Below, piece by piece: positions 1-64,000 of a stretch of 64,000 bases of DNA. Both the position numbers and the translations under genes were made by a program. Under the pieces are notes generated by a model. It worked only from the letters and a program-made list of their open reading frames with translations, did no database searches and was not told the DNA's origin. Source of the stretch: Candidatus Latescibacterota bacterium (GTDB taxonomy: Bacteria; Latescibacterota; UBA2968; UBA8231); contig OZ244561.1 in the NCBI GenBank assembly GCA_965217585.1, forward strand, positions 3,616,001-3,680,000. The letters are read 5' to 3'. Position 1 is the first letter of the stretch; each line of letters starts with the position of its first letter.

Positions 1-335
1 TGTTCAGAGAATGCCTCCGCACTCCTTGTGAGTTGGTCAACGCTCACATCTGAATCAGTCTTGCACTCAATCAAAAGATAAGTCTTTGTCCGATCTTCTC
101 GGTTCAGCTCCAAGACAAGGTCTATGCGAAGTCGCCGACCAAATGAGTATTCCCGTATAGACTTCACCTCCGTGACGTTCATCTCCGGTAGAAAATCAGG
201 TGCAAGCTTTGCAATGACCTCGGTTTGCTCAGCGAGTGGCAAAGGAGAACGCTCACTATCGAGTAACCATGCGATCATCCCAGTGTGGATCTTCTCAAGC
301 TGGTAACCAACAATATCGACGAAGTTCTCTGCCAT
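1..335 (-). CDS. PD-(D/E)XK nuclease family protein (runs off window start)
   Basis: Not in the ORF track. Manual translation from ATG at 335 gives MAENFVDIVGYQLEKIHTGMIAWLLD...REYSFGRRLRIDLVLEL...YLLIECKTDSDVSVDQL, with the E..H..IAWLLD, RID, IExK and DQL motifs of PDDEXK_4-like proteins. Confidence 0.7.
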   Translation of the reverse strand, partial: MAENFVDIVGYQLEKIHTGMIAWLLDSERSPLPLAEQTEVIAKLAPDFLPEMNVTEVKSIREYSFGRRLRIDLVLELNREDRTKTYLLIECKTDSDVSVDQLTRSAEAFSE

Positions 336-429
336 CTGACCCTTTTCCTGTTCGATGCCGCCTAGCTGTGGATGCCTTTTCTTTTTTTGCTCTTTGGTGT
401 AGATATAATAAGGCTCGTGCTAGGTATAA

Positions 430-810
430 TCAATCAGATGCCGCTTTGGCTTGCAGGTTAGCGGCCGGTACTATTTCGTTCGCAGAGACGGTGATATGAG
501 CCACCTCCTCTACTTTGGGTCGGATCACAATATCAACATCCCGATCTAGTGCATTTAGGAAGGCCAAGAGCTTTTCAACGGAGAATTTATCGAACTGCCC
601 TCTTTTCAGGTCGGAGACCCGTCCTTGGGCAATGCCGAGTAGGGTACCGGCGTCTTTTTGGGTTAGGCCGCTCTCCGCGATGATACCTAAAATTTTTGTG
701 GCAATGCTTGCTTTTAATGACCACTCCTCTGGATTGTCATATCCTAAGTCAGCGTAAACGTTCGTCGATCCCTCATAGTACTCAGCATCGCCTACTTTTC
801 TCCTCTTCAT
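430..810 (-). CDS. XRE-family HTH antitoxin (HigA-like)
   Basis: GSTNVYADLG N-terminus and HTH LTQKDAGTLLGIAQGRVSDLKRG; overlaps the upstream toxin by 4 bp. Confidence 0.9.
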   Translation of the reverse strand: MKRRKVGDAEYYEGSTNVYADLGYDNPEEWSLKASIATKILGIIAESGLTQKDAGTLLGIAQGRVSDLKRGQFDKFSVEKLLAFLNALDRDVDIVIRPKVEEVAHITVSANEIVPAANLQAKAASD

Positions 811-1166
811 AGCGTTCTCCCCTCGGCTATTATTCTTGCTTGTTGAAGCCGCCGTGCAATGGTGGCTAATTCCTTTTTTGGAGTGGCAATGCCACGGGTG
901 GATTTCTTCTGAAAGGTATGAAGTACATAGAGATGATCGTCTAAATTCACTACATAAACGGCTCGATAAGTGTCCGTTTGATAGCGGCTAACTATCTCCA
1001 TGACGCCTGCAAAACCCCTCAGAGGCTTTGCTTGGTCGTGCTTTCCTCCGGTTTGGGCAATCCATAGGGCATAGCCTATATCATTTTGAACCTCGCGGGG
1101 GAGGGCTATAAGATCATCATAGGAGGATCCCACCCAGACAATAGGCTTGATTAGCACATCGTTCAT
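807..1166 (-). CDS. RelE/HigB (Gp49-like) type II toxin
   Basis: KPIVWVGSS..DL..LP, AKPLRGF.GVMEI, YRAVY, YVLHTFQKKS; toxin-before-antitoxin order. Confidence 0.9.
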   Translation of the reverse strand: MNDVLIKPIVWVGSSYDDLIALPREVQNDIGYALWIAQTGGKHDQAKPLRGFAGVMEIVSRYQTDTYRAVYVVNLDDHLYVLHTFQKKSTRGIATPKKELATIARRLQQARIIAEGRTL

Positions 1167-1172
1167 AAAGAA

Positions 1173-1202
1173 ATTATATCAAATTTGATATGGACACGTC
1201 AA
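1173..1202 (-). promoter_or_regulatory. sigma70 promoter with overlapping 16-bp palindromic operator for the TA operon
   Basis: Minus strand TTGACG-N18-TATAAT; perfect palindrome ATATCAAATTTGATAT at 1176-1191. Confidence 0.75.
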
Positions 1203-1307
1203 GCGGGTGGATTATCATCGAAAGGTTAGAGCTTGCCCTCGTTGACGCGGTCAGAGTGGCGTCCTTTAACAAGGGCCAATAAACGCTTGGGGCGTGCTGA
1301 GCTACTG

Positions 1308-2021
1308 CTAGGAATCCGCCTCTAAGCAGAGGGTGGCCCAGTTCTGGAAAAAGGTTCGTCCGTTGGCGTGGAGGGCGGGCAAGTGCTGGGCCGCGTCGGC
1401 CTTGATCTGCTCGCCGTCTAGCCCCTCCTCGCGTACCTCGTCGGCAAAAGCCCGGACCATATCGGCGATAATTTGCGTGGTAACTTCCATGTGGAAGAGG
1501 ACGCCATACGCCGCCCGGCCATAAGAAAACGCTTGGTAGGCGGTGCGGGCAGAAGAGGCCAGCGCAGTAGCTCCCTTGGGTAGATCGAAGATGTCGCCGT
1601 GCCAGTGATAGCCCATAAAGGATGGTTGCAGCCCGCCCATTAGCTGATCTTCGCTGGCAGCGGGCTTCCGCTGAATAGGATACCAGCCGATTTCTTTCTG
1701 CGGACCGCGGGCGACCCGAGCACCAAGAGCCGTGGCCAAAAGCTGGCTGCCTAGGCAAATGCCGAGTACGGGCTTGTCTTCTTTTAGGGCTTGGTCGATA
1801 AGGCGCATAGCCGCGTCCAGAAACGGGTAGCGATCGTGTTCGTACACGCCCATCGGACCCCCCAAGACCACTAGGCCGACAGCCTCGTCCATATAACGGG
1901 GGACCTCTTCGCTGGCAAAGGTATGGATGTAGGCGGGCGCGAGACCGCAGCCTTGGAACACTTGACCGGCGATCCCCAAGTTTTCCGGCTGCGCGTTTTG
2001 CAGGACCCATATTTTGTTCAT
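1308..2021 (-). CDS. type 1 glutamine amidotransferase (GuaA-like GATase)
   Basis: LGGPMG, LGICLGSQL nucleophile, WHGD, FHME; start re-called at MNKIWV (2021). Confidence 0.9.
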   Translation of the reverse strand: MNKIWVLQNAQPENLGIAGQVFQGCGLAPAYIHTFASEEVPRYMDEAVGLVVLGGPMGVYEHDRYPFLDAAMRLIDQALKEDKPVLGICLGSQLLATALGARVARGPQKEIGWYPIQRKPAASEDQLMGGLQPSFMGYHWHGDIFDLPKGATALASSARTAYQAFSYGRAAYGVLFHMEVTTQIIADMVRAFADEVREEGLDGEQIKADAAQHLPALHANGRTFFQNWATLCLEADS

Positions 2022-2266
2022 TGTCGAGTCTCCTCCGCTATTTGGTCTACACTGCCCTGGAATACGGAGACCTCGAATCGGCCTAGTGCCGAGATGAATT
2101 CGCTGCGGGATAAACCCGAAATTTCGGCCGCTCGGCTTTGGGACACTAGCCCCATCTCGTACCATTTCACAGCGGCAGCCAAACGCAACTCTTGGGTGAA
2201 CCGCTCGGGATCTTTCCGTACCGACGAAAGTACATCCTCTGGCAGCTCAAAAGTAACCGTTACCAT
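2018..2266 (-). CDS. UPF0175 family small HTH protein (putative antitoxin)
   Basis: ELRLAAAVKWYEMGLVSQSRAAEISGLSRSEF pattern; start MVTVTF after GGAG. Confidence 0.8.
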   Translation of the reverse strand: MVTVTFELPEDVLSSVRKDPERFTQELRLAAAVKWYEMGLVSQSRAAEISGLSRSEFISALGRFEVSVFQGSVDQIAEETRQ

Positions 2267-2505
2267 AGCATTTTCTCCTGATTGAGCCAGATACAGACTT
2301 GTGGAGCGCGATTTTCCGAAAAGCAAATCGTTCAGTCGTCTCTCGTCTGCTTATCTAAAATATATGCCTTAATCTGTTCCCAAGAACTGGATTCCCCAAC
2401 GGCAATTTTCCCACTAGTGCCGCAGTCGCCGAGCGGATCGTCAATCCAGCGGATGATCTTCCACAAGCCTTCTCCGCCAATAAAACGAATGAGACACTCC
2501 GTCTA

Positions 2506-3168
2506 TTACCGCTTCCGCGCCAGCGTCAACCCATCGCCAATCGACAGCAGGGACGCGGTCACCCGCTCGTCGGCGCGGATTTTGGCGTTGAGCGCGCGGA
2601 TCGCCACAGTGCTTTCGTCCTGCTCGTTGGCATCGGCGGGCCGCCCGCCCCACAGCACGTTGTCGATCAGGATCAATCCGCCCCGGCGCAAGAGTTGTAG
2701 GCAGCGCTCGTAATAGGCGTCGTAATTTTCCTTGTCCGCGTCGATAAAGGCCATGTCGAAGCAACCAGCTTCCCCGGCCGCGAGCATGCCGTCGAGGGTT
2801 GCTACCGCTGGCCCCAACCGCAATTCGATCTTGTCGGCCACGCCGGCTTCCTGCCAATAGCGCTGGGCAATGCGGGTAAATTCGTCGCTCACGTCGCAGG
2901 CGATTAGACGCCCGTCCGCTGGCAGGGCCAGCGCCATCGCGATGCTGCTGTAGCCAGTAAAGGTCCCCACCTCGACGATCCGCTTGGCGTCGATCAGCTC
3001 GACGAGCAGCCCCATGAACTGCCCCTGATCGGGCGAGATCTGCATTCCGCCCATAGGCATGGCTCTGGTCTCCTGCCGCAACCGCTTGAGCTCGTCTCGG
3101 TCGCGCAGCGAGTTGGCGAGGATGTAGTCGTAAATATGCGTTTCGATAAAACCGTTGCGAGAACTCAT
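2506..3168 (-). CDS. class I SAM-dependent O-methyltransferase (caffeoyl-CoA OMT family)
   Basis: VEVGTFTGYS, FDMAFIDADK, DNVLWGG. Confidence 0.93.
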   Translation of the reverse strand: MSSRNGFIETHIYDYILANSLRDRDELKRLRQETRAMPMGGMQISPDQGQFMGLLVELIDAKRIVEVGTFTGYSSIAMALALPADGRLIACDVSDEFTRIAQRYWQEAGVADKIELRLGPAVATLDGMLAAGEAGCFDMAFIDADKENYDAYYERCLQLLRRGGLILIDNVLWGGRPADANEQDESTVAIRALNAKIRADERVTASLLSIGDGLTLARKR

Positions 3169-3216
3169 GGGCCGACCTTTCGCAAAAGAGGATACAGGAA
3201 GTTGCGCCTAAGTAAG

Positions 3217-3564
3217 TCAAGATTGGAGTTTGGGATTTTCCGCGTGACGTTTGCGGTCGCGTCGGGTCTTCTTGGCCAGCGCACGCTGGAAGGATTCCTC
3301 CAAGTCGATCCCGGTCTGATTGGCGAGGCATATGAGGACGAAGAGCACGTCGGCCATCTCCATGCCGAGGTCGGCTTCCTCGCCCTCCTTAAAGCTCTGC
3401 TCGCCAAAGGTGCGGGCCATGATCCGCGCCAGCTCGCCGACTTCCTCCATCAGCACGGCCGTATTGGTCAGCTCTGAGAAGTAGCGCACGCCGACATCGG
3501 CGATCCACTCGTCCACCGCTCGCTGGCAGGCGCGGAGGGTGTGCTCAGGCGTGGGTTGGCTCAT
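3217..3564 (-). CDS. MazG-like nucleotide pyrophosphohydrolase (YpjD-like)
   Basis: LMEEVGELAR and EMADVLFVLICLANQTGIDL. Confidence 0.9.
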   Translation of the reverse strand: MSQPTPEHTLRACQRAVDEWIADVGVRYFSELTNTAVLMEEVGELARIMARTFGEQSFKEGEEADLGMEMADVLFVLICLANQTGIDLEESFQRALAKKTRRDRKRHAENPKLQS

Positions 3565-4672
3565 AGGGAACAGGTGCCAGACCGTCCTGCTGCCGTTGGG
3601 CATTGACATCGTCCAAGCGCCAGGGCACGGCCGATCCGTCGGTGCGAAAGCGCTTGTAGTAGCCGCCTTGGTTGAGGCGGGCGATGGGCATCAGCGGCGC
3701 GGTCGGTCGCAGCTCGGCTAGGCCTGTGCCATGGAGCGCCGTGCCGCTCGCGAGATCGACGACCTCGATTTCCCCAGGGTCAATGGTCCCCAGGCCGCGA
3801 GCGTGGGCGAATTGCAGGTAGGGGGTGGTCTGCGGATCGAGGCCCATCAGGTAGGTGGCGACTGCATCTACGTGAACCTCGTTGACGCCGGCCAAGGCCC
3901 AGCCGAGGGGGTAATTGGCTCCTTCGTTGAACGCCGTGCCGTCGCGGCCGACAAGGCCATCTACCACTGAAAGCCGCGGCATCCCCAGGCCGCGCAGCGC
4001 GACCAATAGATCGCAGAGCTTGTGATAGAAGCGGTCTTCAAAGAGGCTGAGGCCGCTCTCGGTCAGCCGCCACAGCTCCTCGGCGCAAGGCTCGTCCACC
4101 GCTTGGATCGCGCACAGATGCCGCTCGGGCTTGGCTATGATGCCCATCAGGTTTTTAATCGACAAGGTCGTGCAGCCCAAGTTGTGGCACTTGGCGAGGG
4201 GGACGTTAAAAAAGAAGGCGCAGTCGGTCACTTCTCGGTACAGGGGATAGCGCTCGTACACCACGCCGTCGGCGACCTCGACGACGCGGGAATCCTCGTC
4301 GGTGTTCATTTCTGCGAGCCGCACGCCCCGCTCCTCGGTCATGGCGCGATAGCCGCATAGTGCCCAAGTGTGCCCGGCCGCGGCATTTTCCCCGGACTGG
4401 CCATCGGCAACCACCATGCGCTCGGAGGGTACGCCGCGGTCGCGCAGGGCGTCGAGTAGGCCGCCGACAAATCCGGGGTGAGTGATGACGCGCTTTTCCG
4501 GTGGATAGAGTACGGTGGCGTTGGGCTTGAGCAAGATGGTGCCGGCGGCAGGTAGCGGCACCTCGAGGGCGGCGAGGGTGCGATAGGCCAACGCCCGATA
4601 GGTCGCAAAAGGAGCGTCGGCGCGGTCGATGGGCGAGCGCTCTAGATACACTGCGTCGGGGTGTGCGAGCAT
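3545..4672 (-). CDS. DUF362 domain protein
   Basis: ILLKPN, ITHP, NVPLAKCH, TLSIKNLMG, VVDG motifs. Confidence 0.85.
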   Translation of the reverse strand: MLAHPDAVYLERSPIDRADAPFATYRALAYRTLAALEVPLPAAGTILLKPNATVLYPPEKRVITHPGFVGGLLDALRDRGVPSERMVVADGQSGENAAAGHTWALCGYRAMTEERGVRLAEMNTDEDSRVVEVADGVVYERYPLYREVTDCAFFFNVPLAKCHNLGCTTLSIKNLMGIIAKPERHLCAIQAVDEPCAEELWRLTESGLSLFEDRFYHKLCDLLVALRGLGMPRLSVVDGLVGRDGTAFNEGANYPLGWALAGVNEVHVDAVATYLMGLDPQTTPYLQFAHARGLGTIDPGEIEVVDLASGTALHGTGLAELRPTAPLMPIARLNQGGYYKRFRTDGSAVPWRLDDVNAQRQQDGLAPVPYEPTHA

Positions 4673-4701
4673 GGTACTCTCCTATAGAGTGATAGACAAG
4701 C

Positions 4702-4736
4702 AAAAGCGGCCGAGAGCCACAAGCTCCCGACCGCTT
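4702..4736 (-). terminator. possible intrinsic terminator downstream of murA
   Basis: Imperfect inverted repeat AAGCGG..GAG/CTC..CCGCTT next to a short A-run. Confidence 0.4.
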
Positions 4737-4762
4737 ACTTAGCGTTGGGTGCGCAATGCGCC

Positions 4763-6034
4763 TCAGTGTCTTTCGATGTCGGCGCCCAAGGCCCGCAGGC
4801 GGCGCTCGAGGTGGACGTGCCCTCGGTCGAGCTGGTAGAGGTTGCTAATCTCGGTGTAGCCCTCGGCCGCTAGGCCGGCGAGCACGCAGGCGGCCCCGGC
4901 GCGAATGTCCATGGCTTTGACCGTGGCTCCTTTGAGTTGGGCTGGCCCGTGTACCAACACTAGGCGGTCCTTTTCCGGCGCGATGCGCGCGCCGAAGGAG
5001 CGCAAAGCCTTGACGTGGCCGAGGCGATCTTCGAATACGGTCTCGCGGATGTAGCTGTCGCCTTTGGCCATGCACGCCAAGGCCGTCATCCCGGGCTGCA
5101 AGTCCGTTGGGAAGCCGGGGTAAAAGGTGGTCACTACGTTGATCGGCGACAAGGTTTCCGGCCCGCGCACCCGCATCCAAGCCCCTTCCTCTGTCATCTC
5201 GACACCCATCTGCTGTAGCTTGGCCTCAAAGACGTATAGGTGATCGCGCACTACGCCCTTGAGGGCGATATCGCCGCCGGTAATCGCGCCTGCCATCATC
5301 AAGAGGCCGGCGTCGAGGCGGTCGTACATGATCGTGTGCTCGGTGCCTACCAACTCATGGACCCCCTTGATATGCACCCGCCGCGTACCAGCCCCTTCGA
5401 CTTGGGCGCCCATCTTTTGCAGGAGCGCCGCGAAATCGACGATCTCCGGGTCGGAGGCCGCGTTTTCGATCACGGACTCGCCCTCTGCTAGGCAGGAAGC
5501 CATGACGAGGTTTTCCACCCCAGTATGACTGGGCAAATCGCAGTACATAAAGGCCCCGGAGAGCCGCTTGGCCACCACGTCGATACCGCCGCCGGACACG
5601 CCTTGGACCTCGGCTCCGAGCCGGGCAAAGCCGCGATAGTGATAGTCGGTCGGCCGCGAGCCAATCGTGCAGCCGCCGACCTCTTGGATCCAAGCGCGGC
5701 CAAAACGGGCCAATAGCGGCCCGACGAAAAGCAGCGAGGCGCGAAAGCGGTTGGTCAAATCCGCGGGCAGCCGGTGCTCTTTGACATCTCGGGTGTCTAG
5801 GACGGCCACTTCCTCGGTTGCATCGTAATCGACGCGCGCGCCGAGCCGACGCAACAGCTCTAGGGCGACCAACACGTCTTTGACCGGGGGTACCCGGTGC
5901 AAAACGGTCTGCCCTTCGGTGGCCAACAGTGAAGCGGCCAACATGGGCAAAGCGGCGTTTTTGGACCCTTGGACCTCGACCTCCCCTTGGAGAGGGCGTC
6001 CGCCACGCACAAAAAGAACTTCTGAAGAACTCAT
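4763..6034 (-). CDS. murA: UDP-N-acetylglucosamine 1-carboxyvinyltransferase
   Basis: GSKNAALP, GGCTIGSRP (catalytic Cys), YPGFPTDLQ, DIRAGA, LDRG. Confidence 0.96.
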   Translation of the reverse strand: MSSSEVLFVRGGRPLQGEVEVQGSKNAALPMLAASLLATEGQTVLHRVPPVKDVLVALELLRRLGARVDYDATEEVAVLDTRDVKEHRLPADLTNRFRASLLFVGPLLARFGRAWIQEVGGCTIGSRPTDYHYRGFARLGAEVQGVSGGGIDVVAKRLSGAFMYCDLPSHTGVENLVMASCLAEGESVIENAASDPEIVDFAALLQKMGAQVEGAGTRRVHIKGVHELVGTEHTIMYDRLDAGLLMMAGAITGGDIALKGVVRDHLYVFEAKLQQMGVEMTEEGAWMRVRGPETLSPINVVTTFYPGFPTDLQPGMTALACMAKGDSYIRETVFEDRLGHVKALRSFGARIAPEKDRLVLVHGPAQLKGATVKAMDIRAGAACVLAGLAAEGYTEISNLYQLDRGHVHLERRLRALGADIERH

Positions 6035-6091
6035 TGCTAATCCTGAAGTTAAGAGGGCGAGCAAACACACCAAGGGGAGGGGGATAAGCCA

Positions 6092-6164
6092 AATGTAACA
6101 TTGGGTATTCGGTTCGTCAATTGCCTAATGCACTGCTTGACATAGAGGGGCGTGGCTCTATATT
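6092..6164. promoter_or_regulatory. divergent sigma70-like promoters for murA and glutaredoxin
   Basis: Minus strand TTGACG-N17-TACATT (6120-6092); plus strand TTGACA-N16-TATATT (6137-6164). Confidence 0.5.
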
Positions 6165-6212
6165 CCATCGAGGACAAAATTGTCTCTATCACGCCAGAAA
6201 GGAATTCCAATC

Positions 6213-6482
6213 ATGGCCGAATCCCCTCACATTGTCGCCTATCTGAAGCCGGTTTGCGGCTGGAGCAATAGCGTGCGCACCACCTTCGCCAAGTACGGCT
6301 TGGCGTACGAAGACAAAGACATTATCAACAATCCGGCTATTTACGCTGAGATGGTGCAGAAAAGCGGCCAGCCCCTCTCGCCCTGCGTCGAGATCAACGG
6401 CCAGATGCTGGCTGACGTAGATGGCGGCGAGGTCGAGGCTTGGATGCTTGAAAACAGAGTTGTTGAGCCGGTCTCGGCCTAA
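6213..6482 (+). CDS. glutaredoxin family protein (CGWS)
   Basis: YLKPVCGWS and SGQPLSPCVEING; thioredoxin-fold size. Confidence 0.85.
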   Translation: MAESPHIVAYLKPVCGWSNSVRTTFAKYGLAYEDKDIINNPAIYAEMVQKSGQPLSPCVEINGQMLADVDGGEVEAWMLENRVVEPVSA

Positions 6483-7000
6483 TTGCGCATGCGGCTCAAC
6501 ACGCGCCGCATGCCCTCGCATAGGTTGGGCTGCTCGTGGTTGAGCGGCCCGCTCGCCGCTCGGCGAATCAGCGTCAACGCGCCCCATAGCTGGCCGTCGT
6601 TGGTCTTGAGCGGCAACACATAGCTAAAGCCTATAGACCCGCCTTCAGCCCCCTCCAGGAGGAAGCGCACCACCCCTGCTGGCAGGGGGCTTTCTTCGTC
6701 GGCGCTGGCCTGTCCCACCAGCAACAACGAGGAGTTACCGACCCCCTCCTGCTCGGTGAAGGAGCGCGCGCCGTCCTGCTCTAGCACCCGCTGCAAGACT
6801 TCAGCCCCTGCGCCGGCCGTGTGGACCACCCCTTGGCCGACGCGCTCATACACTATGGTGTCTGCCGCCTCGATGCCCAGCAGCAAATCCATGCCTTGGA
6901 CTACGGCTTCGTCCGGCGACATGGCCTCGAGCGATGCGACGATGTGCGGTGGAATTGCAGCGGGTTCGGGCATGTTGAACGGGATGATTGAGATGGGCAT
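6479..7000 (-). CDS. hypothetical protein, degenerate GAF-like domain
   Basis: C-terminal YVLPLKTNDGQLWGALTL resembles the GAF terminal strands. Confidence 0.5.
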   Translation of the reverse strand: MPISIIPFNMPEPAAIPPHIVASLEAMSPDEAVVQGMDLLLGIEAADTIVYERVGQGVVHTAGAGAEVLQRVLEQDGARSFTEQEGVGNSSLLLVGQASADEESPLPAGVVRFLLEGAEGGSIGFSYVLPLKTNDGQLWGALTLIRRAASGPLNHEQPNLCEGMRRVLSRMRN

Positions 7001-7054
7001 GGCGCATCCTTGACAAGGCAAATGAGGGGGCTTTAATTTTATTCTTCTTCTGGT

Positions 7055-7130
7055 GGCTCTTTAGCTCAGTTGGTAGAGCAGGAGACTGAAAATCTCTGTG
7101 TCCGCGGTTCGATTCCGCGAGGAGCCACCA
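7055..7130 (+). tRNA. tRNA-Phe (GAA)
   Basis: 76 nt cloverleaf: GGCTCTT/AGGAGCC acceptor stem, D-arm AGCTCAGTTGGTAGAGC, anticodon loop CTGAAAA, T-loop GTTCGATTC, encoded CCA. Confidence 0.98.
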
Positions 7131-7143
7131 TATTATAAACAAT

Positions 7144-7181
7144 AAACAGCCCCTTAGCTTGCACAAGCTGAGGGGCTGTTT
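7144..7181. terminator. bidirectional intrinsic terminator
   Basis: Long hairpin AAACAGCCCCT..AGCTTG/CAAGCT..AGGGGCTGTTT between convergent tRNA and CDS. Confidence 0.8.
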
Positions 7182-7195
7182 GCATTGGTGCGGGT

Positions 7196-8113
7196 TCATC
7201 GCGCATCGCCCTCTTCTGTCATGTGCTTGATCTGTCCCCAACTTGCGGATTGCACCGCCGTGGCGGGGAGGTCGCTCGCTGCGCAGCGAAATCCGATGAT
7301 GAGATAAGTCGCCGAAGGCGGCAGCCCACTGCGGTCGGTGGTGCGCAGGCGATACGGATCGCTGCTCATCGACCCGCCCCGAAGCACTCGGCTGATCCCG
7401 GCGTCTGGCCCTTGCGGATCGCGCTTGGGGCTTTGTGCGTAGTAATCCTCGCCGTACCAATCCACCACCCACTCCCAGACATTGCCCCCCATATCGTGGG
7501 CCCCATAGGGAGAAACCCCGCGCTGATAAGAGCCTACCGGGGCCGAGGCGAAAAAGCCGTCGCTGTCGTCGCCGCGGCAGCAGCCCTCCTTACCGTAGTT
7601 GGCCCGGCTGCGGTCGATGTGATTACCCCAGGGATAGATGCGGCCGTCAGTGCCGCGGGCGGCCTTTTCCCACATGGCCTCGGTCGGCAACTGCATGCCG
7701 GCCCAAGTGCAATACGCACGAGCACCGTACCACGAGACCTCGGCGACCGGCCGCTGTTCGGTGCCGGGAATCGGCGCGTATCCCTCGTCGCCGTAGCGGA
7801 TCTGCGCGTCGGCATCGCGCACATCGAGCAGCAGGTGTCCTTCCCCATCCGCGTTGTGGTCGCTGTCGTTTAAAAAGGCAGCGTACTGGTCGTTGTTGAC
7901 TTCAAAACGGTCGATGTAGAATTCGTCGAGATGGACCTGGTGGACTGGCTGTTCGTCCGCCCGTCCCGCGGCCGATCCCATCGCAAAATAACCGGCGGAG
8001 ACGCGGGCCAACTCGTGCATGGTGCCGGCCGGCGTCTGCACTTGGACTATCTCCTGGGCTAAAACACCCGGTGCCCATACCCAAAAGCACCAGAATACGC
8101 TGCTGCGCGTCAT
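7196..8113 (-). CDS. secreted FGE-sulfatase (SUMF1) fold protein, probably non-catalytic
   Basis: F.MGS, P.H.V, LPTEA.WEKAARG, DMGGNVWEW, RVLRGGS, GFRCA; signal peptide; C-terminal TAVQSASWGQIK. Confidence 0.9.
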   Translation of the reverse strand: MTRSSVFWCFWVWAPGVLAQEIVQVQTPAGTMHELARVSAGYFAMGSAAGRADEQPVHQVHLDEFYIDRFEVNNDQYAAFLNDSDHNADGEGHLLLDVRDADAQIRYGDEGYAPIPGTEQRPVAEVSWYGARAYCTWAGMQLPTEAMWEKAARGTDGRIYPWGNHIDRSRANYGKEGCCRGDDSDGFFASAPVGSYQRGVSPYGAHDMGGNVWEWVVDWYGEDYYAQSPKRDPQGPDAGISRVLRGGSMSSDPYRLRTTDRSGLPPSATYLIIGFRCAASDLPATAVQSASWGQIKHMTEEGDAR

Positions 8114-8204
8114 ACCGCCTCCGCTACATGGCCTTTTTCGTCGCGAGCTGTTGATTTACTTTCCTACATACATAATTACCATCCCCCGTTCCAGCAAAAA
8201 GAAA

Positions 8205-9470
8205 TTGGTCTCCACTCACCGCGAGGCGCTTGCGCTTTTCAACCGCGACGTGCGCCTAGTGCTCTTTAGCCAAGCTCTGATCGGCTTTACGATCTTCGGC
8301 GGCGTCTATACCGTTCTACTCAATCTCTACCTCTTGCGCCTAGGCTACGGCCCCCAATTGATCGGCCAAGTCAACGCCGTTGGTGCGCTGTCGTTTGCCC
8401 TCTTGAGTATGCCCGCGGGCCTGTTGGCCAACCGCTGGGGGGCGCGCCGGAGCATGATCGCCGGCATGGTGATCGCCGCTCTGGGTTTTGGCTTGTTGCC
8501 CTTGGGCGAATTTGCCCCCATCTCCGCGCAGTTGGCTTGGGTCATGGGAGCGTATGCCCTCGGCGTCCTCGGCAATACGCTCTTCATCGTCTGCTCGATA
8601 CCCTTTCTGACCCTGATCTGTCCGCCGCGTCTGCGCAATCACGTGTTCTCGACTCAGGTGGCGCTGTGGCCGCTGGCGGGCTTTGCCGGCAGCTTGTGCG
8701 GTGGCCTGCTGCCCGGTCTGTTCTCCGCGCTGCTCGGCCTGCCCGAAGACCACCCGGCTCCTTATCGCTACCCACTGCTGCTGGCCGCTGGCGTGCTATT
8801 CATCAGCGCCGGCGCTATCGCTGCAACCCGCTCCCGTCCGCACAAGCCGCCCGCTAGGGAACGCGGCGAAGCGACGCCCTTTCCTCTGGCCATCGTCCTC
8901 GCCTTGAGTTTGGTCACCTTCCTGCAGATGGCTGCGGAAAACAGTCTCCGCATCTTCTTCAATGTATACATGGACGACGGCCTCGGGGTCTCCACGGCGC
9001 TGATCGGCAGTCTGACTGCCGGGGGCCAGCTCTTGGCCGCCTGTACCGCGCTAGCTGCCCCTGCGCTCAGCCGACGTTTCGGTCGGGTGCCGGTGATTAC
9101 CGGGGGGGCCGGGGCTATGGTGCTGTGTCTCATACCGCTGGCCTTGGTCGCCCATTGGGCGGTGGCCGGAGCCGCTTGTATGGCCCTAGTTGCTCTCAGT
9201 TCGATCCGCCGCTCGGTCTATATCGTCTTTCAGCAGGAGCTGGTCCCCGAGCGTTGGCGGGTGACCATGAGTTCGGCGCTGACCATGGCTTACGGCATCA
9301 GCATCGCCGGCGTTTCGCTCGGCGGCGGCTGGATGATCGACGCGCTGGGGTATCGGGCGTTGTTTTGGAGCAGTGCCGTGATTACGGCTGCGGGTGTACT
9401 CTGCTTTCAGGGCTACTTCCGCATCCCTCGCGGCGAGTACGCCAAACGCCTGACAGATGAGCGGGCGTGA
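8205..9470 (+). CDS. MFS transporter
   Basis: About 12 hydrophobic segments and motif A GLLANRWGARR; start (TTG 8205) uncertain. Confidence 0.9.
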   Translation: MVSTHREALALFNRDVRLVLFSQALIGFTIFGGVYTVLLNLYLLRLGYGPQLIGQVNAVGALSFALLSMPAGLLANRWGARRSMIAGMVIAALGFGLLPLGEFAPISAQLAWVMGAYALGVLGNTLFIVCSIPFLTLICPPRLRNHVFSTQVALWPLAGFAGSLCGGLLPGLFSALLGLPEDHPAPYRYPLLLAAGVLFISAGAIAATRSRPHKPPARERGEATPFPLAIVLALSLVTFLQMAAENSLRIFFNVYMDDGLGVSTALIGSLTAGGQLLAACTALAAPALSRRFGRVPVITGGAGAMVLCLIPLALVAHWAVAGAACMALVALSSIRRSVYIVFQQELVPERWRVTMSSALTMAYGISIAGVSLGGGWMIDALGYRALFWSSAVITAAGVLCFQGYFRIPRGEYAKRLTDERA

Positions 9471-9477
9471 ACGGGTA

Positions 9478-10836
9478 CTAAGCGCATTCAACGCACATTG
9501 CGTCGCACTGTCGTCTCAGCCGTGCGAGCTGATCGGAGAACTTGGGATCTTCTGCGAGATTGCAGGATTCGTGAGGATCTTTGCGCAGGTCGTACAGTTC
9601 CTCATAGACGGGCTGTTGCTCGTAGTAGCGAATGTATTTCCAGCGTTGCGTGCGCACGCCTTCGCTCTTGGGGATGTCGGCGCGGTCGAACCGATGCTCG
9701 CAGAAGAAGGCCTTGCGCCATTCGACTTCTTTTCTGCCTAACAGTGGGACCAGGGATTTTCCCTGCATTCCGTCCGCAGCACGCAGACCGGCCAATTCGA
9801 GGATGGTTGGCGAGACATCTATGTTAAGGGCCATTTCTTCGCGTACGACCTTGCCCTCGTCAACTCGCGGATCGAAGACGATCAGGGGAATGCGGATTGA
9901 CTGTTCGTTCAACTGCCAGCAGTCGCTAAGCCCGCGATCTCCGTAGTACATTCCATGATCCGATGCGAAGATCACGACCGTGTTGGCGGCTAACGATAGC
10001 TGATCCAACGCCGCGAGGATCCTGCCGATGTTGCGATCGACGCCGCTGACCATCCGGTACAGTCCGAGCATGTTCCGCTGATAGTCCCCAGGCGTCGCAT
10101 AGCGGGCCTGCCATCGCACGCGACTTTCCGTCTCGCGTAGGAATTTCGGCAGTCGCCTGAAGAAGTCGGGATGGGCGTTGAACGGCTCCGGTATCTTCGC
10201 ATCCGCGTAGAGCGGATCTTCAGCGGCAGGCCAGATGTAGTGGCGCGGATCGTTGTCCTGGGCGTGCGGCGCGTTGAAACTGACGGAGAGACAAAATGGC
10301 TGGCTGGGAGGGGTGCGTAGAAAGTCGATTGTTTTGTCGCCGGTAATGTCGGTCAGGTGGCGCACGCGGCCGTCCGGCTGGCTGATTTCATACCCGTCTG
10401 CGGTCCAATGTTCGTAGTTGTCGAACACGTCAAACATCTTGTCCAACGCGCCTTCGTCTGCGAGAGAAGGGTCGATTCCTTTTGCGGCAATGCCGAACTT
10501 GCCGATCAGCCCCGTGTGGTACCCGGACCTTTTGAGAACTGATGGGTAGGAGCTGTCGGTGAAGGCGCGTTGGAGGGGTGGTGTGAGGAAGGTGAAGCGG
10601 TGGCGGCTTTCATAGACGCCGGTGAGATAGCTCGCCCGGCTGGCGGCGCAGATTGGACTGGTGCAGAATGCGTTTGCGAAGCGGACGCCGCTTGCGGCAA
10701 GCCGGTCGATGTTCGGGGTTTGGATGATTGGATTGCCAGCGCAGCCGAGCAGGTCGTTGCGCTGGTTGTCGGTCAGGAGGAAGAGGATGTTGGGGACAGA
10801 GGCCATGATGGTTGCTCTGTCGAGAATTAAGGACAT
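9478..10836 (-). CDS. sulfatase (Cys-type)
   Basis: PNILFLLTDNQR, SPICAASRASYLTG, GK, PH, SDHG; start may be 10806. Confidence 0.93.
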   Translation of the reverse strand: MSLILDRATIMASVPNILFLLTDNQRNDLLGCAGNPIIQTPNIDRLAASGVRFANAFCTSPICAASRASYLTGVYESRHRFTFLTPPLQRAFTDSSYPSVLKRSGYHTGLIGKFGIAAKGIDPSLADEGALDKMFDVFDNYEHWTADGYEISQPDGRVRHLTDITGDKTIDFLRTPPSQPFCLSVSFNAPHAQDNDPRHYIWPAAEDPLYADAKIPEPFNAHPDFFRRLPKFLRETESRVRWQARYATPGDYQRNMLGLYRMVSGVDRNIGRILAALDQLSLAANTVVIFASDHGMYYGDRGLSDCWQLNEQSIRIPLIVFDPRVDEGKVVREEMALNIDVSPTILELAGLRAADGMQGKSLVPLLGRKEVEWRKAFFCEHRFDRADIPKSEGVRTQRWKYIRYYEQQPVYEELYDLRKDPHESCNLAEDPKFSDQLARLRRQCDAMCVECA

Positions 10837-10905
10837 CCCACTCGCATACGCGACCCTAAAGGACCGTATGCGAGTGGGACGCCTGCGATGGCGTCGGTTG
10901 AACGC

Positions 10906-12651
10906 TTACGTTGGGCGTTTGCGAAGCGGGCGCAGCATCAACACCTCGTAGGAGATCGACTCGGATACGCGCTCCATTTCCACTCCGAAGTGCGCGCGCA
11001 AGTAGTTGAGGGCCACGTCCCAGCCGTCGGAGAAGTCGATGTCGATATCTACCTGACGATCAAAGGGATTATCTGCTGCTGCGCCGTCCCATTGCATCTC
11101 AATTTCGTCGAGGTCTTCGTTATAGCCTTCGACTAGGTCGTTGAGCGCGGCGTTTTCGAGCATCCCTGGGATCGCAAACCCGAGGGGTTGCCCCGTAGAG
11201 TGGTAGCTTCTGCCAGTGGTCCGAAGATACCCTCTCTGCGGGTTAGTTGGAAATTCGGAACCGTCTTGGGTAAAAATCCAGCGCGTCCTAGTGTCTTGAC
11301 GCTTTTCCACCTCAGCGACAAAACCAAAGTGGTCGCCGAGGCGCTGGACGCGCTCGGTGGGGGTTAGGCGATGGCTATAAGCAATCCGCACGGAGTAGCG
11401 CTGATTAGCTAGTTTCTGCTCTGGGGTTTCTGCCGGCTTTTTTCCAAGAATTCGCATGATCTCCGATTTTAGGCTCGGGGCCGTCTGCACAATGCGAGGT
11501 TCCACCGGCATTTTCCCAATGACCCGCACAATCTCGGCCAGCGGGGTGCGGTGAAATTCGTGGCGCGTGATCCTGCCTGCTGTGGACGAAGCATGACCTT
11601 CGATGCCCTTGCTCGGGTCATCCGAAGGAGGATGAACGATGATATCCATGCCGTCCAGTGGCATATAAAACGGCCTGTTCCAAGGCACGAAGGGATCTGG
11701 GATTTGCGCGAACGGCAAGGCGGACCGTACCGAGTCGGTGAAGGACTGAACCGCATCGTCGGCGACCATGAAAAGCTCGTCTGCCAGCGGGGTGTCGTAG
11801 TCCAGATAATTCAATTCACTGACCAACTCCCAATCTTCTTGGCCCACATCGAGATAAACGCGGGAGTTGCTCGGCAACCGCGTCTGGGCATCTACCTCGA
11901 CTTCATATCGGATATCCGACGGGGTCTTAGTGCCTAGCGAGGAGCGCTGCCAAATCGAAAAAAGCACCGTCGCCCCTCGATCCTCGCGCTCAATCTGATA
12001 GCTCCAAGGCCTTAGTTGCTCGCGCTCAGGCAGAGCTAGTTGCTCGGCAACCTTATCTATGGACCACGCGCTTTTCGCGCCCCGGTCTTCCCCATACCAG
12101 ACGCCGTCCATGTAAACCCGCATTTTGGCATCGTTCACCACGGCCTCGCGCCGCGCCGCGCCGGTGCCGACTGCAGAGCGGAAAAGGTGCGGTGCCTTGA
12201 TCCACTGCTGCACTGGCACCTGCTCACCTTTTTCTCCTCGGAACCAGCCCTCTACGCGCACGGAGTTAAGCTTACGCACCTCAGCGACCACCTCTGCCCA
12301 CGCCGAAGTACTTCCCTGCCAGAGTACCCCGAATACCACCCCGGCCAGCACGGCGGCCAGTCCCGACAGGTACATCGGCCGCTGCAGCCGCTGCCAGAAT
12401 CCCGTGCGCTGACGCTTGTCCGCTGCTTGGATCGCCTTTAATGCGTTGGTACGAGCTGCCGCAAAAAGCGCGTCCGGTGGCTCGGCGGTGCCGATGTCAG
12501 CACTCAGCTCCAGCACGGTACGCACCGCCTCCAAGTCGTCAGCCGCTTCAGGGTGCTCGGTCAGATAGGTCTCGATCTGTCGCACTTCTGCAGCCGATAG
12601 CTCGCCTCGCACGTAGTCGCTCAGTTTGCTCTCAAATTCGGCCCTGTTCAT
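10906..12651 (-). CDS. transmembrane anti-sigma factor with large periplasmic domain
   Basis: N-terminal LSDYVRGELS..E.R.IE..L (zf-HC2-like), one TM helix, AWAEVV then LolA-like region; directly after the ECF sigma. Confidence 0.8.
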   Translation of the reverse strand: MNRAEFESKLSDYVRGELSAAEVRQIETYLTEHPEAADDLEAVRTVLELSADIGTAEPPDALFAAARTNALKAIQAADKRQRTGFWQRLQRPMYLSGLAAVLAGVVFGVLWQGSTSAWAEVVAEVRKLNSVRVEGWFRGEKGEQVPVQQWIKAPHLFRSAVGTGAARREAVVNDAKMRVYMDGVWYGEDRGAKSAWSIDKVAEQLALPEREQLRPWSYQIEREDRGATVLFSIWQRSSLGTKTPSDIRYEVEVDAQTRLPSNSRVYLDVGQEDWELVSELNYLDYDTPLADELFMVADDAVQSFTDSVRSALPFAQIPDPFVPWNRPFYMPLDGMDIIVHPPSDDPSKGIEGHASSTAGRITRHEFHRTPLAEIVRVIGKMPVEPRIVQTAPSLKSEIMRILGKKPAETPEQKLANQRYSVRIAYSHRLTPTERVQRLGDHFGFVAEVEKRQDTRTRWIFTQDGSEFPTNPQRGYLRTTGRSYHSTGQPLGFAIPGMLENAALNDLVEGYNEDLDEIEMQWDGAAADNPFDRQVDIDIDFSDGWDVALNYLRAHFGVEMERVSESISYEVLMLRPLRKRPT

Positions 12652-12656
12652 GGCGT

Positions 12657-13157
12657 TTAGTCCTTGCAGCTAGCACCCAAGTGGGCGCGGATTTTTTTAA
12701 GTGCTTTGTACTCGCTAGCTCTGGCCGACTCCTCGCTGCATCCCAATCGTGCGGCGATCTCGGCAAAGGGCCAGCCTTCGAAGTTGCGCAGGGCGAAGAC
12801 GGTGCGCTGGCGCTCGGGCAATTCAGCGGCCAAGTCGCGCACTCGGTTCATGAGCAAGCGGTGCTCAGCGTCTTTGTCGGCATCGGCTTCCACCGCGGTG
12901 TTTTCCTCTTCGTAGAGCAGTGCCCGATGTTGATAGCGCCGGATTTTGAAGGCCGCGTTGGTTGCCACCCGGCAAAGCCATGCCTTGGGGTAGGCAATGA
13001 TCTCACCGCGCATACAGGCCGTGTGGAAGCGCAGGAAGGTTTCCTGAAAGACCTCCTGCGCTTCGTCGGCATTGGCGACGATCGTATAGGCCACCTTGAG
13101 CACTAGGCGTCCGTAGTGCTCCACGGCTTCGGCGCTTATGTCGGCTGATCGGCGCAA
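12657..13157 (-). CDS. ECF RNA polymerase sigma factor
   Basis: AQEVFQETFLR, KAWLCRVATN, LPERQRTVFALR..EG..F.EIA..LG; start re-called at TTG 13157. Confidence 0.9.
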   Translation of the reverse strand: MRRSADISAEAVEHYGRLVLKVAYTIVANADEAQEVFQETFLRFHTACMRGEIIAYPKAWLCRVATNAAFKIRRYQHRALLYEEENTAVEADADKDAEHRLLMNRVRDLAAELPERQRTVFALRNFEGWPFAEIAARLGCSEESARASEYKALKKIRAHLGASCKD

Positions 13158-13159
13158 AA

Positions 13160-14278
13160 TTAGTTGGCGGCTAAGAGGGCTTCGATCTGCTCTGCACTCG
13201 GCACGCTGCCCAAAAGACCTGTCTCGGCGAGTCGGCCATCGCGGCCGATCAGCACGTATTGGGGAATGCCTTCGACGCCAAAGCGGCGATACGTCTCGCC
13301 CGTATCTAGCACAATCGGCATGGTGTAGCCGTGTTCGGCGACGAAATCGTCCATGTCTTGGGATTGGTGCGCCGAGTGAAGCGCAACGACTATAAATCCT
13401 TGCTCGGCGTACTGATCGTACAGAGCCTGCACGGTGGGCATCTCGGCTACGCAGGGCGTACACCACGTCGCCCAGAAGTCAATGAGAATCACCGGGGTTT
13501 GATTTAGAGCTTTTAGCTGCTCAGTAGGCATCGGATTGACCCAGCGTTCCGCATCTAAATTGGGGGGCATGGAGCCTTGTTCGAGCTTGCTGCGGTTGAG
13601 CACTCTTTCGGCCTCCTCCATGCCGACGTAGCGCGCCTGGAGAAATTCCCCGTCGTCGCTTAGTTCTGCCTTGTCGTAGGAGTAGTCGATCATGCCCATC
13701 CCTGCGGTGCCTACGGTGCGCAATCGCGCGTGCTCTCCCTCCTGTAGTGTGGGAGTCATGCGCAACACGGCGTTGGGGGCGATCTCAAGGTGCCTCTCTT
13801 CCCCCTCCCTGACTACACGCGCTGGCCCCAATAACACCCACTGGTGGTCATCCAGATTCTTAACGGCAATGCCCAGATCATTTCCCGTGCCCCAGCCGCT
13901 ACTTTGTGCGTCGGCCAAGAAGGTCGTGTCGATTCCGGCAAACTCGCCCACCGCCAGCTTCTGGCGGACGCAATTGAGTCGCTGGTTGGCGATGTCGCGC
14001 ACGAAGTAGCGGCCATTGGGATGGCGCACTTCGGCGGTTGAGCCGCCTTGTATGGTGGGCACTGCTCCCTTCTCCACTTGGCCCAGCACTACGTGCCAGA
14101 CCAGATCGTCGGTGCCGTCCACTCGCCGGGCGTGCAGCCAACCATCTTCAATCCACGCTTCAATGCGCCCGTGGTCAAGGTCGCGCTGCTCGCTCCAAGA
14201 AGTCTCGGTGGCGGCGCTCGCCCGCAGGCTGAGCAGCAGGGCCACTGCTGCCGTGGCAATAATCGTTCGATTCAACAT
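13160..14278 (-). CDS. secreted TlpA-like thiol-disulfide oxidoreductase
   Basis: Signal peptide; C-terminal DFWATWCTPC and GIP. Confidence 0.88.
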   Translation of the reverse strand: MLNRTIIATAAVALLLSLRASAATETSWSEQRDLDHGRIEAWIEDGWLHARRVDGTDDLVWHVVLGQVEKGAVPTIQGGSTAEVRHPNGRYFVRDIANQRLNCVRQKLAVGEFAGIDTTFLADAQSSGWGTGNDLGIAVKNLDDHQWVLLGPARVVREGEERHLEIAPNAVLRMTPTLQEGEHARLRTVGTAGMGMIDYSYDKAELSDDGEFLQARYVGMEEAERVLNRSKLEQGSMPPNLDAERWVNPMPTEQLKALNQTPVILIDFWATWCTPCVAEMPTVQALYDQYAEQGFIVVALHSAHQSQDMDDFVAEHGYTMPIVLDTGETYRRFGVEGIPQYVLIGRDGRLAETGLLGSVPSAEQIEALLAAN

Positions 14279-14342
14279 GATCCACGCTCCTATTTAGCAT
14301 GTAGGTCGTATGCGTCTGCGCTTGGCCGGTAGCGCGTTTGCC

Positions 14343-14375
14343 CTATATGACCCACAAAGCGCGACTATGTGAACC
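14343..14375 (-). promoter_or_regulatory. putative ECF-type promoter for the tlpA-sigma-antisigma operon
   Basis: Minus strand GTTCACA-N16-GGTCATA resembles ECF -35/-10 pairs. Confidence 0.3.
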
Positions 14376-14383
14376 GCAAAAAT

Positions 14384-14411
14384 AAAAAAACCGCCTAGTC
14401 GCCCAGGCGGT
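14384..14411 (-). terminator. intrinsic terminator ending the surface-protein locus
   Basis: ACCGCCT-N8-AGGCGGT hairpin followed by a T-run on the minus strand, ~30 bp after the stop at 14441. Confidence 0.75.
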
Positions 14412-14440
14412 AGCGCAAATAACCTTTACGGCATGTCCCC

Positions 14441-17089
14441 CTACCGCTCGACCCCCGCGTAAATCGTGATAAAGCTCCGCGTCGTCAATTCGCTCCGCCG
14501 ACCCTCGAAGCTGGTTCGCGTCAGCTCGAAGCCGAGGGTCGTAGTCAACAGGTACCCTATGTAGTCCGAGGTATTGGTCAGTTGTGCCGTGGTAGTCAGC
14601 CCGCGGAAGCTATCCTCCGCGCCCGGTGGCGTGGGATTTTGCAACTGCGAGAAGATCTCGTATTCCACGCCGGCCTCGACGGTGCTCCTGCGCATCAGCG
14701 GGAAGCGGAGTATCAGCATCAGCAGTTCGTCGAGCTCTAGGCGCGTCGGCATCCCGGCAAGCACTGGCCGGCGGCGCGAGAATTCGCTCTTCCAACGCGG
14801 CATCAAGGTCCACCCTCCTGCGCTCAAGCGGTATTCCGCCTTGTTGATCACGCCCAAAAACGAGGCTGTCTGGCGCAAACCCCTCAACTCCAAGTCGATC
14901 CGGCCATCCAATTGGCGGTGGAACTGCCACTTGGCCTTGTGCTCCAGACGCAATCCCGCAAAAGGCCGCTGCTCCCAGCCGAACCACGACGTGCCGAGGA
15001 CGGTATTGCGCGCTGCGAGGGGATCCTCCACCCCGTATAGCGCCCCCCGCGTATTGGGCTGCTGCCTCCACTGGAGGAGGGGGTCGGCGATATTGTCCCG
15101 CACTTTGCGCAGATCCTCGAAGAGCCGCACCCGACCCCAGCGGTTGAAGTCGCGGTCGAACGTCAACACCCCGTAGAGGGCTTGGTTGTGCTCCGCAGCC
15201 GCCAGTCGGCGCATATCCATCCTCCCCAGCATCAGCCGCACGCCCGGCAACAGATGGGCACCGCCGAAGGCGTTGTAGCCCTCCCGGTCGCGGCGATAGG
15301 GCAGGTCGGCCTCCTCGTCGTTTTCAAAGCGATCAATGGTGCCGTTGTGGTTCATGTCCATCCCGTAGAGGAATTCGGGCCGGTCTGAGTAGTAGCGCAG
15401 GAAGGGCTCCTCGTAGTCGGGGATCAGGTTTGGGCTGTCCTCGTTGTCATTTTGGTTGAAATCGGAAATAAAGTCGTTGTTCTCGTCCCACCCGGGAAAG
15501 ATCTCGCGGTCGCCCGGTGCCCATCCCTTGCGCCGCCAGTCGGGACGGCGGTCCTGATCGTCGTTGTCTGCGACGAACTCGTAGCGCTCGAAGTGGTTGC
15601 CGTAGTCGAGCCTGCCCTCCTTGCCGGCGGTCACCATCGAGGTCTGGTAGGTCGGGTCAATGCTGAACGCCTCGAGCAAAAAGAAGTACGGGTAGGGCGT
15701 GCTGGAAAGGTTGGCGAACCAGGCTAGGGCCTCGTCGCCGGTGGTGTGGTGCCGTTTGCGGTTGGGGTTGGGGAATTGCCGGTAGCGGTTGTTGACGGCA
15801 ATCTCCGCATATCCGGCGAACCCGGCTAGGTCGGTCAACTCGAAGGTAAACCCGGCGATCTGGTTGGCCGTCGGCAGCCCGTAGTTGAAGAACAACACGC
15901 GCTGGTTGGAGCCGTCTTGGACGTTGCCCCGGGCCTGGGCCACCGGCAGGAAGACGATCGCGTCGTCGGCGTTGACTTGGTTGTCGGAGGCGACCTCAAT
16001 CAGATAGTCGTTGGCCACCACCAGTTCCACCGCGATGCGGGTGATCTCGGTCGGGTCAACGCCGATATAGCCGGCATCGGCTAGGTCGTAGCGCACCAAG
16101 ATCTCCTCCAACCCGTCCGCCGCCAAAAAACCTTGGCGCTGGAGGCCGCCCTCGATGAGTGGCCGGAAGCCGATCTCGCTGGCGCGCGTCTCGTTCCCCT
16201 CTAAATCGTACACCAGCAGGTCGCTGGCGAAAAGCGCTCCCCCTCCTTTGCCGTCCTCGGGGGAATCGTCGCGGATGCGGATCTCGATCATCGTCACGGG
16301 CGTGAAATTCAGCGCCTCGGTTAGCTGCCCTTTGAAGATATCGCCGTTGACTGCCTGCCGCTGGGTCTGCGAGTGATGCGCGTTGACCAGCGTGCCCCCG
16401 ACCTTGACGAAGTCTCCTACTTGGATCTCTAGTCTGCCGCCAAACAAGTTGGTATTGTTGGTGCGCTGCGAGGCCTGCGTGCCTCGGGCGGTGAAGATCG
16501 AGTTGGGTTCCGAAATCCGCGACATCAACAGCGTCGCCTGATACTTGTCGGCGGCGTAGTCGATCTGCAGGCCGTTGAAGACCGGATTGGAGAAGGTCAT
16601 GGGCGTCAGGGTGGTGCGGATGTAGTTGCCGACGGTGATGGCGTAGTGGTGCTCCCCTTTGTGGTCGGAGGCGATCACTAGGTTGCTGAACCAATTGCGG
16701 AACTGCTGGGTCTTGTGCACCGCGCTGCCGAAGGGTTGGGGATTTTCCTGCCGCCAGTCGTAGATCAACCACCCCCGGGTCAGGAAATTTCCATAGACGT
16801 CGTAGAAGTAATCGCCCTCCAGCGCGGTGAAGACGTAGCGCTGGTAGTTTTCGCGTGCGTAGTTGGAGTATTCCCACTGTTTCCAACGGTATTCGGCGTA
16901 GAGTTCCTGCGGCACGTACCACTTGCGGATGGCGGGATCGAGCGCGTCGAAAATCACGCCGGGGCCTCGGGGCTCGTAGGTGACTCGGCCGCCGCGCTGG
17001 ATGGTGCCCAAGCGGGCGCCGTAGTCCTGGGCTTGGGCGGCGTCAACCAGAAGCGCGGCAAGCAGGGACATCAGTGCGCTGTATTTCAT
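14441..17089 (-). CDS. large secreted protein, putative outer-membrane beta-barrel with Ca-binding Asp-rich repeats (paralog 1)
   Basis: Signal peptide from MKYSAL; DNDDQD..PD, DENNDFISD, DMNHNGTID loops; amphipathic strands toward the C-terminus; clear paralog of 19038-21707. Confidence 0.65.
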   Translation of the reverse strand: MKYSALMSLLAALLVDAAQAQDYGARLGTIQRGGRVTYEPRGPGVIFDALDPAIRKWYVPQELYAEYRWKQWEYSNYARENYQRYVFTALEGDYFYDVYGNFLTRGWLIYDWRQENPQPFGSAVHKTQQFRNWFSNLVIASDHKGEHHYAITVGNYIRTTLTPMTFSNPVFNGLQIDYAADKYQATLLMSRISEPNSIFTARGTQASQRTNNTNLFGGRLEIQVGDFVKVGGTLVNAHHSQTQRQAVNGDIFKGQLTEALNFTPVTMIEIRIRDDSPEDGKGGGALFASDLLVYDLEGNETRASEIGFRPLIEGGLQRQGFLAADGLEEILVRYDLADAGYIGVDPTEITRIAVELVVANDYLIEVASDNQVNADDAIVFLPVAQARGNVQDGSNQRVLFFNYGLPTANQIAGFTFELTDLAGFAGYAEIAVNNRYRQFPNPNRKRHHTTGDEALAWFANLSSTPYPYFFLLEAFSIDPTYQTSMVTAGKEGRLDYGNHFERYEFVADNDDQDRRPDWRRKGWAPGDREIFPGWDENNDFISDFNQNDNEDSPNLIPDYEEPFLRYYSDRPEFLYGMDMNHNGTIDRFENDEEADLPYRRDREGYNAFGGAHLLPGVRLMLGRMDMRRLAAAEHNQALYGVLTFDRDFNRWGRVRLFEDLRKVRDNIADPLLQWRQQPNTRGALYGVEDPLAARNTVLGTSWFGWEQRPFAGLRLEHKAKWQFHRQLDGRIDLELRGLRQTASFLGVINKAEYRLSAGGWTLMPRWKSEFSRRRPVLAGMPTRLELDELLMLILRFPLMRRSTVEAGVEYEIFSQLQNPTPPGAEDSFRGLTTTAQLTNTSDYIGYLLTTTLGFELTRTSFEGRRSELTTRSFITIYAGVER

Positions 17090-17130
17090 CAATTGCACTG
17101 TCACTTTCGTTTTTAATGGTAGAACGAGCA

Positions 17131-19041
17131 TTAATACGCCACCCCCAGCGTCCCCAGATGTCGCTCCTCAAACGCGTCTGCCTGCACCCGCAATACCCAC
17201 ACATAGGTTCCCGGTGCCAGCAACTTCCCATCCGCGGTCCTTCCGTCCCAACCGTAACGCGTCGGCCCGATCCCCCGCTTCCCCACAAACGCCCTGTGCA
17301 TCCGCCGCCCTGCCAAGTCGAACACGTCCAGCGCCACCGGTGCCGGCTCGACGATCTGCAACAGGTTGAAAAACATCTCAAACTGGTCGTTGACCCCGTC
17401 CCCATTGGGCGTGAACACCCGCGCGTTGGTCGCGATCTCGCCGACTAGTTTGCCGATCTGCGGTTTGGGGATTTCTACTGCCAGCCCCGCAAGCTCGTCC
17501 TGGTCCGCTGGCCCGAAATCCACGACCTGCCCCGGCGCGACGATCTGCGGTACCGTCGGAAATCGGCTGTTGTAAGCGCGACTGGAGAACGTGGTGCCGA
17601 AGCGGAAGATCGGCAGGTCATAGGTGAATTCCAGCACGGCCCCGTCTCTGCGCACCAATGCAAAACTCAGCCGAAAGCCCTCTTGGTGCGCGTATTCTAC
17701 TGCGAAATCCACCGCCTGCCCGTCTATGCGCACATTGCGGATATTCTCCACCGGCGCGTTGGAGTCCACGGCCAATGCGTCGTAGCCGCGCACCGCCCCG
17801 TTAGCCCTCAGCAACACTGCGTAATGGAACGTCGCCGGCTTTTCCGCTTCGGCCAGCCGCGGAAAGACCTCGGCCCGGAGGGTGTCGGCGATCGGCGGGT
17901 GGAGGTAGTCGAATTCGAGCCGGTCGACGAGGCGCGTATCAAAGAGCCGGCCTGCAAAGGCAAACTGCAACTGGATAAAGCGCCGCGGCCCCGGTGCTGT
18001 TACTAGGCCGCCGTTCAACACGCGCTGCCACGGGCTCCAGTTTTCTTCGTCCTCCTGCGGCGGCAAGCGCTTGGGGCGGTCCAGCGACCAGTATTCGGCG
18101 GCGCTCACCTCGACGTCTGTCAGCAGTGAGAACGGATCTTCAGCCTCGACTCGCTGCCGATAGATGATCGGCGTATCGTCTAGCCCGGTGCGCACTCGCG
18201 CCGTCAGACGGGAAAAGGGCGCTTCGCCAACTACCTCCTCCACCCAGCGCACCTCGCCGACGGTGGCGGGAGTCCCTAGGTCGAGCAGGTCCGTCTGGTA
18301 GGTCGCCCGGTTCATGTAGCCCGTGCCATAGACCTCGATCTCGTCGATCTCGAAGGGCACCTCCGACAGCGAACGCAACTTTACCAGCCGCACGTACTGG
18401 GGCTTGACCGCCACATCGATCACTGGGTCCTCGTTTTCCAACTCGCGGATCACCAAAATGTCCGGCGAACCGCTGACGCGGTTGGTCTGTCGCGGGTTGA
18501 CCCACAGTTCGTAGGCGCGCAGGAAGTCGTCTTGGTAGGGCTGGCGCGGCGTGGCTGCCACGGTGTTGCGCGGATAGAAGCGCACCCGCTGCACGCCCAC
18601 CTGTGGGACAAAGTCGAGGATGATCCAGATCCCGTAGGCCGGAACCAGTGGGTTGAAGGGGGTGGGTTTGCGCTCGAAGGCGATGGCGTGGTCGCCGTTG
18701 ACGATGCCGCGGAGCTGGGCCTTCCGCAAATCGGTGTACTTAGTTATTGCATTGGGTGCCCTAACCGAGCCTTGGCCTTCGAGCACTAGGGAGGCGATAT
18801 TCTCCTCGCCGTCGAAAAAGCGCGGGCTGATCGACTCCGGCCAATGAACGAAATCGACCGCGCCCACCAGCACGTTGCTCGTATCCACTTGCGGCCGGTA
18901 CCGAGGGCCGAACAAGAATTCGGGATCGATGCCGTCGCCGCCGCCTTCCCAGTCGTGCTCAACCCCGCCGAGCACGAAGGTGCGCACTTGGCCGTCGGCA
19001 TTTATTGCCAGCAATAATAGCGCCGCGAAAGCCCAGTTCAT
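17131..19041 (-). CDS. secreted discoidin-like protein with FTPNGDG/FlgD-type C-terminal domain
   Basis: IILDF..V..VRFYPR, EIEVYG, VFTPNGDGVND, WDG, PGTY. Confidence 0.75.
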   Translation of the reverse strand: MNWAFAALLLLAINADGQVRTFVLGGVEHDWEGGGDGIDPEFLFGPRYRPQVDTSNVLVGAVDFVHWPESISPRFFDGEENIASLVLEGQGSVRAPNAITKYTDLRKAQLRGIVNGDHAIAFERKPTPFNPLVPAYGIWIILDFVPQVGVQRVRFYPRNTVAATPRQPYQDDFLRAYELWVNPRQTNRVSGSPDILVIRELENEDPVIDVAVKPQYVRLVKLRSLSEVPFEIDEIEVYGTGYMNRATYQTDLLDLGTPATVGEVRWVEEVVGEAPFSRLTARVRTGLDDTPIIYRQRVEAEDPFSLLTDVEVSAAEYWSLDRPKRLPPQEDEENWSPWQRVLNGGLVTAPGPRRFIQLQFAFAGRLFDTRLVDRLEFDYLHPPIADTLRAEVFPRLAEAEKPATFHYAVLLRANGAVRGYDALAVDSNAPVENIRNVRIDGQAVDFAVEYAHQEGFRLSFALVRRDGAVLEFTYDLPIFRFGTTFSSRAYNSRFPTVPQIVAPGQVVDFGPADQDELAGLAVEIPKPQIGKLVGEIATNARVFTPNGDGVNDQFEMFFNLLQIVEPAPVALDVFDLAGRRMHRAFVGKRGIGPTRYGWDGRTADGKLLAPGTYVWVLRVQADAFEERHLGTLGVAY

Positions 19042-21707
19042 AGCTTCAACCCCGCGTTGATAGTCATAAAAAGCATGCTGGAGCGCTGGTCTTCGCTGTG
19101 GTCAAAATCGCGCCACAGCCACTGCGCTCCTACTCGGGTCACCAATTGGTAGCCGGCATAGCCCACCCTGTTCGTTAGCTGGATCACCAGCGTCCGGCCC
19201 ATAAAGTCCTCCGCCACCTCCGGGTGCCTACCCTCCAGCATCCAGAACCGACTCCACTCCAACCCGCACTGTAGCTGGGTGTCGAATATCTGGCGGCCGT
19301 GCCGAGCATAATAGCTGATCGAGACCTGCTCGGCTAGGATCGGCTGCACCCATAGCAGGAACAAGGTCTGTTCCAAGCTCTCCGCCACGGGCGCACGGCT
19401 GTGGAAGGGCCGGACGCGGCGGTACTCGCTCTTCCAGCGCGGTTCCACCCGGCCCAGCCCCAAAGGCACCGTCCACTCGGCCTTGTTGATCACGCCGAGA
19501 AAACCCGAGCTGGCGCGTCCTTCGCGACTGCGGAGCACCGCTCCATTCCCGCGCTGCCACCAACCCTCCCACTTGAAGCGGTGCATGTGGCGCAGACCCC
19601 AGCCAAAAGCCTGTTCCCAGTCGGCGTACAACGCGTTGCGCCAAGCGTTGTCCCCCGGCAGTCGGTCCACAAGAGTCTGCATCCGCCCCACCGCGCCCAC
19701 CGGCTGTACCCATTGCTCCAAGTCGTCCGGGATGTCGTCCCTGACGAGCGCCGCGAAATCGAAAAACCGCAGTTGCCCGCCTCTAAGACTCCAGCGCGCC
19801 GCTGCCAGCGCGTACACCGCATGGGTCTGACCATCCCCGGAAATCAGCCGCACTCGCTGGTGGCCCAGCGCCAAACTCGCATCCGGCCCTAGATGCCCGC
19901 GTGCGTACATATTGAAACCGCGATGGTCGCGCTTGTAGGGGTAGTCGGGCAAGAGGTCGTTCTCGAATCGGTCGATCGCGCCGTTGTGGTTGAGGTCGAG
20001 GCCGAAGAGGTACTCTGGTCGGTCCGAACGAAACCGCAGGAAAGGTTCCTCGTAATCGGGTATGCGATTGCGGTTCTGGTTGTGGTCGTAGATGAAATCG
20101 CCGTTCTCGTCGTAGCCGGGAAAGGCCTCCCGCGAAAAATGCTGGAAGGGCCGTTCCCACTCCGGGGTGCCGTCGTGGTCGTCGTCGTCATCGACGAATT
20201 CGTAGAGGTCGGGAACCGGCGCTTGATAGCGAATATCGCCGTTGCCCTGCACGAGCCAGTAGTTGGTCGAATAGCCGTCGGCCAGCGAGAACAACTCCCC
20301 GGCCATATTCCAGGGATAGCGCTCGTAGGCCACCTCGGCGTACGCGGCGTGGGCGCTGTTGACGAAGTGGTGCAGGTGCTTGGTGTCTCGGCTGGGGTAC
20401 ATGCCGTGCTGCCGGTTGACCACGGCCTCGCCCCGGAATGAGACGCCGTGCCACTCGACCAAGTCCCAGTTGATCCCAAGCAGTTCGTTGGCGGTGGGCA
20501 ACCCGTAGTCTAGGCGCAGCACTTGGCTGTTGCTGTTGTCTTGGACATTGCCCGGCGATCGCACGACAGGGAAAAACACGATCTGCGGGTCGCGCCGCTC
20601 GCCGTCGGTCTGCAAGTTCGAGGCCATCTCGACCCGGTAGTCGTCGGCGACCACCAGTTCGACTGCCGCCCGGCGCAAGGTAGCCGAGCGCAACCCTTCG
20701 TAGTCGAGGGCGGCGAAATCGTATTCGAGCAGGACCGTCTCCGAACCGTCGGCTACCAGCGCCCCAGCCCGCGTCCGCCCTCCCTCAATGCGCGGCAAAA
20801 AGCCGATTTCTCGCCCGCGCACCTTGTGTCCACTGGTATCGACCAGCACGATGTCGTACCTGAACAGCGACGTGCCACTCACCCCGTCGGCTGGCGAATC
20901 ATCCCTGAGCCGCACCCACAGTTTGTCCAGCGGCTTGTTCTGGCCGGTGGTCAGCGTTCCGTACAGGGGATTGCCATATGTAATCCGCACCTGGCTTTGC
21001 GCGTTGTGGGCGTTGATATACGTAACGCCAAGGAGCACCGCGTCGCCGGCTTTGAACTCGGCGTGGCCTCCCAACAGGTGCGTGATATTGGTGCGGTCAG
21101 CCCTGTTCGGCTGGCTCGGCCGCGACAGCAGCAGGCTCCCCACGTGGCGCTCGTTGGCCCAGTCGAGGCGCAGCCCGTTGAAGTTGGTCTTGTTGAAGGT
21201 CAAAGGCGTGAAGACGGTGAAGATCCCGTCGCCGATCATCAACCGCGCGCTGGTTCCCCTGCTCTCGTCCGAGGCGATCACCAGATTCTGGAAGAATCCC
21301 CCGTAAGGCCATCCTTTGCGGATCAAACTGCCATCGCGTTTGGCTTGCTCCTGTTCCCAGGTATAGACCATCCAGCCGCGTCCTATGCGGTGGCCGAAGG
21401 TGTCGTACCACGCCTCGCCCTCTAGGCCAGCGTTCACGAGGGTCCGGTAGCGTTCTCGCGCGTAGGAGGTACGGTCGCCGCCGTACCAGGGCTGCATGTA
21501 GCTTTCGGCCAGATGTCGGGGCGCGTACCAGCGGTGCATTCGCGGCGTGACGTATTCTATCTCGAAGTGCGGCACTTCCCATGCGGTCACTGGCGGGCCC
21601 TGCAGCCCCCACCGGCTCGCGTCCTCATTTTGCGCCTCGACCGCTAGCGCGCGCAACGTGCAGCAGGCCAAGACGCCTGCCAACCAAGCTCTTCTCCGTT
21701 CGGTCAA
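19038..21707 (-). CDS. large secreted protein, putative outer-membrane beta-barrel (paralog 2)
   Basis: Shares YARE.Y, GW..Y.W.QE, NLVIASD, FPG.DEN.DFI.D, PDYEEPFLR, PRWKSE with 14441-17089; TTG start overlaps the upstream stop. Confidence 0.65.
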   Translation of the reverse strand: MTERRRAWLAGVLACCTLRALAVEAQNEDASRWGLQGPPVTAWEVPHFEIEYVTPRMHRWYAPRHLAESYMQPWYGGDRTSYARERYRTLVNAGLEGEAWYDTFGHRIGRGWMVYTWEQEQAKRDGSLIRKGWPYGGFFQNLVIASDESRGTSARLMIGDGIFTVFTPLTFNKTNFNGLRLDWANERHVGSLLLSRPSQPNRADRTNITHLLGGHAEFKAGDAVLLGVTYINAHNAQSQVRITYGNPLYGTLTTGQNKPLDKLWVRLRDDSPADGVSGTSLFRYDIVLVDTSGHKVRGREIGFLPRIEGGRTRAGALVADGSETVLLEYDFAALDYEGLRSATLRRAAVELVVADDYRVEMASNLQTDGERRDPQIVFFPVVRSPGNVQDNSNSQVLRLDYGLPTANELLGINWDLVEWHGVSFRGEAVVNRQHGMYPSRDTKHLHHFVNSAHAAYAEVAYERYPWNMAGELFSLADGYSTNYWLVQGNGDIRYQAPVPDLYEFVDDDDDHDGTPEWERPFQHFSREAFPGYDENGDFIYDHNQNRNRIPDYEEPFLRFRSDRPEYLFGLDLNHNGAIDRFENDLLPDYPYKRDHRGFNMYARGHLGPDASLALGHQRVRLISGDGQTHAVYALAAARWSLRGGQLRFFDFAALVRDDIPDDLEQWVQPVGAVGRMQTLVDRLPGDNAWRNALYADWEQAFGWGLRHMHRFKWEGWWQRGNGAVLRSREGRASSGFLGVINKAEWTVPLGLGRVEPRWKSEYRRVRPFHSRAPVAESLEQTLFLLWVQPILAEQVSISYYARHGRQIFDTQLQCGLEWSRFWMLEGRHPEVAEDFMGRTLVIQLTNRVGYAGYQLVTRVGAQWLWRDFDHSEDQRSSMLFMTINAGLKL

Positions 21708-24238
21708 TAGACCACCCCCACCAAGCTCGCGGCCTCGGTTTTTCCCGCACCCACATCGGCGGTGAAACCGACGCGCACCAAATAGGTCCCCGGCGGCACC
21801 AGTACCCCTGCGTCGTCGCGACCATCCCAAGCCACCAAGTGGTCGCCGCTGGGGTTTTCCCGGCGCAGCGAAAGCTCGCGCACCTTGCGGCCGGACAGGT
21901 CGTAGATCCCGACCTCAATCCGCCTTCCCCGGATGAGGCGGTAGATGGTAAAGCGGATCTCGGCTTGGTCGTTTATGCCGTCGCCGTTGGGGGTGAAGAC
22001 TTGGGGCAGCGAATGCACCCGGTCCAACAGCGGGAAGTTTTCCACGTCGGCCACTACCACCAGCGACTGGCTCGCAGCCAGCGACCCAGCGTCGCCCTCG
22101 CTTATCGCCTGGACGATCCCGGGTCGGGTCGCGCGTTTCAATTCGGCACCAAAAGCGGTACCGCTCAAAAACACCCGCGTGCGGAAACGCGCCTCGTACA
22201 ACGACTGCCCACCGGTGACCGGCGCGGGAAAAGCCAATTCCACGGACCCGTCCTCCAGCCGCTCTAGACCCAGTGGTCCCGGCCATAGCTCCCGCCCGGT
22301 GCCGGCGCGCAACTGTGCCTCGTTGCCCTCGCGGAAGGAGATTAGCTCAATCGGGACCGAGGACGACGAGTGCAGCCGGATTCGGTCGAAGCCGGAGTTT
22401 CCGGGACCAAAAACCGAGCGGATATACATGGAGAAGAGCTGATCTGCCCCTGGCTCCACCCCATCGATAGGCCACACCTCGGCGAAGGTCTGGTCCACCA
22501 ACGGCGGTGCCAACTTAAGCCGCAAGCTCCTCATCTGCGCCGTACGCAGCGGTTCTTGGGTCAAAAGCCGTAGCTGCGCTTGGACGAAGCGCCGGGGGCT
22601 GGGCGACTTGAATGGCTCCCCCGACGTTAGATAAGCTGCGCTCCAGTTGCTCCATCCTGGCCCCGGTATTTCCCGAACTAGCACCTCGCCGCGGTTTTTC
22701 TCGTAGCGGATGGCCTCCCACTCCTCCTCGCTGATTTCTTGTCCCACCGCGTCGAAGTAACGCCGCTCCTCAATCACTTCGTCACCGCTGCGGGTGCGGA
22801 TCTCTAGCTGGGTGCTCGGGGGCTGGTCTCCGTCCCATTCCACTGCGGAGAAGATCCGCGAGCGGCCTAGGTGGATAACGGGCGATTCGAGCGCGACCTT
22901 GGACACGTAGCCTTCGCCATAAGCTTGGAACTCGCTCAAGTTGCCCGTCTCGGTACGCTCCCCCACTAACACTAGCTCCAAACGTCTCAGTTCCAAATAG
23001 CGCACCTCTCGCAGGGGGAACTGCTCCTCTAGCTGTAGAAAGGACTCCCGATTCTGCCGCTCCTCCAAAGCCTCCCACAACAGCGAGCCATCGGGGTCTA
23101 AACTGCCATCCGAGATCCGGAGCTGATAGGCGCTTAAAGGCCCCTCGGCGCTGACTAGGCGCACCCGGTCCAGCCAGAACTGAGCCCCTAGGTCAACTAT
23201 GAGCTGGTTGCGGTCGCGCACCGAGTCGTAAATCCGCAACGGGTAGAAGGAGCGGAAGAGGCCATCGGTCGCCAGCGCGAGCAGGAGATTGTCGAAGATG
23301 GTCACGTTGCGATTGCGGATCCGCTGGGTCAGATTGACGACATTGTCCCCTAGGGTATAGACCTCAAGCTCGGCCAAGCGCGGCCGCTCGCGGCGAAAAT
23401 AGCGCACTAGGCCCTGCTCCTCCTCGGGCAAATCCCGATGCGTCTGCTCGTCGATTAGGATTTGGCGGCCGATGACCGTCTGGCGGAAGTACTCGACCGT
23501 CCCTTGGTCTGCGGGCAATAGCGCCTCGTAGGTGGCCCTATCTACTTCCTCGCCTCGCGTACTGTCCGCAGCCAACGCCTGAAAGCGCACGATCTGCGCC
23601 ACTTCTCCCTCGACTCCAGCGGGCAAGGGGCGCTGGGGACGGACCTCGAAGCTGAACTCCCGCTCTGTCTTGTTGGGGTACGTCACCTGCCCGACGCGGA
23701 AGAACTTTAGCTGCCGCCGCCGATCCGATACTGGATATTCTCGCCCGTCCGAGAGCAGCACCCTGAACTTGAGGAAGGGATCGCCTGACTGGGCGAAGCG
23801 CACAACCACCCTTTTGGCGATCACCGTTCGCCCTAGTTCCACATCGACAAACCAGTCTTTCAGTGGGTCGGCCGGATCGGGCTCCCAGTAGGTGTCTTGG
23901 TCCCCGTCTATTATGAACGGTGCCTGCTCTGCGCTGCTGCCCGCCATGCGGATCCCCCCCACCAACGTGTCTCCGCTGACCTCCGCGGTCTCGAACTCCA
24001 CCGCGTTGAGCGCGGCGTTGATGTCGCGGCGCAGGAAGCGGGGCAATACCGCACCTTCCGCCGCAACTACGTGCGTCCCTACAGGTGCCTCCCATTCGGC
24101 CCAGTGCGCCGCTTGGTCGATGACAACCTCGTCTCGCGTCAGCCGGTAGCCGGTCTGAGCGACGAGGACGAGTGGATGCGTCAATAATAGACAAAGTAGC
24201 GCCGGCCAGGCCCGACCAATGGATGCCCTTGGGTTCAT
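21704..24238 (-). CDS. secreted protein with two discoidin-like domains and FTPNGDG/FlgD-type CTD
   Basis: IDGD.DTYW, VELG, VDLG, VFTPNGDGIND, WDGRD..G..VPPGTY; start placed just after the REP palindrome. Confidence 0.75.
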   Translation of the reverse strand: MNPRASIGRAWPALLCLLLTHPLVLVAQTGYRLTRDEVVIDQAAHWAEWEAPVGTHVVAAEGAVLPRFLRRDINAALNAVEFETAEVSGDTLVGGIRMAGSSAEQAPFIIDGDQDTYWEPDPADPLKDWFVDVELGRTVIAKRVVVRFAQSGDPFLKFRVLLSDGREYPVSDRRRQLKFFRVGQVTYPNKTEREFSFEVRPQRPLPAGVEGEVAQIVRFQALAADSTRGEEVDRATYEALLPADQGTVEYFRQTVIGRQILIDEQTHRDLPEEEQGLVRYFRRERPRLAELEVYTLGDNVVNLTQRIRNRNVTIFDNLLLALATDGLFRSFYPLRIYDSVRDRNQLIVDLGAQFWLDRVRLVSAEGPLSAYQLRISDGSLDPDGSLLWEALEERQNRESFLQLEEQFPLREVRYLELRRLELVLVGERTETGNLSEFQAYGEGYVSKVALESPVIHLGRSRIFSAVEWDGDQPPSTQLEIRTRSGDEVIEERRYFDAVGQEISEEEWEAIRYEKNRGEVLVREIPGPGWSNWSAAYLTSGEPFKSPSPRRFVQAQLRLLTQEPLRTAQMRSLRLKLAPPLVDQTFAEVWPIDGVEPGADQLFSMYIRSVFGPGNSGFDRIRLHSSSSVPIELISFREGNEAQLRAGTGRELWPGPLGLERLEDGSVELAFPAPVTGGQSLYEARFRTRVFLSGTAFGAELKRATRPGIVQAISEGDAGSLAASQSLVVVADVENFPLLDRVHSLPQVFTPNGDGINDQAEIRFTIYRLIRGRRIEVGIYDLSGRKVRELSLRRENPSGDHLVAWDGRDDAGVLVPPGTYLVRVGFTADVGAGKTEAASLVGVVY

Positions 24239-24245
24239 GCCGTCG

Positions 24246-24273
24246 GTGGGGGCGACCGGCCGGTCGCCCCTAC
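24246..24273. repeat. REP-like palindrome (GTAG family)
   Basis: GTGGGGGCGACCGGCCGGTCGCCCCTAC, one mismatch from the copy at 47095. Confidence 0.8.
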
Positions 24274-24296
24274 ATGCGTAACGTCCGTTGTTCATA

Positions 24297-26099
24297 TCAG
24301 TACGCCACTCCCACCGAGCCCCAGCGGCGCTCCAACTCCTCGTCGGCTTCTACCCGCAACTCGTACAGATACAGCCCCGGCGGCACTAATAAACTCCGGT
24401 CGTCCGTCCCGTCCCACTCCAGCGCATACGACCCGTTGCCGTCCGTCCCCTCATAGGCCCGCCGCACTCGGCGACCGGCCAAGTCGTACATCTCTAGAGT
24501 CACCGTGGCCTCAGTAGTGAGCTTCAACAGTGCATAACTCAGCGCGAAGGCATCGTTGGCCCCATCGCCGTTGGGCGTGAACAGCCGAGGTCCCTCCAAC
24601 TGCGCCACCAGCGGCACGTTGCCGTCCGCGAAGCGCACGACCAGATTGGTCCCTTCCAGCGAGGGGTCCACATCGCGCTCGTCGGCCACTTGATAGGCCT
24701 CTTCGAGTTGACCGTCTTCGCCCCTGCGGTCTAATGCCCGCACCTCAAAGCGCGTGTAGTCGCGGAACACAGCGCCGCGAAAGACGATCTGCACGAAGGT
24801 CCCCGTCTGCTCGATGTGCCGCCACAAGTTGACGTCGAAGCCTTCGCCCGGCTTGTTGGTGGAGGTAAAGGAAATTTCCTTGTCATCGATAAGTATCTGC
24901 TCGATTTCCGTTACCTGCGCGGCCGTGCGCACCTGCAGAAAGCGGAAGCCCGTAGCTTGCAGATTTCGGCCCCTGGCGTCGCGCAGGTGCACTTCCATAG
25001 AGAGGGTAAAGCGCGTCTCGACGCCCGGCTGCACGACGCCGGGGCTGATTTCGGCCAGCAGGCTGCCGACCACCGGCGGCCGCGCAAATTCGAAGACCAG
25101 CCGCCTGAGCACGGCCCCCGGTGAGGTCATGCGCACCTTGAATTGCAAGAAGCGGCGCAGCCCCGGCGAGCGCATCAGACCGCCACTGACCGTCTGCCAG
25201 CTACTCCACAGTGGATTGGGTTTGACCGCCCCCTTTTCCGCATCGGGCAATGCTTGGTAATCCTCTCTGCTCACCCGTTGCAGGCCGTCCTCCGCCTCGG
25301 GGTCTAGGCGGAAGTGGTGCTCGGGGTCGCGGTCGGGGCCGGTGCGCGTCTGCACGGTGGCCGGGGCGTTTTCTATGGAGCCTCCCTCGTAGCGCACTTT
25401 GCCCCAGACGATGTTGGTATAGCGCGCCCGGACCGGCCTAGAGACATAGGTGCCCACGGGCGCGTCACCAGCGCCGTAGATTTCCACTTCTGCCAATTCC
25501 CACTCGCGCTCCGTGCCAGGCTCTATGTGCACGTAGCGCACGTCGCGGCTAGCAAAGGGCTGTTCCACCACCGGCTCGACGTTGGGGGTGGCGGCGAGAA
25601 AGCTGATGGCAGGGGTGTACTCTGCTTGGCGCTCGGCTTGGGTGTAGAGGCGAAAGACCTGTAGGAAGCGGCGTCTGTTCTGGCGGTCAAGGCGCGGGAA
25701 GAGGCGGACGCGATTGACGCGGAAGACGGCGCCGAGGTCGATCTCTACGGGCGTACTGCGGCTGAAAGCGGCAAACCGATCTGGATCGAAGGCCGTAGCG
25801 GAATTGCCGTCGTAGAGCAGAGTGCCTATGGGCACGCGGAGGATTCCATTGGGATTTGCCACCAGCCCCACCGCCATGCCCCCGCGCTCGGCCAAGCGCA
25901 GTGACAGGTTTTCGCCGGGCTCTGCCGGCCACATCCAGATGGAATCGCGCGCTACCCCTAAGAACCGAACCTCCTCGACAATGCTGTCCCAGCGGCCTAG
26001 GCGGCCGTCTTGGCCCACGTCGAGAGTATCGACGGCCAACGCGGAAGTGGCGCTACAGAGGAGGCCGATTAACAGGGTGTGGTGTATGGCTTTATTCAA
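24297..26099 (-). CDS. secreted discoidin-like protein with FTPNGDG/FlgD-type CTD
   Basis: Start re-called at TTG (LNKAIHHTLLIG..); IDLG..F.V.RVRLFPR, ELAEVEIYG, LFTPNGDGAND. Confidence 0.75.
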   Translation of the reverse strand: MNKAIHHTLLIGLLCSATSALAVDTLDVGQDGRLGRWDSIVEEVRFLGVARDSIWMWPAEPGENLSLRLAERGGMAVGLVANPNGILRVPIGTLLYDGNSATAFDPDRFAAFSRSTPVEIDLGAVFRVNRVRLFPRLDRQNRRRFLQVFRLYTQAERQAEYTPAISFLAATPNVEPVVEQPFASRDVRYVHIEPGTEREWELAEVEIYGAGDAPVGTYVSRPVRARYTNIVWGKVRYEGGSIENAPATVQTRTGPDRDPEHHFRLDPEAEDGLQRVSREDYQALPDAEKGAVKPNPLWSSWQTVSGGLMRSPGLRRFLQFKVRMTSPGAVLRRLVFEFARPPVVGSLLAEISPGVVQPGVETRFTLSMEVHLRDARGRNLQATGFRFLQVRTAAQVTEIEQILIDDKEISFTSTNKPGEGFDVNLWRHIEQTGTFVQIVFRGAVFRDYTRFEVRALDRRGEDGQLEEAYQVADERDVDPSLEGTNLVVRFADGNVPLVAQLEGPRLFTPNGDGANDAFALSYALLKLTTEATVTLEMYDLAGRRVRRAYEGTDGNGSYALEWDGTDDRSLLVPPGLYLYELRVEADEELERRWGSVGVAY

Positions 26100-26113
26100 T
26101 TTGCTCGTCTCGT

Positions 26114-28210
26114 CTATTCGAGTTTGACCATTTTGCGGGCGTGCGTCTGGTCGTCCACCTGCAACCGATATACATAGACTCCGGTGGCGACGGGTTGCCC
26201 CTGCGCGTCGCGGCCATCCCAAGTTAGCTCGTGCTCGCCAGCGGGCAGCGGACCCGTCCACACTCGGCGCATCGGCTGTCCTAGGATGTTGTAGATGGTC
26301 AAGTCCACGTTCTTGGCTCCGGCGGGCACGGTCAAGGGGATCGTCGTGGCCGGATTGAACGGGTTGGGATAGTTGACACCGAGGGCAAAGGAAGCTGGAG
26401 TTGCCGCCTCAGCCGCTACGGCGGTGGCCCGGGTGCCTTGGTTGATAAAGACGAGGACGCCGCCGTGGTCGCTTGTCGGACTCGTTCCCAGCACGACTAG
26501 ATCGGGGTCGCCATCGCCGTTGACATCGCCGGTGAGTGCTTGATTGCCTTCGCCGGGCAGGGGATAGTAGCCTTCGAGGACGGGTGCGCCGTTGGGCTGG
26601 CCGAGCCACACCACGAGTGCCGGACCGACGGTCGAGTTACTCGCGACTATGACCACATCGAGGACGCCATCGCCGTTGAGGTCGCTGGTCGTGGCGTCTG
26701 ACGGGAGCACCTTCCAGTCGAGCAAGGAATCGCGTGTCCACTCGCCGGAGGCGTCCAGACGCCACAGGGCCAAGCCATGATAGAACCAATCTATGCGCTC
26801 GGGGGAGCCGAGTAGGTCCATCGTCCCATTGTCATCGAGATCGGCGATCAGGTGCAGGTTCAGGTTGCAGGGATCGACCGGGGCCTCGACAACGAGCGGC
26901 GGGTCCTCAATGGCAGCCCACGGCCGGGTTAGTTGCCAAGAGTCAGATTCTTGGGGCTGATGGCAGGATGGGCGCCACAACAGGCTGGCGGCTTCGCCGA
27001 GGGGTTGCCCGGCGGGTAGGTAGGGCCAGCGCGCCTCCTCGCTGTCGAGGACGAAGGTGTTGCTATCGACAAAGTCGTAGCCGTCGTTGATCCACAGGCT
27101 TACTTGGGATTGGGCCAAGTGATCGGAGTCGTCGAACTCCTGAATCAATAGGTCCATGTCGCCGTCGCCGTCGCCATCGGCCAAGCCAAGGAGCCAGACA
27201 TCGAACAGTTGCAGGGCGGGATCAAAGCCGCCACCCCAGTTGTACCACAGCTCGACGATCTCGCCTTCGGTAACGACCAGATCGAGGAGTCCATCGCCAT
27301 CGAAGTCGCTTCCCCACAGGTCCATGATTGGAACGTTGTCCCAAGATGCGGTTGAGAGGAGGAACTCTTGGGTAGGTTCAAAGCGGCCTAGCCCATCGTT
27401 GGACGCCACCGTCCAGCCCATTTGGCTTTCGCGGTCCACGCGGCGGTTCCAGAGCACCACGAGATCGGCATCGCCATCGCCGTCCACGTCGCCCACCGCG
27501 CCGTGCGAGGCATATAGATAACTTGAGCCGATGCCCTCGCCGAGCGGGAAAAAGTCGGGATCGGCGAACAAGGTGCCGGGCGGCCCCAACTCCACACCGA
27601 GATCCCTAGGCGACAATTCCCCCTGCGCCAACTCTTCGGCCCCGGTGAGCTGAATCCAGTCTAGTTCTAAAAACTTTGGATGATTGTCCACATCCTGCGA
27701 GTCCCGATATAACAGCATGTCTATCTGAAAATTGAAAAGGGTATCCTGCCAGGTGATCGCCCTGTTTGGGTCTGTTGTCAAGGCGCGTAGATCGATGGTA
27801 ATTTCTTCCCATTCGATGGGATAGGATTGAGTATGGCCCAACCCGTTTCTGCCAGAATCAGGGAGGCGGCTCACGGCGTTGGACCAGCGCATCGAGAATT
27901 GTTGTCCCTCAGTGGGGCTGTGGTGTATGATACGCAGCCGTAAGGTGAGGCGGTCGAACAGGGCGGAGTCTTTGCCGATCAACGGCGAGCGCAACTGAAC
28001 GGCGGGTCTGATACCAAGCCCAGACACGGGAGCAATGCGCCAGACGCCATCGACGATTTCGCTCTTCAATGGCTCTTTATTACCTCTTCTGCTATAATCA
28101 CCTTCCCAGGCGGTCCAGCCCCAAGTGGAGCCGTCGGCGAAATCCCACGTCAGGGCAAAGGCTCCGTGTGGAGCCGCCAACAATAGAATTGCAAAGAGCA
28201 TGTAGCGCAT
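26114..28210 (-). CDS. FG-GAP/VCBS repeat surface protein with lectin-like N-domain and FlgD/T9SS-like CTD (copy 6)
   Basis: Signal peptide, LTWDF..ELDWIQL beta-sandwich, GDVDGDGDADL repeats, NYPNPFNP..RKMVKLE. Confidence 0.85.
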   Translation of the reverse strand: MRYMLFAILLLAAPHGAFALTWDFADGSTWGWTAWEGDYSRRGNKEPLKSEIVDGVWRIAPVSGLGIRPAVQLRSPLIGKDSALFDRLTLRLRIIHHSPTEGQQFSMRWSNAVSRLPDSGRNGLGHTQSYPIEWEEITIDLRALTTDPNRAITWQDTLFNFQIDMLLYRDSQDVDNHPKFLELDWIQLTGAEELAQGELSPRDLGVELGPPGTLFADPDFFPLGEGIGSSYLYASHGAVGDVDGDGDADLVVLWNRRVDRESQMGWTVASNDGLGRFEPTQEFLLSTASWDNVPIMDLWGSDFDGDGLLDLVVTEGEIVELWYNWGGGFDPALQLFDVWLLGLADGDGDGDMDLLIQEFDDSDHLAQSQVSLWINDGYDFVDSNTFVLDSEEARWPYLPAGQPLGEAASLLWRPSCHQPQESDSWQLTRPWAAIEDPPLVVEAPVDPCNLNLHLIADLDDNGTMDLLGSPERIDWFYHGLALWRLDASGEWTRDSLLDWKVLPSDATTSDLNGDGVLDVVIVASNSTVGPALVVWLGQPNGAPVLEGYYPLPGEGNQALTGDVNGDGDPDLVVLGTSPTSDHGGVLVFINQGTRATAVAAEAATPASFALGVNYPNPFNPATTIPLTVPAGAKNVDLTIYNILGQPMRRVWTGPLPAGEHELTWDGRDAQGQPVATGVYVYRLQVDDQTHARKMVKLE

Positions 28211-28232
28211 TGTTTGCCTCCAGAGTTTGTGG

Positions 28233-28258
28233 GTTTGACCATTTTGCGGGTGCGCGTC
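28233..28258 (-). pseudogene. 3' remnant of an FG-GAP paralog (TRTRKMVK)
   Basis: GTTTGACCATTTTGCGGGTGCGCGTC identical to the paralog 3' ends; lies just downstream of the TlpA stop. Confidence 0.75.
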
Positions 28259-28295
28259 GTGCTTAATTAAACCGTGTTGATCTTAAAATGGCTTC

Positions 28296-30470
28296 TCACA
28301 AGCTCTCCTCGATTATCGCTACCAGCGCGTCTGCATTCCCCCTGAAGCCCTCATGCTCCACGATCAGCCCTTGTAAATCAACCAAGTAATACGAAGGTAT
28401 GCCCATCACTTGGTAGGTTTTGGTTACCTCCGAGCCAGAGCCGGCCCGCACGTGGACACCTTCGATTTTGTGTTTATCAATCGCCTCTCGCCAATCGTCC
28501 TCATCCGCGTCCAGCGATATGTTGAGGAAGACGACCGGCCAGTCGGCCGTTTTTTCTTTGACTTTGCGGAGATAGGGCAGGTCGTTGATACACGGCCCGC
28601 ACCAACTCGCCCAGAAGTCGAGCAGAACCACTTGGCCCTTGAATTGGCTCAGCGATACGGACTGGCCGTCGAGGTCGTCGAGGGTAAAGTCGGGTGCGGG
28701 TTGGCCGGGTTGCAGCTTCAGGGCGGCAGCCAGAGCCACTAGGACGGCCTCATTGTATTCTGGATACGGGTTGATCTGTTGGAACTCTTCCCACTTGCGC
28801 TGGGCCCACTCAGCAAAGGCTTCACTGCGATCGTGCTTGAACCTATTGATCATCTCTCCGGCTAAAAACCAGTAGAGCACTCTCCCTTCGAGTTTTTCTT
28901 TGGCCAGATTGTAGCTAGACCCAAACCGGGGTCCTCTGTCGGCATAGATCGAGTCGAGTTGGGCTTGGACGGCTTCCGACAGCTCCAAGCCCGATAGATC
29001 GATCTTCGCCGACAGGCCGAGCGGTTGACGATGTTCGTACATCGAGTCGAGCTGAGCCTGAGCGGCTGCCGACAGTTCCAAGCTCGATAGATCGATCTTC
29101 GCCGACAGCTTGGGCGGCTCTTTGGATAGGGAATCCAACCGTACTCCAGAAGGTATGTGGAGTACCAACTCTCCGCCCGTCGTATCCGCCCTAGGCTTTT
29201 CTTCCTCACTGAACCAGTAGAAGTTGAGGGACCTATCGGACTTTTCGTACAGGGAGTCGAGTTGCGCTTGGGCGCTTTCCGCAACGCCAAACGCCGACAA
29301 ATCGTACCGCTCGGATAGCTTGAGCCATCGTCCCTCCTTTTCGTACAGGGAGTCGAGTTGCGCTTGAGCACTCGCCGAAACACCAAACGCCGACAAATCG
29401 ACCATTTTCGACAGCACGGACTGTCGTCCCTCCTTTTCGTACAGAGAGTCGAGTTGCGCTTGGGTCGCCTCCGACAATTCCAAACCCGACAAATCGTACC
29501 GCTCGGATAGCGTGGGAGATCTTTCTACGAAACCCTTCTGGTATTCCCAGCCTAGGGTGCGTTCCAGAAACCGGCGATAATGAGCTATGCCTATGGCCTT
29601 TTCGTCCACTAGGGGAAATTCCTGCAGGAAGTCGTAGTACTCCGGGGGGATGTCTCTGTTCTGGCGTCCGTTGGCAAACTGGTAACTCGTCGGGTAATTA
29701 ACCATCCTAACGGCCCACTCGTAGTTGACGTAGTCCGTCACATAGTCGATGCACCCTAAAGACAGCGCGTATTGCTCGCGTCCCTCGGCCAAGAACTCGA
29801 ACTGATCCCGCCGCCACTGTTCCATTAGGCGCTTGAAATCCTCGACCTCCAGACCCTTGTATGCGTCGCGGTCGAGGCGTAGGGAGTAGAATAGCGGGAT
29901 CCACTTGGAAGTGAAGCGGCTGTTGTCTGCGTTGGAGCCGCTGAACGAATAGGAACGGACGAAAAAGCCTTCCTCCATGGCCACGTGCAGACTGTCGCCG
30001 GGTTCGACGAAGAGAGTTAGGAATCTGTGCTCGAAAAAGAACGATCCTAACCACCTGTGCTCGAAAAGGAACGATCCTAACCACTGTACCCATTGCCATC
30101 TCGGTTCCCCGCCTTCGAAATACCCCCAGACGAGGGTCCCTCGGACGACGGGCAGCTCAAGGGCGAAGCGATCCAAGCTGTCGAGCGTGACGCGCTGCTC
30201 AGAGCTTTCCAGCGCCGACGGCGATTCGTATCTAAATGTGATTTTCCGCGAGCGAGGATCTTGGACTTCGCCGGTGATGATCACAACCGATGGCTGGCTC
30301 TGAGTACTGTCTGCGTCCAAACGAGGACTCGCTACCATGCTTTCGCTGCTCACCATGGTAGGCGTTGCGGGACTCTCCTGGGCCGCCCAGCCCTCGGCGA
30401 AATCCCACGTTAAGTCAGAGACTCCGTGTGGAGCGGCCACCAACAACATTGCAAAGAGAACGCGGCGCAT
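28296..30470 (-). CDS. TlpA-family oxidoreductase with five internal helical repeats (copy 2)
   Basis: DFWASWCGPC; LFVEPGDSLHV N-domain; 5x LS...DLS.L.LS...QAQLDSLY; FG-GAP-type signal peptide. Confidence 0.85.
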   Translation of the reverse strand: MRRVLFAMLLVAAPHGVSDLTWDFAEGWAAQESPATPTMVSSESMVASPRLDADSTQSQPSVVIITGEVQDPRSRKITFRYESPSALESSEQRVTLDSLDRFALELPVVRGTLVWGYFEGGEPRWQWVQWLGSFLFEHRWLGSFFFEHRFLTLFVEPGDSLHVAMEEGFFVRSYSFSGSNADNSRFTSKWIPLFYSLRLDRDAYKGLEVEDFKRLMEQWRRDQFEFLAEGREQYALSLGCIDYVTDYVNYEWAVRMVNYPTSYQFANGRQNRDIPPEYYDFLQEFPLVDEKAIGIAHYRRFLERTLGWEYQKGFVERSPTLSERYDLSGLELSEATQAQLDSLYEKEGRQSVLSKMVDLSAFGVSASAQAQLDSLYEKEGRWLKLSERYDLSAFGVAESAQAQLDSLYEKSDRSLNFYWFSEEEKPRADTTGGELVLHIPSGVRLDSLSKEPPKLSAKIDLSSLELSAAAQAQLDSMYEHRQPLGLSAKIDLSGLELSEAVQAQLDSIYADRGPRFGSSYNLAKEKLEGRVLYWFLAGEMINRFKHDRSEAFAEWAQRKWEEFQQINPYPEYNEAVLVALAAALKLQPGQPAPDFTLDDLDGQSVSLSQFKGQVVLLDFWASWCGPCINDLPYLRKVKEKTADWPVVFLNISLDADEDDWREAIDKHKIEGVHVRAGSGSEVTKTYQVMGIPSYYLVDLQGLIVEHEGFRGNADALVAIIEESL
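30025..30084. repeat. in-frame 30-bp tandem duplication
   Basis: Encodes WLGSFLFEHR-WLGSFFFEHR; absent from the sister TlpA. Confidence 0.85.
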
Positions 30471-30530
30471 TGTTTACCTCCAGAGTTTGTGGTCGTGCGG
30501 TTTAGCTTCCTCATCTCCAAGCCCTATCGC

Positions 30531-32660
30531 CTATTCGAGTTTGACCATTTTGCGGGAGTGCGTCTGCTCGTCCACCTGCAAGCGATACACATAGACTCCG
30601 GCGGCGACGGGGCGACCCTGCGCGTCTCGGCCATCCCAAGTTAGCTGGTGCTCGCCAGCGGGCAGCGGACCCGTCCACACTCGGCGCATCGGCTGCCCTA
30701 GGACGTTGTAGATGGTTAAGTCCACGTTCTTAGCGCCGGCGGGTACGGCCAAGGGGATGGTTGTGGCGGGATTGAACGGGTTGGGATAGTTGGCACCGAG
30801 GGCAAAGGTCGTTGGCGTGGCTGCCGTCTCGCTGGCTACGGCTGTGGCCGGAGTGCCTTGGTTGATAAAGACGAAGACGCCGCCGTGGTCGCTTGTCGGA
30901 CTTGTTCCCAGCACGACCAGATCGGTGTCGCCATCGCCGTTGACATCGCTGGCGAGCACCTGATTGCCCTCGCTTGGCAGGGGGTAGTAGCCTTCGAGGA
31001 CGGGTGCGCCGTTGCGCTGGCCGAGCAGCACCACCAGCGCCGGACCGACGGTCGAGTTGCCAGCGATCATGGCCACATCCAGTACGCCATCGCCGTTGAC
31101 ATCGCTGGCGGTGGCCTCTGACGGGAGCACCTTCCAGTCGAGCAAGGAATGGCGTGCCAATCCGCCGGAGGCATCCAGACGCCACAGAGCCAAGCCGTAG
31201 TAGTCGAATTCGAATTCGCGGAACGGATCTATGCTCTCGGAGGAGCCGAGTAGATCCACCATTCCATCGCCATCAAAGTCGGCCAGTAGATGAAGGCCAC
31301 AAGGATTGATCGGGGCCGCAAAAGAGAGCGGCGGTTCCTCGATGGCGGCCCACGGCTGGGTCAGTTGCCAAAAGTCTTGATCTTGAGGCTCAAAGCAGCT
31401 CCCATTCCACAATAGGCTCGCAGCTTCGCCGAGGGGTTGTACGGTGGGCAGCCAGGAAAAGATGAGCCCCTCCTCGCTGCCGAGGACGAAGGTATCGCTA
31501 TTGACAAAGTCGTAGCCGTCGTTGATCCACATAATCACTTCTTGGTAAAGAATATCGCCGACCAACAAGTCCACATCGCCGTCGCCGTCGCCATCGGCCA
31601 AGCGAAGGAGCCAGACATCGAACAGTTGCAAAATGGGATCAAAGCCGCCGCCCCAGTTGTACCACACTTCGACGGTCCCCCCCCATCGGTCTTCAACGAC
31701 CAAATCGAGGAGTCCATCGCCGTCGAAGTCGCTTCCCTGGAGGTTCATGCTTGGAGGGTCTTCAGCGGGTTCGGTTGAGAGGAGGAACTCTTGGGTGGGT
31801 TCAAAGCCGCCTAGTCCGTCGTTGGACGCCACAATCCAGCCCAGTTGTCTTTCGCGGTCCACGAGGCGGTGCCAGGCCGCCACGAGATCCGCGTCGCCAT
31901 CGCCATCTACATCGCCCACCGCTCCGAACGATTCTTCCCGGTGGCCTTGCACAATGCTTGGGATGCCGATGCCCTCGCCGAGCGGAAAAAAGTCGGGTTC
32001 GGCGAACAGCGCACCAGGCGGCCCCAACCCCACACCGAGATCCCGAGGCGACAATTCTCCTTGCGCCAGCTCTTCGGCTCCCGTGAGCTGGATCCAGTCT
32101 ATTTCTAAAAACTTGGGATGGTTGTCTATATCCCAAGAGTCTCGGTATAACATCATGTCTATACTGATAGTATAGAGGGTGTCCTGCCAGATGATCTCCC
32201 GCTCTTGGTCTGCTGCCAAGGCGCGTGGATCTAGGGTGATTTCTTCCCATTCGATGGGATAGGGTTGCAGACCTGTCCCCGTGACACTAGGCCTCTCTTT
32301 AGGGTCTTTAGGGTGGCGTCTTTGCTCGGCGTTAGACCAGTACATCTTGAGTGGCCCCTCAGTGGGGCTATGGTGGATGAGGCGCAGCCGTAGGGTGAGG
32401 CGGTCGAACAGGGCCGAGTCTTGACCAATTAGCGGCGCGCGCAATTCAACAGTGGGTCTGCGACCCGGTACCGGCGCAATGCGCCAGACGCCATCGACGA
32501 TTTCGGTCTGTAGTGGGTCGTTACTGCCTAGTTTGTTGCTATAACTAGCACTTTCCAGGGCGGTCCAGCCCCAGGTGGAGCCGTCGTCGAAATCCCACGT
32601 TAGGGCAAAGGCTCCGCATGGAGCGGCCACCAATAGAATTGCAAAGAGAACGCGGCGCAT
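30531..32660 (-). CDS. FG-GAP repeat surface protein (copy 5)
   Basis: Same architecture as 26114-28210. Confidence 0.85.
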   Translation of the reverse strand: MRRVLFAILLVAAPCGAFALTWDFDDGSTWGWTALESASYSNKLGSNDPLQTEIVDGVWRIAPVPGRRPTVELRAPLIGQDSALFDRLTLRLRLIHHSPTEGPLKMYWSNAEQRRHPKDPKERPSVTGTGLQPYPIEWEEITLDPRALAADQEREIIWQDTLYTISIDMMLYRDSWDIDNHPKFLEIDWIQLTGAEELAQGELSPRDLGVGLGPPGALFAEPDFFPLGEGIGIPSIVQGHREESFGAVGDVDGDGDADLVAAWHRLVDRERQLGWIVASNDGLGGFEPTQEFLLSTEPAEDPPSMNLQGSDFDGDGLLDLVVEDRWGGTVEVWYNWGGGFDPILQLFDVWLLRLADGDGDGDVDLLVGDILYQEVIMWINDGYDFVNSDTFVLGSEEGLIFSWLPTVQPLGEAASLLWNGSCFEPQDQDFWQLTQPWAAIEEPPLSFAAPINPCGLHLLADFDGDGMVDLLGSSESIDPFREFEFDYYGLALWRLDASGGLARHSLLDWKVLPSEATASDVNGDGVLDVAMIAGNSTVGPALVVLLGQRNGAPVLEGYYPLPSEGNQVLASDVNGDGDTDLVVLGTSPTSDHGGVFVFINQGTPATAVASETAATPTTFALGANYPNPFNPATTIPLAVPAGAKNVDLTIYNVLGQPMRRVWTGPLPAGEHQLTWDGRDAQGRPVAAGVYVYRLQVDEQTHSRKMVKLE

Positions 32661-32720
32661 TGTTTACCTCCAGAGTTTGTGGTCGTGTGGTTTAGATTTC
32701 TCAGCTTCAAGCCCTGTCGC

Positions 32721-34826
32721 CTATTCGAGTTTGACCATTTTGCGGGTGCGCGTCTGGTCGTCCACCTGCAACCGATACATATAGACTCCGGCGGCGACGG
32801 GATGGCCCCGCGCGTCGCGGCCATCCCAAGTCAGCTCGTGCTCGCCAGCGGGCAGCGGCCCCGTCCACACTTGGCGCATCGGCTGCCCTAGGACATTGTA
32901 AATGGTTAAGTCCACGTTCTTGGCTCCGGCGGGTACGGCCAAGGGGATGGTTGTGGCGGGATTGAACGGGTTAGGGTAGTTGGCACCGAGGGCAAAGGCC
33001 GTTGGCGTGGTCGCCTCGGCCGCTACGGCGGTGGCCGGGGTGCCTTGGTTGACCAAGACGAAGACGCCGCCGAGGCCGCTTGCCGGATTCGTTCCCAGCA
33101 CGACCAGATCGGTGTCGCCATCGCCGTTTACGTCGCTGGCGAGCACCTGATTGCCCTCGCCGGGCAGGGGGTAGTAGCCTTCGAGGACGGGCACGCCATT
33201 GCGCTGGCCGAGTAATACTACCAATGCCGGACCGACGGTCGAGTTGCCAGCGATTAGGGCCACATCCAGCACGCCATCGCCGTTGAGGTCACTGGCGCTG
33301 GCCACTGACGGGAGCACCTTCCAGTCGAGCAAGGAATCGCGCGTCCACCCGCCGGAGGCGTCCAGACGCCACAGGGCTAAGCCGTAGTAGTCGGTGTTGC
33401 CAAGGAACGTATCTATGCTCTCATGGGAGCCGAGTAGGTCCACCATCCCATCGCCATCGAGATCGGCCCGCAGGTGCAGAGCACAGGGATTGACCACGGC
33501 CTCGACAGTGAGCGGCGGTTCTTGGACGGCGGCCCACGGCCGAGTCAGTTGCCAGGAGTTTTGGGAATCATAACAGGATCCGTTCCACAATAGGGTCGCG
33601 GCTTCGCCGAGGGGTTGCCCGGCGGATAGGTAGGCCCAGCGCGACTCCTCGCTGCCGAGGACGAAGGTATCGCTATCGACAAAGTCGTAGCCGTCGTTGA
33701 TCCACATAATCACTTGGGACGGAGCATCGCCAACCAACAAGTCCACATCGCCGTCGCCGTCGCCATCGGCCAAGCCAACGAGCGCGACGCCGGACAGTTG
33801 CAGGGTGGGATCAAAGCCGCCGCCCCAGTTATACCACAGTTCGACGATCCCCCTTTCGGCAGTGACCAAATCGAGGAGTCCATCGCCGTCGAAGTCGCTC
33901 CCCCGGAGGTCATTAAATGGACCATACTCAGAAGAGGGTATGGTTGAGAGGGGGACCTCTTGGGTGGGCTCAAAGCGGCCTAGCCCGTCGTTGGACGCCA
34001 CCGTCCAGCCCAGTTGTATTTCGCGGTCCATGAGGCGGTTCCAGAGCACCACGAGATCCGCATCGCCATCGCCGTCTACGTCGCCCACCGCGCCGCGCGA
34101 TCTTGGCCGACTGCTTTGCCAAATGTCTGGGGCACCGATGCCTTCGCCTAGCGGAAAAAAGTCGGGTTCGGCGAATAGCGTGCCGGGCGGCCCCAACTCC
34201 ACACCGAGATCCTCTGGCGACAATTCCCCCTGCGCCAACTCTTCGGTCCCTGTGAGCTGGATCCAGTCTAGTTCTAAAAACTTGGGATGGTTGTCCACGT
34301 CCTGCGAGTCCCGATATAACAGCATGTCTATCTGAAAATTGAAGAGGGTATCCTGCCAGGTGATCGCCCATTCTGTGTCTGCTTCTGCCAAGGCGCGTAG
34401 ATCTACGGTGATGTCTTCCCATTCGAGGGGATAAGATTGAGTACGGCCCGTACAAAGCAGCCCGTTTGTGCCAGAGTCAGAGAGGCGTCTGTACGCGGCG
34501 TTGGACCAGCATATCGAGAATAGTTCCTCGGTGGGGCTATGGTGTATGATGCGCAGCCGGAGGGTGAGGCGGTCGAACAGAGCCGAGTCTTTGCCGATCA
34601 ACGGCGAGCGCAATTGAACGGTGGGTCTGCGACCCGGCACGGGCGCAATGCGCCAGACGCCATCGACGATTTCGCTGTGTAATGGCTCTCTACTACCTCT
34701 TATATTGCTATCATCACCTTCCCGGGCGGTCCAGCCATAGGTAGAGCCGTCGTCGAAATCCCACGTTAGGGCAACCGCTCCGCGCGGAGCGAGCAACAAT
34801 AAAATTGCCAAGAACATGTAGCGCAT
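32721..34826 (-). CDS. FG-GAP repeat surface protein (copy 4)
   Basis: Same architecture as the other copies. Confidence 0.85.
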   Translation of the reverse strand: MRYMFLAILLLLAPRGAVALTWDFDDGSTYGWTAREGDDSNIRGSREPLHSEIVDGVWRIAPVPGRRPTVQLRSPLIGKDSALFDRLTLRLRIIHHSPTEELFSICWSNAAYRRLSDSGTNGLLCTGRTQSYPLEWEDITVDLRALAEADTEWAITWQDTLFNFQIDMLLYRDSQDVDNHPKFLELDWIQLTGTEELAQGELSPEDLGVELGPPGTLFAEPDFFPLGEGIGAPDIWQSSRPRSRGAVGDVDGDGDADLVVLWNRLMDREIQLGWTVASNDGLGRFEPTQEVPLSTIPSSEYGPFNDLRGSDFDGDGLLDLVTAERGIVELWYNWGGGFDPTLQLSGVALVGLADGDGDGDVDLLVGDAPSQVIMWINDGYDFVDSDTFVLGSEESRWAYLSAGQPLGEAATLLWNGSCYDSQNSWQLTRPWAAVQEPPLTVEAVVNPCALHLRADLDGDGMVDLLGSHESIDTFLGNTDYYGLALWRLDASGGWTRDSLLDWKVLPSVASASDLNGDGVLDVALIAGNSTVGPALVVLLGQRNGVPVLEGYYPLPGEGNQVLASDVNGDGDTDLVVLGTNPASGLGGVFVLVNQGTPATAVAAEATTPTAFALGANYPNPFNPATTIPLAVPAGAKNVDLTIYNVLGQPMRQVWTGPLPAGEHELTWDGRDARGHPVAAGVYMYRLQVDDQTRTRKMVKLE

Positions 34827-34851
34827 AGCTTTTCTCCAGAGGTCGGCTCGC

Positions 34852-34885
34852 CTATTCGAGTTTGACCATTTTGCGGGTGCGCGTC
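34852..34885 (-). pseudogene. 3' remnant of an FG-GAP paralog (TRTRKMVKLE*)
   Basis: CTATTCGAGTTTGACCATTTTGCGGGTGCGCGTC, including the stop codon, downstream of the TlpA stop. Confidence 0.8.
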
Positions 34886-34922
34886 GTGCTTAATTAAACC
34901 GCATTGATCTTAAAACGGCTTC

Positions 34923-37001
34923 TCACAAGCTCTTCTCGATCGTCGCTACAGTCGCGTCTGTATTCCCCCTGAGGCCATGATGCTCCACGATCAGCCCTTG
35001 GGAGTCCACCAAGTAATACGAAGGTATGCCACTCACTTGGTAGGTTTTGGCTACCTCCGCATTCCAGCCGTCCGCCCGCACGTGGACGCCTTTGATCTCG
35101 TGTTTATCAATCGCCTCTCGCCAATCAGCCTCATCCGCGTCCAGCGATATGTTGAGGAAGACGACCGGCCAGTCGGCCGTTTTTTCCTTGACTTGGCGGA
35201 GATAGGGCAGGTCGCCGATACACGGCACGCACCAACTCGCCCAGAAGTCGAGCAGAACCACCTGCCCCTTGAACTGGCTCAGCGATACGGGTTGGTCGTC
35301 GAGATTAGGGAAGGTGAATTCGGGCGCGGGTTGTCCGGGTTGCAGCTTCATAGCTCTATCCAGAACCGCTTGGACGGCCTCATTGTACTCTGGGTGCGGG
35401 TTGATCTGCTGGAAATCTTCCCACTTGCGCTGGGCCGCTGCAAAGCCTGCACTGCCACTGCGCTTGAGCGTATTGATCAGCTCTCCGGCTAAAAACCAGT
35501 AGAGCACTCTCCCTTCCAGTTTTTCTTTAGCCAGATCGTATCTAGTAGGCCCAAACCACTGTCCGCTTTCGGCATAGATCGAGTCGAGTTGCGCTTGGGC
35601 GGCGTCCGCCAGCCCCAAGCCCGATAGATCGATCTTCGCCGATAGCTCGAGCGGTTGACGATGTTCGTACAGGGAGTCGAGTTGCGCTTGGGCGGCGTCC
35701 GACAGCCCCAAGCCCGACAGATCGATCTTCGCCGACAGCTTGGGAGGCTCTTTGGCGAGGGAATCCAACCGTACTCCACGAGGTATGTAGAACACCAACG
35801 CTCCGTCCGTCGTATCCGCCCTAGGCGACTTCTCTTCCTCACTTAATAACGGGTAGATGTTAAGGGACCTAGCGGACTTTTCGTACAGAGAGTCGAGTTG
35901 CGCCTGGGCACTCGCCGAAACACCAAACGCCGACAAATCGTACAGTTCGGACAGCTTGAGCCATCGGCCATCCTTTTCGTACAGGGAATCAACCTGGGCT
36001 TGGGCACTCGCCGAAACACCAAATGCCGACAAAGCGACCATTTTCGACAGCACGGGCTGGCGGCCGTCCTTTTCGTACAGGGAGTCGAGTTGCGCTTGGG
36101 TCTCCTCCGATAACTCCAAACCCGATAGATCGTACATCTTGGACAGCTTGGGGTTATCGTCATGGTCATGGTCTTCTCCCCAGCCGAGGGTGCGCTCCAG
36201 AAACCAGCGATATTGGGCTACGCCTATGGCCTTTTCGTCCACTAGGGGAAACTCCTGTAGGAAGTCGTAGTACTCCGGGGTGATGTCTCTGTTCTCGCGT
36301 CCGTTGGCAAACTGGTAGTTCGTCGGGTAATTAAACATCCTATTAGCCCACTCATAGTTGACGTAGGCCGTCACATAGTCGATGCACCCTGAAGACAGCG
36401 CGTATTGCTCGCGCCCTGCGGCCAAGGACTCGAACTGATCCCGCCGCCACTGTTCCATTAGGCGAGAAAACTCTTCTAACTCCAGACCCTCGTATTCGAG
36501 GCGTAAGGGGTGGGATCGCGGGCTCCACTTGGAAGTAAAGCGGCTGTTTTCCGCGTTGGAGCCGCTGAACGAGTAGGAAGGACCGAAAAAGCCCTCCTCC
36601 ACGGCCACGTGCAGACTGTCGCCGGGTTCGACGAAGAGCGTTAGGGAATTGGGATCAGAGAAGAAGGCGTCTAGCCACTGCACCCATTGCCATCTCGGCT
36701 GCCTGCCTTCGAAATACCCCCTGACGAAGGTCCCTCGGACGACAGGCAGCTCAAAGGCGAAGCGATCTAGGCTGTCGAGCGTGACGCGCTGCCCGGAGCC
36801 TTCCAGCGCCGCCGGCGATTCGTACCTAAATGTGATTTCCCGCGAGCGAGGATCCTGGACTTCGCCGGTGATGATCGCAACCGATGGCTGGTTCTGAGCG
36901 CTTTCTGCAGCCAGATCAACACTCGACGCCATGATTTCGCTGTGCACTGAGGCTCCGTGTAGAGCCGCCAACAATCCAATCGCTAAGAGAATGCGGCGCA
37001 T
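34923..37001 (-). CDS. TlpA-family oxidoreductase with five internal helical repeats (copy 1)
   Basis: DFWASWCVPC; start MRRILL after GGAGG; paralog of 28296-30470. Confidence 0.85.
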   Translation of the reverse strand: MRRILLAIGLLAALHGASVHSEIMASSVDLAAESAQNQPSVAIITGEVQDPRSREITFRYESPAALEGSGQRVTLDSLDRFAFELPVVRGTFVRGYFEGRQPRWQWVQWLDAFFSDPNSLTLFVEPGDSLHVAVEEGFFGPSYSFSGSNAENSRFTSKWSPRSHPLRLEYEGLELEEFSRLMEQWRRDQFESLAAGREQYALSSGCIDYVTAYVNYEWANRMFNYPTNYQFANGRENRDITPEYYDFLQEFPLVDEKAIGVAQYRWFLERTLGWGEDHDHDDNPKLSKMYDLSGLELSEETQAQLDSLYEKDGRQPVLSKMVALSAFGVSASAQAQVDSLYEKDGRWLKLSELYDLSAFGVSASAQAQLDSLYEKSARSLNIYPLLSEEEKSPRADTTDGALVFYIPRGVRLDSLAKEPPKLSAKIDLSGLGLSDAAQAQLDSLYEHRQPLELSAKIDLSGLGLADAAQAQLDSIYAESGQWFGPTRYDLAKEKLEGRVLYWFLAGELINTLKRSGSAGFAAAQRKWEDFQQINPHPEYNEAVQAVLDRAMKLQPGQPAPEFTFPNLDDQPVSLSQFKGQVVLLDFWASWCVPCIGDLPYLRQVKEKTADWPVVFLNISLDADEADWREAIDKHEIKGVHVRADGWNAEVAKTYQVSGIPSYYLVDSQGLIVEHHGLRGNTDATVATIEKSL

Positions 37002-37062
37002 AATACACCTCCAGAGTTTGTGGTAGTGTGGTTTAGCTTCTTCATCTCCAGGCCCCATCCGC

Positions 37063-39237
37063 CTATTCGATTTTGACCATTTTGCGGGTGCGCGTCTGCT
37101 CGCCCACCTGCACCCGATACACATAGACTCCAGCGGCGACGGGGTGGCCTTGTGCATCTCGGCCATCCCAAGTCAGCGCGTGTTCGCCGGCGGGCAGCGG
37201 CCCCGTCCACACGTGGCGCAGCGGCTGCCCCAAAACATTGTAGATGGTTAAGTCCACATTTTTGGCTCCGTTGGGCACGGCCAAGGGGATGGTTGTGGCG
37301 GGGTTGAATGGATTGGGGTAGTTGGCCCCGAGGGCAAAGGCCGTTGGCGTGGTCGTCTCGTCAGCTACGGCCGTGGCTGGGGTGCCTTGGTTGATAAAGA
37401 CGGAGACGCCGCCGAGGTCGCTTGCAACGCTCGTTCCTAGCACGACTAGATCGGTGTTGCCATCGCCGTTCACGTCGCCGGCGAGTACTTGACTGCCTTT
37501 GCCTGGGAGGGGGTAGTAGCCTTCGAGGACGGGTATGCTGTTGCGCTGGCCGAGCAACACCACGAGTGCCGGACCGACGGTCGAGTTGCCAGCGACCATA
37601 GCCACATCCAGCACGCCATCGCCGTTGAGGTCGCTGGCGCTGGTCACTGACGGGAGCACCTTCCAGTCGAGCAGGGTGTCGCGCGTCCACCCGCCGGAGG
37701 CGTCCAAACGCCACAGGGCCAAGCCGTAGTAGTCGGTTTCAAGGAACGTATCTATGCTTTCGGGGGAGCCGAGTAGGTCCATCGTTCCATCGCCATCGAG
37801 GTCGGCCAGCAGGTGCAGGGCGCAGGGATTGATCGGGGCCTCAAAAGAGAGCGGCGGTTCTTGGGTGGCGGCCCACGGCTGGGTTAGTTGCCAGGAGCTT
37901 TGGGACTCAAAGCAGGATCCGTTCCACAACAGGCTTGCAGCTTCGCCCAAGGGTTGCCCGGCGGACAGGTAGGCCCAGCGCGCCTCCTCCCAAGGCGTCT
38001 CCTCGCTGGCGAGTCCATGCTCATCCGTCTCTTCGCTGTGTACCTCATTGCTGTCGAGAGCGAATCTATCGTCGAGGACGAATCTATCACTGTTGACAAA
38101 GTCGTAGCCGTCGTTGATCCACATAATCACTTGGGACGGAGCATCGCCGACCAACAAGTCCACATCGCCGTCGCCGTCGCCATCGGCCAAGCCAACGAGC
38201 GAGACGCCGGACAGTTGCAGGGTGGGATCAAAGCCGCCACCCCAGTTGTACCACACTTCGACGATTCCGCCTTCGGCAACGACCAGATCTAGGAGTCCAT
38301 CGCCGTCGAAGTCGCTTCCCCAGAGATAAAAGAATGGAGTATAGTCAGAAGAGGGTGTGGTTGAGAGGGGGACCTCTTGGGTGGGTTCAAAGCTGCCTAG
38401 CCCGTCGTTGGACGCCACCGTCCAGCCCAGTTGTCTTTCGCCGTCCACGAGGCGGTTCCAAGCCACCACGAGATCCGCATCGCCATCGCCGTCCACGTCG
38501 CCCACTGCGCCGTGCGATTCTTGCGAACTGCTTTGCCAACGGCTTGGGATGCCGATGCCCTCTCCGAGCGGAAAAAAGTCGGGTTCGGCAAACAAGGTGC
38601 CGGGCGGCCCCAACTCCACACCGAGATCCCTAGGCGACAATTCCCCCTGCGCCAACTCTTCGGCCCCTGTGAGCTGAATCCAGTCTAGTTCTAAAAACTT
38701 GGGATGGTTGTTCACGTCCTGAGAGTCTCGGTATAACATCATGTCTATACGAATAGTATAGAGGGTATCCTGCCAGATGATCTCCTGCTCTGGATATGCT
38801 TCTACCAAGGCGCGTAGATCTACGGTGAGGTCTTCCCATTCGAGGGGATAGGGTTGAAGATCTCTCCACGTGCTAGACCTCCCTTTAAGGAGGCGTCTTC
38901 TCTCGGCATTGGACCAGTACATCCAGAATGGTCCCTCGGTGGGACTGTGGTGTATGAGGCGCAGCCGTAGGGTGAGGCGGTCGAACAGGGCCGAGTCTTT
39001 GCCGATCAACGGCGAGCGCAATTGAACGGTGGGTCTGCGACCAGGCACGGGCGCAATGCGCCAGACGCCATCGATGACTTCGCTGTGTAGTGGTTCGCGA
39101 CTGCCTGATTTATTGGTATAAGTGGAGCTTTCCCGGGCGGTCCAGCCCCAAGTGGAGCCGTCGGCGAAATCCCACGTTAGGGCAAAGGTTCCAAATGGAG
39201 CCGCCAACAATAGAATTGCAAAGAGAAAACAGCGCAT
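37063..39237 (-). CDS. FG-GAP repeat surface protein (copy 3)
   Basis: Same architecture plus an acidic insert DRFVLDDRFALDSNEVHSEETDEHGLASEETPWEE. Confidence 0.85.
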   Translation of the reverse strand: MRCFLFAILLLAAPFGTFALTWDFADGSTWGWTARESSTYTNKSGSREPLHSEVIDGVWRIAPVPGRRPTVQLRSPLIGKDSALFDRLTLRLRLIHHSPTEGPFWMYWSNAERRRLLKGRSSTWRDLQPYPLEWEDLTVDLRALVEAYPEQEIIWQDTLYTIRIDMMLYRDSQDVNNHPKFLELDWIQLTGAEELAQGELSPRDLGVELGPPGTLFAEPDFFPLGEGIGIPSRWQSSSQESHGAVGDVDGDGDADLVVAWNRLVDGERQLGWTVASNDGLGSFEPTQEVPLSTTPSSDYTPFFYLWGSDFDGDGLLDLVVAEGGIVEVWYNWGGGFDPTLQLSGVSLVGLADGDGDGDVDLLVGDAPSQVIMWINDGYDFVNSDRFVLDDRFALDSNEVHSEETDEHGLASEETPWEEARWAYLSAGQPLGEAASLLWNGSCFESQSSWQLTQPWAATQEPPLSFEAPINPCALHLLADLDGDGTMDLLGSPESIDTFLETDYYGLALWRLDASGGWTRDTLLDWKVLPSVTSASDLNGDGVLDVAMVAGNSTVGPALVVLLGQRNSIPVLEGYYPLPGKGSQVLAGDVNGDGNTDLVVLGTSVASDLGGVSVFINQGTPATAVADETTTPTAFALGANYPNPFNPATTIPLAVPNGAKNVDLTIYNVLGQPLRHVWTGPLPAGEHALTWDGRDAQGHPVAAGVYVYRVQVGEQTRTRKMVKIE

Positions 39238-39289
39238 AGGATCACCTATAGGATTTTGGTCGTTTTGACGCCCTGTAGGTTAAGATACT

Positions 39290-39305
39290 TGCACATTCCG
39301 TGCCA
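39290..39305 (-). promoter_or_regulatory. sigma54 -24/-12 promoter (internal copy)
   Basis: Minus strand TGGCACGGAATGTGCA (GG-N10-GC), ~50 bp before the ATG; IHF-like TTTCAATTCTTTA at 39346-39358. Confidence 0.8.
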
Positions 39306-39424
39306 AATGTCAGACCGCTCATAAAAAAATCCTTCAGGAGTACCCTAAAGAATTGAAAATATAGTAGTTAAAAACGTGAATTTATTTTTCCTAGGCGTTG
39401 CGCCTGCCGTCGGTGCAAGGTTTT

Positions 39425-39489
39425 CCACGTTTTTCCGTGGATTTTCCACGACTTTCCGTGAACTTCCACGACTTTCCGTGTTGGCCACG
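39425..39489. promoter_or_regulatory. phased palindrome array B (putative bEBP upstream activating sequence)
   Basis: Alternating CACG/CGTG half-sites at 39426, 39436, 39447, 39457, 39467, 39477, 39486. Confidence 0.65.
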
Positions 39490-39539
39490 CCGCCAAGAAG
39501 CCCGCCGGAATGTGGCTTTATTCAATGTGCTCAACTCGT

Positions 39540-41672
39540 CTATTCGATCTTGACCATTTTGCGGGTGCGCGTCTGATCGTCCACCTGCAACCGATACACA
39601 TAGACCCCAGCGGCGACGGGTTGACCCTGCGCGTCTCGGCCATCCCAAGTTAGCTGGTGCTCGCCGGCTGGCAGCGGCCCCGTCCACACTTGGCGCATCG
39701 GCTGCCCCAGCATGTTGTAGATGGTTAGGTCCACGTCCTTGGCTCCGGCGGGCACGGCCAAGGGGATGGTTGTGGCGGGATTGAACGGGTTGGGGTAGTT
39801 GGCACCGAGGGTAAAGGTCGTTGGCGTGGATGCCTCGGCGGCTACGGCTGTGGCCGGGGTGCCTTGATTGGTCAAGACGAAGACGCCGCCGTGGCCGCTT
39901 CCGGGACTGGTTCCCAGCACGACCAGATCGGTGTCGCCATCGCCGTTGACATCGCCGGTGAGCACCTGATTGCCCTCGCCGGGCAGGGGATAGTAGCCTT
40001 CGAAGGCGGGTAATCCATTGCGCTGGCCGAGCCACACCACCAGCGCCGGACCGACGGGCAAGTTGCCAGCGACCATGGCCACATCTAGGAGTCCATCGCC
40101 GTTGAGGTCGCTGGCGGTGGCTATGTGCGACGAGAGGGCCTTCCAGTCGAGCAAGGAATGGCGTGTCCACTCGCCGGAGGCGTTCAGACGCCACAGAGCC
40201 AAGCCGTAGTCGTCGGTGCCGAAGTTCGTCTCTATGCGCTCGGGGGAGCCGAGTAGGTCCACCGTCCCATCGCCATCGAAGTCGGCCAGCAGGTGCAGGG
40301 CGGAGGGATGGACCGGAGCTTCTACAGCGAGCGGCGGTTCCTGAACGGCTGCCCACGGCCGGGTCAATTGCCAGGATTGGGGCTTGCAGAGTCGCTGCCC
40401 GCAGGGTCGGAACCACAACAGGCTGGCGGCTTCGCCGAGGGGTTGCCCGGCGGGTAGGAAGGGATAGAAGCGCTTCTCCTCGCTGTCGAGGACGAATCTA
40501 TCGCTACTGACAAAGCCGTAGCCGTCGTTGATCCACAAGGTCACGTAATACGATACGCCGTCATACTCCATGACTACGAGATCCGCATCGCCGTCGCCCT
40601 CGCCATCGGCCAAGCCAAGGAGCCAGACCTCGGACAGTTGCAGGATCGGATCAAATTCGTCGCCCCAGTTGTACCATACTTCGACACTCCGGCCTTCATT
40701 AACGACCAGATCCAGGAGTCCATCGCCGTCGAAGTCGCTTCCTCGCAGGGCAATGAGTGGAATGGAGACACGAGAGTATGTGGATACGGTTGAGAGGGAG
40801 ATCTCTTGAGTAGGTTCAAAGCGGCCTAGCCCGTCGTTGGACGCCACGATCCAGCCCACTTGTACTCTTTGTGTTTTGAGGTCTATGTAGCGGTCCCAGG
40901 CCACCACGAGATCCGCATCGCCATCGCCGTCCACGTCGCCGACCGCGCCGCGCGAGTCATCCGGCCAGTCTGGAGAGCCGATAGGCCCTCCGAAGGAGAA
41001 AAAGTCGGGCGCGGCGAACAACGTGCCGGGCGGTCCTACTTCCACCGCGATATCCCTAGGCGACAATTCTCCCTGCGCCAACTCTTCGGCCCCGGTTAGC
41101 TGGATCCTGTCTATTTCTAAAAACGTTGGAGGGTTATCTAGCTCCTGAGAGCGCTCATATAAGAACATGGTTATATGAAAATTAAAGAGGGTATCCTGCC
41201 AGGTGACCGCCCGCTCTGGGTCTGCTGCCAAGGCGCGTAGATCTACGGTGATGTCTTCCCATTCGAGGGGATAGGATTGAGGACGTTCCGAACGAAATCT
41301 CGCTCTATTTACGCTATAGTCAGTGCGGCGACTGTACTTGACATTGGACCAGTGCATCCAGAAGAACCCCTCGATGGGGCTATGGTGTATGAGGCGCAGC
41401 CGTAGGGTGAGGCGGTCGAACAGGGCCGAGTCTTCGCCGATTGACGGCGAGCGCAATTGAACTTTGGGTCTTTGATCAGGCACTAGCGCCATGCGCCAGA
41501 CGCCATCGACGACTTCGCTGTGTAGTGGGGCGTTAGTGCCTTCTACATTGACATTAATAGTAGTTGCCCGGGCGGTCCAGCCCCAAGTGGAGCCGTCGGC
41601 GAAATCCCACGTTAGGGCGACCGCTCCGCGTGGAGCGACCAACAGTAGAATTACAAAGAGCGTATAGCGCAT
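39540..41672 (-). CDS. FG-GAP repeat surface protein (copy 2)
   Basis: Same architecture; start MRYTLF; the most divergent copy. Confidence 0.85.
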   Translation of the reverse strand: MRYTLFVILLLVAPRGAVALTWDFADGSTWGWTARATTINVNVEGTNAPLHSEVVDGVWRMALVPDQRPKVQLRSPSIGEDSALFDRLTLRLRLIHHSPIEGFFWMHWSNVKYSRRTDYSVNRARFRSERPQSYPLEWEDITVDLRALAADPERAVTWQDTLFNFHITMFLYERSQELDNPPTFLEIDRIQLTGAEELAQGELSPRDIAVEVGPPGTLFAAPDFFSFGGPIGSPDWPDDSRGAVGDVDGDGDADLVVAWDRYIDLKTQRVQVGWIVASNDGLGRFEPTQEISLSTVSTYSRVSIPLIALRGSDFDGDGLLDLVVNEGRSVEVWYNWGDEFDPILQLSEVWLLGLADGEGDGDADLVVMEYDGVSYYVTLWINDGYGFVSSDRFVLDSEEKRFYPFLPAGQPLGEAASLLWFRPCGQRLCKPQSWQLTRPWAAVQEPPLAVEAPVHPSALHLLADFDGDGTVDLLGSPERIETNFGTDDYGLALWRLNASGEWTRHSLLDWKALSSHIATASDLNGDGLLDVAMVAGNLPVGPALVVWLGQRNGLPAFEGYYPLPGEGNQVLTGDVNGDGDTDLVVLGTSPGSGHGGVFVLTNQGTPATAVAAEASTPTTFTLGANYPNPFNPATTIPLAVPAGAKDVDLTIYNMLGQPMRQVWTGPLPAGEHQLTWDGRDAQGQPVAAGVYVYRLQVDDQTRTRKMVKIE

Positions 41673-41697
41673 AGTTTTTCTCCAGCGGTCGGCTCGC

Positions 41698-43797
41698 TTA
41701 TTCGATTTTGACCATTTTGCGGGCGTGTATCTGCTCGTCCACCTGCAACCGATACAAATAGACTCCGGCGGCGACGGCTCGGCCCTGCGCGTCGTGGCCA
41801 TCCCAAGTTAGCTGGTGCTTGCCGGCGGCCAGCGGCCCCGTCCACACGTGGCGGATCGGCTGCCCCAAGACATTGTAGATGGTTAAGTCCACGTTCTTGG
41901 CTCCGGCGGGCACGGCCAAGGGGATGGTCGTGGCGGGATTGAATGGGTTGGGATAGTTGGCACCCAAAGCAAAGGTCGTTGGCGTGGCTGCCGTCTCGCT
42001 GGTCACGGCGGTGGCCGGGGTGCCTTGGTTGGTCAAGACGAAGACGCCGCCGTGGCTGCTTTCGGGACTCATTCCCAGCACGACCAGATCGGTGTCGCCA
42101 TCGCCGTTGACATCGCCGGTGAGCGCTTGACTGCCTTCGCCTGGGAGGGGGTAGTAGCCTTCGAGGACGGGCGCGCCGTTGCGCTGGCCGAGCAACACCA
42201 TCAGTGCCGGACCGATGGTCGAGTTGCCAGCGACTAGGGTCACATCCAGCACGCCATCGCCGTTGAGGTCGCTGGCGGTGGTCACTGGTGAGAGCACCCT
42301 CCAGTCGAGCAAGGAATGGCGTGTCCACTCGCCGGAGGCGTCCAGACGCCACAGGGCCAAGCCGTGATTGACGACACCCAAGAACGTCTCTATGCGCTCG
42401 GGGGAGCCGAGTAGGTCCACCGTCCCATCGCCATCGAGGTCGGCCAGCAGGTGCAGGTCACAGGGATTGACCGGGGCTTCGAAAAAGAGCGGCGGTTCTT
42501 GGACGGCCGCCCACGGCCGGGTCAGTTGCCAAAAGTCTTGGGGCTGATAGCAGGGTCGCATCCACAACAGGCCCGCGGCTTCGCCCAAGGGTTGTCCGGC
42601 GGGCAGCCAGGGGAAGCGCGCCTCCTCGCTGTCGAGGACGAAGGTATCGCTGTGGACAAAGTCGTAGCCGTCGTTGGTCCACAGGCTCACTTGGGACGCA
42701 GTGTCGGAGACCAACAGGTCCACATTGCCGTCGCCGTCGCCATCGGCCAAGCCAACGAGCCAGACATCGGACAGTTGCAGGGTAGGATCAAAGCCGCCGC
42801 CCCAGTTGTACCACAGTTTGACGGTCAGGCCTTTGCCAACGGCCAGATCTAGGAGTCCATCGCCGTCGAAGTCGCTTCCCCACAGGTCCATGATTGAAAA
42901 GGAGTCAAAGAAGGATGTGTAGGTTGAGAGGATGACCTCTTGAGTGGGTTCAAAGCGGCCTAGCCCGTCGTTGGACGCCACCGTCCAGCCCTGTTGTCTT
43001 TCGCCATCCACGAGGCGGGTCCAGAGTACCACGAGATCCGCATCGCCATCGCCATCCACGTCGCCCACCACGCCTTGCGCTTTTTCCCAATAGCCGCCTG
43101 GGAAGCCGACGGTCCCACCGAGGGGGAAAAAGTCGGGTTCGGCGAACAAGGTGCCGGGCGGCTCCAACTCCACCGCGAGATCCCCAGGCGACAATTCTCC
43201 CTGCGCTAACTCTTCGGCTCCCGTTAGCTGGATCCAGTCTATTTCTAAAAACTTTGGATGGTTGTCCACGTCTTGCGAGTCCCGATATAACATCATGTCT
43301 ATACGAAAAATGAAAAGGGTATCCTGCCAGGTGATCGCCCATTCTGTATCTGCTTCTGCCAAGGCGCGTAGATCTACGGTGATGTCTTCCCATTCGATGG
43401 GATAGGGTTGAAGACGTCCCGTAGCAAATACTCCTCTTGTGTCAGAGGGAGGGCGACGTCTGTTCTCGGCATTGGACCAGCTCATAAGGAAGTCCCCCTC
43501 GGTAGGACTATGGTGTATGAGGCGCAGCCGAAGGGTGAGGCGGTCGAACAGGGCCGAGTCTTTGCCGATCCACGGCGAGCGCAATTGAACGGTGGGTCTG
43601 CGTCCAGGCACGGGCGCAATGCGCCAGACGCCATCGACGACTTCGCTGTGTAATGGCTCTCTACTACCTCTTGCATTGCTATAATCACCTTCCCGGGCGG
43701 TCCAGCCATAGGTGGAGCCGTCGGAGAAATCCCACGTTAGGGCAACCGCTCCGCGTGGAGCGACCAACAATAGAACTGCAAAGAGCATGTAGCGCAT
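41698..43797 (-). CDS. FG-GAP repeat surface protein (copy 1)
   Basis: Same architecture; first gene of the array. Confidence 0.85.
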   Translation of the reverse strand: MRYMLFAVLLLVAPRGAVALTWDFSDGSTYGWTAREGDYSNARGSREPLHSEVVDGVWRIAPVPGRRPTVQLRSPWIGKDSALFDRLTLRLRLIHHSPTEGDFLMSWSNAENRRRPPSDTRGVFATGRLQPYPIEWEDITVDLRALAEADTEWAITWQDTLFIFRIDMMLYRDSQDVDNHPKFLEIDWIQLTGAEELAQGELSPGDLAVELEPPGTLFAEPDFFPLGGTVGFPGGYWEKAQGVVGDVDGDGDADLVVLWTRLVDGERQQGWTVASNDGLGRFEPTQEVILSTYTSFFDSFSIMDLWGSDFDGDGLLDLAVGKGLTVKLWYNWGGGFDPTLQLSDVWLVGLADGDGDGNVDLLVSDTASQVSLWTNDGYDFVHSDTFVLDSEEARFPWLPAGQPLGEAAGLLWMRPCYQPQDFWQLTRPWAAVQEPPLFFEAPVNPCDLHLLADLDGDGTVDLLGSPERIETFLGVVNHGLALWRLDASGEWTRHSLLDWRVLSPVTTASDLNGDGVLDVTLVAGNSTIGPALMVLLGQRNGAPVLEGYYPLPGEGSQALTGDVNGDGDTDLVVLGMSPESSHGGVFVLTNQGTPATAVTSETAATPTTFALGANYPNPFNPATTIPLAVPAGAKNVDLTIYNVLGQPIRHVWTGPLAAGKHQLTWDGHDAQGRAVAAGVYLYRLQVDEQIHARKMVKIE

Positions 43798-43851
43798 AAG
43801 ACTGCCTCCAGAGTTTTTGGTCGTTTTGACGCCCTGTTAGGTTGAGATACT

Positions 43852-43867
43852 TGCACGTTCCGTGCCA
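43852..43867 (-). promoter_or_regulatory. sigma54 -24/-12 promoter (leader copy)
   Basis: Minus strand TGGCACGGAACGTGCA; IHF-like TTTCAATCCTTTA at 43908-43920; the region 43797-43979 duplicates 39237-39418. Confidence 0.8.
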
Positions 43868-43998
43868 AATATCAGACCACGCATAAAAAAATCCTTCAGG
43901 AGTATCCTAAAGGATTGAAAATATAGTAGTTAAAAGCGTGAATTTATTTTTCTAGGCGTTGCGCCTGCCGTCGTTGCAATTAGACATGTGAAAAATTT

Positions 43999-44052
43999 CG
44001 TATTAAATACGAATCTTCCGTATTAGATACGATTTTTCCCGTATTAAATACG
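43999..44052. promoter_or_regulatory. phased palindrome array A (putative bEBP upstream activating sequence)
   Basis: CGTATTAAATACG (43999), CGTATTAGATACG (44019), CGTATTAAATACG (44040); 20-21 bp period. Confidence 0.7.
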
Positions 44053-44115
44053 ATCTGGCTGCGGTCCCTCCTTTTTTAAAGAATCGGTCGCCGAGCGCAT
44101 AGTCCCCCTACATCC

Positions 44116-47022
44116 TCACAGCACTTTGACCGGCGTCAGCCAATTGTCGCGCGCAGCCGACGCCGCTGCAATCGCATCTGCCGACCCCAACACCGCAACC
44201 CGGCCCGTTGCGCCGACTTGGTCCAGCACGGCGGCAAAATCCGCAAAGTGCTCGGCCTTGGTGCCCAGGACTTGGTCGCGCATTTGCTGGCGATAGTCGT
44301 CGTCGATGCCGGTCAGGTAGCGCATCAGCGAGGCGTAGCCCTTGGCGTCGGGTAGCTGGTAGGCGTCGAAATCGCCGATGGTGCCGATGATGGCTTTGGT
44401 CAGCTCGTCGCTGCTGATCGGATAGTCGCGCAAGAAGGATCCGCTCTGGTCGTACACTTGCAGCGTCTCCAGCAAGTTGGGGTCGCGGTAAGACGCGTAC
44501 GCGAACACTCCGGTAAATGGGTCGAGGGAGCAAAAGGCCCCGTAGGCCCCCCCTTGGACTCGCACCCGATCCCAGAGCCAAGTGGTGGCCAAGTAGCGCG
44601 TGATGACGGCCGACGACCCGTCCAATTCGTAGCCGAGCGCGAAGATGTTGGCCGCCTTGCCCACGTAGTTGACCTGCGCGGGGACGGTCAGGCCCTCGTC
44701 GGCCGCCGTCAGATGCGGCGTCCAAGTCGCGGGCGAGTGCGCTTCTTGGGGCAGCTCGCGCAACAGCGCCGCTAGGCTCTGGTCGCACGCGGCGCGGTCG
44801 TCGCTGGTCGCGTTGCAGAGCATGCCCGGCCGGTTGACCAACAGGCTGCGGATCTGCTCAAGCCGCGCCTGCACCGCCGGCCAGTCGCGGCGGATGTCTT
44901 CGATGAGCTGCCGCAAGAAGAACAGATAGCTCAAGCCGCGCATCTGCTCTGCGAGCCAGCCGGTCTCGTCGAATTGCGCTCGCAGCCGCGTTGATACCAC
45001 CCGGTGCCCGCCCGGCACCAGCCCGGCCTCCGCGCTGGCCCGCTCTTCTAAGGCCATCTGCAAGAAGCGCTCGCGATCGTCGAGGCGGCCCTCTAGCAGC
45101 ACGTCGCGCACAATCGCCGTCAGGTCGGCGACCCGTTCGACCATGGCCTTGCCGCGCAAAAAGAGGTACGCCGCGGCCGGCCCGCCGCCGAGGCGCGGGC
45201 TCACCAGCGAATGGGCACTCAGGCCGCCGGTCTGGCTGCCGATCCGCTGTTGTAGCTCGACGAAGCTCATGCGTTGGGTGCCCATCTCCAGCAGGGCGCG
45301 CCCAAAGAGCGGGATATAGGGCAAAAGCTCTTGGGGCAACACGCGCAGATTGCAGCCCACGTCGAGATAGGCGATGCCATTGGTAAAGAGGTCGTGGTGG
45401 AGCACCGGCACCCCGGCAATTTGGTCTTCTTGCCGAGGCACGGTCTTGATCGCGGCGTTGAGGTCGCGCAATTGCAGGCGGGGCAGCTTGGCCAAGTCCT
45501 CGGGTGCGTCGGGTTGCTCTTGCAGGTGCTTGAGCTTTTCGGTGGATGCGACCAATTCCTCTAAATCCGCGTGGCTCATGCGCTCACGGGCCTCTGCTAG
45601 GCGCGTAGTCTCTTCCTCCTCCAGCCGCGTCCCCAGCTTGGCATCGGGCTGGAGGATCACGGTCGTGCGGTGCTCGTTGTCTAGGAGGTGGCGTTGGATT
45701 AGCTCCTCTAGATAACGGTCGTCCGCCGCTAACTTGGCCTTGAGCGCGGCGAATGAGTCGGCAAAGCGCAAGGGCGTAAAGGGGTTGCGGTCGTAGAGCC
45801 AGTCGGTCAACAGCCGCAGCATCAGCCCCAAGCCGCGCGGGAAAGACCCGGTGTTGTTTTCCCGCAACCGGAATTCCGCGGTGTGCAGCGAGGCCGCGAC
45901 CATTCCTTGGTCAATTCCGCCGTCCGCGAGGTCGCCGAGGTGCTGCAAGATCAGGGCCTCGACCGCATCGATATCGCCCTGTTGCACGCCCTTGAGGCCC
46001 ACGCTGAAGAACATCTGCGCCAACTCGATCTCCAGCCCGCTACTGGTCAGATCCTCGCCCAGCCCGGAGTCGATCAGGGCTTTGCGCAGCGGAGATCCCG
46101 GGGTGCCGAGCAGCGCGTGTTCAAGCACCTGGAGGGCACGGCGCTCGTCGGCGTCAATCTCGTCTTGCAACAGCCAGGTGAGCGAGACAAAGCACTTCGG
46201 CTCTTCGACCGCGTCCCGATCGACCGCATAGGGAAATTGCTGCTGCTTGGGCGCGGTAAAGCGCGGCTGGGTCCCGATGGTAGAGTCAACGGAATGCGCC
46301 TCGTAGTCGCTGAGATAGTCGTGCAAAAGCGCGAGGCGTTGCTGGGGATCGTCGTCGCCGTAGAAGTAGATACGAGCGTTGGATGGGTGGTAAAAGTCAT
46401 CGTGGAAGCGCTTGAACTGGTCAAAGCTGAGGGCCGGGATATCGCGCGGATCGCCGCCGGAATCCACGCCGTAGGTGGTGTCGGGGAAGATGGATTGCTG
46501 GGTGCGCTCGGCTAGGATCCGCTCGGGGTCGGAGTACGCGCCCTTCATTTCGTTGAAGACCACGCCTTTGTAGCGCAGCGGGTCGCCAGTGTCTGCTAGC
46601 TCGTAGTGCCAGCCTTCCTGTTGCAGGACTTCTGGCGTGAGGCGCGGGTAGAAGACCGCGTCGAGATACACGTCGATCAGGTTGTAGAAATCCTGCAAGT
46701 TGGTGCTGGCGACCGGGTAGCAGGTTTTGTCTGGATAGGTGAAGGCGTTGAGGAAGGTGTTGAGCGAGCCTTTGATCAGCTCGACAAACGGCTCCTTGAC
46801 CGGGTACTTGCGCGAGCCGCACAGCACGGAGTGTTCGAGGATGTGGGCAATGCCGGTCGAGTCGGCTGGCGGGGTGCGGAAGTTGATGCCAAAGACCTTG
46901 TTCTCGTCGTCGTTGATCAGCGAGACAATTTCGCAGCCGGTGCGGTGCCGGTAGAGTAAGGCGCGGGTATTGAGCTCGGGGATTTCTTCGTCGCGCAGCA
47001 GTTCAAAATCGCGGCGATTCAT
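44116..47022 (-). CDS. M16C insulinase-family metallopeptidase (presequence protease PreP-like)
   Basis: GIAHILEHSVLCGSRKYPVKEPF, LNAFTYPDKT, GVVFNEMKG, GGAYG, SYRDP. Confidence 0.95.
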   Translation of the reverse strand: MNRRDFELLRDEEIPELNTRALLYRHRTGCEIVSLINDDENKVFGINFRTPPADSTGIAHILEHSVLCGSRKYPVKEPFVELIKGSLNTFLNAFTYPDKTCYPVASTNLQDFYNLIDVYLDAVFYPRLTPEVLQQEGWHYELADTGDPLRYKGVVFNEMKGAYSDPERILAERTQQSIFPDTTYGVDSGGDPRDIPALSFDQFKRFHDDFYHPSNARIYFYGDDDPQQRLALLHDYLSDYEAHSVDSTIGTQPRFTAPKQQQFPYAVDRDAVEEPKCFVSLTWLLQDEIDADERRALQVLEHALLGTPGSPLRKALIDSGLGEDLTSSGLEIELAQMFFSVGLKGVQQGDIDAVEALILQHLGDLADGGIDQGMVAASLHTAEFRLRENNTGSFPRGLGLMLRLLTDWLYDRNPFTPLRFADSFAALKAKLAADDRYLEELIQRHLLDNEHRTTVILQPDAKLGTRLEEEETTRLAEARERMSHADLEELVASTEKLKHLQEQPDAPEDLAKLPRLQLRDLNAAIKTVPRQEDQIAGVPVLHHDLFTNGIAYLDVGCNLRVLPQELLPYIPLFGRALLEMGTQRMSFVELQQRIGSQTGGLSAHSLVSPRLGGGPAAAYLFLRGKAMVERVADLTAIVRDVLLEGRLDDRERFLQMALEERASAEAGLVPGGHRVVSTRLRAQFDETGWLAEQMRGLSYLFFLRQLIEDIRRDWPAVQARLEQIRSLLVNRPGMLCNATSDDRAACDQSLAALLRELPQEAHSPATWTPHLTAADEGLTVPAQVNYVGKAANIFALGYELDGSSAVITRYLATTWLWDRVRVQGGAYGAFCSLDPFTGVFAYASYRDPNLLETLQVYDQSGSFLRDYPISSDELTKAIIGTIGDFDAYQLPDAKGYASLMRYLTGIDDDYRQQMRDQVLGTKAEHFADFAAVLDQVGATGRVAVLGSADAIAAASAARDNWLTPVKVL

Positions 47023-47094
47023 TGCGTCTCCTTTGCGGTTTAGTACGGGCAAACTAGCGGGCAAACATATTGGCGGCGCGGATTTTTATCAAAT

Positions 47095-47122
47095 GTAGGG
47101 GCGACCGGCCGGTCGCCCCTAC
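47095..47122. repeat. REP-like perfect palindrome (GTAG family)
   Basis: GTAGGGGCGACCGGCCGGTCGCCCCTAC, intergenic. Confidence 0.85.
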
Positions 47123-47127
47123 GCGGT

Positions 47128-48288
47128 TCACGGCAGGGCGATTTTGCCGAGGACGACCGGGCGCTGTGCGCGGGTGGCGGCCGGGATATTGCCGGTGCGG
47201 CCCATCAGCGTCTCGTTGGCCAGTACCGCAAAGGCGAGGGCCTCGCGCGCGTCTGGATCGACGCCCAGTTCGGCCAGTGACTGCACCGCTAAGCCCGGCA
47301 GCGCGTGGCGCAACCCCGCCATAATGCGCGGATTGTGGACGCCGCCGCCGCCGACCCAGAGCTTGGCAAACTCTCCAGGGCAGAAGCGGCGAATGCCCTC
47401 GGCAATGGATTGCACGGTAAAGGCGGTTAGCGTGGCGATCAGGTCGTCGTCTTTCCACGTACCGCGCCGGAGGATATCCGCGAGGAACGGCTCGCCAAAT
47501 TCCTCGCGCCCCGTGGACTTGGGCGGCTCGCGCTGTAAGAAGCTGGTGCGCATCAGCTCGGTCAACAGGGCTTCATCGACGCGCCCCCACGCCGCCCGCG
47601 CGCCTCCGCGGTCGAAGTGCTCGCGGCCGTTGGTGCAGTGCGCCACGGCCGCATCGATGAGCATGTTGCCCGGTCCTAGGTCAAAGGCCCGTATTGCGCT
47701 GGTATCGGCGTTGGGCGGCAAGGCCGTGACGTTGGCGATCCCACCGATATTGAGCAGCAGACGCCCCTCGTGCCGATGGGCAAAGAGCAGGTGATCTACT
47801 AGTGGCACTAGCGGTGCGCCCTCGCCGCCGACCGCCATGTCGGCCGCGCGAAAGTCCGCGATGGTCACCGCGCCCGTGCGCGCAGCAATGACGGCTGGCT
47901 CGCCAATCTGCAAAGTGGCCCCGCTGGCCGGCAGGTGGCGCACGGTCTGCCCGTGCGAGCCGATCAGGTCGATGGTTTCGGGACTGAGCTTGGCCTGCTC
48001 GGCCGCGGCTAGGGCTGCTGTTGCAAAAGCCTCGCCGAGGGCAAAGTTGACCCGGCATAGCGCGTCGAGCGAAGCATCCTCAGCGAAGAGGGCGAATACC
48101 TCGCGTCGCAAGGCGCTGGGCAGCGGCGTGGTCTCGAAGGACAAGATCTCGTAGCGCGTAGATTCGCCGCTGCCCCACAGATCGACTAGCACGGCGTCGA
48201 TCCCGTCGGCCGAGGTCCCGGACATCAGTCCCACAACCCGCCGTCGCTCCTTGGCGGCCAGTTCCGCCAGCTTCAACTGCGCGGGCAT
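47128..48288 (-). CDS. anmK: anhydro-N-acetylmuramic acid kinase
   Basis: GLMSGTSADGID, GSHGQT, GGEGAPLVP, NIGGIAN, PPKSTGRE. Confidence 0.95.
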   Translation of the reverse strand: MPAQLKLAELAAKERRRVVGLMSGTSADGIDAVLVDLWGSGESTRYEILSFETTPLPSALRREVFALFAEDASLDALCRVNFALGEAFATAALAAAEQAKLSPETIDLIGSHGQTVRHLPASGATLQIGEPAVIAARTGAVTIADFRAADMAVGGEGAPLVPLVDHLLFAHRHEGRLLLNIGGIANVTALPPNADTSAIRAFDLGPGNMLIDAAVAHCTNGREHFDRGGARAAWGRVDEALLTELMRTSFLQREPPKSTGREEFGEPFLADILRRGTWKDDDLIATLTAFTVQSIAEGIRRFCPGEFAKLWVGGGGVHNPRIMAGLRHALPGLAVQSLAELGVDPDAREALAFAVLANETLMGRTGNIPAATRAQRPVVLGKIALP

Positions 48289-48294
48289 CGCTAA

Positions 48295-49398
48295 TTAGGC
48301 GCGGTCGCGGGCCGAGTGCAGGTAGTAGTCGGCGACCTGCCCGCGGCCGTCGATGACGTGTGCGCCCGGGTAGCGAATCGTCGTCGGACACACGTGCCAA
48401 GGCACAGCGAGGAGATAGGCACCGACTTCGGGTTGGGAATCGGACCAGGAGAAGACGCCGTGTTCCTCGTTTTGTCTGAGCAACTCGGCCGCTGTGTTCT
48501 GCAAGAGCTTGGCCCGGCTCGGCAGGGGGCCATCGTCGCTGATGGCCTTGGTGCCCAAGTCCGTGGTGATCGTCTGGTGCTCGGGATAGCGATCGATCAC
48601 TTGCGTCAGGACGAGGGCCGCCCATTTGAAGGGCAGCTCGGCCATTTTGCTGCCGTACCCAGCATCCCAGTACACGCAGGTGCCTGGGGAGCCGTGCATC
48701 CCCTCGGTGCGGGCGTAGTATAAAGAGGAAAAGGAGCCACCCCCGACGACTCGGGGCACGGCCAAGCCCTCGCCTTCGAGGGCCGCTTTTAGGCGTTGGG
48801 CATCGCAGATGTGCTGCTCGGCCGCTGCTTGGCGCGCCTGAGGCTCGGAGATGGTCTCGTGCCCGTCGTACAAGTGCAGCCCGCCCGGGGACAGGTGGGG
48901 GTGTTCAGCGACTTGGCGGTAGAGGTCGATGGCCGCGTCCAAGGGGACGCCAGTGCGGAACATGCCTACGTTGAGGTCGATCATCACCCGCAGGGTTTGC
49001 TGCCGCTCTTGGGCTACTGCGCCTAAGACTTGCACGTGCGCAGGTGCGCTGGCAATCGCGCTGATGGTCGCTTCTCGTTGCGCCAACGCGGCGAAGCGCA
49101 ACACCTTGCTTTTTTGCACCAGCGGATAGGACAGGATGGCTTCCTGCGCGCCGGCGTCGAGGGCCATTTCCAGTTCCTTGAGCGTGGCGCATTTGAACCC
49201 GGCGACGCCGGACGCGAGCTGTTTGCGCGCGATGTCGATGGACTTGTGGGTCTTGACGTGGACGAACAAATGCTCGCTGCCGCCGACTAGTTCGCCGACT
49301 GTTTTTATGTTGTGGTTGAGTTGGTCGGCAAATACCAGCATAGCTGGCGTCTCAATGCCGTCCGGCTCGGCGACTTTGTATTCTCCTATTTCGATCAC
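48295..49398 (-). CDS. D-TA family PLP-dependent enzyme (D-threonine aldolase/D-serine dehydratase-like)
   Basis: ETPA, HVKTHK, RTG, YDGH, SPG, DLGTKA, NEEH, PWHVCPT. Confidence 0.85.
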   Translation of the reverse strand: MIEIGEYKVAEPDGIETPAMLVFADQLNHNIKTVGELVGGSEHLFVHVKTHKSIDIARKQLASGVAGFKCATLKELEMALDAGAQEAILSYPLVQKSKVLRFAALAQREATISAIASAPAHVQVLGAVAQERQQTLRVMIDLNVGMFRTGVPLDAAIDLYRQVAEHPHLSPGGLHLYDGHETISEPQARQAAAEQHICDAQRLKAALEGEGLAVPRVVGGGSFSSLYYARTEGMHGSPGTCVYWDAGYGSKMAELPFKWAALVLTQVIDRYPEHQTITTDLGTKAISDDGPLPSRAKLLQNTAAELLRQNEEHGVFSWSDSQPEVGAYLLAVPWHVCPTTIRYPGAHVIDGRGQVADYYLHSARDRA

Positions 49399-49547
49399 AG
49401 CCTTGCTTCCCGTTGGAGGTGAAGCGCGGAAAATAGCACAAGCCCCGGCTGCGGACAAATTGGCCGCCGCGCCGTAGTTCGTTATTTTGTCAGCCCAATA
49501 CGTGCGAGTTCAAATTGCGCTCAATCCCATTCTAAAGGAGATCTCTA

Positions 49548-50387
49548 ATGCTCAAGCTAGGCTGCATGTCCCTCAGCTACAAAGACGAATTTGCCGCGAA
49601 CAAGCTCGACTTGGAGCAGTTTATTGAACGCGCCTACCAGCTCGGCCTCGACGGCATCGACATTCACACGCGCGCCTTTGCCTCGCTCGACCCGGCGTAC
49701 CTGCGCAGCATTCGCATGCAGGCCTTCAGATGCGGGCTCGCGCTTTCCTATATCGGCGTCAGCTCCAACTTCGGCAAACCCCAAGACGAGCTCGCCGCCG
49801 AAGTCTCCACCGCCAAGGCGTGGATCGATGTGGCCGCGTTCATGGGCATTCCGCTGGTGCGGGTTTTTGCCGCGTGGATTCCCGAAGGCGACCGGGAAGA
49901 GGACGTGTGGGCGCGGATGATGCCCTGCTTGGAGGAAGTGGCCGCCCACGGCGAGGAAAATGGTGTGGTGGTCGGCTTGCACAACCACAACCACGGCTGC
50001 GTCACGCGCACGGGCAAAGATGTGCGCCGCATTATCGAGGGCGTCGATAATCCCTATTTCTCGCACATCCTCGACACGGGTCAATACGTCGGCTCGCCCG
50101 GGGCCTCGGGCCAGCGCGGGCACGAGGATCCCGCCCTCAACTTTTACGGCAGCATCGAGGAAACCGCTCCGCTGGCCGTCCACGTCCGCTGCAAGATCTA
50201 TCGCATCCAAAGCGGCGTTGAAGAGTGGCTCAACTATCCGCGCATCTTCGAGATTTTGAAGAGGGTCAACTACAATGGCTGGCTGTCGGTGGTGTACGAA
50301 GGGCAGGACGCGGAAGCCGAGGCGACCGCCGTGCCCAAGGCCGTGCGCTACTTGCGCGGCTTGATGGCCGAATACGACGCGGCGTGA
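49548..50387 (+). CDS. sugar phosphate isomerase/epimerase (AP endonuclease 2 TIM barrel)
   Basis: GLDGID, VRVFA, LHNH, LDTG, YNGWLSVVYEG. Confidence 0.85.
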   Translation: MLKLGCMSLSYKDEFAANKLDLEQFIERAYQLGLDGIDIHTRAFASLDPAYLRSIRMQAFRCGLALSYIGVSSNFGKPQDELAAEVSTAKAWIDVAAFMGIPLVRVFAAWIPEGDREEDVWARMMPCLEEVAAHGEENGVVVGLHNHNHGCVTRTGKDVRRIIEGVDNPYFSHILDTGQYVGSPGASGQRGHEDPALNFYGSIEETAPLAVHVRCKIYRIQSGVEEWLNYPRIFEILKRVNYNGWLSVVYEGQDAEAEATAVPKAVRYLRGLMAEYDAA

Positions 50388-50406
50388 GCAACGAGGCTCG
50401 CGCAAA

Positions 50407-50814
50407 ATGGTAGCTGCGCTTGGCACGCCCCGCACTTTCGTGAGATTTTCTCTGACCGGCCTCAGCGGGGTGGTCGTCAATCTCGGGTCGTTCCATCTCC
50501 TGCTCGAACTCGGTGTCCATAAGTATCTGGCCTCGCCCATTGCGATTGAAATCTCGGTCTTTTCGAACTTTTTCCTCAACAACTATTGGACCTTTGCCGA
50601 CCGCGACCTGAGCAGCCGCAAGCGGCTCCGGGGATTGCGGTTTCACATCGTCTCGCTGCTGGCCCTTGGGGTGAGTTATTCGACGTTTGTCGTGCTGTCG
50701 GTGCTGTTGCCGCAAGTTGACCCGGTGTGGCTGCAAGGATGCGCGATCGCGCCGGGCACGTTGTTTAATTATTTCCTCAATTCCTATTGGACGTTTCGGG
50801 AGGAGGGGCGTTGA
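50407..50814 (+). CDS. GtrA family lipid-linked sugar flippase-like protein
   Basis: RF..TG..G.VVN, NFFLNNYWTF, NYFLNSYWTF; four TM segments. Confidence 0.9.
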   Translation: MVAALGTPRTFVRFSLTGLSGVVVNLGSFHLLLELGVHKYLASPIAIEISVFSNFFLNNYWTFADRDLSSRKRLRGLRFHIVSLLALGVSYSTFVVLSVLLPQVDPVWLQGCAIAPGTLFNYFLNSYWTFREEGR

Positions 50815-50860
50815 CCGGCCTTGCTCTCTAAGCTGAACAAGCACATCTAGGAGATAGCTT

Positions 50861-52600
50861 TTGTCCAAGCGCAATCGGTCTCAAGCGCATGGTCGCGGCG
50901 CAGCCGCACGCCGGGATAAGCGCAAACAAGCGCTGCCTTGGTCTGTGCGCTTGCGCTCGGCGTTGGTCGCCGCGCCGGACCTTTTGCTCCATCCGGTCTC
51001 CCCCGATAAACGGCCTTGGAAATTTTTGCTGCCGGTGCTCGCGCTGGCCTTCGTAGCACGAGCGGCGATCGCTCTGTCCGGCGATTTCGTCTTGCACCCC
51101 GACGAAATCATGCAGTACCTAGAACCGGCGCATCGCTTGGTCTTCGGCAACGGCGTAACCTACTGGGAATACTTCTACGGTGCCCGTTCGTGGCTAGTGC
51201 CCGGGTTGGTCGCCGGTGTCTTGAAGCTGTTCGACATCGTCGGCCTCGGTCAGCCTGCTTGGTACGTCGGCGGTGTCAAACTCGTGTTTTGTGCGATCTC
51301 CCTGCTCATTCCGGCGGGCATGTACTTTTTTGCCCGGTGGCACTTTGGCGAAACTGCGGCGCGGGTCGCGTTGCTGGTGGGTGCTTTCTGGTACGAGCTG
51401 GTCGGTTTTGCCCACAAGCCGATGACCGAGTTTGTCGCCACGGCCCTGCTGGTGTCCTTGCTTGCGCTCTGTGTGCGGCCTGCGCCGGACAGACTGCGGG
51501 TGGTTTTGATGGCAGCGGTGCTGGCGGTGCTGGTGGCGGCGATCCGGGTGCAGTATGCCCCGTTGGCCCTGCTGATTCTCGGCCTGTTCTTTTTGCGCAC
51601 TGGGAAAAAGATGCAGCTCGTGCTTATCGCGGCCTCGGTTCTTGTCACCATCGGCATATTCGACGCGATTACGTGGGACGGTGGTTTGTTTCACTCCTAC
51701 GTCGTCAACATCCGCGTCAACCTCGCCCTTGGCGACTTGCGCGCCGGTGAAAGCCCGGCATGGCAATTCCTCTATTGGCTCCTGATAGCCAATATGGGGC
51801 TGGTGGCCCTGTGCGTCTTGACTTTGCCCGACCTCCGACGCTACGGATTCCTGCTGACGCTTATCGCCCTGACGCTGCTTATCCACTCGACACAGTCGCA
51901 CAAGGAGTATCGCTTTATCTTCGTCGTCATTCCGCTCTGGCTGCTGATCGGCGCAGACTTTGTGGTGTGGTTCGCGTCCCGCGCTAGCGAGGGCAGGTCG
52001 CGCCCATCGTTGGGGCCGACTTCCCTTGCGCTGGCGGCATCCTTCGCAGCGATTTCCCTCGCCGGCATCCTGAACGCGCTGCCGTACCAAGACAGAGTGT
52101 ATCGGGCCTATTCAAAGGAGACCGGCGTCGTCGGCTTTCTGCGCAATCAGGACCCGATTTTCGCCGCGTACCGCTATCTTGCTAGTGCGCCTGGAGTCAG
52201 CGCCGTGTGGCAGGTTGACCGCCCCTATTTCAACCTCCCCGGTTATTATTATCTACACCGCACGATACCGTTCTATGACTCCAATACGGGGCGTCTCATA
52301 TTCGCGGATCAAGAGAAGACAGAAGTAGAAGCGATTGCAGCTTCGGTCAGCCACATCGTGTCGGCGGACCCGGCTACTTTCGTTCCCGGCTACTCGGTGG
52401 AAAAAACATTCGGCACCATCCGCATCCTGAGCCGAGACGCAGATGAACTGGCCATCCGCCGATGGCAGGAGTACGCCCCGACGATCACTGACGACGCCTT
52501 CACCAAGTTAGTGCACAAACTCTACCCCGACGCGCCCACTCTGCCGCCCAATTCGGGAATTCGCTTTGCCGACGAAAAGACAGAGATAAAAGGGCAATAG
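50861..52600 (+). CDS. GT-C glycosyltransferase, GT22 (PIG-B/Alg9-like mannosyltransferase)
   Basis: HPDEIMQYLEPAHRLVFG.G..YWEY..G.RS and HKEYRFI motifs; many TM segments. Confidence 0.8.
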   Translation: MSKRNRSQAHGRGAAARRDKRKQALPWSVRLRSALVAAPDLLLHPVSPDKRPWKFLLPVLALAFVARAAIALSGDFVLHPDEIMQYLEPAHRLVFGNGVTYWEYFYGARSWLVPGLVAGVLKLFDIVGLGQPAWYVGGVKLVFCAISLLIPAGMYFFARWHFGETAARVALLVGAFWYELVGFAHKPMTEFVATALLVSLLALCVRPAPDRLRVVLMAAVLAVLVAAIRVQYAPLALLILGLFFLRTGKKMQLVLIAASVLVTIGIFDAITWDGGLFHSYVVNIRVNLALGDLRAGESPAWQFLYWLLIANMGLVALCVLTLPDLRRYGFLLTLIALTLLIHSTQSHKEYRFIFVVIPLWLLIGADFVVWFASRASEGRSRPSLGPTSLALAASFAAISLAGILNALPYQDRVYRAYSKETGVVGFLRNQDPIFAAYRYLASAPGVSAVWQVDRPYFNLPGYYYLHRTIPFYDSNTGRLIFADQEKTEVEAIAASVSHIVSADPATFVPGYSVEKTFGTIRILSRDADELAIRRWQEYAPTITDDAFTKLVHKLYPDAPTLPPNSGIRFADEKTEIKGQ

Positions 52601-52632
52601 CTACAAAAAGCACAGAACTCCCGAGTTATTAA

Positions 52633-54879
52633 ATGGCCAAGAGAAGACCGACGGAAAAGACGCCGTGCCCACGCTCGGCTCCATCAAAGCCCACGCGGCA
52701 GGAGCGCAGGCAGGCAGTCCGCAACGACGCAAGAGTCAGGCGAACGGTTGATACCGCATCGCCCCTAATGGCGGCGACATCCTACTCGCGGCAGGACGCG
52801 CTGGCTCTTGTCGCGCTCGGCCTGCTGGTGATCGTCAGCTATCTGCCGGCGATGCTGTGGGGTGGCTTCGTCTGGGACGATAGCATACTCACCGACGCCA
52901 AGCCAGTGCGGGACGTATCGGGTCTGTGGCAAATCTGGTTCTCCCCCAGCGACATTGAAGGAGAGGGGCATTATTGGCCGTTGGTCTATACGACCTTTTG
53001 GTTGGAGCACAAGCTGTGGGGGTTTGACCCGAGGGGCTATCACATCGTCAACGTGCTGCTGCACCTAGGAAATACGCTGCTGGTGTGGCATCTGGTGAGG
53101 CGGTTGGCGGTGCCCGGCGCGTGGGTAGTGGCCGCGGTGTTTGCCGTGCATCCGCTGCATGTGGAGTCGGTCGCTTGGGTCATCGAGCGCAAGGATGTGC
53201 TTTCGGGCTTGTTCTATCTTGCATCGGCGTTGGTGTGGATGCGCTTTGTGGAACAGCCACGTCGAGGGCCGTATGCGTGGGCGCTGACGTTATATGCAGC
53301 CGCTCTACTGAGTAAGTCCATTGCGATTACGCTGCCGGTGGCACTTTTGATCTGGCATTGGTGGAACCAGGGCCGGGTGACCTCAACCGACCTGTTGCGG
53401 CTGGTGCCTTTCTTCATGGTAGGGTTAGCCATCACGGTCGGTGACTTGTTGTTCTACTGGTCTGTGCCAGCGGTGCCTCTCGACTACTCATTAACGGAAC
53501 GGACGCTCATCGCCGCCCACGCCCTGTGGTTTTATACAGGTAAACTGCTGTGGCCATCCGGCTTAGCCGTCATCTACCCGCTTTGGGACATCCGCGTCGC
53601 CGACCTGCTGACTTGGGGGTATCTCATCGCCGCCGTCGCGCTGGCGCTGGTCCTCTGGCACTTCCGGCCACAGCTTGGGCGCGGACCGCTGGCCGGGGCG
53701 TTGTTTTTTGCGGTTACGTTGTCGCCGGTTTTGGGCTTTGTCGATTACGGCTATATGCAGTATGCTTTCGTCGCCGACCGCTTTCAGTATCTGGCTGGCA
53801 TCGGGGTTATAGCCGTCGTTATCGGCTCGGCCACGTATGGCGTGCGTCGCCTGTCGGACTTGTGGCACAAGGGCGCATGGGTCATTGCGGCGGTGGTTAT
53901 TGTTGTGCTGGGGTTGCTGACTTGGCGGCAGGCAAGCGTATATCGGGACGACGAACCCCTTAATCGCCACATCATCGCGCTCAACCCGCAGGCACGGAGT
54001 GCCCATCTTAACTTAGGCGCAGCCCTGTACAAGCAGGGCCGGTACGCGGAAGCTCTCGACGTAACCCGCGTCGAGGTGGATCAACGCCCGGATTCCTTTA
54101 AGACCCATGTCCTCCTCGGCGCGATTCTCAATGTGCTAGGACGTTTTGAGGAAGCCGAGACCCACTTGCGCCGTGCTATCGCACTCAACCCGCAGGCACG
54201 GGAAGCCCACTTCAGCTTAGGCGCAGCCCTGTACAAGCAAGGACGGTATGCGGAAGCCCTCGACGTAACCCGCGTCGCGATAGAACAAGACCCGGATTCC
54301 TTTAATGCCCATTTTAACCTCGGCGCGATTCTCGATGCGCAGGGACGTTTTGAGGAAGCCGAAACCCACTTGCGCCGCGCCATCGCACTCAACCCGCAAG
54401 ATGTGGACGCTTTCCGGAAATTGATCGAAGTATTCACGCCACAGGGACGCTACAAAGAAGCGATTGACCTCATAGCGCAGACAGCGGCGTTGGACTTGGC
54501 CTCGCCACAGGCAGCCGAGTTGCATTTCCTCATAGGGCAGACAGCACAGGAAAACGGGCAACTCGGGGCTGCGGCGGAATACTACATGCGCACCTTTGAG
54601 ATAGACTCACATCATACGAAGGCTATTCGTAGGCTAGCCCATCTGAGGTCAGAGCAGCAGCACTACGACGAGGTGCTGGAACTTTTGCAGCGCCTTATCG
54701 ACATTGATCCGAGCGACGCAGTGGCCCATGACAATATGGGCGTTGCCCTCTTCTACTTGGGCAGAAACGACGAGGCACTGAAAAGTTTCGACCGAGCGCT
54801 CTCTTTGGATTCGACTCTGGAAAACGCGCGTGCCAATCGCGAAGCTCTACTGGAGGCGATGGAAGGAAATCGTCAGTGA
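52633..54879 (+). CDS. TMTC-like GT-C membrane protein with C-terminal TPRs
   Basis: FVWDD, Y.PL, YHIVNVLLH, FAVHPLHVESVAW, SK, ADRFQY, followed by TPR repeats. Confidence 0.82.
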   Translation: MAKRRPTEKTPCPRSAPSKPTRQERRQAVRNDARVRRTVDTASPLMAATSYSRQDALALVALGLLVIVSYLPAMLWGGFVWDDSILTDAKPVRDVSGLWQIWFSPSDIEGEGHYWPLVYTTFWLEHKLWGFDPRGYHIVNVLLHLGNTLLVWHLVRRLAVPGAWVVAAVFAVHPLHVESVAWVIERKDVLSGLFYLASALVWMRFVEQPRRGPYAWALTLYAAALLSKSIAITLPVALLIWHWWNQGRVTSTDLLRLVPFFMVGLAITVGDLLFYWSVPAVPLDYSLTERTLIAAHALWFYTGKLLWPSGLAVIYPLWDIRVADLLTWGYLIAAVALALVLWHFRPQLGRGPLAGALFFAVTLSPVLGFVDYGYMQYAFVADRFQYLAGIGVIAVVIGSATYGVRRLSDLWHKGAWVIAAVVIVVLGLLTWRQASVYRDDEPLNRHIIALNPQARSAHLNLGAALYKQGRYAEALDVTRVEVDQRPDSFKTHVLLGAILNVLGRFEEAETHLRRAIALNPQAREAHFSLGAALYKQGRYAEALDVTRVAIEQDPDSFNAHFNLGAILDAQGRFEEAETHLRRAIALNPQDVDAFRKLIEVFTPQGRYKEAIDLIAQTAALDLASPQAAELHFLIGQTAQENGQLGAAAEYYMRTFEIDSHHTKAIRRLAHLRSEQQHYDEVLELLQRLIDIDPSDAVAHDNMGVALFYLGRNDEALKSFDRALSLDSTLENARANREALLEAMEGNRQ
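53977..54399 (+). repeat. recent ~204-bp internal duplication (a TPR pair)
   Basis: ALNPQAR..LGAALYKQGRYAEALDVTRV...GRFEEAETHLRRAIALNPQ repeated with high DNA identity. Confidence 0.8.
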
Positions 54880-54901
54880 CGGGCCGGTCGCCAGCTACTT
54901 C

Positions 54902-55780
54902 TCAAGGAATGCCCAGCTCCCGCCGGTACACCTCGTCTGCATTGGCCTGCAACTGCCAGTAGGGCACCCGGATCGTCCGCATCAATTCGCCGCGCCCCCC
55001 ATCGCCGTCCTCCCAGCGCAGAATCCGATGCGGATAGGCTTTTTCCGTCCACAATGTCCGCTGCCGCTGGCCAATGTGCAGCTCCCACCGCACACTGGCC
55101 AGCGCGCCAGTAGCCGTCTCGACCTGCTCCTCGGCGACCTTGTGGATCCGCCCGGCCACGGTCGCATGGGGCTGATGCGCCTGCCGAAGCTGCCAAAAGC
55201 TCGGCAGCACCTCTACCTCCCGCATCTCGCCTAGATCCATAAACGGCCCTTGCAACTCCCGGATGCGGATCAGCAGATGATCCTCGCTGGCGAAGTGCGC
55301 TGGCTGCTTTAGCTGATAGGCTCCCCGGCCCTCGCTGGCAAAATAGCTGCTGATGTGCCCGTTGATCTGCCCGTTGCGGAACAGGGCCTCGTCAAAGACG
55401 TGCCCGCACCACTCTTGCGCGCTGAACGAGATGCGCCGCAGCGCAAAGGGATGCTGCCCGCCCGCCAATTCGCTGAAAACCGAAGTCATTACCGAATAGT
55501 CGTATATCCCGGTCGTAAACTGGAGGATGTGATTGAGTTTGAGCGCGTAGAATTGGTCGGCCTCCGGCGTTGGCGAATCGACCTTGATAAAGGTCTGCCG
55601 GTGCAGGCTCTCGGTCACGAAAATCATCACCCCGTACCCCTGCCGCAGCTCGCCGTAGCGCGGCTGAACCACCTCGTAGCTAGAGAGCTCGGCCTTCCCA
55701 TCGGCCCAATGCGCGTAAAAATCCACTGCCCCCACTTGGGCCGCGCCGAGCAACATCGCCCCTATAATCCATTTTGTCAT
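54902..55780 (-). CDS. conserved secreted hypothetical protein
   Basis: Signal peptide; W.DGKAELSSY....RYGE.R.G...IFVTE and SAQEWCGH pattern recalled from FCB-group proteins. Confidence 0.7.
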   Translation of the reverse strand: MTKWIIGAMLLGAAQVGAVDFYAHWADGKAELSSYEVVQPRYGELRQGYGVMIFVTESLHRQTFIKVDSPTPEADQFYALKLNHILQFTTGIYDYSVMTSVFSELAGGQHPFALRRISFSAQEWCGHVFDEALFRNGQINGHISSYFASEGRGAYQLKQPAHFASEDHLLIRIRELQGPFMDLGEMREVEVLPSFWQLRQAHQPHATVAGRIHKVAEEQVETATGALASVRWELHIGQRQRTLWTEKAYPHRILRWEDGDGGRGELMRTIRVPYWQLQANADEVYRRELGIP

Positions 55781-56090
55781 GGTATCCCTGCTTTCTGTAA
55801 AATCGCATTTTGTAGATCGAACTTAAGATGAGCAACGCCTCATCGCTTGTCGAATACGTGACCGGGAAAGAACGCGCTATCACCTGTCACGCTGAGCGAA
55901 GTCGCTTCACCTCGACTGTCCTGCCTACTTCACCGCGCCTTTAGGCGTGAACAGCATCTCTACCAGAAGCCCGGGCGCAACATCAGTTATTTTAGCCTGT
56001 CAACATTTTTTTACAATCTTATAAAAAAACACATTGACGTACCGCTCTCCGATTGACTATCTTTACAGAAGTTTGGCATACAGAACAGCC

Positions 56091-56105
56091 TATTGGCAGC
56101 CTAAA
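56091..56105. promoter_or_regulatory. putative DtxR/MntR-family operator upstream of feoAB
   Basis: TATTGGCAGCCTAAA is two mismatches from the palindrome TTTAGGCnGCCTAAA; lies downstream of TTGACG-N18-TATCTT (56034-56063). Confidence 0.45.
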
Positions 56106-56159
56106 CAATTTATTCCTGTTGCCAATCTGATTTCCGTCCAATCTAGCCGGAGCTATCGC

Positions 56160-56408
56160 GTGGAACCTAGCAAGCCCTGCACATCAGCCTCCCCGCTCGA
56201 CTTGTCACAGTTGCCTCGGCACGGCGAAGCCGTCGTCGCCGGGATCTCGGCTCCCGCGCGCTTGGCCGCCCGCCTGCGCGAATTGGGCTTTTTGCCCGGC
56301 GAACACTTGCGCGTGTTGCGCTCCGGGACCGCGCTCATCGTCCAGATAGGACAGACCCGCCTCGCGCTCCGGCGTCGGGATGCTGCCGCCATCCGCCTAG
56401 TCCCCTAG
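56160..56408 (+). CDS. feoA: ferrous iron transport protein A
   Basis: RLRELGFLPG..LRVLR....IV.IG.TRLALR; directly upstream of feoB. Confidence 0.9.
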   Translation: MEPSKPCTSASPLDLSQLPRHGEAVVAGISAPARLAARLRELGFLPGEHLRVLRSGTALIVQIGQTRLALRRRDAAAIRLVP

Positions 56409-56432
56409 TTTTTCCTACTCAGCAGACTCTCT

Positions 56433-58565
56433 GTGCGGACCCTCGCACTTATCGGTAATCCCAACACGGGCAAGACCACGCTTTTTAATGCCCTAACCGG
56501 CCTTTCGCAGCACGCCGGCAACTACCCGGGCGTCACTGTGGAACACAAGGTGGGGACCCTGGCGCTGGATGGGGGAGATGCGCTAGACCTGATTGACCTG
56601 CCCGGCGCCTATAGCCTCGCTGCTCATTCGCCCGACGAGATGCTGGCCATTGACGTGCTCTTAGGTCAACAGCAAGATGCGCCGCCCATAGATGGCATCT
56701 TGGCGGTCGTCGATGCCAGCAATCTGCGGCGCAACCTCTACTTGGTTTCCCAGCTCGCGGAAATAGATGTGCCCTTGGTCGTGGCCCTCAATATGGGGGA
56801 CATAGCAATCCGGCGGGGCATTCACATCGACGCCAGTGCCTTGTCTGAAGCGCTCGGCGTGCCGGTGGTACCCATCTGCGCTCACCGTCGGCAGGGGCTG
56901 GACGAGCTGCGGTGCACTTTGGCGGCTTTGAGCGCGGATCCAGCGCCCGCGCGGTCGCAGCGGCTGGAGCTGCCCGACCAGCTCCAGCGCGCCACCGCCG
57001 AGTTGCAAGCCGCGGTCTCCGGGCCGCTCTCCCCAGTAGAGGCCCTGCGCGCCTTAGTCGATGAAGACGGCTATGCCGAGCACCGCCTGTTGGCGTCCGT
57101 TGGTGATGGCATCGTTGCCCGCTTGCACGGCCTGCGCACGGCCGGCGCGGATTCTCTGTCCGAGCTAGAAAGCAACGCCCGCTATGCTTGGATCGACGGC
57201 CTGCTCGCGCGGGCGATTTCCCAGCCCGGTCGCTTAGAGGGCCGCCGCTCGGATCGGGCCGACCGCATTCTCGCGCACCGCCTCTTCGGCGTGGCAATTT
57301 TTGTACTGGTCAATGTCTTGGTCTTCGAAGCCATTTACACTTGGTCGGGGCCGCTGATGGATGGGGTTGACGTGCTCTTTGCCGCCTGCAGCACCCGCGC
57401 CGCGGCGCTCATTCCCCCCGGCCCCCTGCAAAGCCTCGTCGTCGATGGCCTCATCGCCGGCGTCGGCGGCGTGCTCATCTTCCTGCCGCAGATCGCCATC
57501 TTGTTCTTTTTTATTGCCCTGCTCGAAGACAGCGGCTACATGGCCCGGGCCGCGCTGTTGATGGATCGGCTGCTGACCCGCGTGGGGCTTTCCGGCACGG
57601 CCTTCATTCCCCTGCTGTCCAGCTTTGCCTGCGCCGTCCCGGGGATCATGGCCGCCCGCACCATTGAAGACCGGCGCGACCGCTTTGCCACCATCTTGGT
57701 CGCGCCGCTGATGAGCTGTTCGGCGCGCCTGCCGGTGTACGTGCTCTTCATCGGGGCCTTTGTCCCAGACCACTCGCTGTTGGGTGGGATCATCGGCTTG
57801 CAGGCTCTGACTCTGCTCGCCTTCTATTGCCTCGGCGCGCTCGTCGCCATCCCGGTGGCTTGGTTGCTCAAGCGGACCTTGCTTAGCGGCGATCCCCCGC
57901 CCTTTCTGCTGGAATTGCCTTCCTACAAGACGCCCGATCTACGCACGGTGCTGCTGCGAGTGTACCACAGTAGTCGGGCCTTTGTCGTCCGCGCTGGCAG
58001 CCTCATCTTGGCGACGACTATTGCGATGTGGGCGCTGGCGTACTTCCCGCGCCCGGCAGCCGTGGTCGAGCGCCACCAAGTTGAGCGCCAAGCGATTGCG
58101 CCCGCAGCTCTCGACGCCTTGGAAAAGCGCCAGGCGGCCGAGCTGGTAGAAAACAGCTATCTCGGCCAAGCCGGGCACTGGGTCGCGCCGGCCGTGCGTC
58201 CTTTGGGATGGGACTGGCGCATCGGCATGGCGGTTATCGCCTCTTTCCCGGCCCGCGAAGTCATCATCGCGGCCTTGGGCACCATCTACAGCCTCGGCGC
58301 GGGCGAGGACGAAGGCTCCGAGAGCCTGCGCACGACCTTGGCCTCCGTTACTTGGCCGGATGGCCGCCCGATTTACACCCTGCCGGTGGCGCTGTCGATC
58401 ATGGTCTTCTTCGCCCTCTGCGCCCAGTGTCTCTCGACCTTGGTCGTCATCCAAAAAGAGACCGGCTCCTATCGCTGGTCTCTGCTCAGCTTTGGCTATA
58501 TGACGACCCTTGCTTATGTCGGTGCGCTGGCGACCTACCAAGTCGGCACGGCCTTGGGTTTTTGA
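56433..58565 (+). CDS. feoB: ferrous iron transport protein B
   Basis: GNPNTGKTT, GNYPGVTVE, DLPG, LLEDSGYMAR, SCSARLPVY, ELPSY. Confidence 0.96.
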   Translation: MRTLALIGNPNTGKTTLFNALTGLSQHAGNYPGVTVEHKVGTLALDGGDALDLIDLPGAYSLAAHSPDEMLAIDVLLGQQQDAPPIDGILAVVDASNLRRNLYLVSQLAEIDVPLVVALNMGDIAIRRGIHIDASALSEALGVPVVPICAHRRQGLDELRCTLAALSADPAPARSQRLELPDQLQRATAELQAAVSGPLSPVEALRALVDEDGYAEHRLLASVGDGIVARLHGLRTAGADSLSELESNARYAWIDGLLARAISQPGRLEGRRSDRADRILAHRLFGVAIFVLVNVLVFEAIYTWSGPLMDGVDVLFAACSTRAAALIPPGPLQSLVVDGLIAGVGGVLIFLPQIAILFFFIALLEDSGYMARAALLMDRLLTRVGLSGTAFIPLLSSFACAVPGIMAARTIEDRRDRFATILVAPLMSCSARLPVYVLFIGAFVPDHSLLGGIIGLQALTLLAFYCLGALVAIPVAWLLKRTLLSGDPPPFLLELPSYKTPDLRTVLLRVYHSSRAFVVRAGSLILATTIAMWALAYFPRPAAVVERHQVERQAIAPAALDALEKRQAAELVENSYLGQAGHWVAPAVRPLGWDWRIGMAVIASFPAREVIIAALGTIYSLGAGEDEGSESLRTTLASVTWPDGRPIYTLPVALSIMVFFALCAQCLSTLVVIQKETGSYRWSLLSFGYMTTLAYVGALATYQVGTALGF

Positions 58566-58566
58566 A

Positions 58567-58704
58567 ATGGACTGGCAAACGCCGGTGGCCGTCGCTGTTG
58601 CCGCGCTCGCTGGAGCGTACGTGCTGTGGCGTTTGGCGCGGCCTTTTTTCCAAGACAAGTCCCACCGCGACGAACCTTTGCAGATAGGGAACTCGGACGA
58701 CTAG
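58567..58704 (+). CDS. small FeoB-associated membrane protein
   Basis: MDWQTPVAVAVAALAGAYVLWRL: one TM helix, starts right after the feoB stop. Confidence 0.6.
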   Translation: MDWQTPVAVAVAALAGAYVLWRLARPFFQDKSHRDEPLQIGNSDD

Positions 58705-58713
58705 ATATTGCTC

Positions 58714-58741
58714 TGTCATTCTGAGCGGAGTCGAAAAATCT
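58714..58741. repeat. short intergenic repeat (GTCATTCTGAGCG..GTCGAA type)
   Basis: TGTCATTCTGAGCGGAGTCGAAAAATCT; related TGTCACGCTGAGCGAAGTCG near 55885. Confidence 0.45.
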
Positions 58742-58844
58742 GTTACTGGCAAGGCCGTGTAGGTAGGAGATGCATCGGCGTTCATCGGCCGATAATCATA
58801 TAAATGGTGGCGGGGGCTATATGTCCGCTGGTGCTTGTGGAGGA

Positions 58845-59927
58845 TTACCCCGCTCGCCGCAAAAACCGCTTGCCCGCGAGCTGATCCACCAGCCCGTCGA
58901 GTTCCAACCTCAGCAGCACGTCGAGCAGGGTCGCGGGCGGCAGGGCGCTGTCTTGGGCAAGTTCGTCGATGTGCCGGGGTTGGCGCGAGAGCAGGGCATA
59001 GACGCTCTCTTCCTCCGGGGGAAGAGCGGGCGCGGGCACGGGCGCGTTTTGCGGGCGCGGGCACGCCCACATGGCCAATTCCTCTAGCACGTCCTCCACG
59101 CCTTCGACCAGCTTCGCCCCGTCTTTGATTAGCTGGTGACAGCCCGCGTTGCGGCCCGAGCGCACGTCCCCGGGCACGGCGAAGACCTCGCGGTTTTGAT
59201 CCAGTGCGTGTTGGACCGTAATCAGTGCTCCGCTCTTTTGCGGGGCCTCGACTATGACCACCCCCAAGCTCAGCCCGCTGATGATGCGGTTGCGGCGCGG
59301 GAAGGCTCCCCGCTCCGGCTGCGCCCCCCAAGCGAACTCGGAGACGAGGGCACCACGCTCACGGATTTGGCGGTAGAGCTGGGTGTGGGCGCGGGGATAG
59401 GGCACATCGGCCCCGCAGCCCAACACGGCGATGGTGCGCCCGCCCGCCGCGAGCGCGGCCGCGTGGGCAGCCGCGTCGATGCCGAAAGCCATGCCGCTGA
59501 CGATGCAGATGCCTTGCGCTACTAGGCCGCGGGCTAGCTCACCGACGATCAGCTTGCCGCCATCCGATGCCTTGCGCGAGCCGACGATGGCCACGGTAGG
59601 AGGGGCCAAGTCGTCTGGCCCCAGTGCAAACAGCACGGGGGGCGGCGCGGCGATTTGGCCCAGTAGTTGGGGATAGTCCGCATCCCCCGGGGCTAGGCAA
59701 CGCCCGCCGGCCGCGCAGAGCCGTTGCCACTGCTCGGCGGCCCAAGTGAAGTCGGCCTGAGTGGGACGCTGCTCGGGCGCGTTGGCCCCCACGGCCGCAG
59801 TCCAATTTGTCGCGGCGAGGGCTTCTTGCGCTGAACCAAAATGGTCGAGCAAGCGCCGCACGCGCCCGAGCCGTTCGGCTTGGCTCAGCGCGAGGAGCGC
59901 CTGCACTTCGCGTCGGGACTCAGGCAT
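58845..59927 (-). CDS. dprA: DNA-processing protein
   Basis: AIVGSR, VSGMAFGID, FPRRNRIISG, SGALIT, REVFAVPG, C-terminal winged helix. Confidence 0.95.
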   Translation of the reverse strand: MPESRREVQALLALSQAERLGRVRRLLDHFGSAQEALAATNWTAAVGANAPEQRPTQADFTWAAEQWQRLCAAGGRCLAPGDADYPQLLGQIAAPPPVLFALGPDDLAPPTVAIVGSRKASDGGKLIVGELARGLVAQGICIVSGMAFGIDAAAHAAALAAGGRTIAVLGCGADVPYPRAHTQLYRQIRERGALVSEFAWGAQPERGAFPRRNRIISGLSLGVVIVEAPQKSGALITVQHALDQNREVFAVPGDVRSGRNAGCHQLIKDGAKLVEGVEDVLEELAMWACPRPQNAPVPAPALPPEEESVYALLSRQPRHIDELAQDSALPPATLLDVLLRLELDGLVDQLAGKRFLRRAG

Positions 59928-60414
59928 TTTGGAATTTCTCCCGCAAACGTCGCTCGATACAAGGCGGCACGAACTGGCTCACCTGTCCGCCCATTTGCGC
60001 CACTTGGCGCACGACCGACGAACTGAGATACATGTACTCGGCCTTGGTCATTAGAAAGACCGTGTCGAACTCTGGCCACAGCGAGCGATTGGTCAAGGCC
60101 ATGGCAAACTCGTTTTCGAAGTCGGTCACCGCCCGCAGGCCCCGCACGGCCGTGCGTATGTTGTGCTGCCGCGCATAGTCAACGGTCAAGCCGTTGTGGA
60201 AATCGACCTTGGCTTGGGGCCAATGGCTAATGGCCTCGGAGATCATCGCCCGACTCTCCTCCAGCGAAAAGAGCGGCTCTTTGTTGGGATTGATCGCCAC
60301 CAGCAGGGTGACTTGGGAGAAAATGCCCAAGGCCCGCTCTAAAATGTTTAGGTGGCCAAAGGTGATGGGGTCGAAGCTGCCGGGATAGATGGCCGCGTCT
60401 GCAAAGCCGTTCAT
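59920..60414 (-). CDS. coaD: phosphopantetheine adenylyltransferase
   Basis: YPGSFDPITFGH, RGLRAVTDFE, YLSSS. Confidence 0.96.
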   Translation of the reverse strand: MNGFADAAIYPGSFDPITFGHLNILERALGIFSQVTLLVAINPNKEPLFSLEESRAMISEAISHWPQAKVDFHNGLTVDYARQHNIRTAVRGLRAVTDFENEFAMALTNRSLWPEFDTVFLMTKAEYMYLSSSVVRQVAQMGGQVSQFVPPCIERRLREKFQNA

Positions 60415-61577
60415 CAGGGTGCACCTACGACGATGTCCACGGCTGCGTAGAGCCGCGCTCTGACCCAGCCGCGCTCGTCGCTTTTGACGGGCACGAGCAA
60501 AACCTCGCCGAGGGTTGCGACCGCCTCGGCCTGTTGAAACTGGTGCAAGAAGGCACCGATCTGCTGAGGGGACCCAATTCCCCACAATTTTTGCCGCTGG
60601 TGAGTGCCTGCCGACGACAAGGGCCTATGGATAGGCTCGTGGATCGACAGGCTGTCTAGGCCGCTCGCATCGGCCCAGTGGGCCACCTTGCCGAAGAATT
60701 GCTCCGCTTGGTCAGACGAGAGGGCAGCCAATGGAGGAGTGTCCCGCTCGGTAAAGCGGCCTTGGAATGCAAAGAGCAGAGCGCGCTCCTCCGGCCAAAC
60801 CGAAAACGAAACCCGCGATGGCAACCCCTGCAAGCCAAGCCTAAAGGTGCGCAGTGCTTTGTACGAGGGGGTGGTTCCCTCCAGCCGATACTCCCCGGTC
60901 GAGTTGCAATTCAGCGAAGCCACGCGAATCCCGGCGGGAACCTGTTCGTTGATCCGCATGATTTGGTGGCAGGCCGTGCTGCGCTGGGGTGAGGGGGCTT
61001 GAGGCGTCGTCGGGGCCGGTGTGGCGGGACGGGGTGCGTCTTCTCGTTGGACGACGGGATTTGGTGCGATCTCTTGCACGGGACTCAGCGTGGCCTCTTG
61101 TTGCGCCACGAGACTTGGGTTGGCCTCTTGCACGGGGCTCGGCGTGGCCTCTTGCTGCGCCGCAGAACTGAGGGCGACTTCTTGTTGTGCCACAGGGCTA
61201 GATGCGGTCTTTCGCGGTGCCACGGGCTTGGGTTCGATCTCTTGCTGCACTACGGTACTTGGGATAGCCTCTTGCTGTGCCACAGAACTATGGGTGGCCT
61301 CTTGTTGCACCACGGGGCTAGGGTTGGTCTCTTGCCGCTCCACAGGCTTGGGAGCAATCTCTTGTTCTACGGGACTTGGGGTGGCCTCTTGCACTGAGCT
61401 TGGCGTGGTTTTTTGCTGCGCCACGAGAATGAGGGCGTAACCCGTGTTGAAAAGCGACCCCACCAGTGCAGGAAAGAACTGGTGGATCCCGTATAGTCCC
61501 CCACAGACGACTAAGGCCGAAAGCAAGGCTTTTGACCAAGGTGACCGCCGCCGACCGAGGAGCTCGACGCGGATCAT
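60414..61577 (-). CDS. PilN-like membrane protein with Gln/Pro/Ser-rich repeat stalk
   Basis: MIRVELL N-terminus, TM helix, repeats, then VPAGIRVASL..LEG PilN-like region; follows the PilM-like gene. Confidence 0.5.
   Translation of the reverse strand: MIRVELLGRRRSPWSKALLSALVVCGGLYGIHQFFPALVGSLFNTGYALILVAQQKTTPSSVQEATPSPVEQEIAPKPVERQETNPSPVVQQEATHSSVAQQEAIPSTVVQQEIEPKPVAPRKTASSPVAQQEVALSSAAQQEATPSPVQEANPSLVAQQEATLSPVQEIAPNPVVQREDAPRPATPAPTTPQAPSPQRSTACHQIMRINEQVPAGIRVASLNCNSTGEYRLEGTTPSYKALRTFRLGLQGLPSRVSFSVWPEERALLFAFQGRFTERDTPPLAALSSDQAEQFFGKVAHWADASGLDSLSIHEPIHRPLSSAGTHQRQKLWGIGSPQQIGAFLHQFQQAEAVATLGEVLLVPVKSDERGWVRARLYAAVDIVVGAP
61045..61420 (-). repeat. degenerate 33-39 bp coding tandem repeat (~10 copies)
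   Basis: Encodes (Q)QEATPSPV(A)/QEIAPKPV units. Confidence 0.85.
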
Positions 61578-62467
61578 TGCGTTAATCCCCGCTGAGCCAG
61601 CCCGACGGCAATGGCATACGCGGACCGCTGCGCGGGCGTGGCGCTGCCGAGCAGCTTGGGATTGACCGCGGCGAGTGGATCGAGGATTGAATGCGGTACC
61701 CCCAAATGCACGGCCAAGCCCTCGCTCCAATACACGACGCCGGCACCCCAAAGGTGCTGGAGGCCGCTGCTGAGCGAGGGCAGCAGCTTGCGCGCTGCGC
61801 CTTCTAAGGCTTCGGTCGCGTCGTCCTCCGCCTCCCAGATGCAATTGGCCAGCGCGGACAGCTCGCCTTCCTCTATGAGCAGGAGCCAACCCTCGCCCAC
61901 ATCTGCATAGAGCAGGAGCGAGAACTTATCTTTGGCGAGCAAATTGGCGCATTCGCTGGCGTTGTACAGGGCAAAAGGCACTAGATCCACGTCGAGTCGA
62001 CCAACCGCCGTCTCCTTGCCTAAGGCGCGGTAGCAGTCGAGGGCGCGGTGGCGCGCCGACACCACAAAACCCCACTGCGAGGTCAGCGCAAAATCGCAGC
62101 TAAACGCCCTCGCTTCTCCGGCCAAGATCTGCTCGGCTTCCCACAGGAGTTGTTCGCAGTTTTCGTGCATAGTCCCCGCCACGAGGGGCCGGCGCTGAAT
62201 GAGGCCCAAGCGTCGGTCCAGCGAGAAACAGGCGTTGCTGTAGTCAAAGTCGTACGTCGCCGCGAGCGCGACCAACTTGGTGGCTAGCTCTTGCCGCTGT
62301 TGCTCGTCGCTCAGGGCCATCGGATCGAAGGGCCGCTCCAACTCGTCGGATGCCAAGACCAGCGGTCGGATGCCGGCGCGGCCAGCGTCTAGGGCGGCGA
62401 CGCGCACGGTCTGACCGCTGATGTGGATCCCGGTGGCCTTTGTCCTGCCAAATCCAAACAATCCCAA
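61574..62467 (-). CDS. PilM-like protein (degenerate actin-like fold)
   Basis: FGFGRTKATGIHISGQTVRVA N-terminus, VDLVPFAL.N, YAIAVGLA.R C-terminus; start uncertain. Confidence 0.6.
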   Translation of the reverse strand: MGLFGFGRTKATGIHISGQTVRVAALDAGRAGIRPLVLASDELERPFDPMALSDEQQRQELATKLVALAATYDFDYSNACFSLDRRLGLIQRRPLVAGTMHENCEQLLWEAEQILAGEARAFSCDFALTSQWGFVVSARHRALDCYRALGKETAVGRLDVDLVPFALYNASECANLLAKDKFSLLLYADVGEGWLLLIEEGELSALANCIWEAEDDATEALEGAARKLLPSLSSGLQHLWGAGVVYWSEGLAVHLGVPHSILDPLAAVNPKLLGSATPAQRSAYAIAVGLAQRGLTQ

Positions 62468-62490
62468 CCCCTTCTCCTGCAAAATGGCCT

Positions 62491-62883
62491 CTACTCCACT
62501 GTGAGCAAAGGACGGAGCTTTTCTAGCGTCTTCGCGCCGATGCCATTGACTTCGGTTAGTTGCTCTAGCCGTTTGAACGGACCGCGCTCGCGGCGGAAGG
62601 CGACGATCCGCTTGGCGATCTTGGGGCCGATTGCCGGCAGCGCGACTAACTCGGCGACCGTAGCCGAATTGAGCGCGAGCGGACCCTGCTTGGTTGCTTC
62701 CACTTCGCGCGGTGGCGGCGGAGCCACCGCGCGCGGTACGACGCTGAATTCCTCTGAATGCGATGGGCGATACCAATCGCTTACGGCGACGAGCATCCCT
62801 ATGAGCAGGGCTGCCGTCAGGCCGATGAGAGCGCGTTGCTCGCGTCGATTAAACAAAATATCTCCCGCAGCCGCGCCGAGCAA
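62491..62883 (-). CDS. comEA: competence DNA receptor with HhH motifs
   Basis: LNSATVAELVALPAIGPKIAKRIV..R...GPF...QL..VNGIG.KT. Confidence 0.9.
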   Translation of the reverse strand: MLGAAAGDILFNRREQRALIGLTAALLIGMLVAVSDWYRPSHSEEFSVVPRAVAPPPPREVEATKQGPLALNSATVAELVALPAIGPKIAKRIVAFRRERGPFKRLEQLTEVNGIGAKTLEKLRPLLTVE

Positions 62884-62888
62884 TATGT

Positions 62889-64000
62889 TTAGCGGAGGAA
62901 GAACGTGCCCGAAAGCCGCACCTCGCGGATCTTCCGCGTCTTGTCTCGCAGGTGGTCTTTGTTGTTCTCGATGCGAATCCGCCCCTCGCCGCGGAAGTTC
63001 GCGCTGAAGTTGTAGGTCATGGACAACTGGGTGCGCCAGCGGTTCTCTTTGCCGTTGGGGACGCGCTCTTCGGCACCCGTGGCGATGGAGCGCGTTTCTC
63101 CTTCAAGCTTGTGTTCCAAGTTGAGGGTGACGTCGCTTTTGAGCCGGCCTAGCAGGGGCAGCCGCCGCGGCTTGAGGCTATGGGTGATCTTGAACGTGGT
63201 GGTCATGTGCTCTCTGTCGCGGGTGCCGCGCAGGGGCTGCGTGCCGTCGCCGCCCTCTGCGCCTGGTTCAAAATCTCGGCTCTCCGAGGTGGAGATCACG
63301 CGCTCGATGGTCGTCGTCGGTCCCCAGCGCCAACGGCCGTTCCACGACGCCCTGAACTCGGTCTTAGTCTCCTCGGAGAGCAGGTTGCCGGGCGCGAGGC
63401 TACCCTCGCCCTCGCTGGCCTCTGAGGTCTCAAAACTCGCGTTTACCTGCGCGCTGTTGATCAATCGCTTTATCAAGGGAATCCGGTCGGCTCGTCCCCA
63501 GCTAAGGCTCAAGCGCGGGTAGGTCCGATCATTGCGCACGCGCAGTCGTTGCTGCGAAGCGCCGCTGCGCTCTGAGGTTTGCTCCTTGGAGTTGACCTTG
63601 ACGCTAATGCCAAAGGGTAACCGCATCCCCGAGCCGGTCTCAAACGAGGCCGTGTGCGACCAATTGTCTTGGTGGGTCAGCCCTTGGGTTTCTTGCCGCA
63701 CCCGCAGTGTGTCTTCGAGGCCGAGTTGATAGGAGAGCGAGGGGCGGTGCAGCAAGTTAAAGTGGCGCGAGTTGGTGTTGCGTCGCCAACTGGCGTTTAC
63801 CGGCTCGACGATGCGGCCGGTCCATCCGGCGAGGCGGCGGAGGATATTGGGGCCTTTTGGTGGCTCGGGCTGGCTTTTCTCCTGCTCGGGCTGGCTTTTC
63901 TCCTGCTCGGGCTGGCTTTTCTCCTGCTCGGGTTGGCTTTTCTCCTGCTCGGGCTGGCTTTTCTCCTGCTTGGGTTGGCTTTTCTCCGAGGTTGGTGCGT
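62889..64000 (-). CDS. C-terminal part of a large outer-membrane beta-barrel, SprA/Sov-like (partial)
   Basis: Frame open to the window end; amphipathic strands; PSLSYQLG and TYNFS motifs; ends LSGTFFLR. Confidence 0.5.
   Translation of the reverse strand, partial: APTSEKSQPKQEKSQPEQEKSQPEQEKSQPEQEKSQPEQEKSQPEPPKGPNILRRLAGWTGRIVEPVNASWRRNTNSRHFNLLHRPSLSYQLGLEDTLRVRQETQGLTHQDNWSHTASFETGSGMRLPFGISVKVNSKEQTSERSGASQQRLRVRNDRTYPRLSLSWGRADRIPLIKRLINSAQVNASFETSEASEGEGSLAPGNLLSEETKTEFRASWNGRWRWGPTTTIERVISTSESRDFEPGAEGGDGTQPLRGTRDREHMTTTFKITHSLKPRRLPLLGRLKSDVTLNLEHKLEGETRSIATGAEERVPNGKENRWRTQLSMTYNFSANFRGEGRIRIENNKDHLRDKTRKIREVRLSGTFFLR
63863..63987 (-). repeat. 21-bp coding tandem repeat x6 (EKSQPEQ)
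   Basis: GCTCGGGCTGGCTTTTCTCCT units, nearly identical. Confidence 0.9.

Follow-up and report, generated by a model that had tools for sequence, protein, structure and literature searches.

How could neighbouring genes that have nearly the same promoter be placed under different activators? The question is raised by a row of genes, numbered copies 1-7, in a 64,000-nt stretch of DNA (the window, in whose coordinates Table 1 is given) from a Candidatus Latescibacterota bacterium (GCA_965217585.1, contig OZ244561.1, 3,616,001-3,680,000). The gene row and both of its promoters lie on the minus strand. An interpretation made from the letters alone (the sequence-only reading) had proposed that duplicated sigma-54 promoters with re-coded enhancer arrays divide the row into two halves, turned on by a pair of bacterial enhancer-binding proteins (bEBPs) of shifted specificity.

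The genes themselves are mostly FG-GAP proteins with a secretion tail. Copy 1 ends in a Por_Secre_tail (32.9 bits for TIGR04183, whose cut-off is 23), as T9SS type A cargo does, and FlgD_ig is matched in copies 1, 2, 3, 5 and 6. In the region of copies 5-7 the gaps are ~60 nt and terminator-like sites are not above chance, so these genes probably form one unit with copies 3-4.

Table 1. Genes of the row and elements of the two promoters, in window coordinates
Feature	Position	Strand	Description
array A (enhancer)	43999..44052	-	three 13-bp palindromes CGTAT-N3-ATACG at 43999, 44019 and 44040; 20-21 bp apart
A-type cassette-specific spacer	43980..43998	-	junction with copy-3-type core in TTGCAACGACGG, just downstream
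hairpin A	43883..43916	-	12 pairs, loop 3, then T7; terminator-like; contains IHF-like TTTCAATCCTTTA
sigma-54 -24/-12 box, promoter 1 (A)	43852..43867	-	TGGCACGGAACGTGCA; inferred start ~43841
copy 1	41698..43797	-	FG-GAP protein (FG-GAP_3, FlgD_ig); T9SS type A sorting domain; signal-peptide-like N-terminus
copy 2	39540..41672	-	FG-GAP/T9SS-tail paralog; internal start MRYTLF... chosen, 25 nt past the copy 1 stop
array B (enhancer)	about 39424..39488	-	CACG/CGTG half-sites alternating every 10-11 bp
hairpin B	39321..39354	-	12 pairs with G-U, loop 3, then T7; terminator-like
sigma-54 -24/-12 box, promoter B (copy 3)	39290..39305	-	TGGCACGGAATGTGCA; inferred start ~39279
copy 3	37063..39237	-	FG-GAP/T9SS-tail paralog; gene 2 of sister genome G011 is 88% identical
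copy 4	34923..37001	-	separate family; ResA/TlpA-like thiol-disulfide oxidoreductase domain at C-terminus
copies 5-7	28296..34826	-	copies 5 and 6 FG-GAP/T9SS tail; copy 7 redoxin type

Two near-identical promoters with different arrays

Upstream of copy 1 (43797-43979) and of copy 3 (39237-39418) lie modules of ~180 bp that align almost gap-free from the start codon to TTGCA(A/C)CGACGG, where the identity ends. BLASTN gives 93% identity over 165 nt, confirming the near-identity that the sequence-only reading had noticed. Both modules contain TGGCACGGAA(C/T)GTGCA, and the -24/-12 box assigned to each of them also stands: TGGCAC-N5-KTGCW has two matches in the window against 0.12 expected (two are reached by 1 of 100 shuffles), and with canonical GG/GC spacing (TGGCACG-N4-TTGCW) both sites agree with the sigma-54 consensus at 15 of 16 positions. 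The box follows a hairpin at a constant 24-25 nt in 10/10 copies of the module in this genome, and a fixed distance is kept also in about 100 copies from the genus. The genome encodes the machinery that such promoters need, with an rpoN gene (491-aa open frame; Sigma54_DBD 205.6 bits, C1:10142-10615) and 21 full bEBPs (PF00158), none of which lies within the window, as had been said. Short contigs from three sequencing runs, which may be the source samples, match 39159-39516 exactly, and short contigs from two of these runs match 43944-44144 and 43922-44145, so that both junctions between array and core are bridged.

Past the identity break, each promoter carries a different array of six half-sites with 10-11-bp alternation and a 20-21-bp site period, about 118-185 bp from the -24 box, which is the arrangement expected of a UAS (phased inverted repeats about 80-200 bp upstream) and agrees with the geometry and distance first described. 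The description of A as three palindromes and of B as alternating CACG/CGTG is likewise upheld, with the A sites extending to CGTAT-N3-ATACG; array B can be read as three dimer sites of the type CCACG-N6-CGTGG with a 21-bp period. All half-sites have in common a CGT/ACG core and an A-rich linker of the GAAAAT type, and in A-type arrays the half-sites are preserved while the linkers vary.

Both arrays are rare. The 7.3-Mb genome has CGTAT-N3-ATACG at just 7 places, of which 6 form two triplets, and the only triplet in the whole genome besides array A is at 820751-820804, 50-100 nt past the stop of a bEBP gene (820853-824008, the 821-kb bEBP). Triplets of CACG-N6-CGTG occur at just 3 places, namely in the window, beside a bEBP at 6834 kb (6833966-6837091) and where the remnant of a bEBP lies, at 6854 kb. 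This rarity argues that neither array is there by chance. The best genome match of array B is the array beside the 6834-kb bEBP (score 42), followed by that of the 6854-kb remnant (36). When arrays and cores are scored separately, the window's A promoter and the 821-kb module score 42 in the array and 32 in the core, the window's B promoter and the 6834-kb module 42 and 19, and the two window promoters with one another 10 and 60; the nearest relatives of the arrays therefore differ from the nearest relatives of the cores.

Activator genes and their recognition helices

The two promoter modules belong to a family of ten in the genome, 6 of which are located 20-310 nt past the stop of genes for ~1040-aa propeller-sensor bEBPs. 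These proteins have, by Pfam, two Reg_prop propellers, Y_Y_Y, AAA+ and a Fis-type HTH in that order. They show neither a visible signal peptide nor a TM segment and are taken to be cytoplasmic. The 821-kb and 6834-kb proteins match Sigma54_activat with E about 1e-67 to 1e-69 and have the AAA+ loops GSFTGA and GAFTGA, respectively, the first a departure from the GAFTGA expected of a bEBP; HTH_8 scores 21.8 bits (cut-off 22) in the 6834-kb protein and falls under the listing threshold in the 821-kb one, though it is aligned there. A candidate cognate bEBP with AAA+ and HTH domains is in this way encoded for each array. The closest solved HTH is that of NifA (9qq6_C, E 7e-4), and a contig search with the 6834-kb bEBP returned, in the best 80 of 602 matches, generic bEBP AAA+ matches from many phyla and no close relatives.

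Every cassette has FG-GAP/FlgD_ig or redoxin paralogs as its targets. One might expect co-regulated FG-GAP paralogs to be mutual closest relatives, an idea that we rejected: all window copies are 71-77% identical to the paralog of the 821-kb cassette, compared with only 31-40% for that of the 6834-kb cassette, and the latter value indicates that regulator class does not go with target similarity.

Across the genus we surveyed 94 bEBP C-termini, of which 74 have a module within 460 nt and 20 have none within that distance. In the 74 pairs, the half-site base after CGT tracks a residue mid-way in the HTH recognition helix: a Ser helix goes with CGTAT in 31/31 pairs, a Tyr..KH helix with CGTTC in 15/16 and a Tyr..KY helix with CGTG[G/T] in 23/27. 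Site classes are unmixed within the array in 69 of the 74, and at least four of them occur together in one genome, each adjoining its activator gene. On a tree built from the 75 aa preceding the recognition helix, the Ser/Tyr class changes 12 times on the best tree, at least 2 of these on branches with good support, and in 72/72 rows the site class goes along with it. Helix and array lie under 150 bp apart and are therefore inherited and recombined together, so the covariation, with only 2 independent switches on well-supported branches, could partly reflect linkage.

The pairing of phased arrays with HTH domains that the sequence-only reading had suggested looking for is thus found genome-wide, and its claim of two bEBPs, shifted in specificity, as drivers of the two halves is supported by the recurrence of the arrays beside different bEBPs and by the tracking of helix and half-site. 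The idea of one bEBP per array needs amending, since what each array corresponds to is a class of bEBPs. Possible readers of array A are the 821-kb bEBP and perhaps also the Ser-helix bEBP 6797, and those of array B are bEBPs 6808, 6833 (that at 6834 kb) and 6842, three intact proteins whose B-class helices are identical (6808, 6833) or one residue different (6842), which makes cross-talk possible.

An exchanged enhancer and the proposed circuit

The arrays had been thought to be re-coded versions of one another, differing by a symmetric base change in both half-sites. This does not hold. Homology with the 821-kb cassette covers array A together with its spacer, and these are fused to a copy-3-type core; the spacer resembles the AATTTTTTAGATCAACTTGTAACGA spacer in A-type cassettes of other genomes. 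We rejected in-place re-coding by symmetric point changes because site geometry and spacer differ and a closer homologue of each array is found at another place. The two orthologous promoters of the sister genome G011 also have arrays, but the type at promoter 1 is not the same: both are B-type there, and the difference between the two genomes is confined to the array at promoter 1. G011 nonetheless has its own A-type bEBP and array, and orphan A arrays distant from any bEBP are found also in another genome, G019. Given the B-type arrays at the two G011 promoters, the comparison indicates that promoter 1 acquired array A through a recombinational enhancer swap.

From these observations we consider it likely that copies 1-2 and copies 3-7 are separate units, with a hairpin insulating them and different sensor bEBPs activating them in trans. 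On the gene strand, the module consists of a three-dimer UAS, a ~60-bp spacer, a hairpin with its T run and then the -24/-12 box; the six half-sites of the UAS, with a period of about 21 bp, make up three dimer sites that share a helix face. The hairpin and T run would terminate transcription coming in from upstream and may aid DNA bending; hairpin B is placed where it could stop the copy 1-2 transcript ahead of promoter B. Normally the module stands directly after a bEBP stop codon and drives secreted FG-GAP/T9SS-tail or redoxin-type proteins; the two in the window come without a bEBP of their own. The cognate site of the Ser-helix 821-kb bEBP would be array A (CGTAT half-sites), and that of Tyr..KY-helix bEBPs array B (CGTGG/CCACG half-sites), with the 6834-kb protein the best match. 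As the arrays match those beside different sensor-activator genes, the two halves of the row probably respond to different signals. Predicted steps of this scheme are binding, a hexamer assembled on the three sites, termination, the points where transcription starts, and switching of the halves independently of one another.

The element between array and box bears directly on insulation. The sequence-only reading had called it an IHF-like site, and a near-consensus sequence is indeed there: TTTCAATCCTTTA departs from the IHF consensus, WATCAA-N4-TTR, at position 2 only, and an A/T-rich tract precedes it. It lies, however, on the 5' arm of a hairpin that is conserved, measures 11-12 bp and leads into a T run; for that reason the element looks like an intrinsic terminator. 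The predicted fold is strong for hairpin A (-20.5 kcal/mol, z -5.7) and weak for hairpin B (-13.1 kcal/mol, z -1.9), and a terminator scan flags both as predicted intrinsic terminators. We rejected a role as a general genome-wide terminator, since 11/11 good copies belong to the module family. If the palindrome were instead a protein site, for IHF/HU or a common dimeric regulator, the halves would not be insulated. The genome has 3 HU/IHF-family genes, so IHF/HU may bend the DNA here, and among 103 distinct genus copies the stem is conserved far beyond what pairing requires, which would also fit a protein site. In the same copies, however, T5-T7 follows the hairpin in 91 of 103 (two stem-closing T's counted), and one-sided changes are mainly compatible with G-U pairing on the sense strand (53 G-U-type cells vs 12 A-C-type, with a few double compensatory changes besides). 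We therefore hold the protein-site reading to be unlikely as a replacement for the terminator; the two roles are not mutually exclusive.

Even with real sigma-54 promoters, control need not be independent: the bEBPs might cross-bind or act from solution, making the row one regulon in which the array difference is a neutral side effect of recombining cassettes. The paralogous bEBPs are 64-90% identical, three of them have the B-class helix in common, all half-sites have the same core and linker type, and covariation between physically linked helix and array is by itself no proof of selection. Against this, orphan arrays retain six intact half-sites of the same type despite diverged linkers and flanks, classes are not mixed within an array in the great majority of pairs (69/74), and the sister genome differs solely in the array at promoter 1; we regard a single regulon as quite improbable. 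The arrays might also be bound by small stand-alone Fis-type HTH proteins or by C-terminal remnants of bEBPs, acting as competitors or repressors. Many frames of 70-90 aa across the genus match the bEBP HTH region (including G000 2758406-2758645), and a 62-aa remnant (6854208-6854324) stands immediately upstream of a B-type array. Yet sigma-54 promoters require an AAA+ activator, which a small HTH protein could modulate and not replace, and the arrays have the classical UAS distance, the three-dimer format and, in 6/10 modules, an adjoining full-length bEBP gene, which leaves this role very improbable.

Returning to two units under different sensor bEBPs, we put forward, tentatively and at somewhat less than even confidence, a wider picture in which this lineage evolved orthogonal, plug-and-play sigma-54 channels whose cassettes multiply, diversify by matched changes of helix and half-site, and rewire by enhancer recombination. 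Each cassette would comprise a propeller-sensor bEBP with its three-site enhancer, a terminator and a sigma-54 promoter. The code would pair Ser with A, Tyr..KY with G and Tyr..KH with T after CGT. Diversification would proceed as one or two recognition-helix residues change together with the base pair following CGT, and regulons would be rewired as whole arrays recombine onto an unchanged core promoter, as the two sister species show at this locus.

Relation to known systems and significance

Enhancer-dependent sigma-54 transcription is textbook biology; the site motif of NorR is GT-N7-AC and that of NifA TGT-N10-ACA. In E. coli, NorR is reported to require all three of its enhancer sites at norVW for ATPase activity and for forming the open complex (PMC2831303). 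Both systems have a sigma-54 promoter with three upstream inverted-repeat bEBP sites, and three dimer sites here would, by analogy with NorR, fit one hexamer. The systems differ in that NorR has a GAF sensor where these proteins have propellers and Y_Y_Y, in the sequences of the sites, and in that a single pair there contrasts with many paralogous bEBP/array pairs here. Pfam finds Reg_prop and Y_Y_Y and no GAF, and the NCBIfam NorR model scores 321 against a cut-off of 476; the enhancer may thus work like that of NorR, with the protein outside the NorR family. A second parallel is offered by Azotobacter, where NifA, VnfA and AnfA are paralogous activators with distinct enhancers (PMC9542535). 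There as here, related Fis-type HTH paralogs send sigma-54 to different promoter sets; here, in contrast, at least four site classes stand beside their activators in one genome, and one core promoter is found with exchanged enhancers.

In overall layout the modules resemble the IHF-assisted sigma-54 promoters, such as NtrC/glnAp2, XylR/Pu and NifA/nifH, with a UAS roughly at -100 to -200, a middle element that is A/T-rich or IHF-like, and a -24/-12 box. The middle element here differs in being a hairpin with a T run that resembles an intrinsic terminator, and its position between UAS and box would put the enhancer within the upstream gene's 3' untranslated part. In the hybrid two-component systems of Bacteroides, a periplasmic Reg_prop/Y_Y_Y sensor is coupled to a kinase, a receiver and an AraC-type output. 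Two Reg_prop propellers and Y_Y_Y are common to both, whereas the bEBPs here are without a visible signal peptide or TM segment and have AAA+ and a Fis-type HTH as output. Our literature searches returned no paper that joins Latescibacteria or propeller regulators with sigma-54, or Latescibacterota with type IX secretion, and in literature on bEBP paralogs, UAS and recognition helices such a cassette family is absent among the matches listed, as far as their text was available.

To our knowledge, few cases are known of insulation among paralogous bEBPs or of the rewiring of their regulons. Here one genome presents at least four site classes beside their activators together with a simple candidate rule from residue to base, and promoters that lack a bEBP and differ in enhancer between sister genomes make specificity and rewiring directly testable. 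For synthetic sigma-54 circuits the cassettes also offer candidate pairs of orthogonal activator and enhancer, and they give a first picture of how an uncultured phylum regulates its large families of FG-GAP proteins with T9SS tails. If true, the scheme would amount to a simple code by which Fis-type bEBP domains naturally recognize their sites and to documented enhancer swapping in bacteria.

The two promoter modules in the gene row

The minus strand holds every gene of the region, and from high to low coordinates the order is an M16/PreP-type peptidase gene, array A with its promoter module and copies 1-2 of the secreted-protein genes, then array B with a second module and copies 3-7. Copies 1, 2, 3, 5 and 6 are FG-GAP proteins with 66-79% mutual identity and, at the C-terminus, a FlgD_ig/T9SS type A sorting domain (TIGR04183 scores 32.9 bits on copy 1, cut-off 23); copies 4 and 7 form a separate family that ends in a ResA/TlpA-like thiol-disulfide oxidoreductase domain. 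For copies 2 and 4 the longest open frame reaches into the gene before it, and signal-peptide-like MR..LL.. starts lie 25 nt (copy 2) and 61 nt (copy 4) past the preceding stops.

The upstream regions of copies 1 and 3 align from the start codon to TTGCA(A/C)CGACGG, where identity stops, with 93% identity across 165 nt (BLASTN). Each has a sigma-54 -24/-12 box matching 15 of 16 consensus positions, and TGGCAC-N5-KTGCW occurs twice in the 64 kb against 0.12 expected. Array A is made of three CGTAT-N3-ATACG palindromes spaced 20-21 bp, and array B of CACG and CGTG alternating every 10-11 bp; alignment and motif scans of the window confirm all the coordinates, motifs, periods and distances of the sequence-only reading. 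As a check of the assembly, exact short contigs of runs X1-X3 span 39159-39516, and contigs of X2 (43944-44144) and X3 (43922-44145) bridge the junction of array A and core (the module minus its array); because these runs may be source samples, the matches are not independent support.

Contigs of runs X1, X2, X3 and X5 also contain a form in which 39489 is joined to 44116 and 4626 bases are skipped, so that the end of the peptidase gene comes to lie next to the stretch immediately upstream of array B. Its sides are short (21-30 nt, 90% likeness), and it probably comes from related strains arranged like the sister genome G011, or from repeats. A small AGGCG-CAA-CGCCT inverted repeat is present in both window module copies.

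Coordinates of features in the window and, where marked C1, on the contig of the source genome G000
Feature	Position	Remark
M16C/PreP-type peptidase gene, 982 aa	44116-47064	minus strand; directly upstream of array A; same neighbour in G011
CCTTGC(G/A)CCGACGG-like conserved element	39405-39420; 43965-43979	right after every array in all modules; array swap junction
821-kb bEBP gene	C1 820853-824008	sigma-54 contact loop GSFTGA, not GAFTGA as in the 6834-kb paralog
CGTAT-N3-ATACG triplet	C1 820751-820804	just after the 821-kb bEBP gene
6834-kb (6833) bEBP gene	C1 6833966-6837091	followed by a CACG-N6-CGTG triplet at 6833903
CACG-N6-CGTG triplet	C1 6854141	at a bEBP remnant
Module without array	C1 3791300-3792100	behind a truncated bEBP
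6842-kb bEBP gene	C1 6842759-6845872
Decayed module	C1 6845900-6846110	directly upstream of the 6842-kb bEBP gene
HTH-only short frames	C1 6854208-6854324; 2758406-2758645	60-90 aa; also in many genus genomes
Split FG-GAP paralog (L031)	C1 6806395-6808181	first behind the 6808-kb bEBP

A module family and exchange of its enhancers

The genome is one contig of 7.32 Mb with rpoN and 24 PF00158 matches (21 strong), so that it has both sigma-54 and candidate bacterial enhancer-binding proteins (bEBPs); none of the 24 lies in the window, as the sequence-only reading had said. A genome-wide search that required a sigma-54 box at most 70 nt from the conserved palindrome gives ten modules, spread over 0.8-6.85 Mb and all on the minus strand, likewise their bEBP and target genes. 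Six lie 20-310 nt past the stop codon of ~1040-aa bEBPs; a seventh large bEBP (3233 kb) is without a module. These proteins combine Reg_prop repeats (two propellers), Y_Y_Y, Sigma54_activat, an AAA lid and a Fis-type HTH, with no signal peptide or membrane segment visible in the two examined. Two more modules sit behind broken bEBPs. At 3791 kb, a truncated bEBP (a piece of the propeller and the initial third of the AAA+ domain) is deletion-fused to a module that lacks an enhancer array, while its sigma-54 box is perfect and its hairpin present; at 6854 kb a mere C-terminal remnant precedes the module.

Other traces of decay are scattered through the genome. The decayed module retains a bEBP stop-region remnant, one CACG-N6-CGTG site, a spacer, a hairpin with T6 and a degenerate sigma-54 box, which suggests tandem cassettes with the terminator alone retained. 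The short frames matching only the bEBP HTH region, one of which immediately precedes a B-type array, may be either remnants or small proteins of Fis-like type competing for enhancers. The split FG-GAP paralog, whose 231-aa and 451-aa frames match the family's N- and C-terminal parts, is probably a frameshifted gene.

In the whole genome CGTAT-N3-ATACG occurs at seven places (three in the window, one isolated, three behind the 821-kb bEBP), and CACG-N6-CGTG triplets occur only in the window and at the two tabulated loci. Local alignment scores reveal that the modules are a mosaic of arrays and cores: window A scores 42 (array) and 32 (core) against the 821 module, window B 42 and 19 against the 6833 module, and the two window modules 10 and 60 against each other. 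The arrays had been described as re-coded, which does not fit these scores. Array A is accompanied by an A-type spacer and meets a copy-3-type core within the shared CGACGG, the trace expected of a recombinational enhancer swap and not of point-wise re-coding.

Among relatives, BLASTN finds the core module in 18 of 24 other genus genomes (up to 17 matches per genome) and in none of the 16 genomes taken from three other families. G011, the closest relative (89% identity across all 184 nt of the query), shows synteny at the locus: an M16 peptidase gene, a promoter, a single FG-GAP gene, a second promoter, and orthologues of copies 3 and 4 (88% and 87-89% identity). Both G011 promoters carry B-type arrays, although this genome owns an A-type bEBP with an A array. 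Therefore, comparison with relatives bears out conservation for array B at promoter 2, and the promoter 1 enhancer differs between the sisters. Of 31 genus genomes, 11 have the A-array pattern, nine of them at a single place beside a bEBP gene; places away from a bEBP are confined to the window and to G019, another genome of the genus, in which the pattern has four places in all, one beside a bEBP. At the one G019 place read directly, no bEBP C-terminus lies immediately upstream.

Recognition helix and half-site

A module lies within 460 nt of 74 of the 94 bEBP C-termini collected in 31 genomes; for the other 20 none does. The arrays sort without overlap by a residue midway along the second HTH helix and the pair before the final Gly. 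The LRSRM (Ser) helix is paired with CGTAT/ATACG in 31 of 31 cases, LRYRM.KH with TCGTTC repeats in 15 of 16, and LRYRM.KY with CGTG[G/T]/CCACG in 23 of 27 (a TGTGG variant in two, other motifs in two). Array A falls in the Ser class and array B in the LRYRM.KY class. Given the nearest solved HTH domains, NifA (9qq6_C) and 2m8g, the variable residue is placed inside the predicted recognition helix.

Because helix and array are neighbours, their co-inheritance is expected, and the tree was therefore built from residues outside the helix (the 75 before it, 72 rows). Site class tracks helix class in all 72 rows. The Ser/Tyr class changes 12 times on the best tree, only two changes being forced by well-supported branches, and a sign test on supported pairs gives p 0.5, a weak statistic. 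One clear case, L197, combines a Ser helix and CGTAT sites within a supported clade of Tyr-helix, TGTGG-site proteins. It is possible that helix and array recombine as one block. Orphan arrays, with six intact half-sites of one class amid diverged linkers and flanks, are the stronger argument than the tree that the adjacent bEBP would read the array.

The hairpin and a proposed mechanism

TTTCAATCCTTTA, which had been taken for an IHF-like site, forms the 5' arm of a 12-pair hairpin with T7 right behind it. Both window copies are flagged by a terminator scan and fold at -20.5 kcal/mol (z -5.7) and -13.1 kcal/mol (z -1.9). In 103 distinct copies, which are related to each other and may include a few false matches, 53 non-Watson-Crick cells are G-U compatible on the sense strand against 12 A-C; a few stem positions show double compensatory changes, and in 91 of 103 the T run comprises the stem's last two T's and 4-6 more. 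All 11 good copies genome-wide belong to this module family. We read the hairpin and T run as a predicted intrinsic terminator. Strong conservation of the stem sequence leaves room for a protein site, and the DNA bending proposed earlier could still occur through the A/T-rich surroundings, possibly with IHF/HU (the genome has three HU/IHF-family genes).

The control seen here is classical enhancer-dependent sigma-54 control, and neither the AAA+ nor the HTH part of the bEBPs is unusual. They reach the cut-off of no named NCBIfam equivalog; the large propeller form is frequent in this genus and family, with full-length matches in several genera of the family, and other families give C-terminal-half matches in ~1060-1150-aa frames. 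The literature searched seems not to describe the cassette as a unit, a terminator between enhancer and promoter, at least four coexisting site classes with a simple residue-to-base pattern, or sister genomes that exchange enhancers on a conserved core.

Anatomy, family, array-bEBP pairing, covariation and swap, as read from sequence and comparison, lead us to propose the following. Signals sensed in the propeller domains would choose the active bEBP; three dimers of one class would occupy the three phased sites and build up a hexamer (the known case requiring all three sites is NorR; PMC2831303), which would loop to the sigma-54 holoenzyme at the -24/-12 box and open the promoter. The terminator, 24-25 nt ahead of the -24 box, would end the upstream transcript (of the bEBP gene, or of copies 1-2) once the enhancer has been passed. 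Copies 1-2 would be under the 821-kb bEBP and copies 3-7 under the one at 6834 kb; the 6808 and 6842 bEBPs, whose helix is the same or nearly so, may act on copies 3-7 too. The targets of each cassette are exported proteins of FG-GAP/FlgD_ig, PD40 or redoxin type and the window is free of PF00158 matches; the window therefore holds the largest target cluster of the system, with its activators encoded elsewhere.
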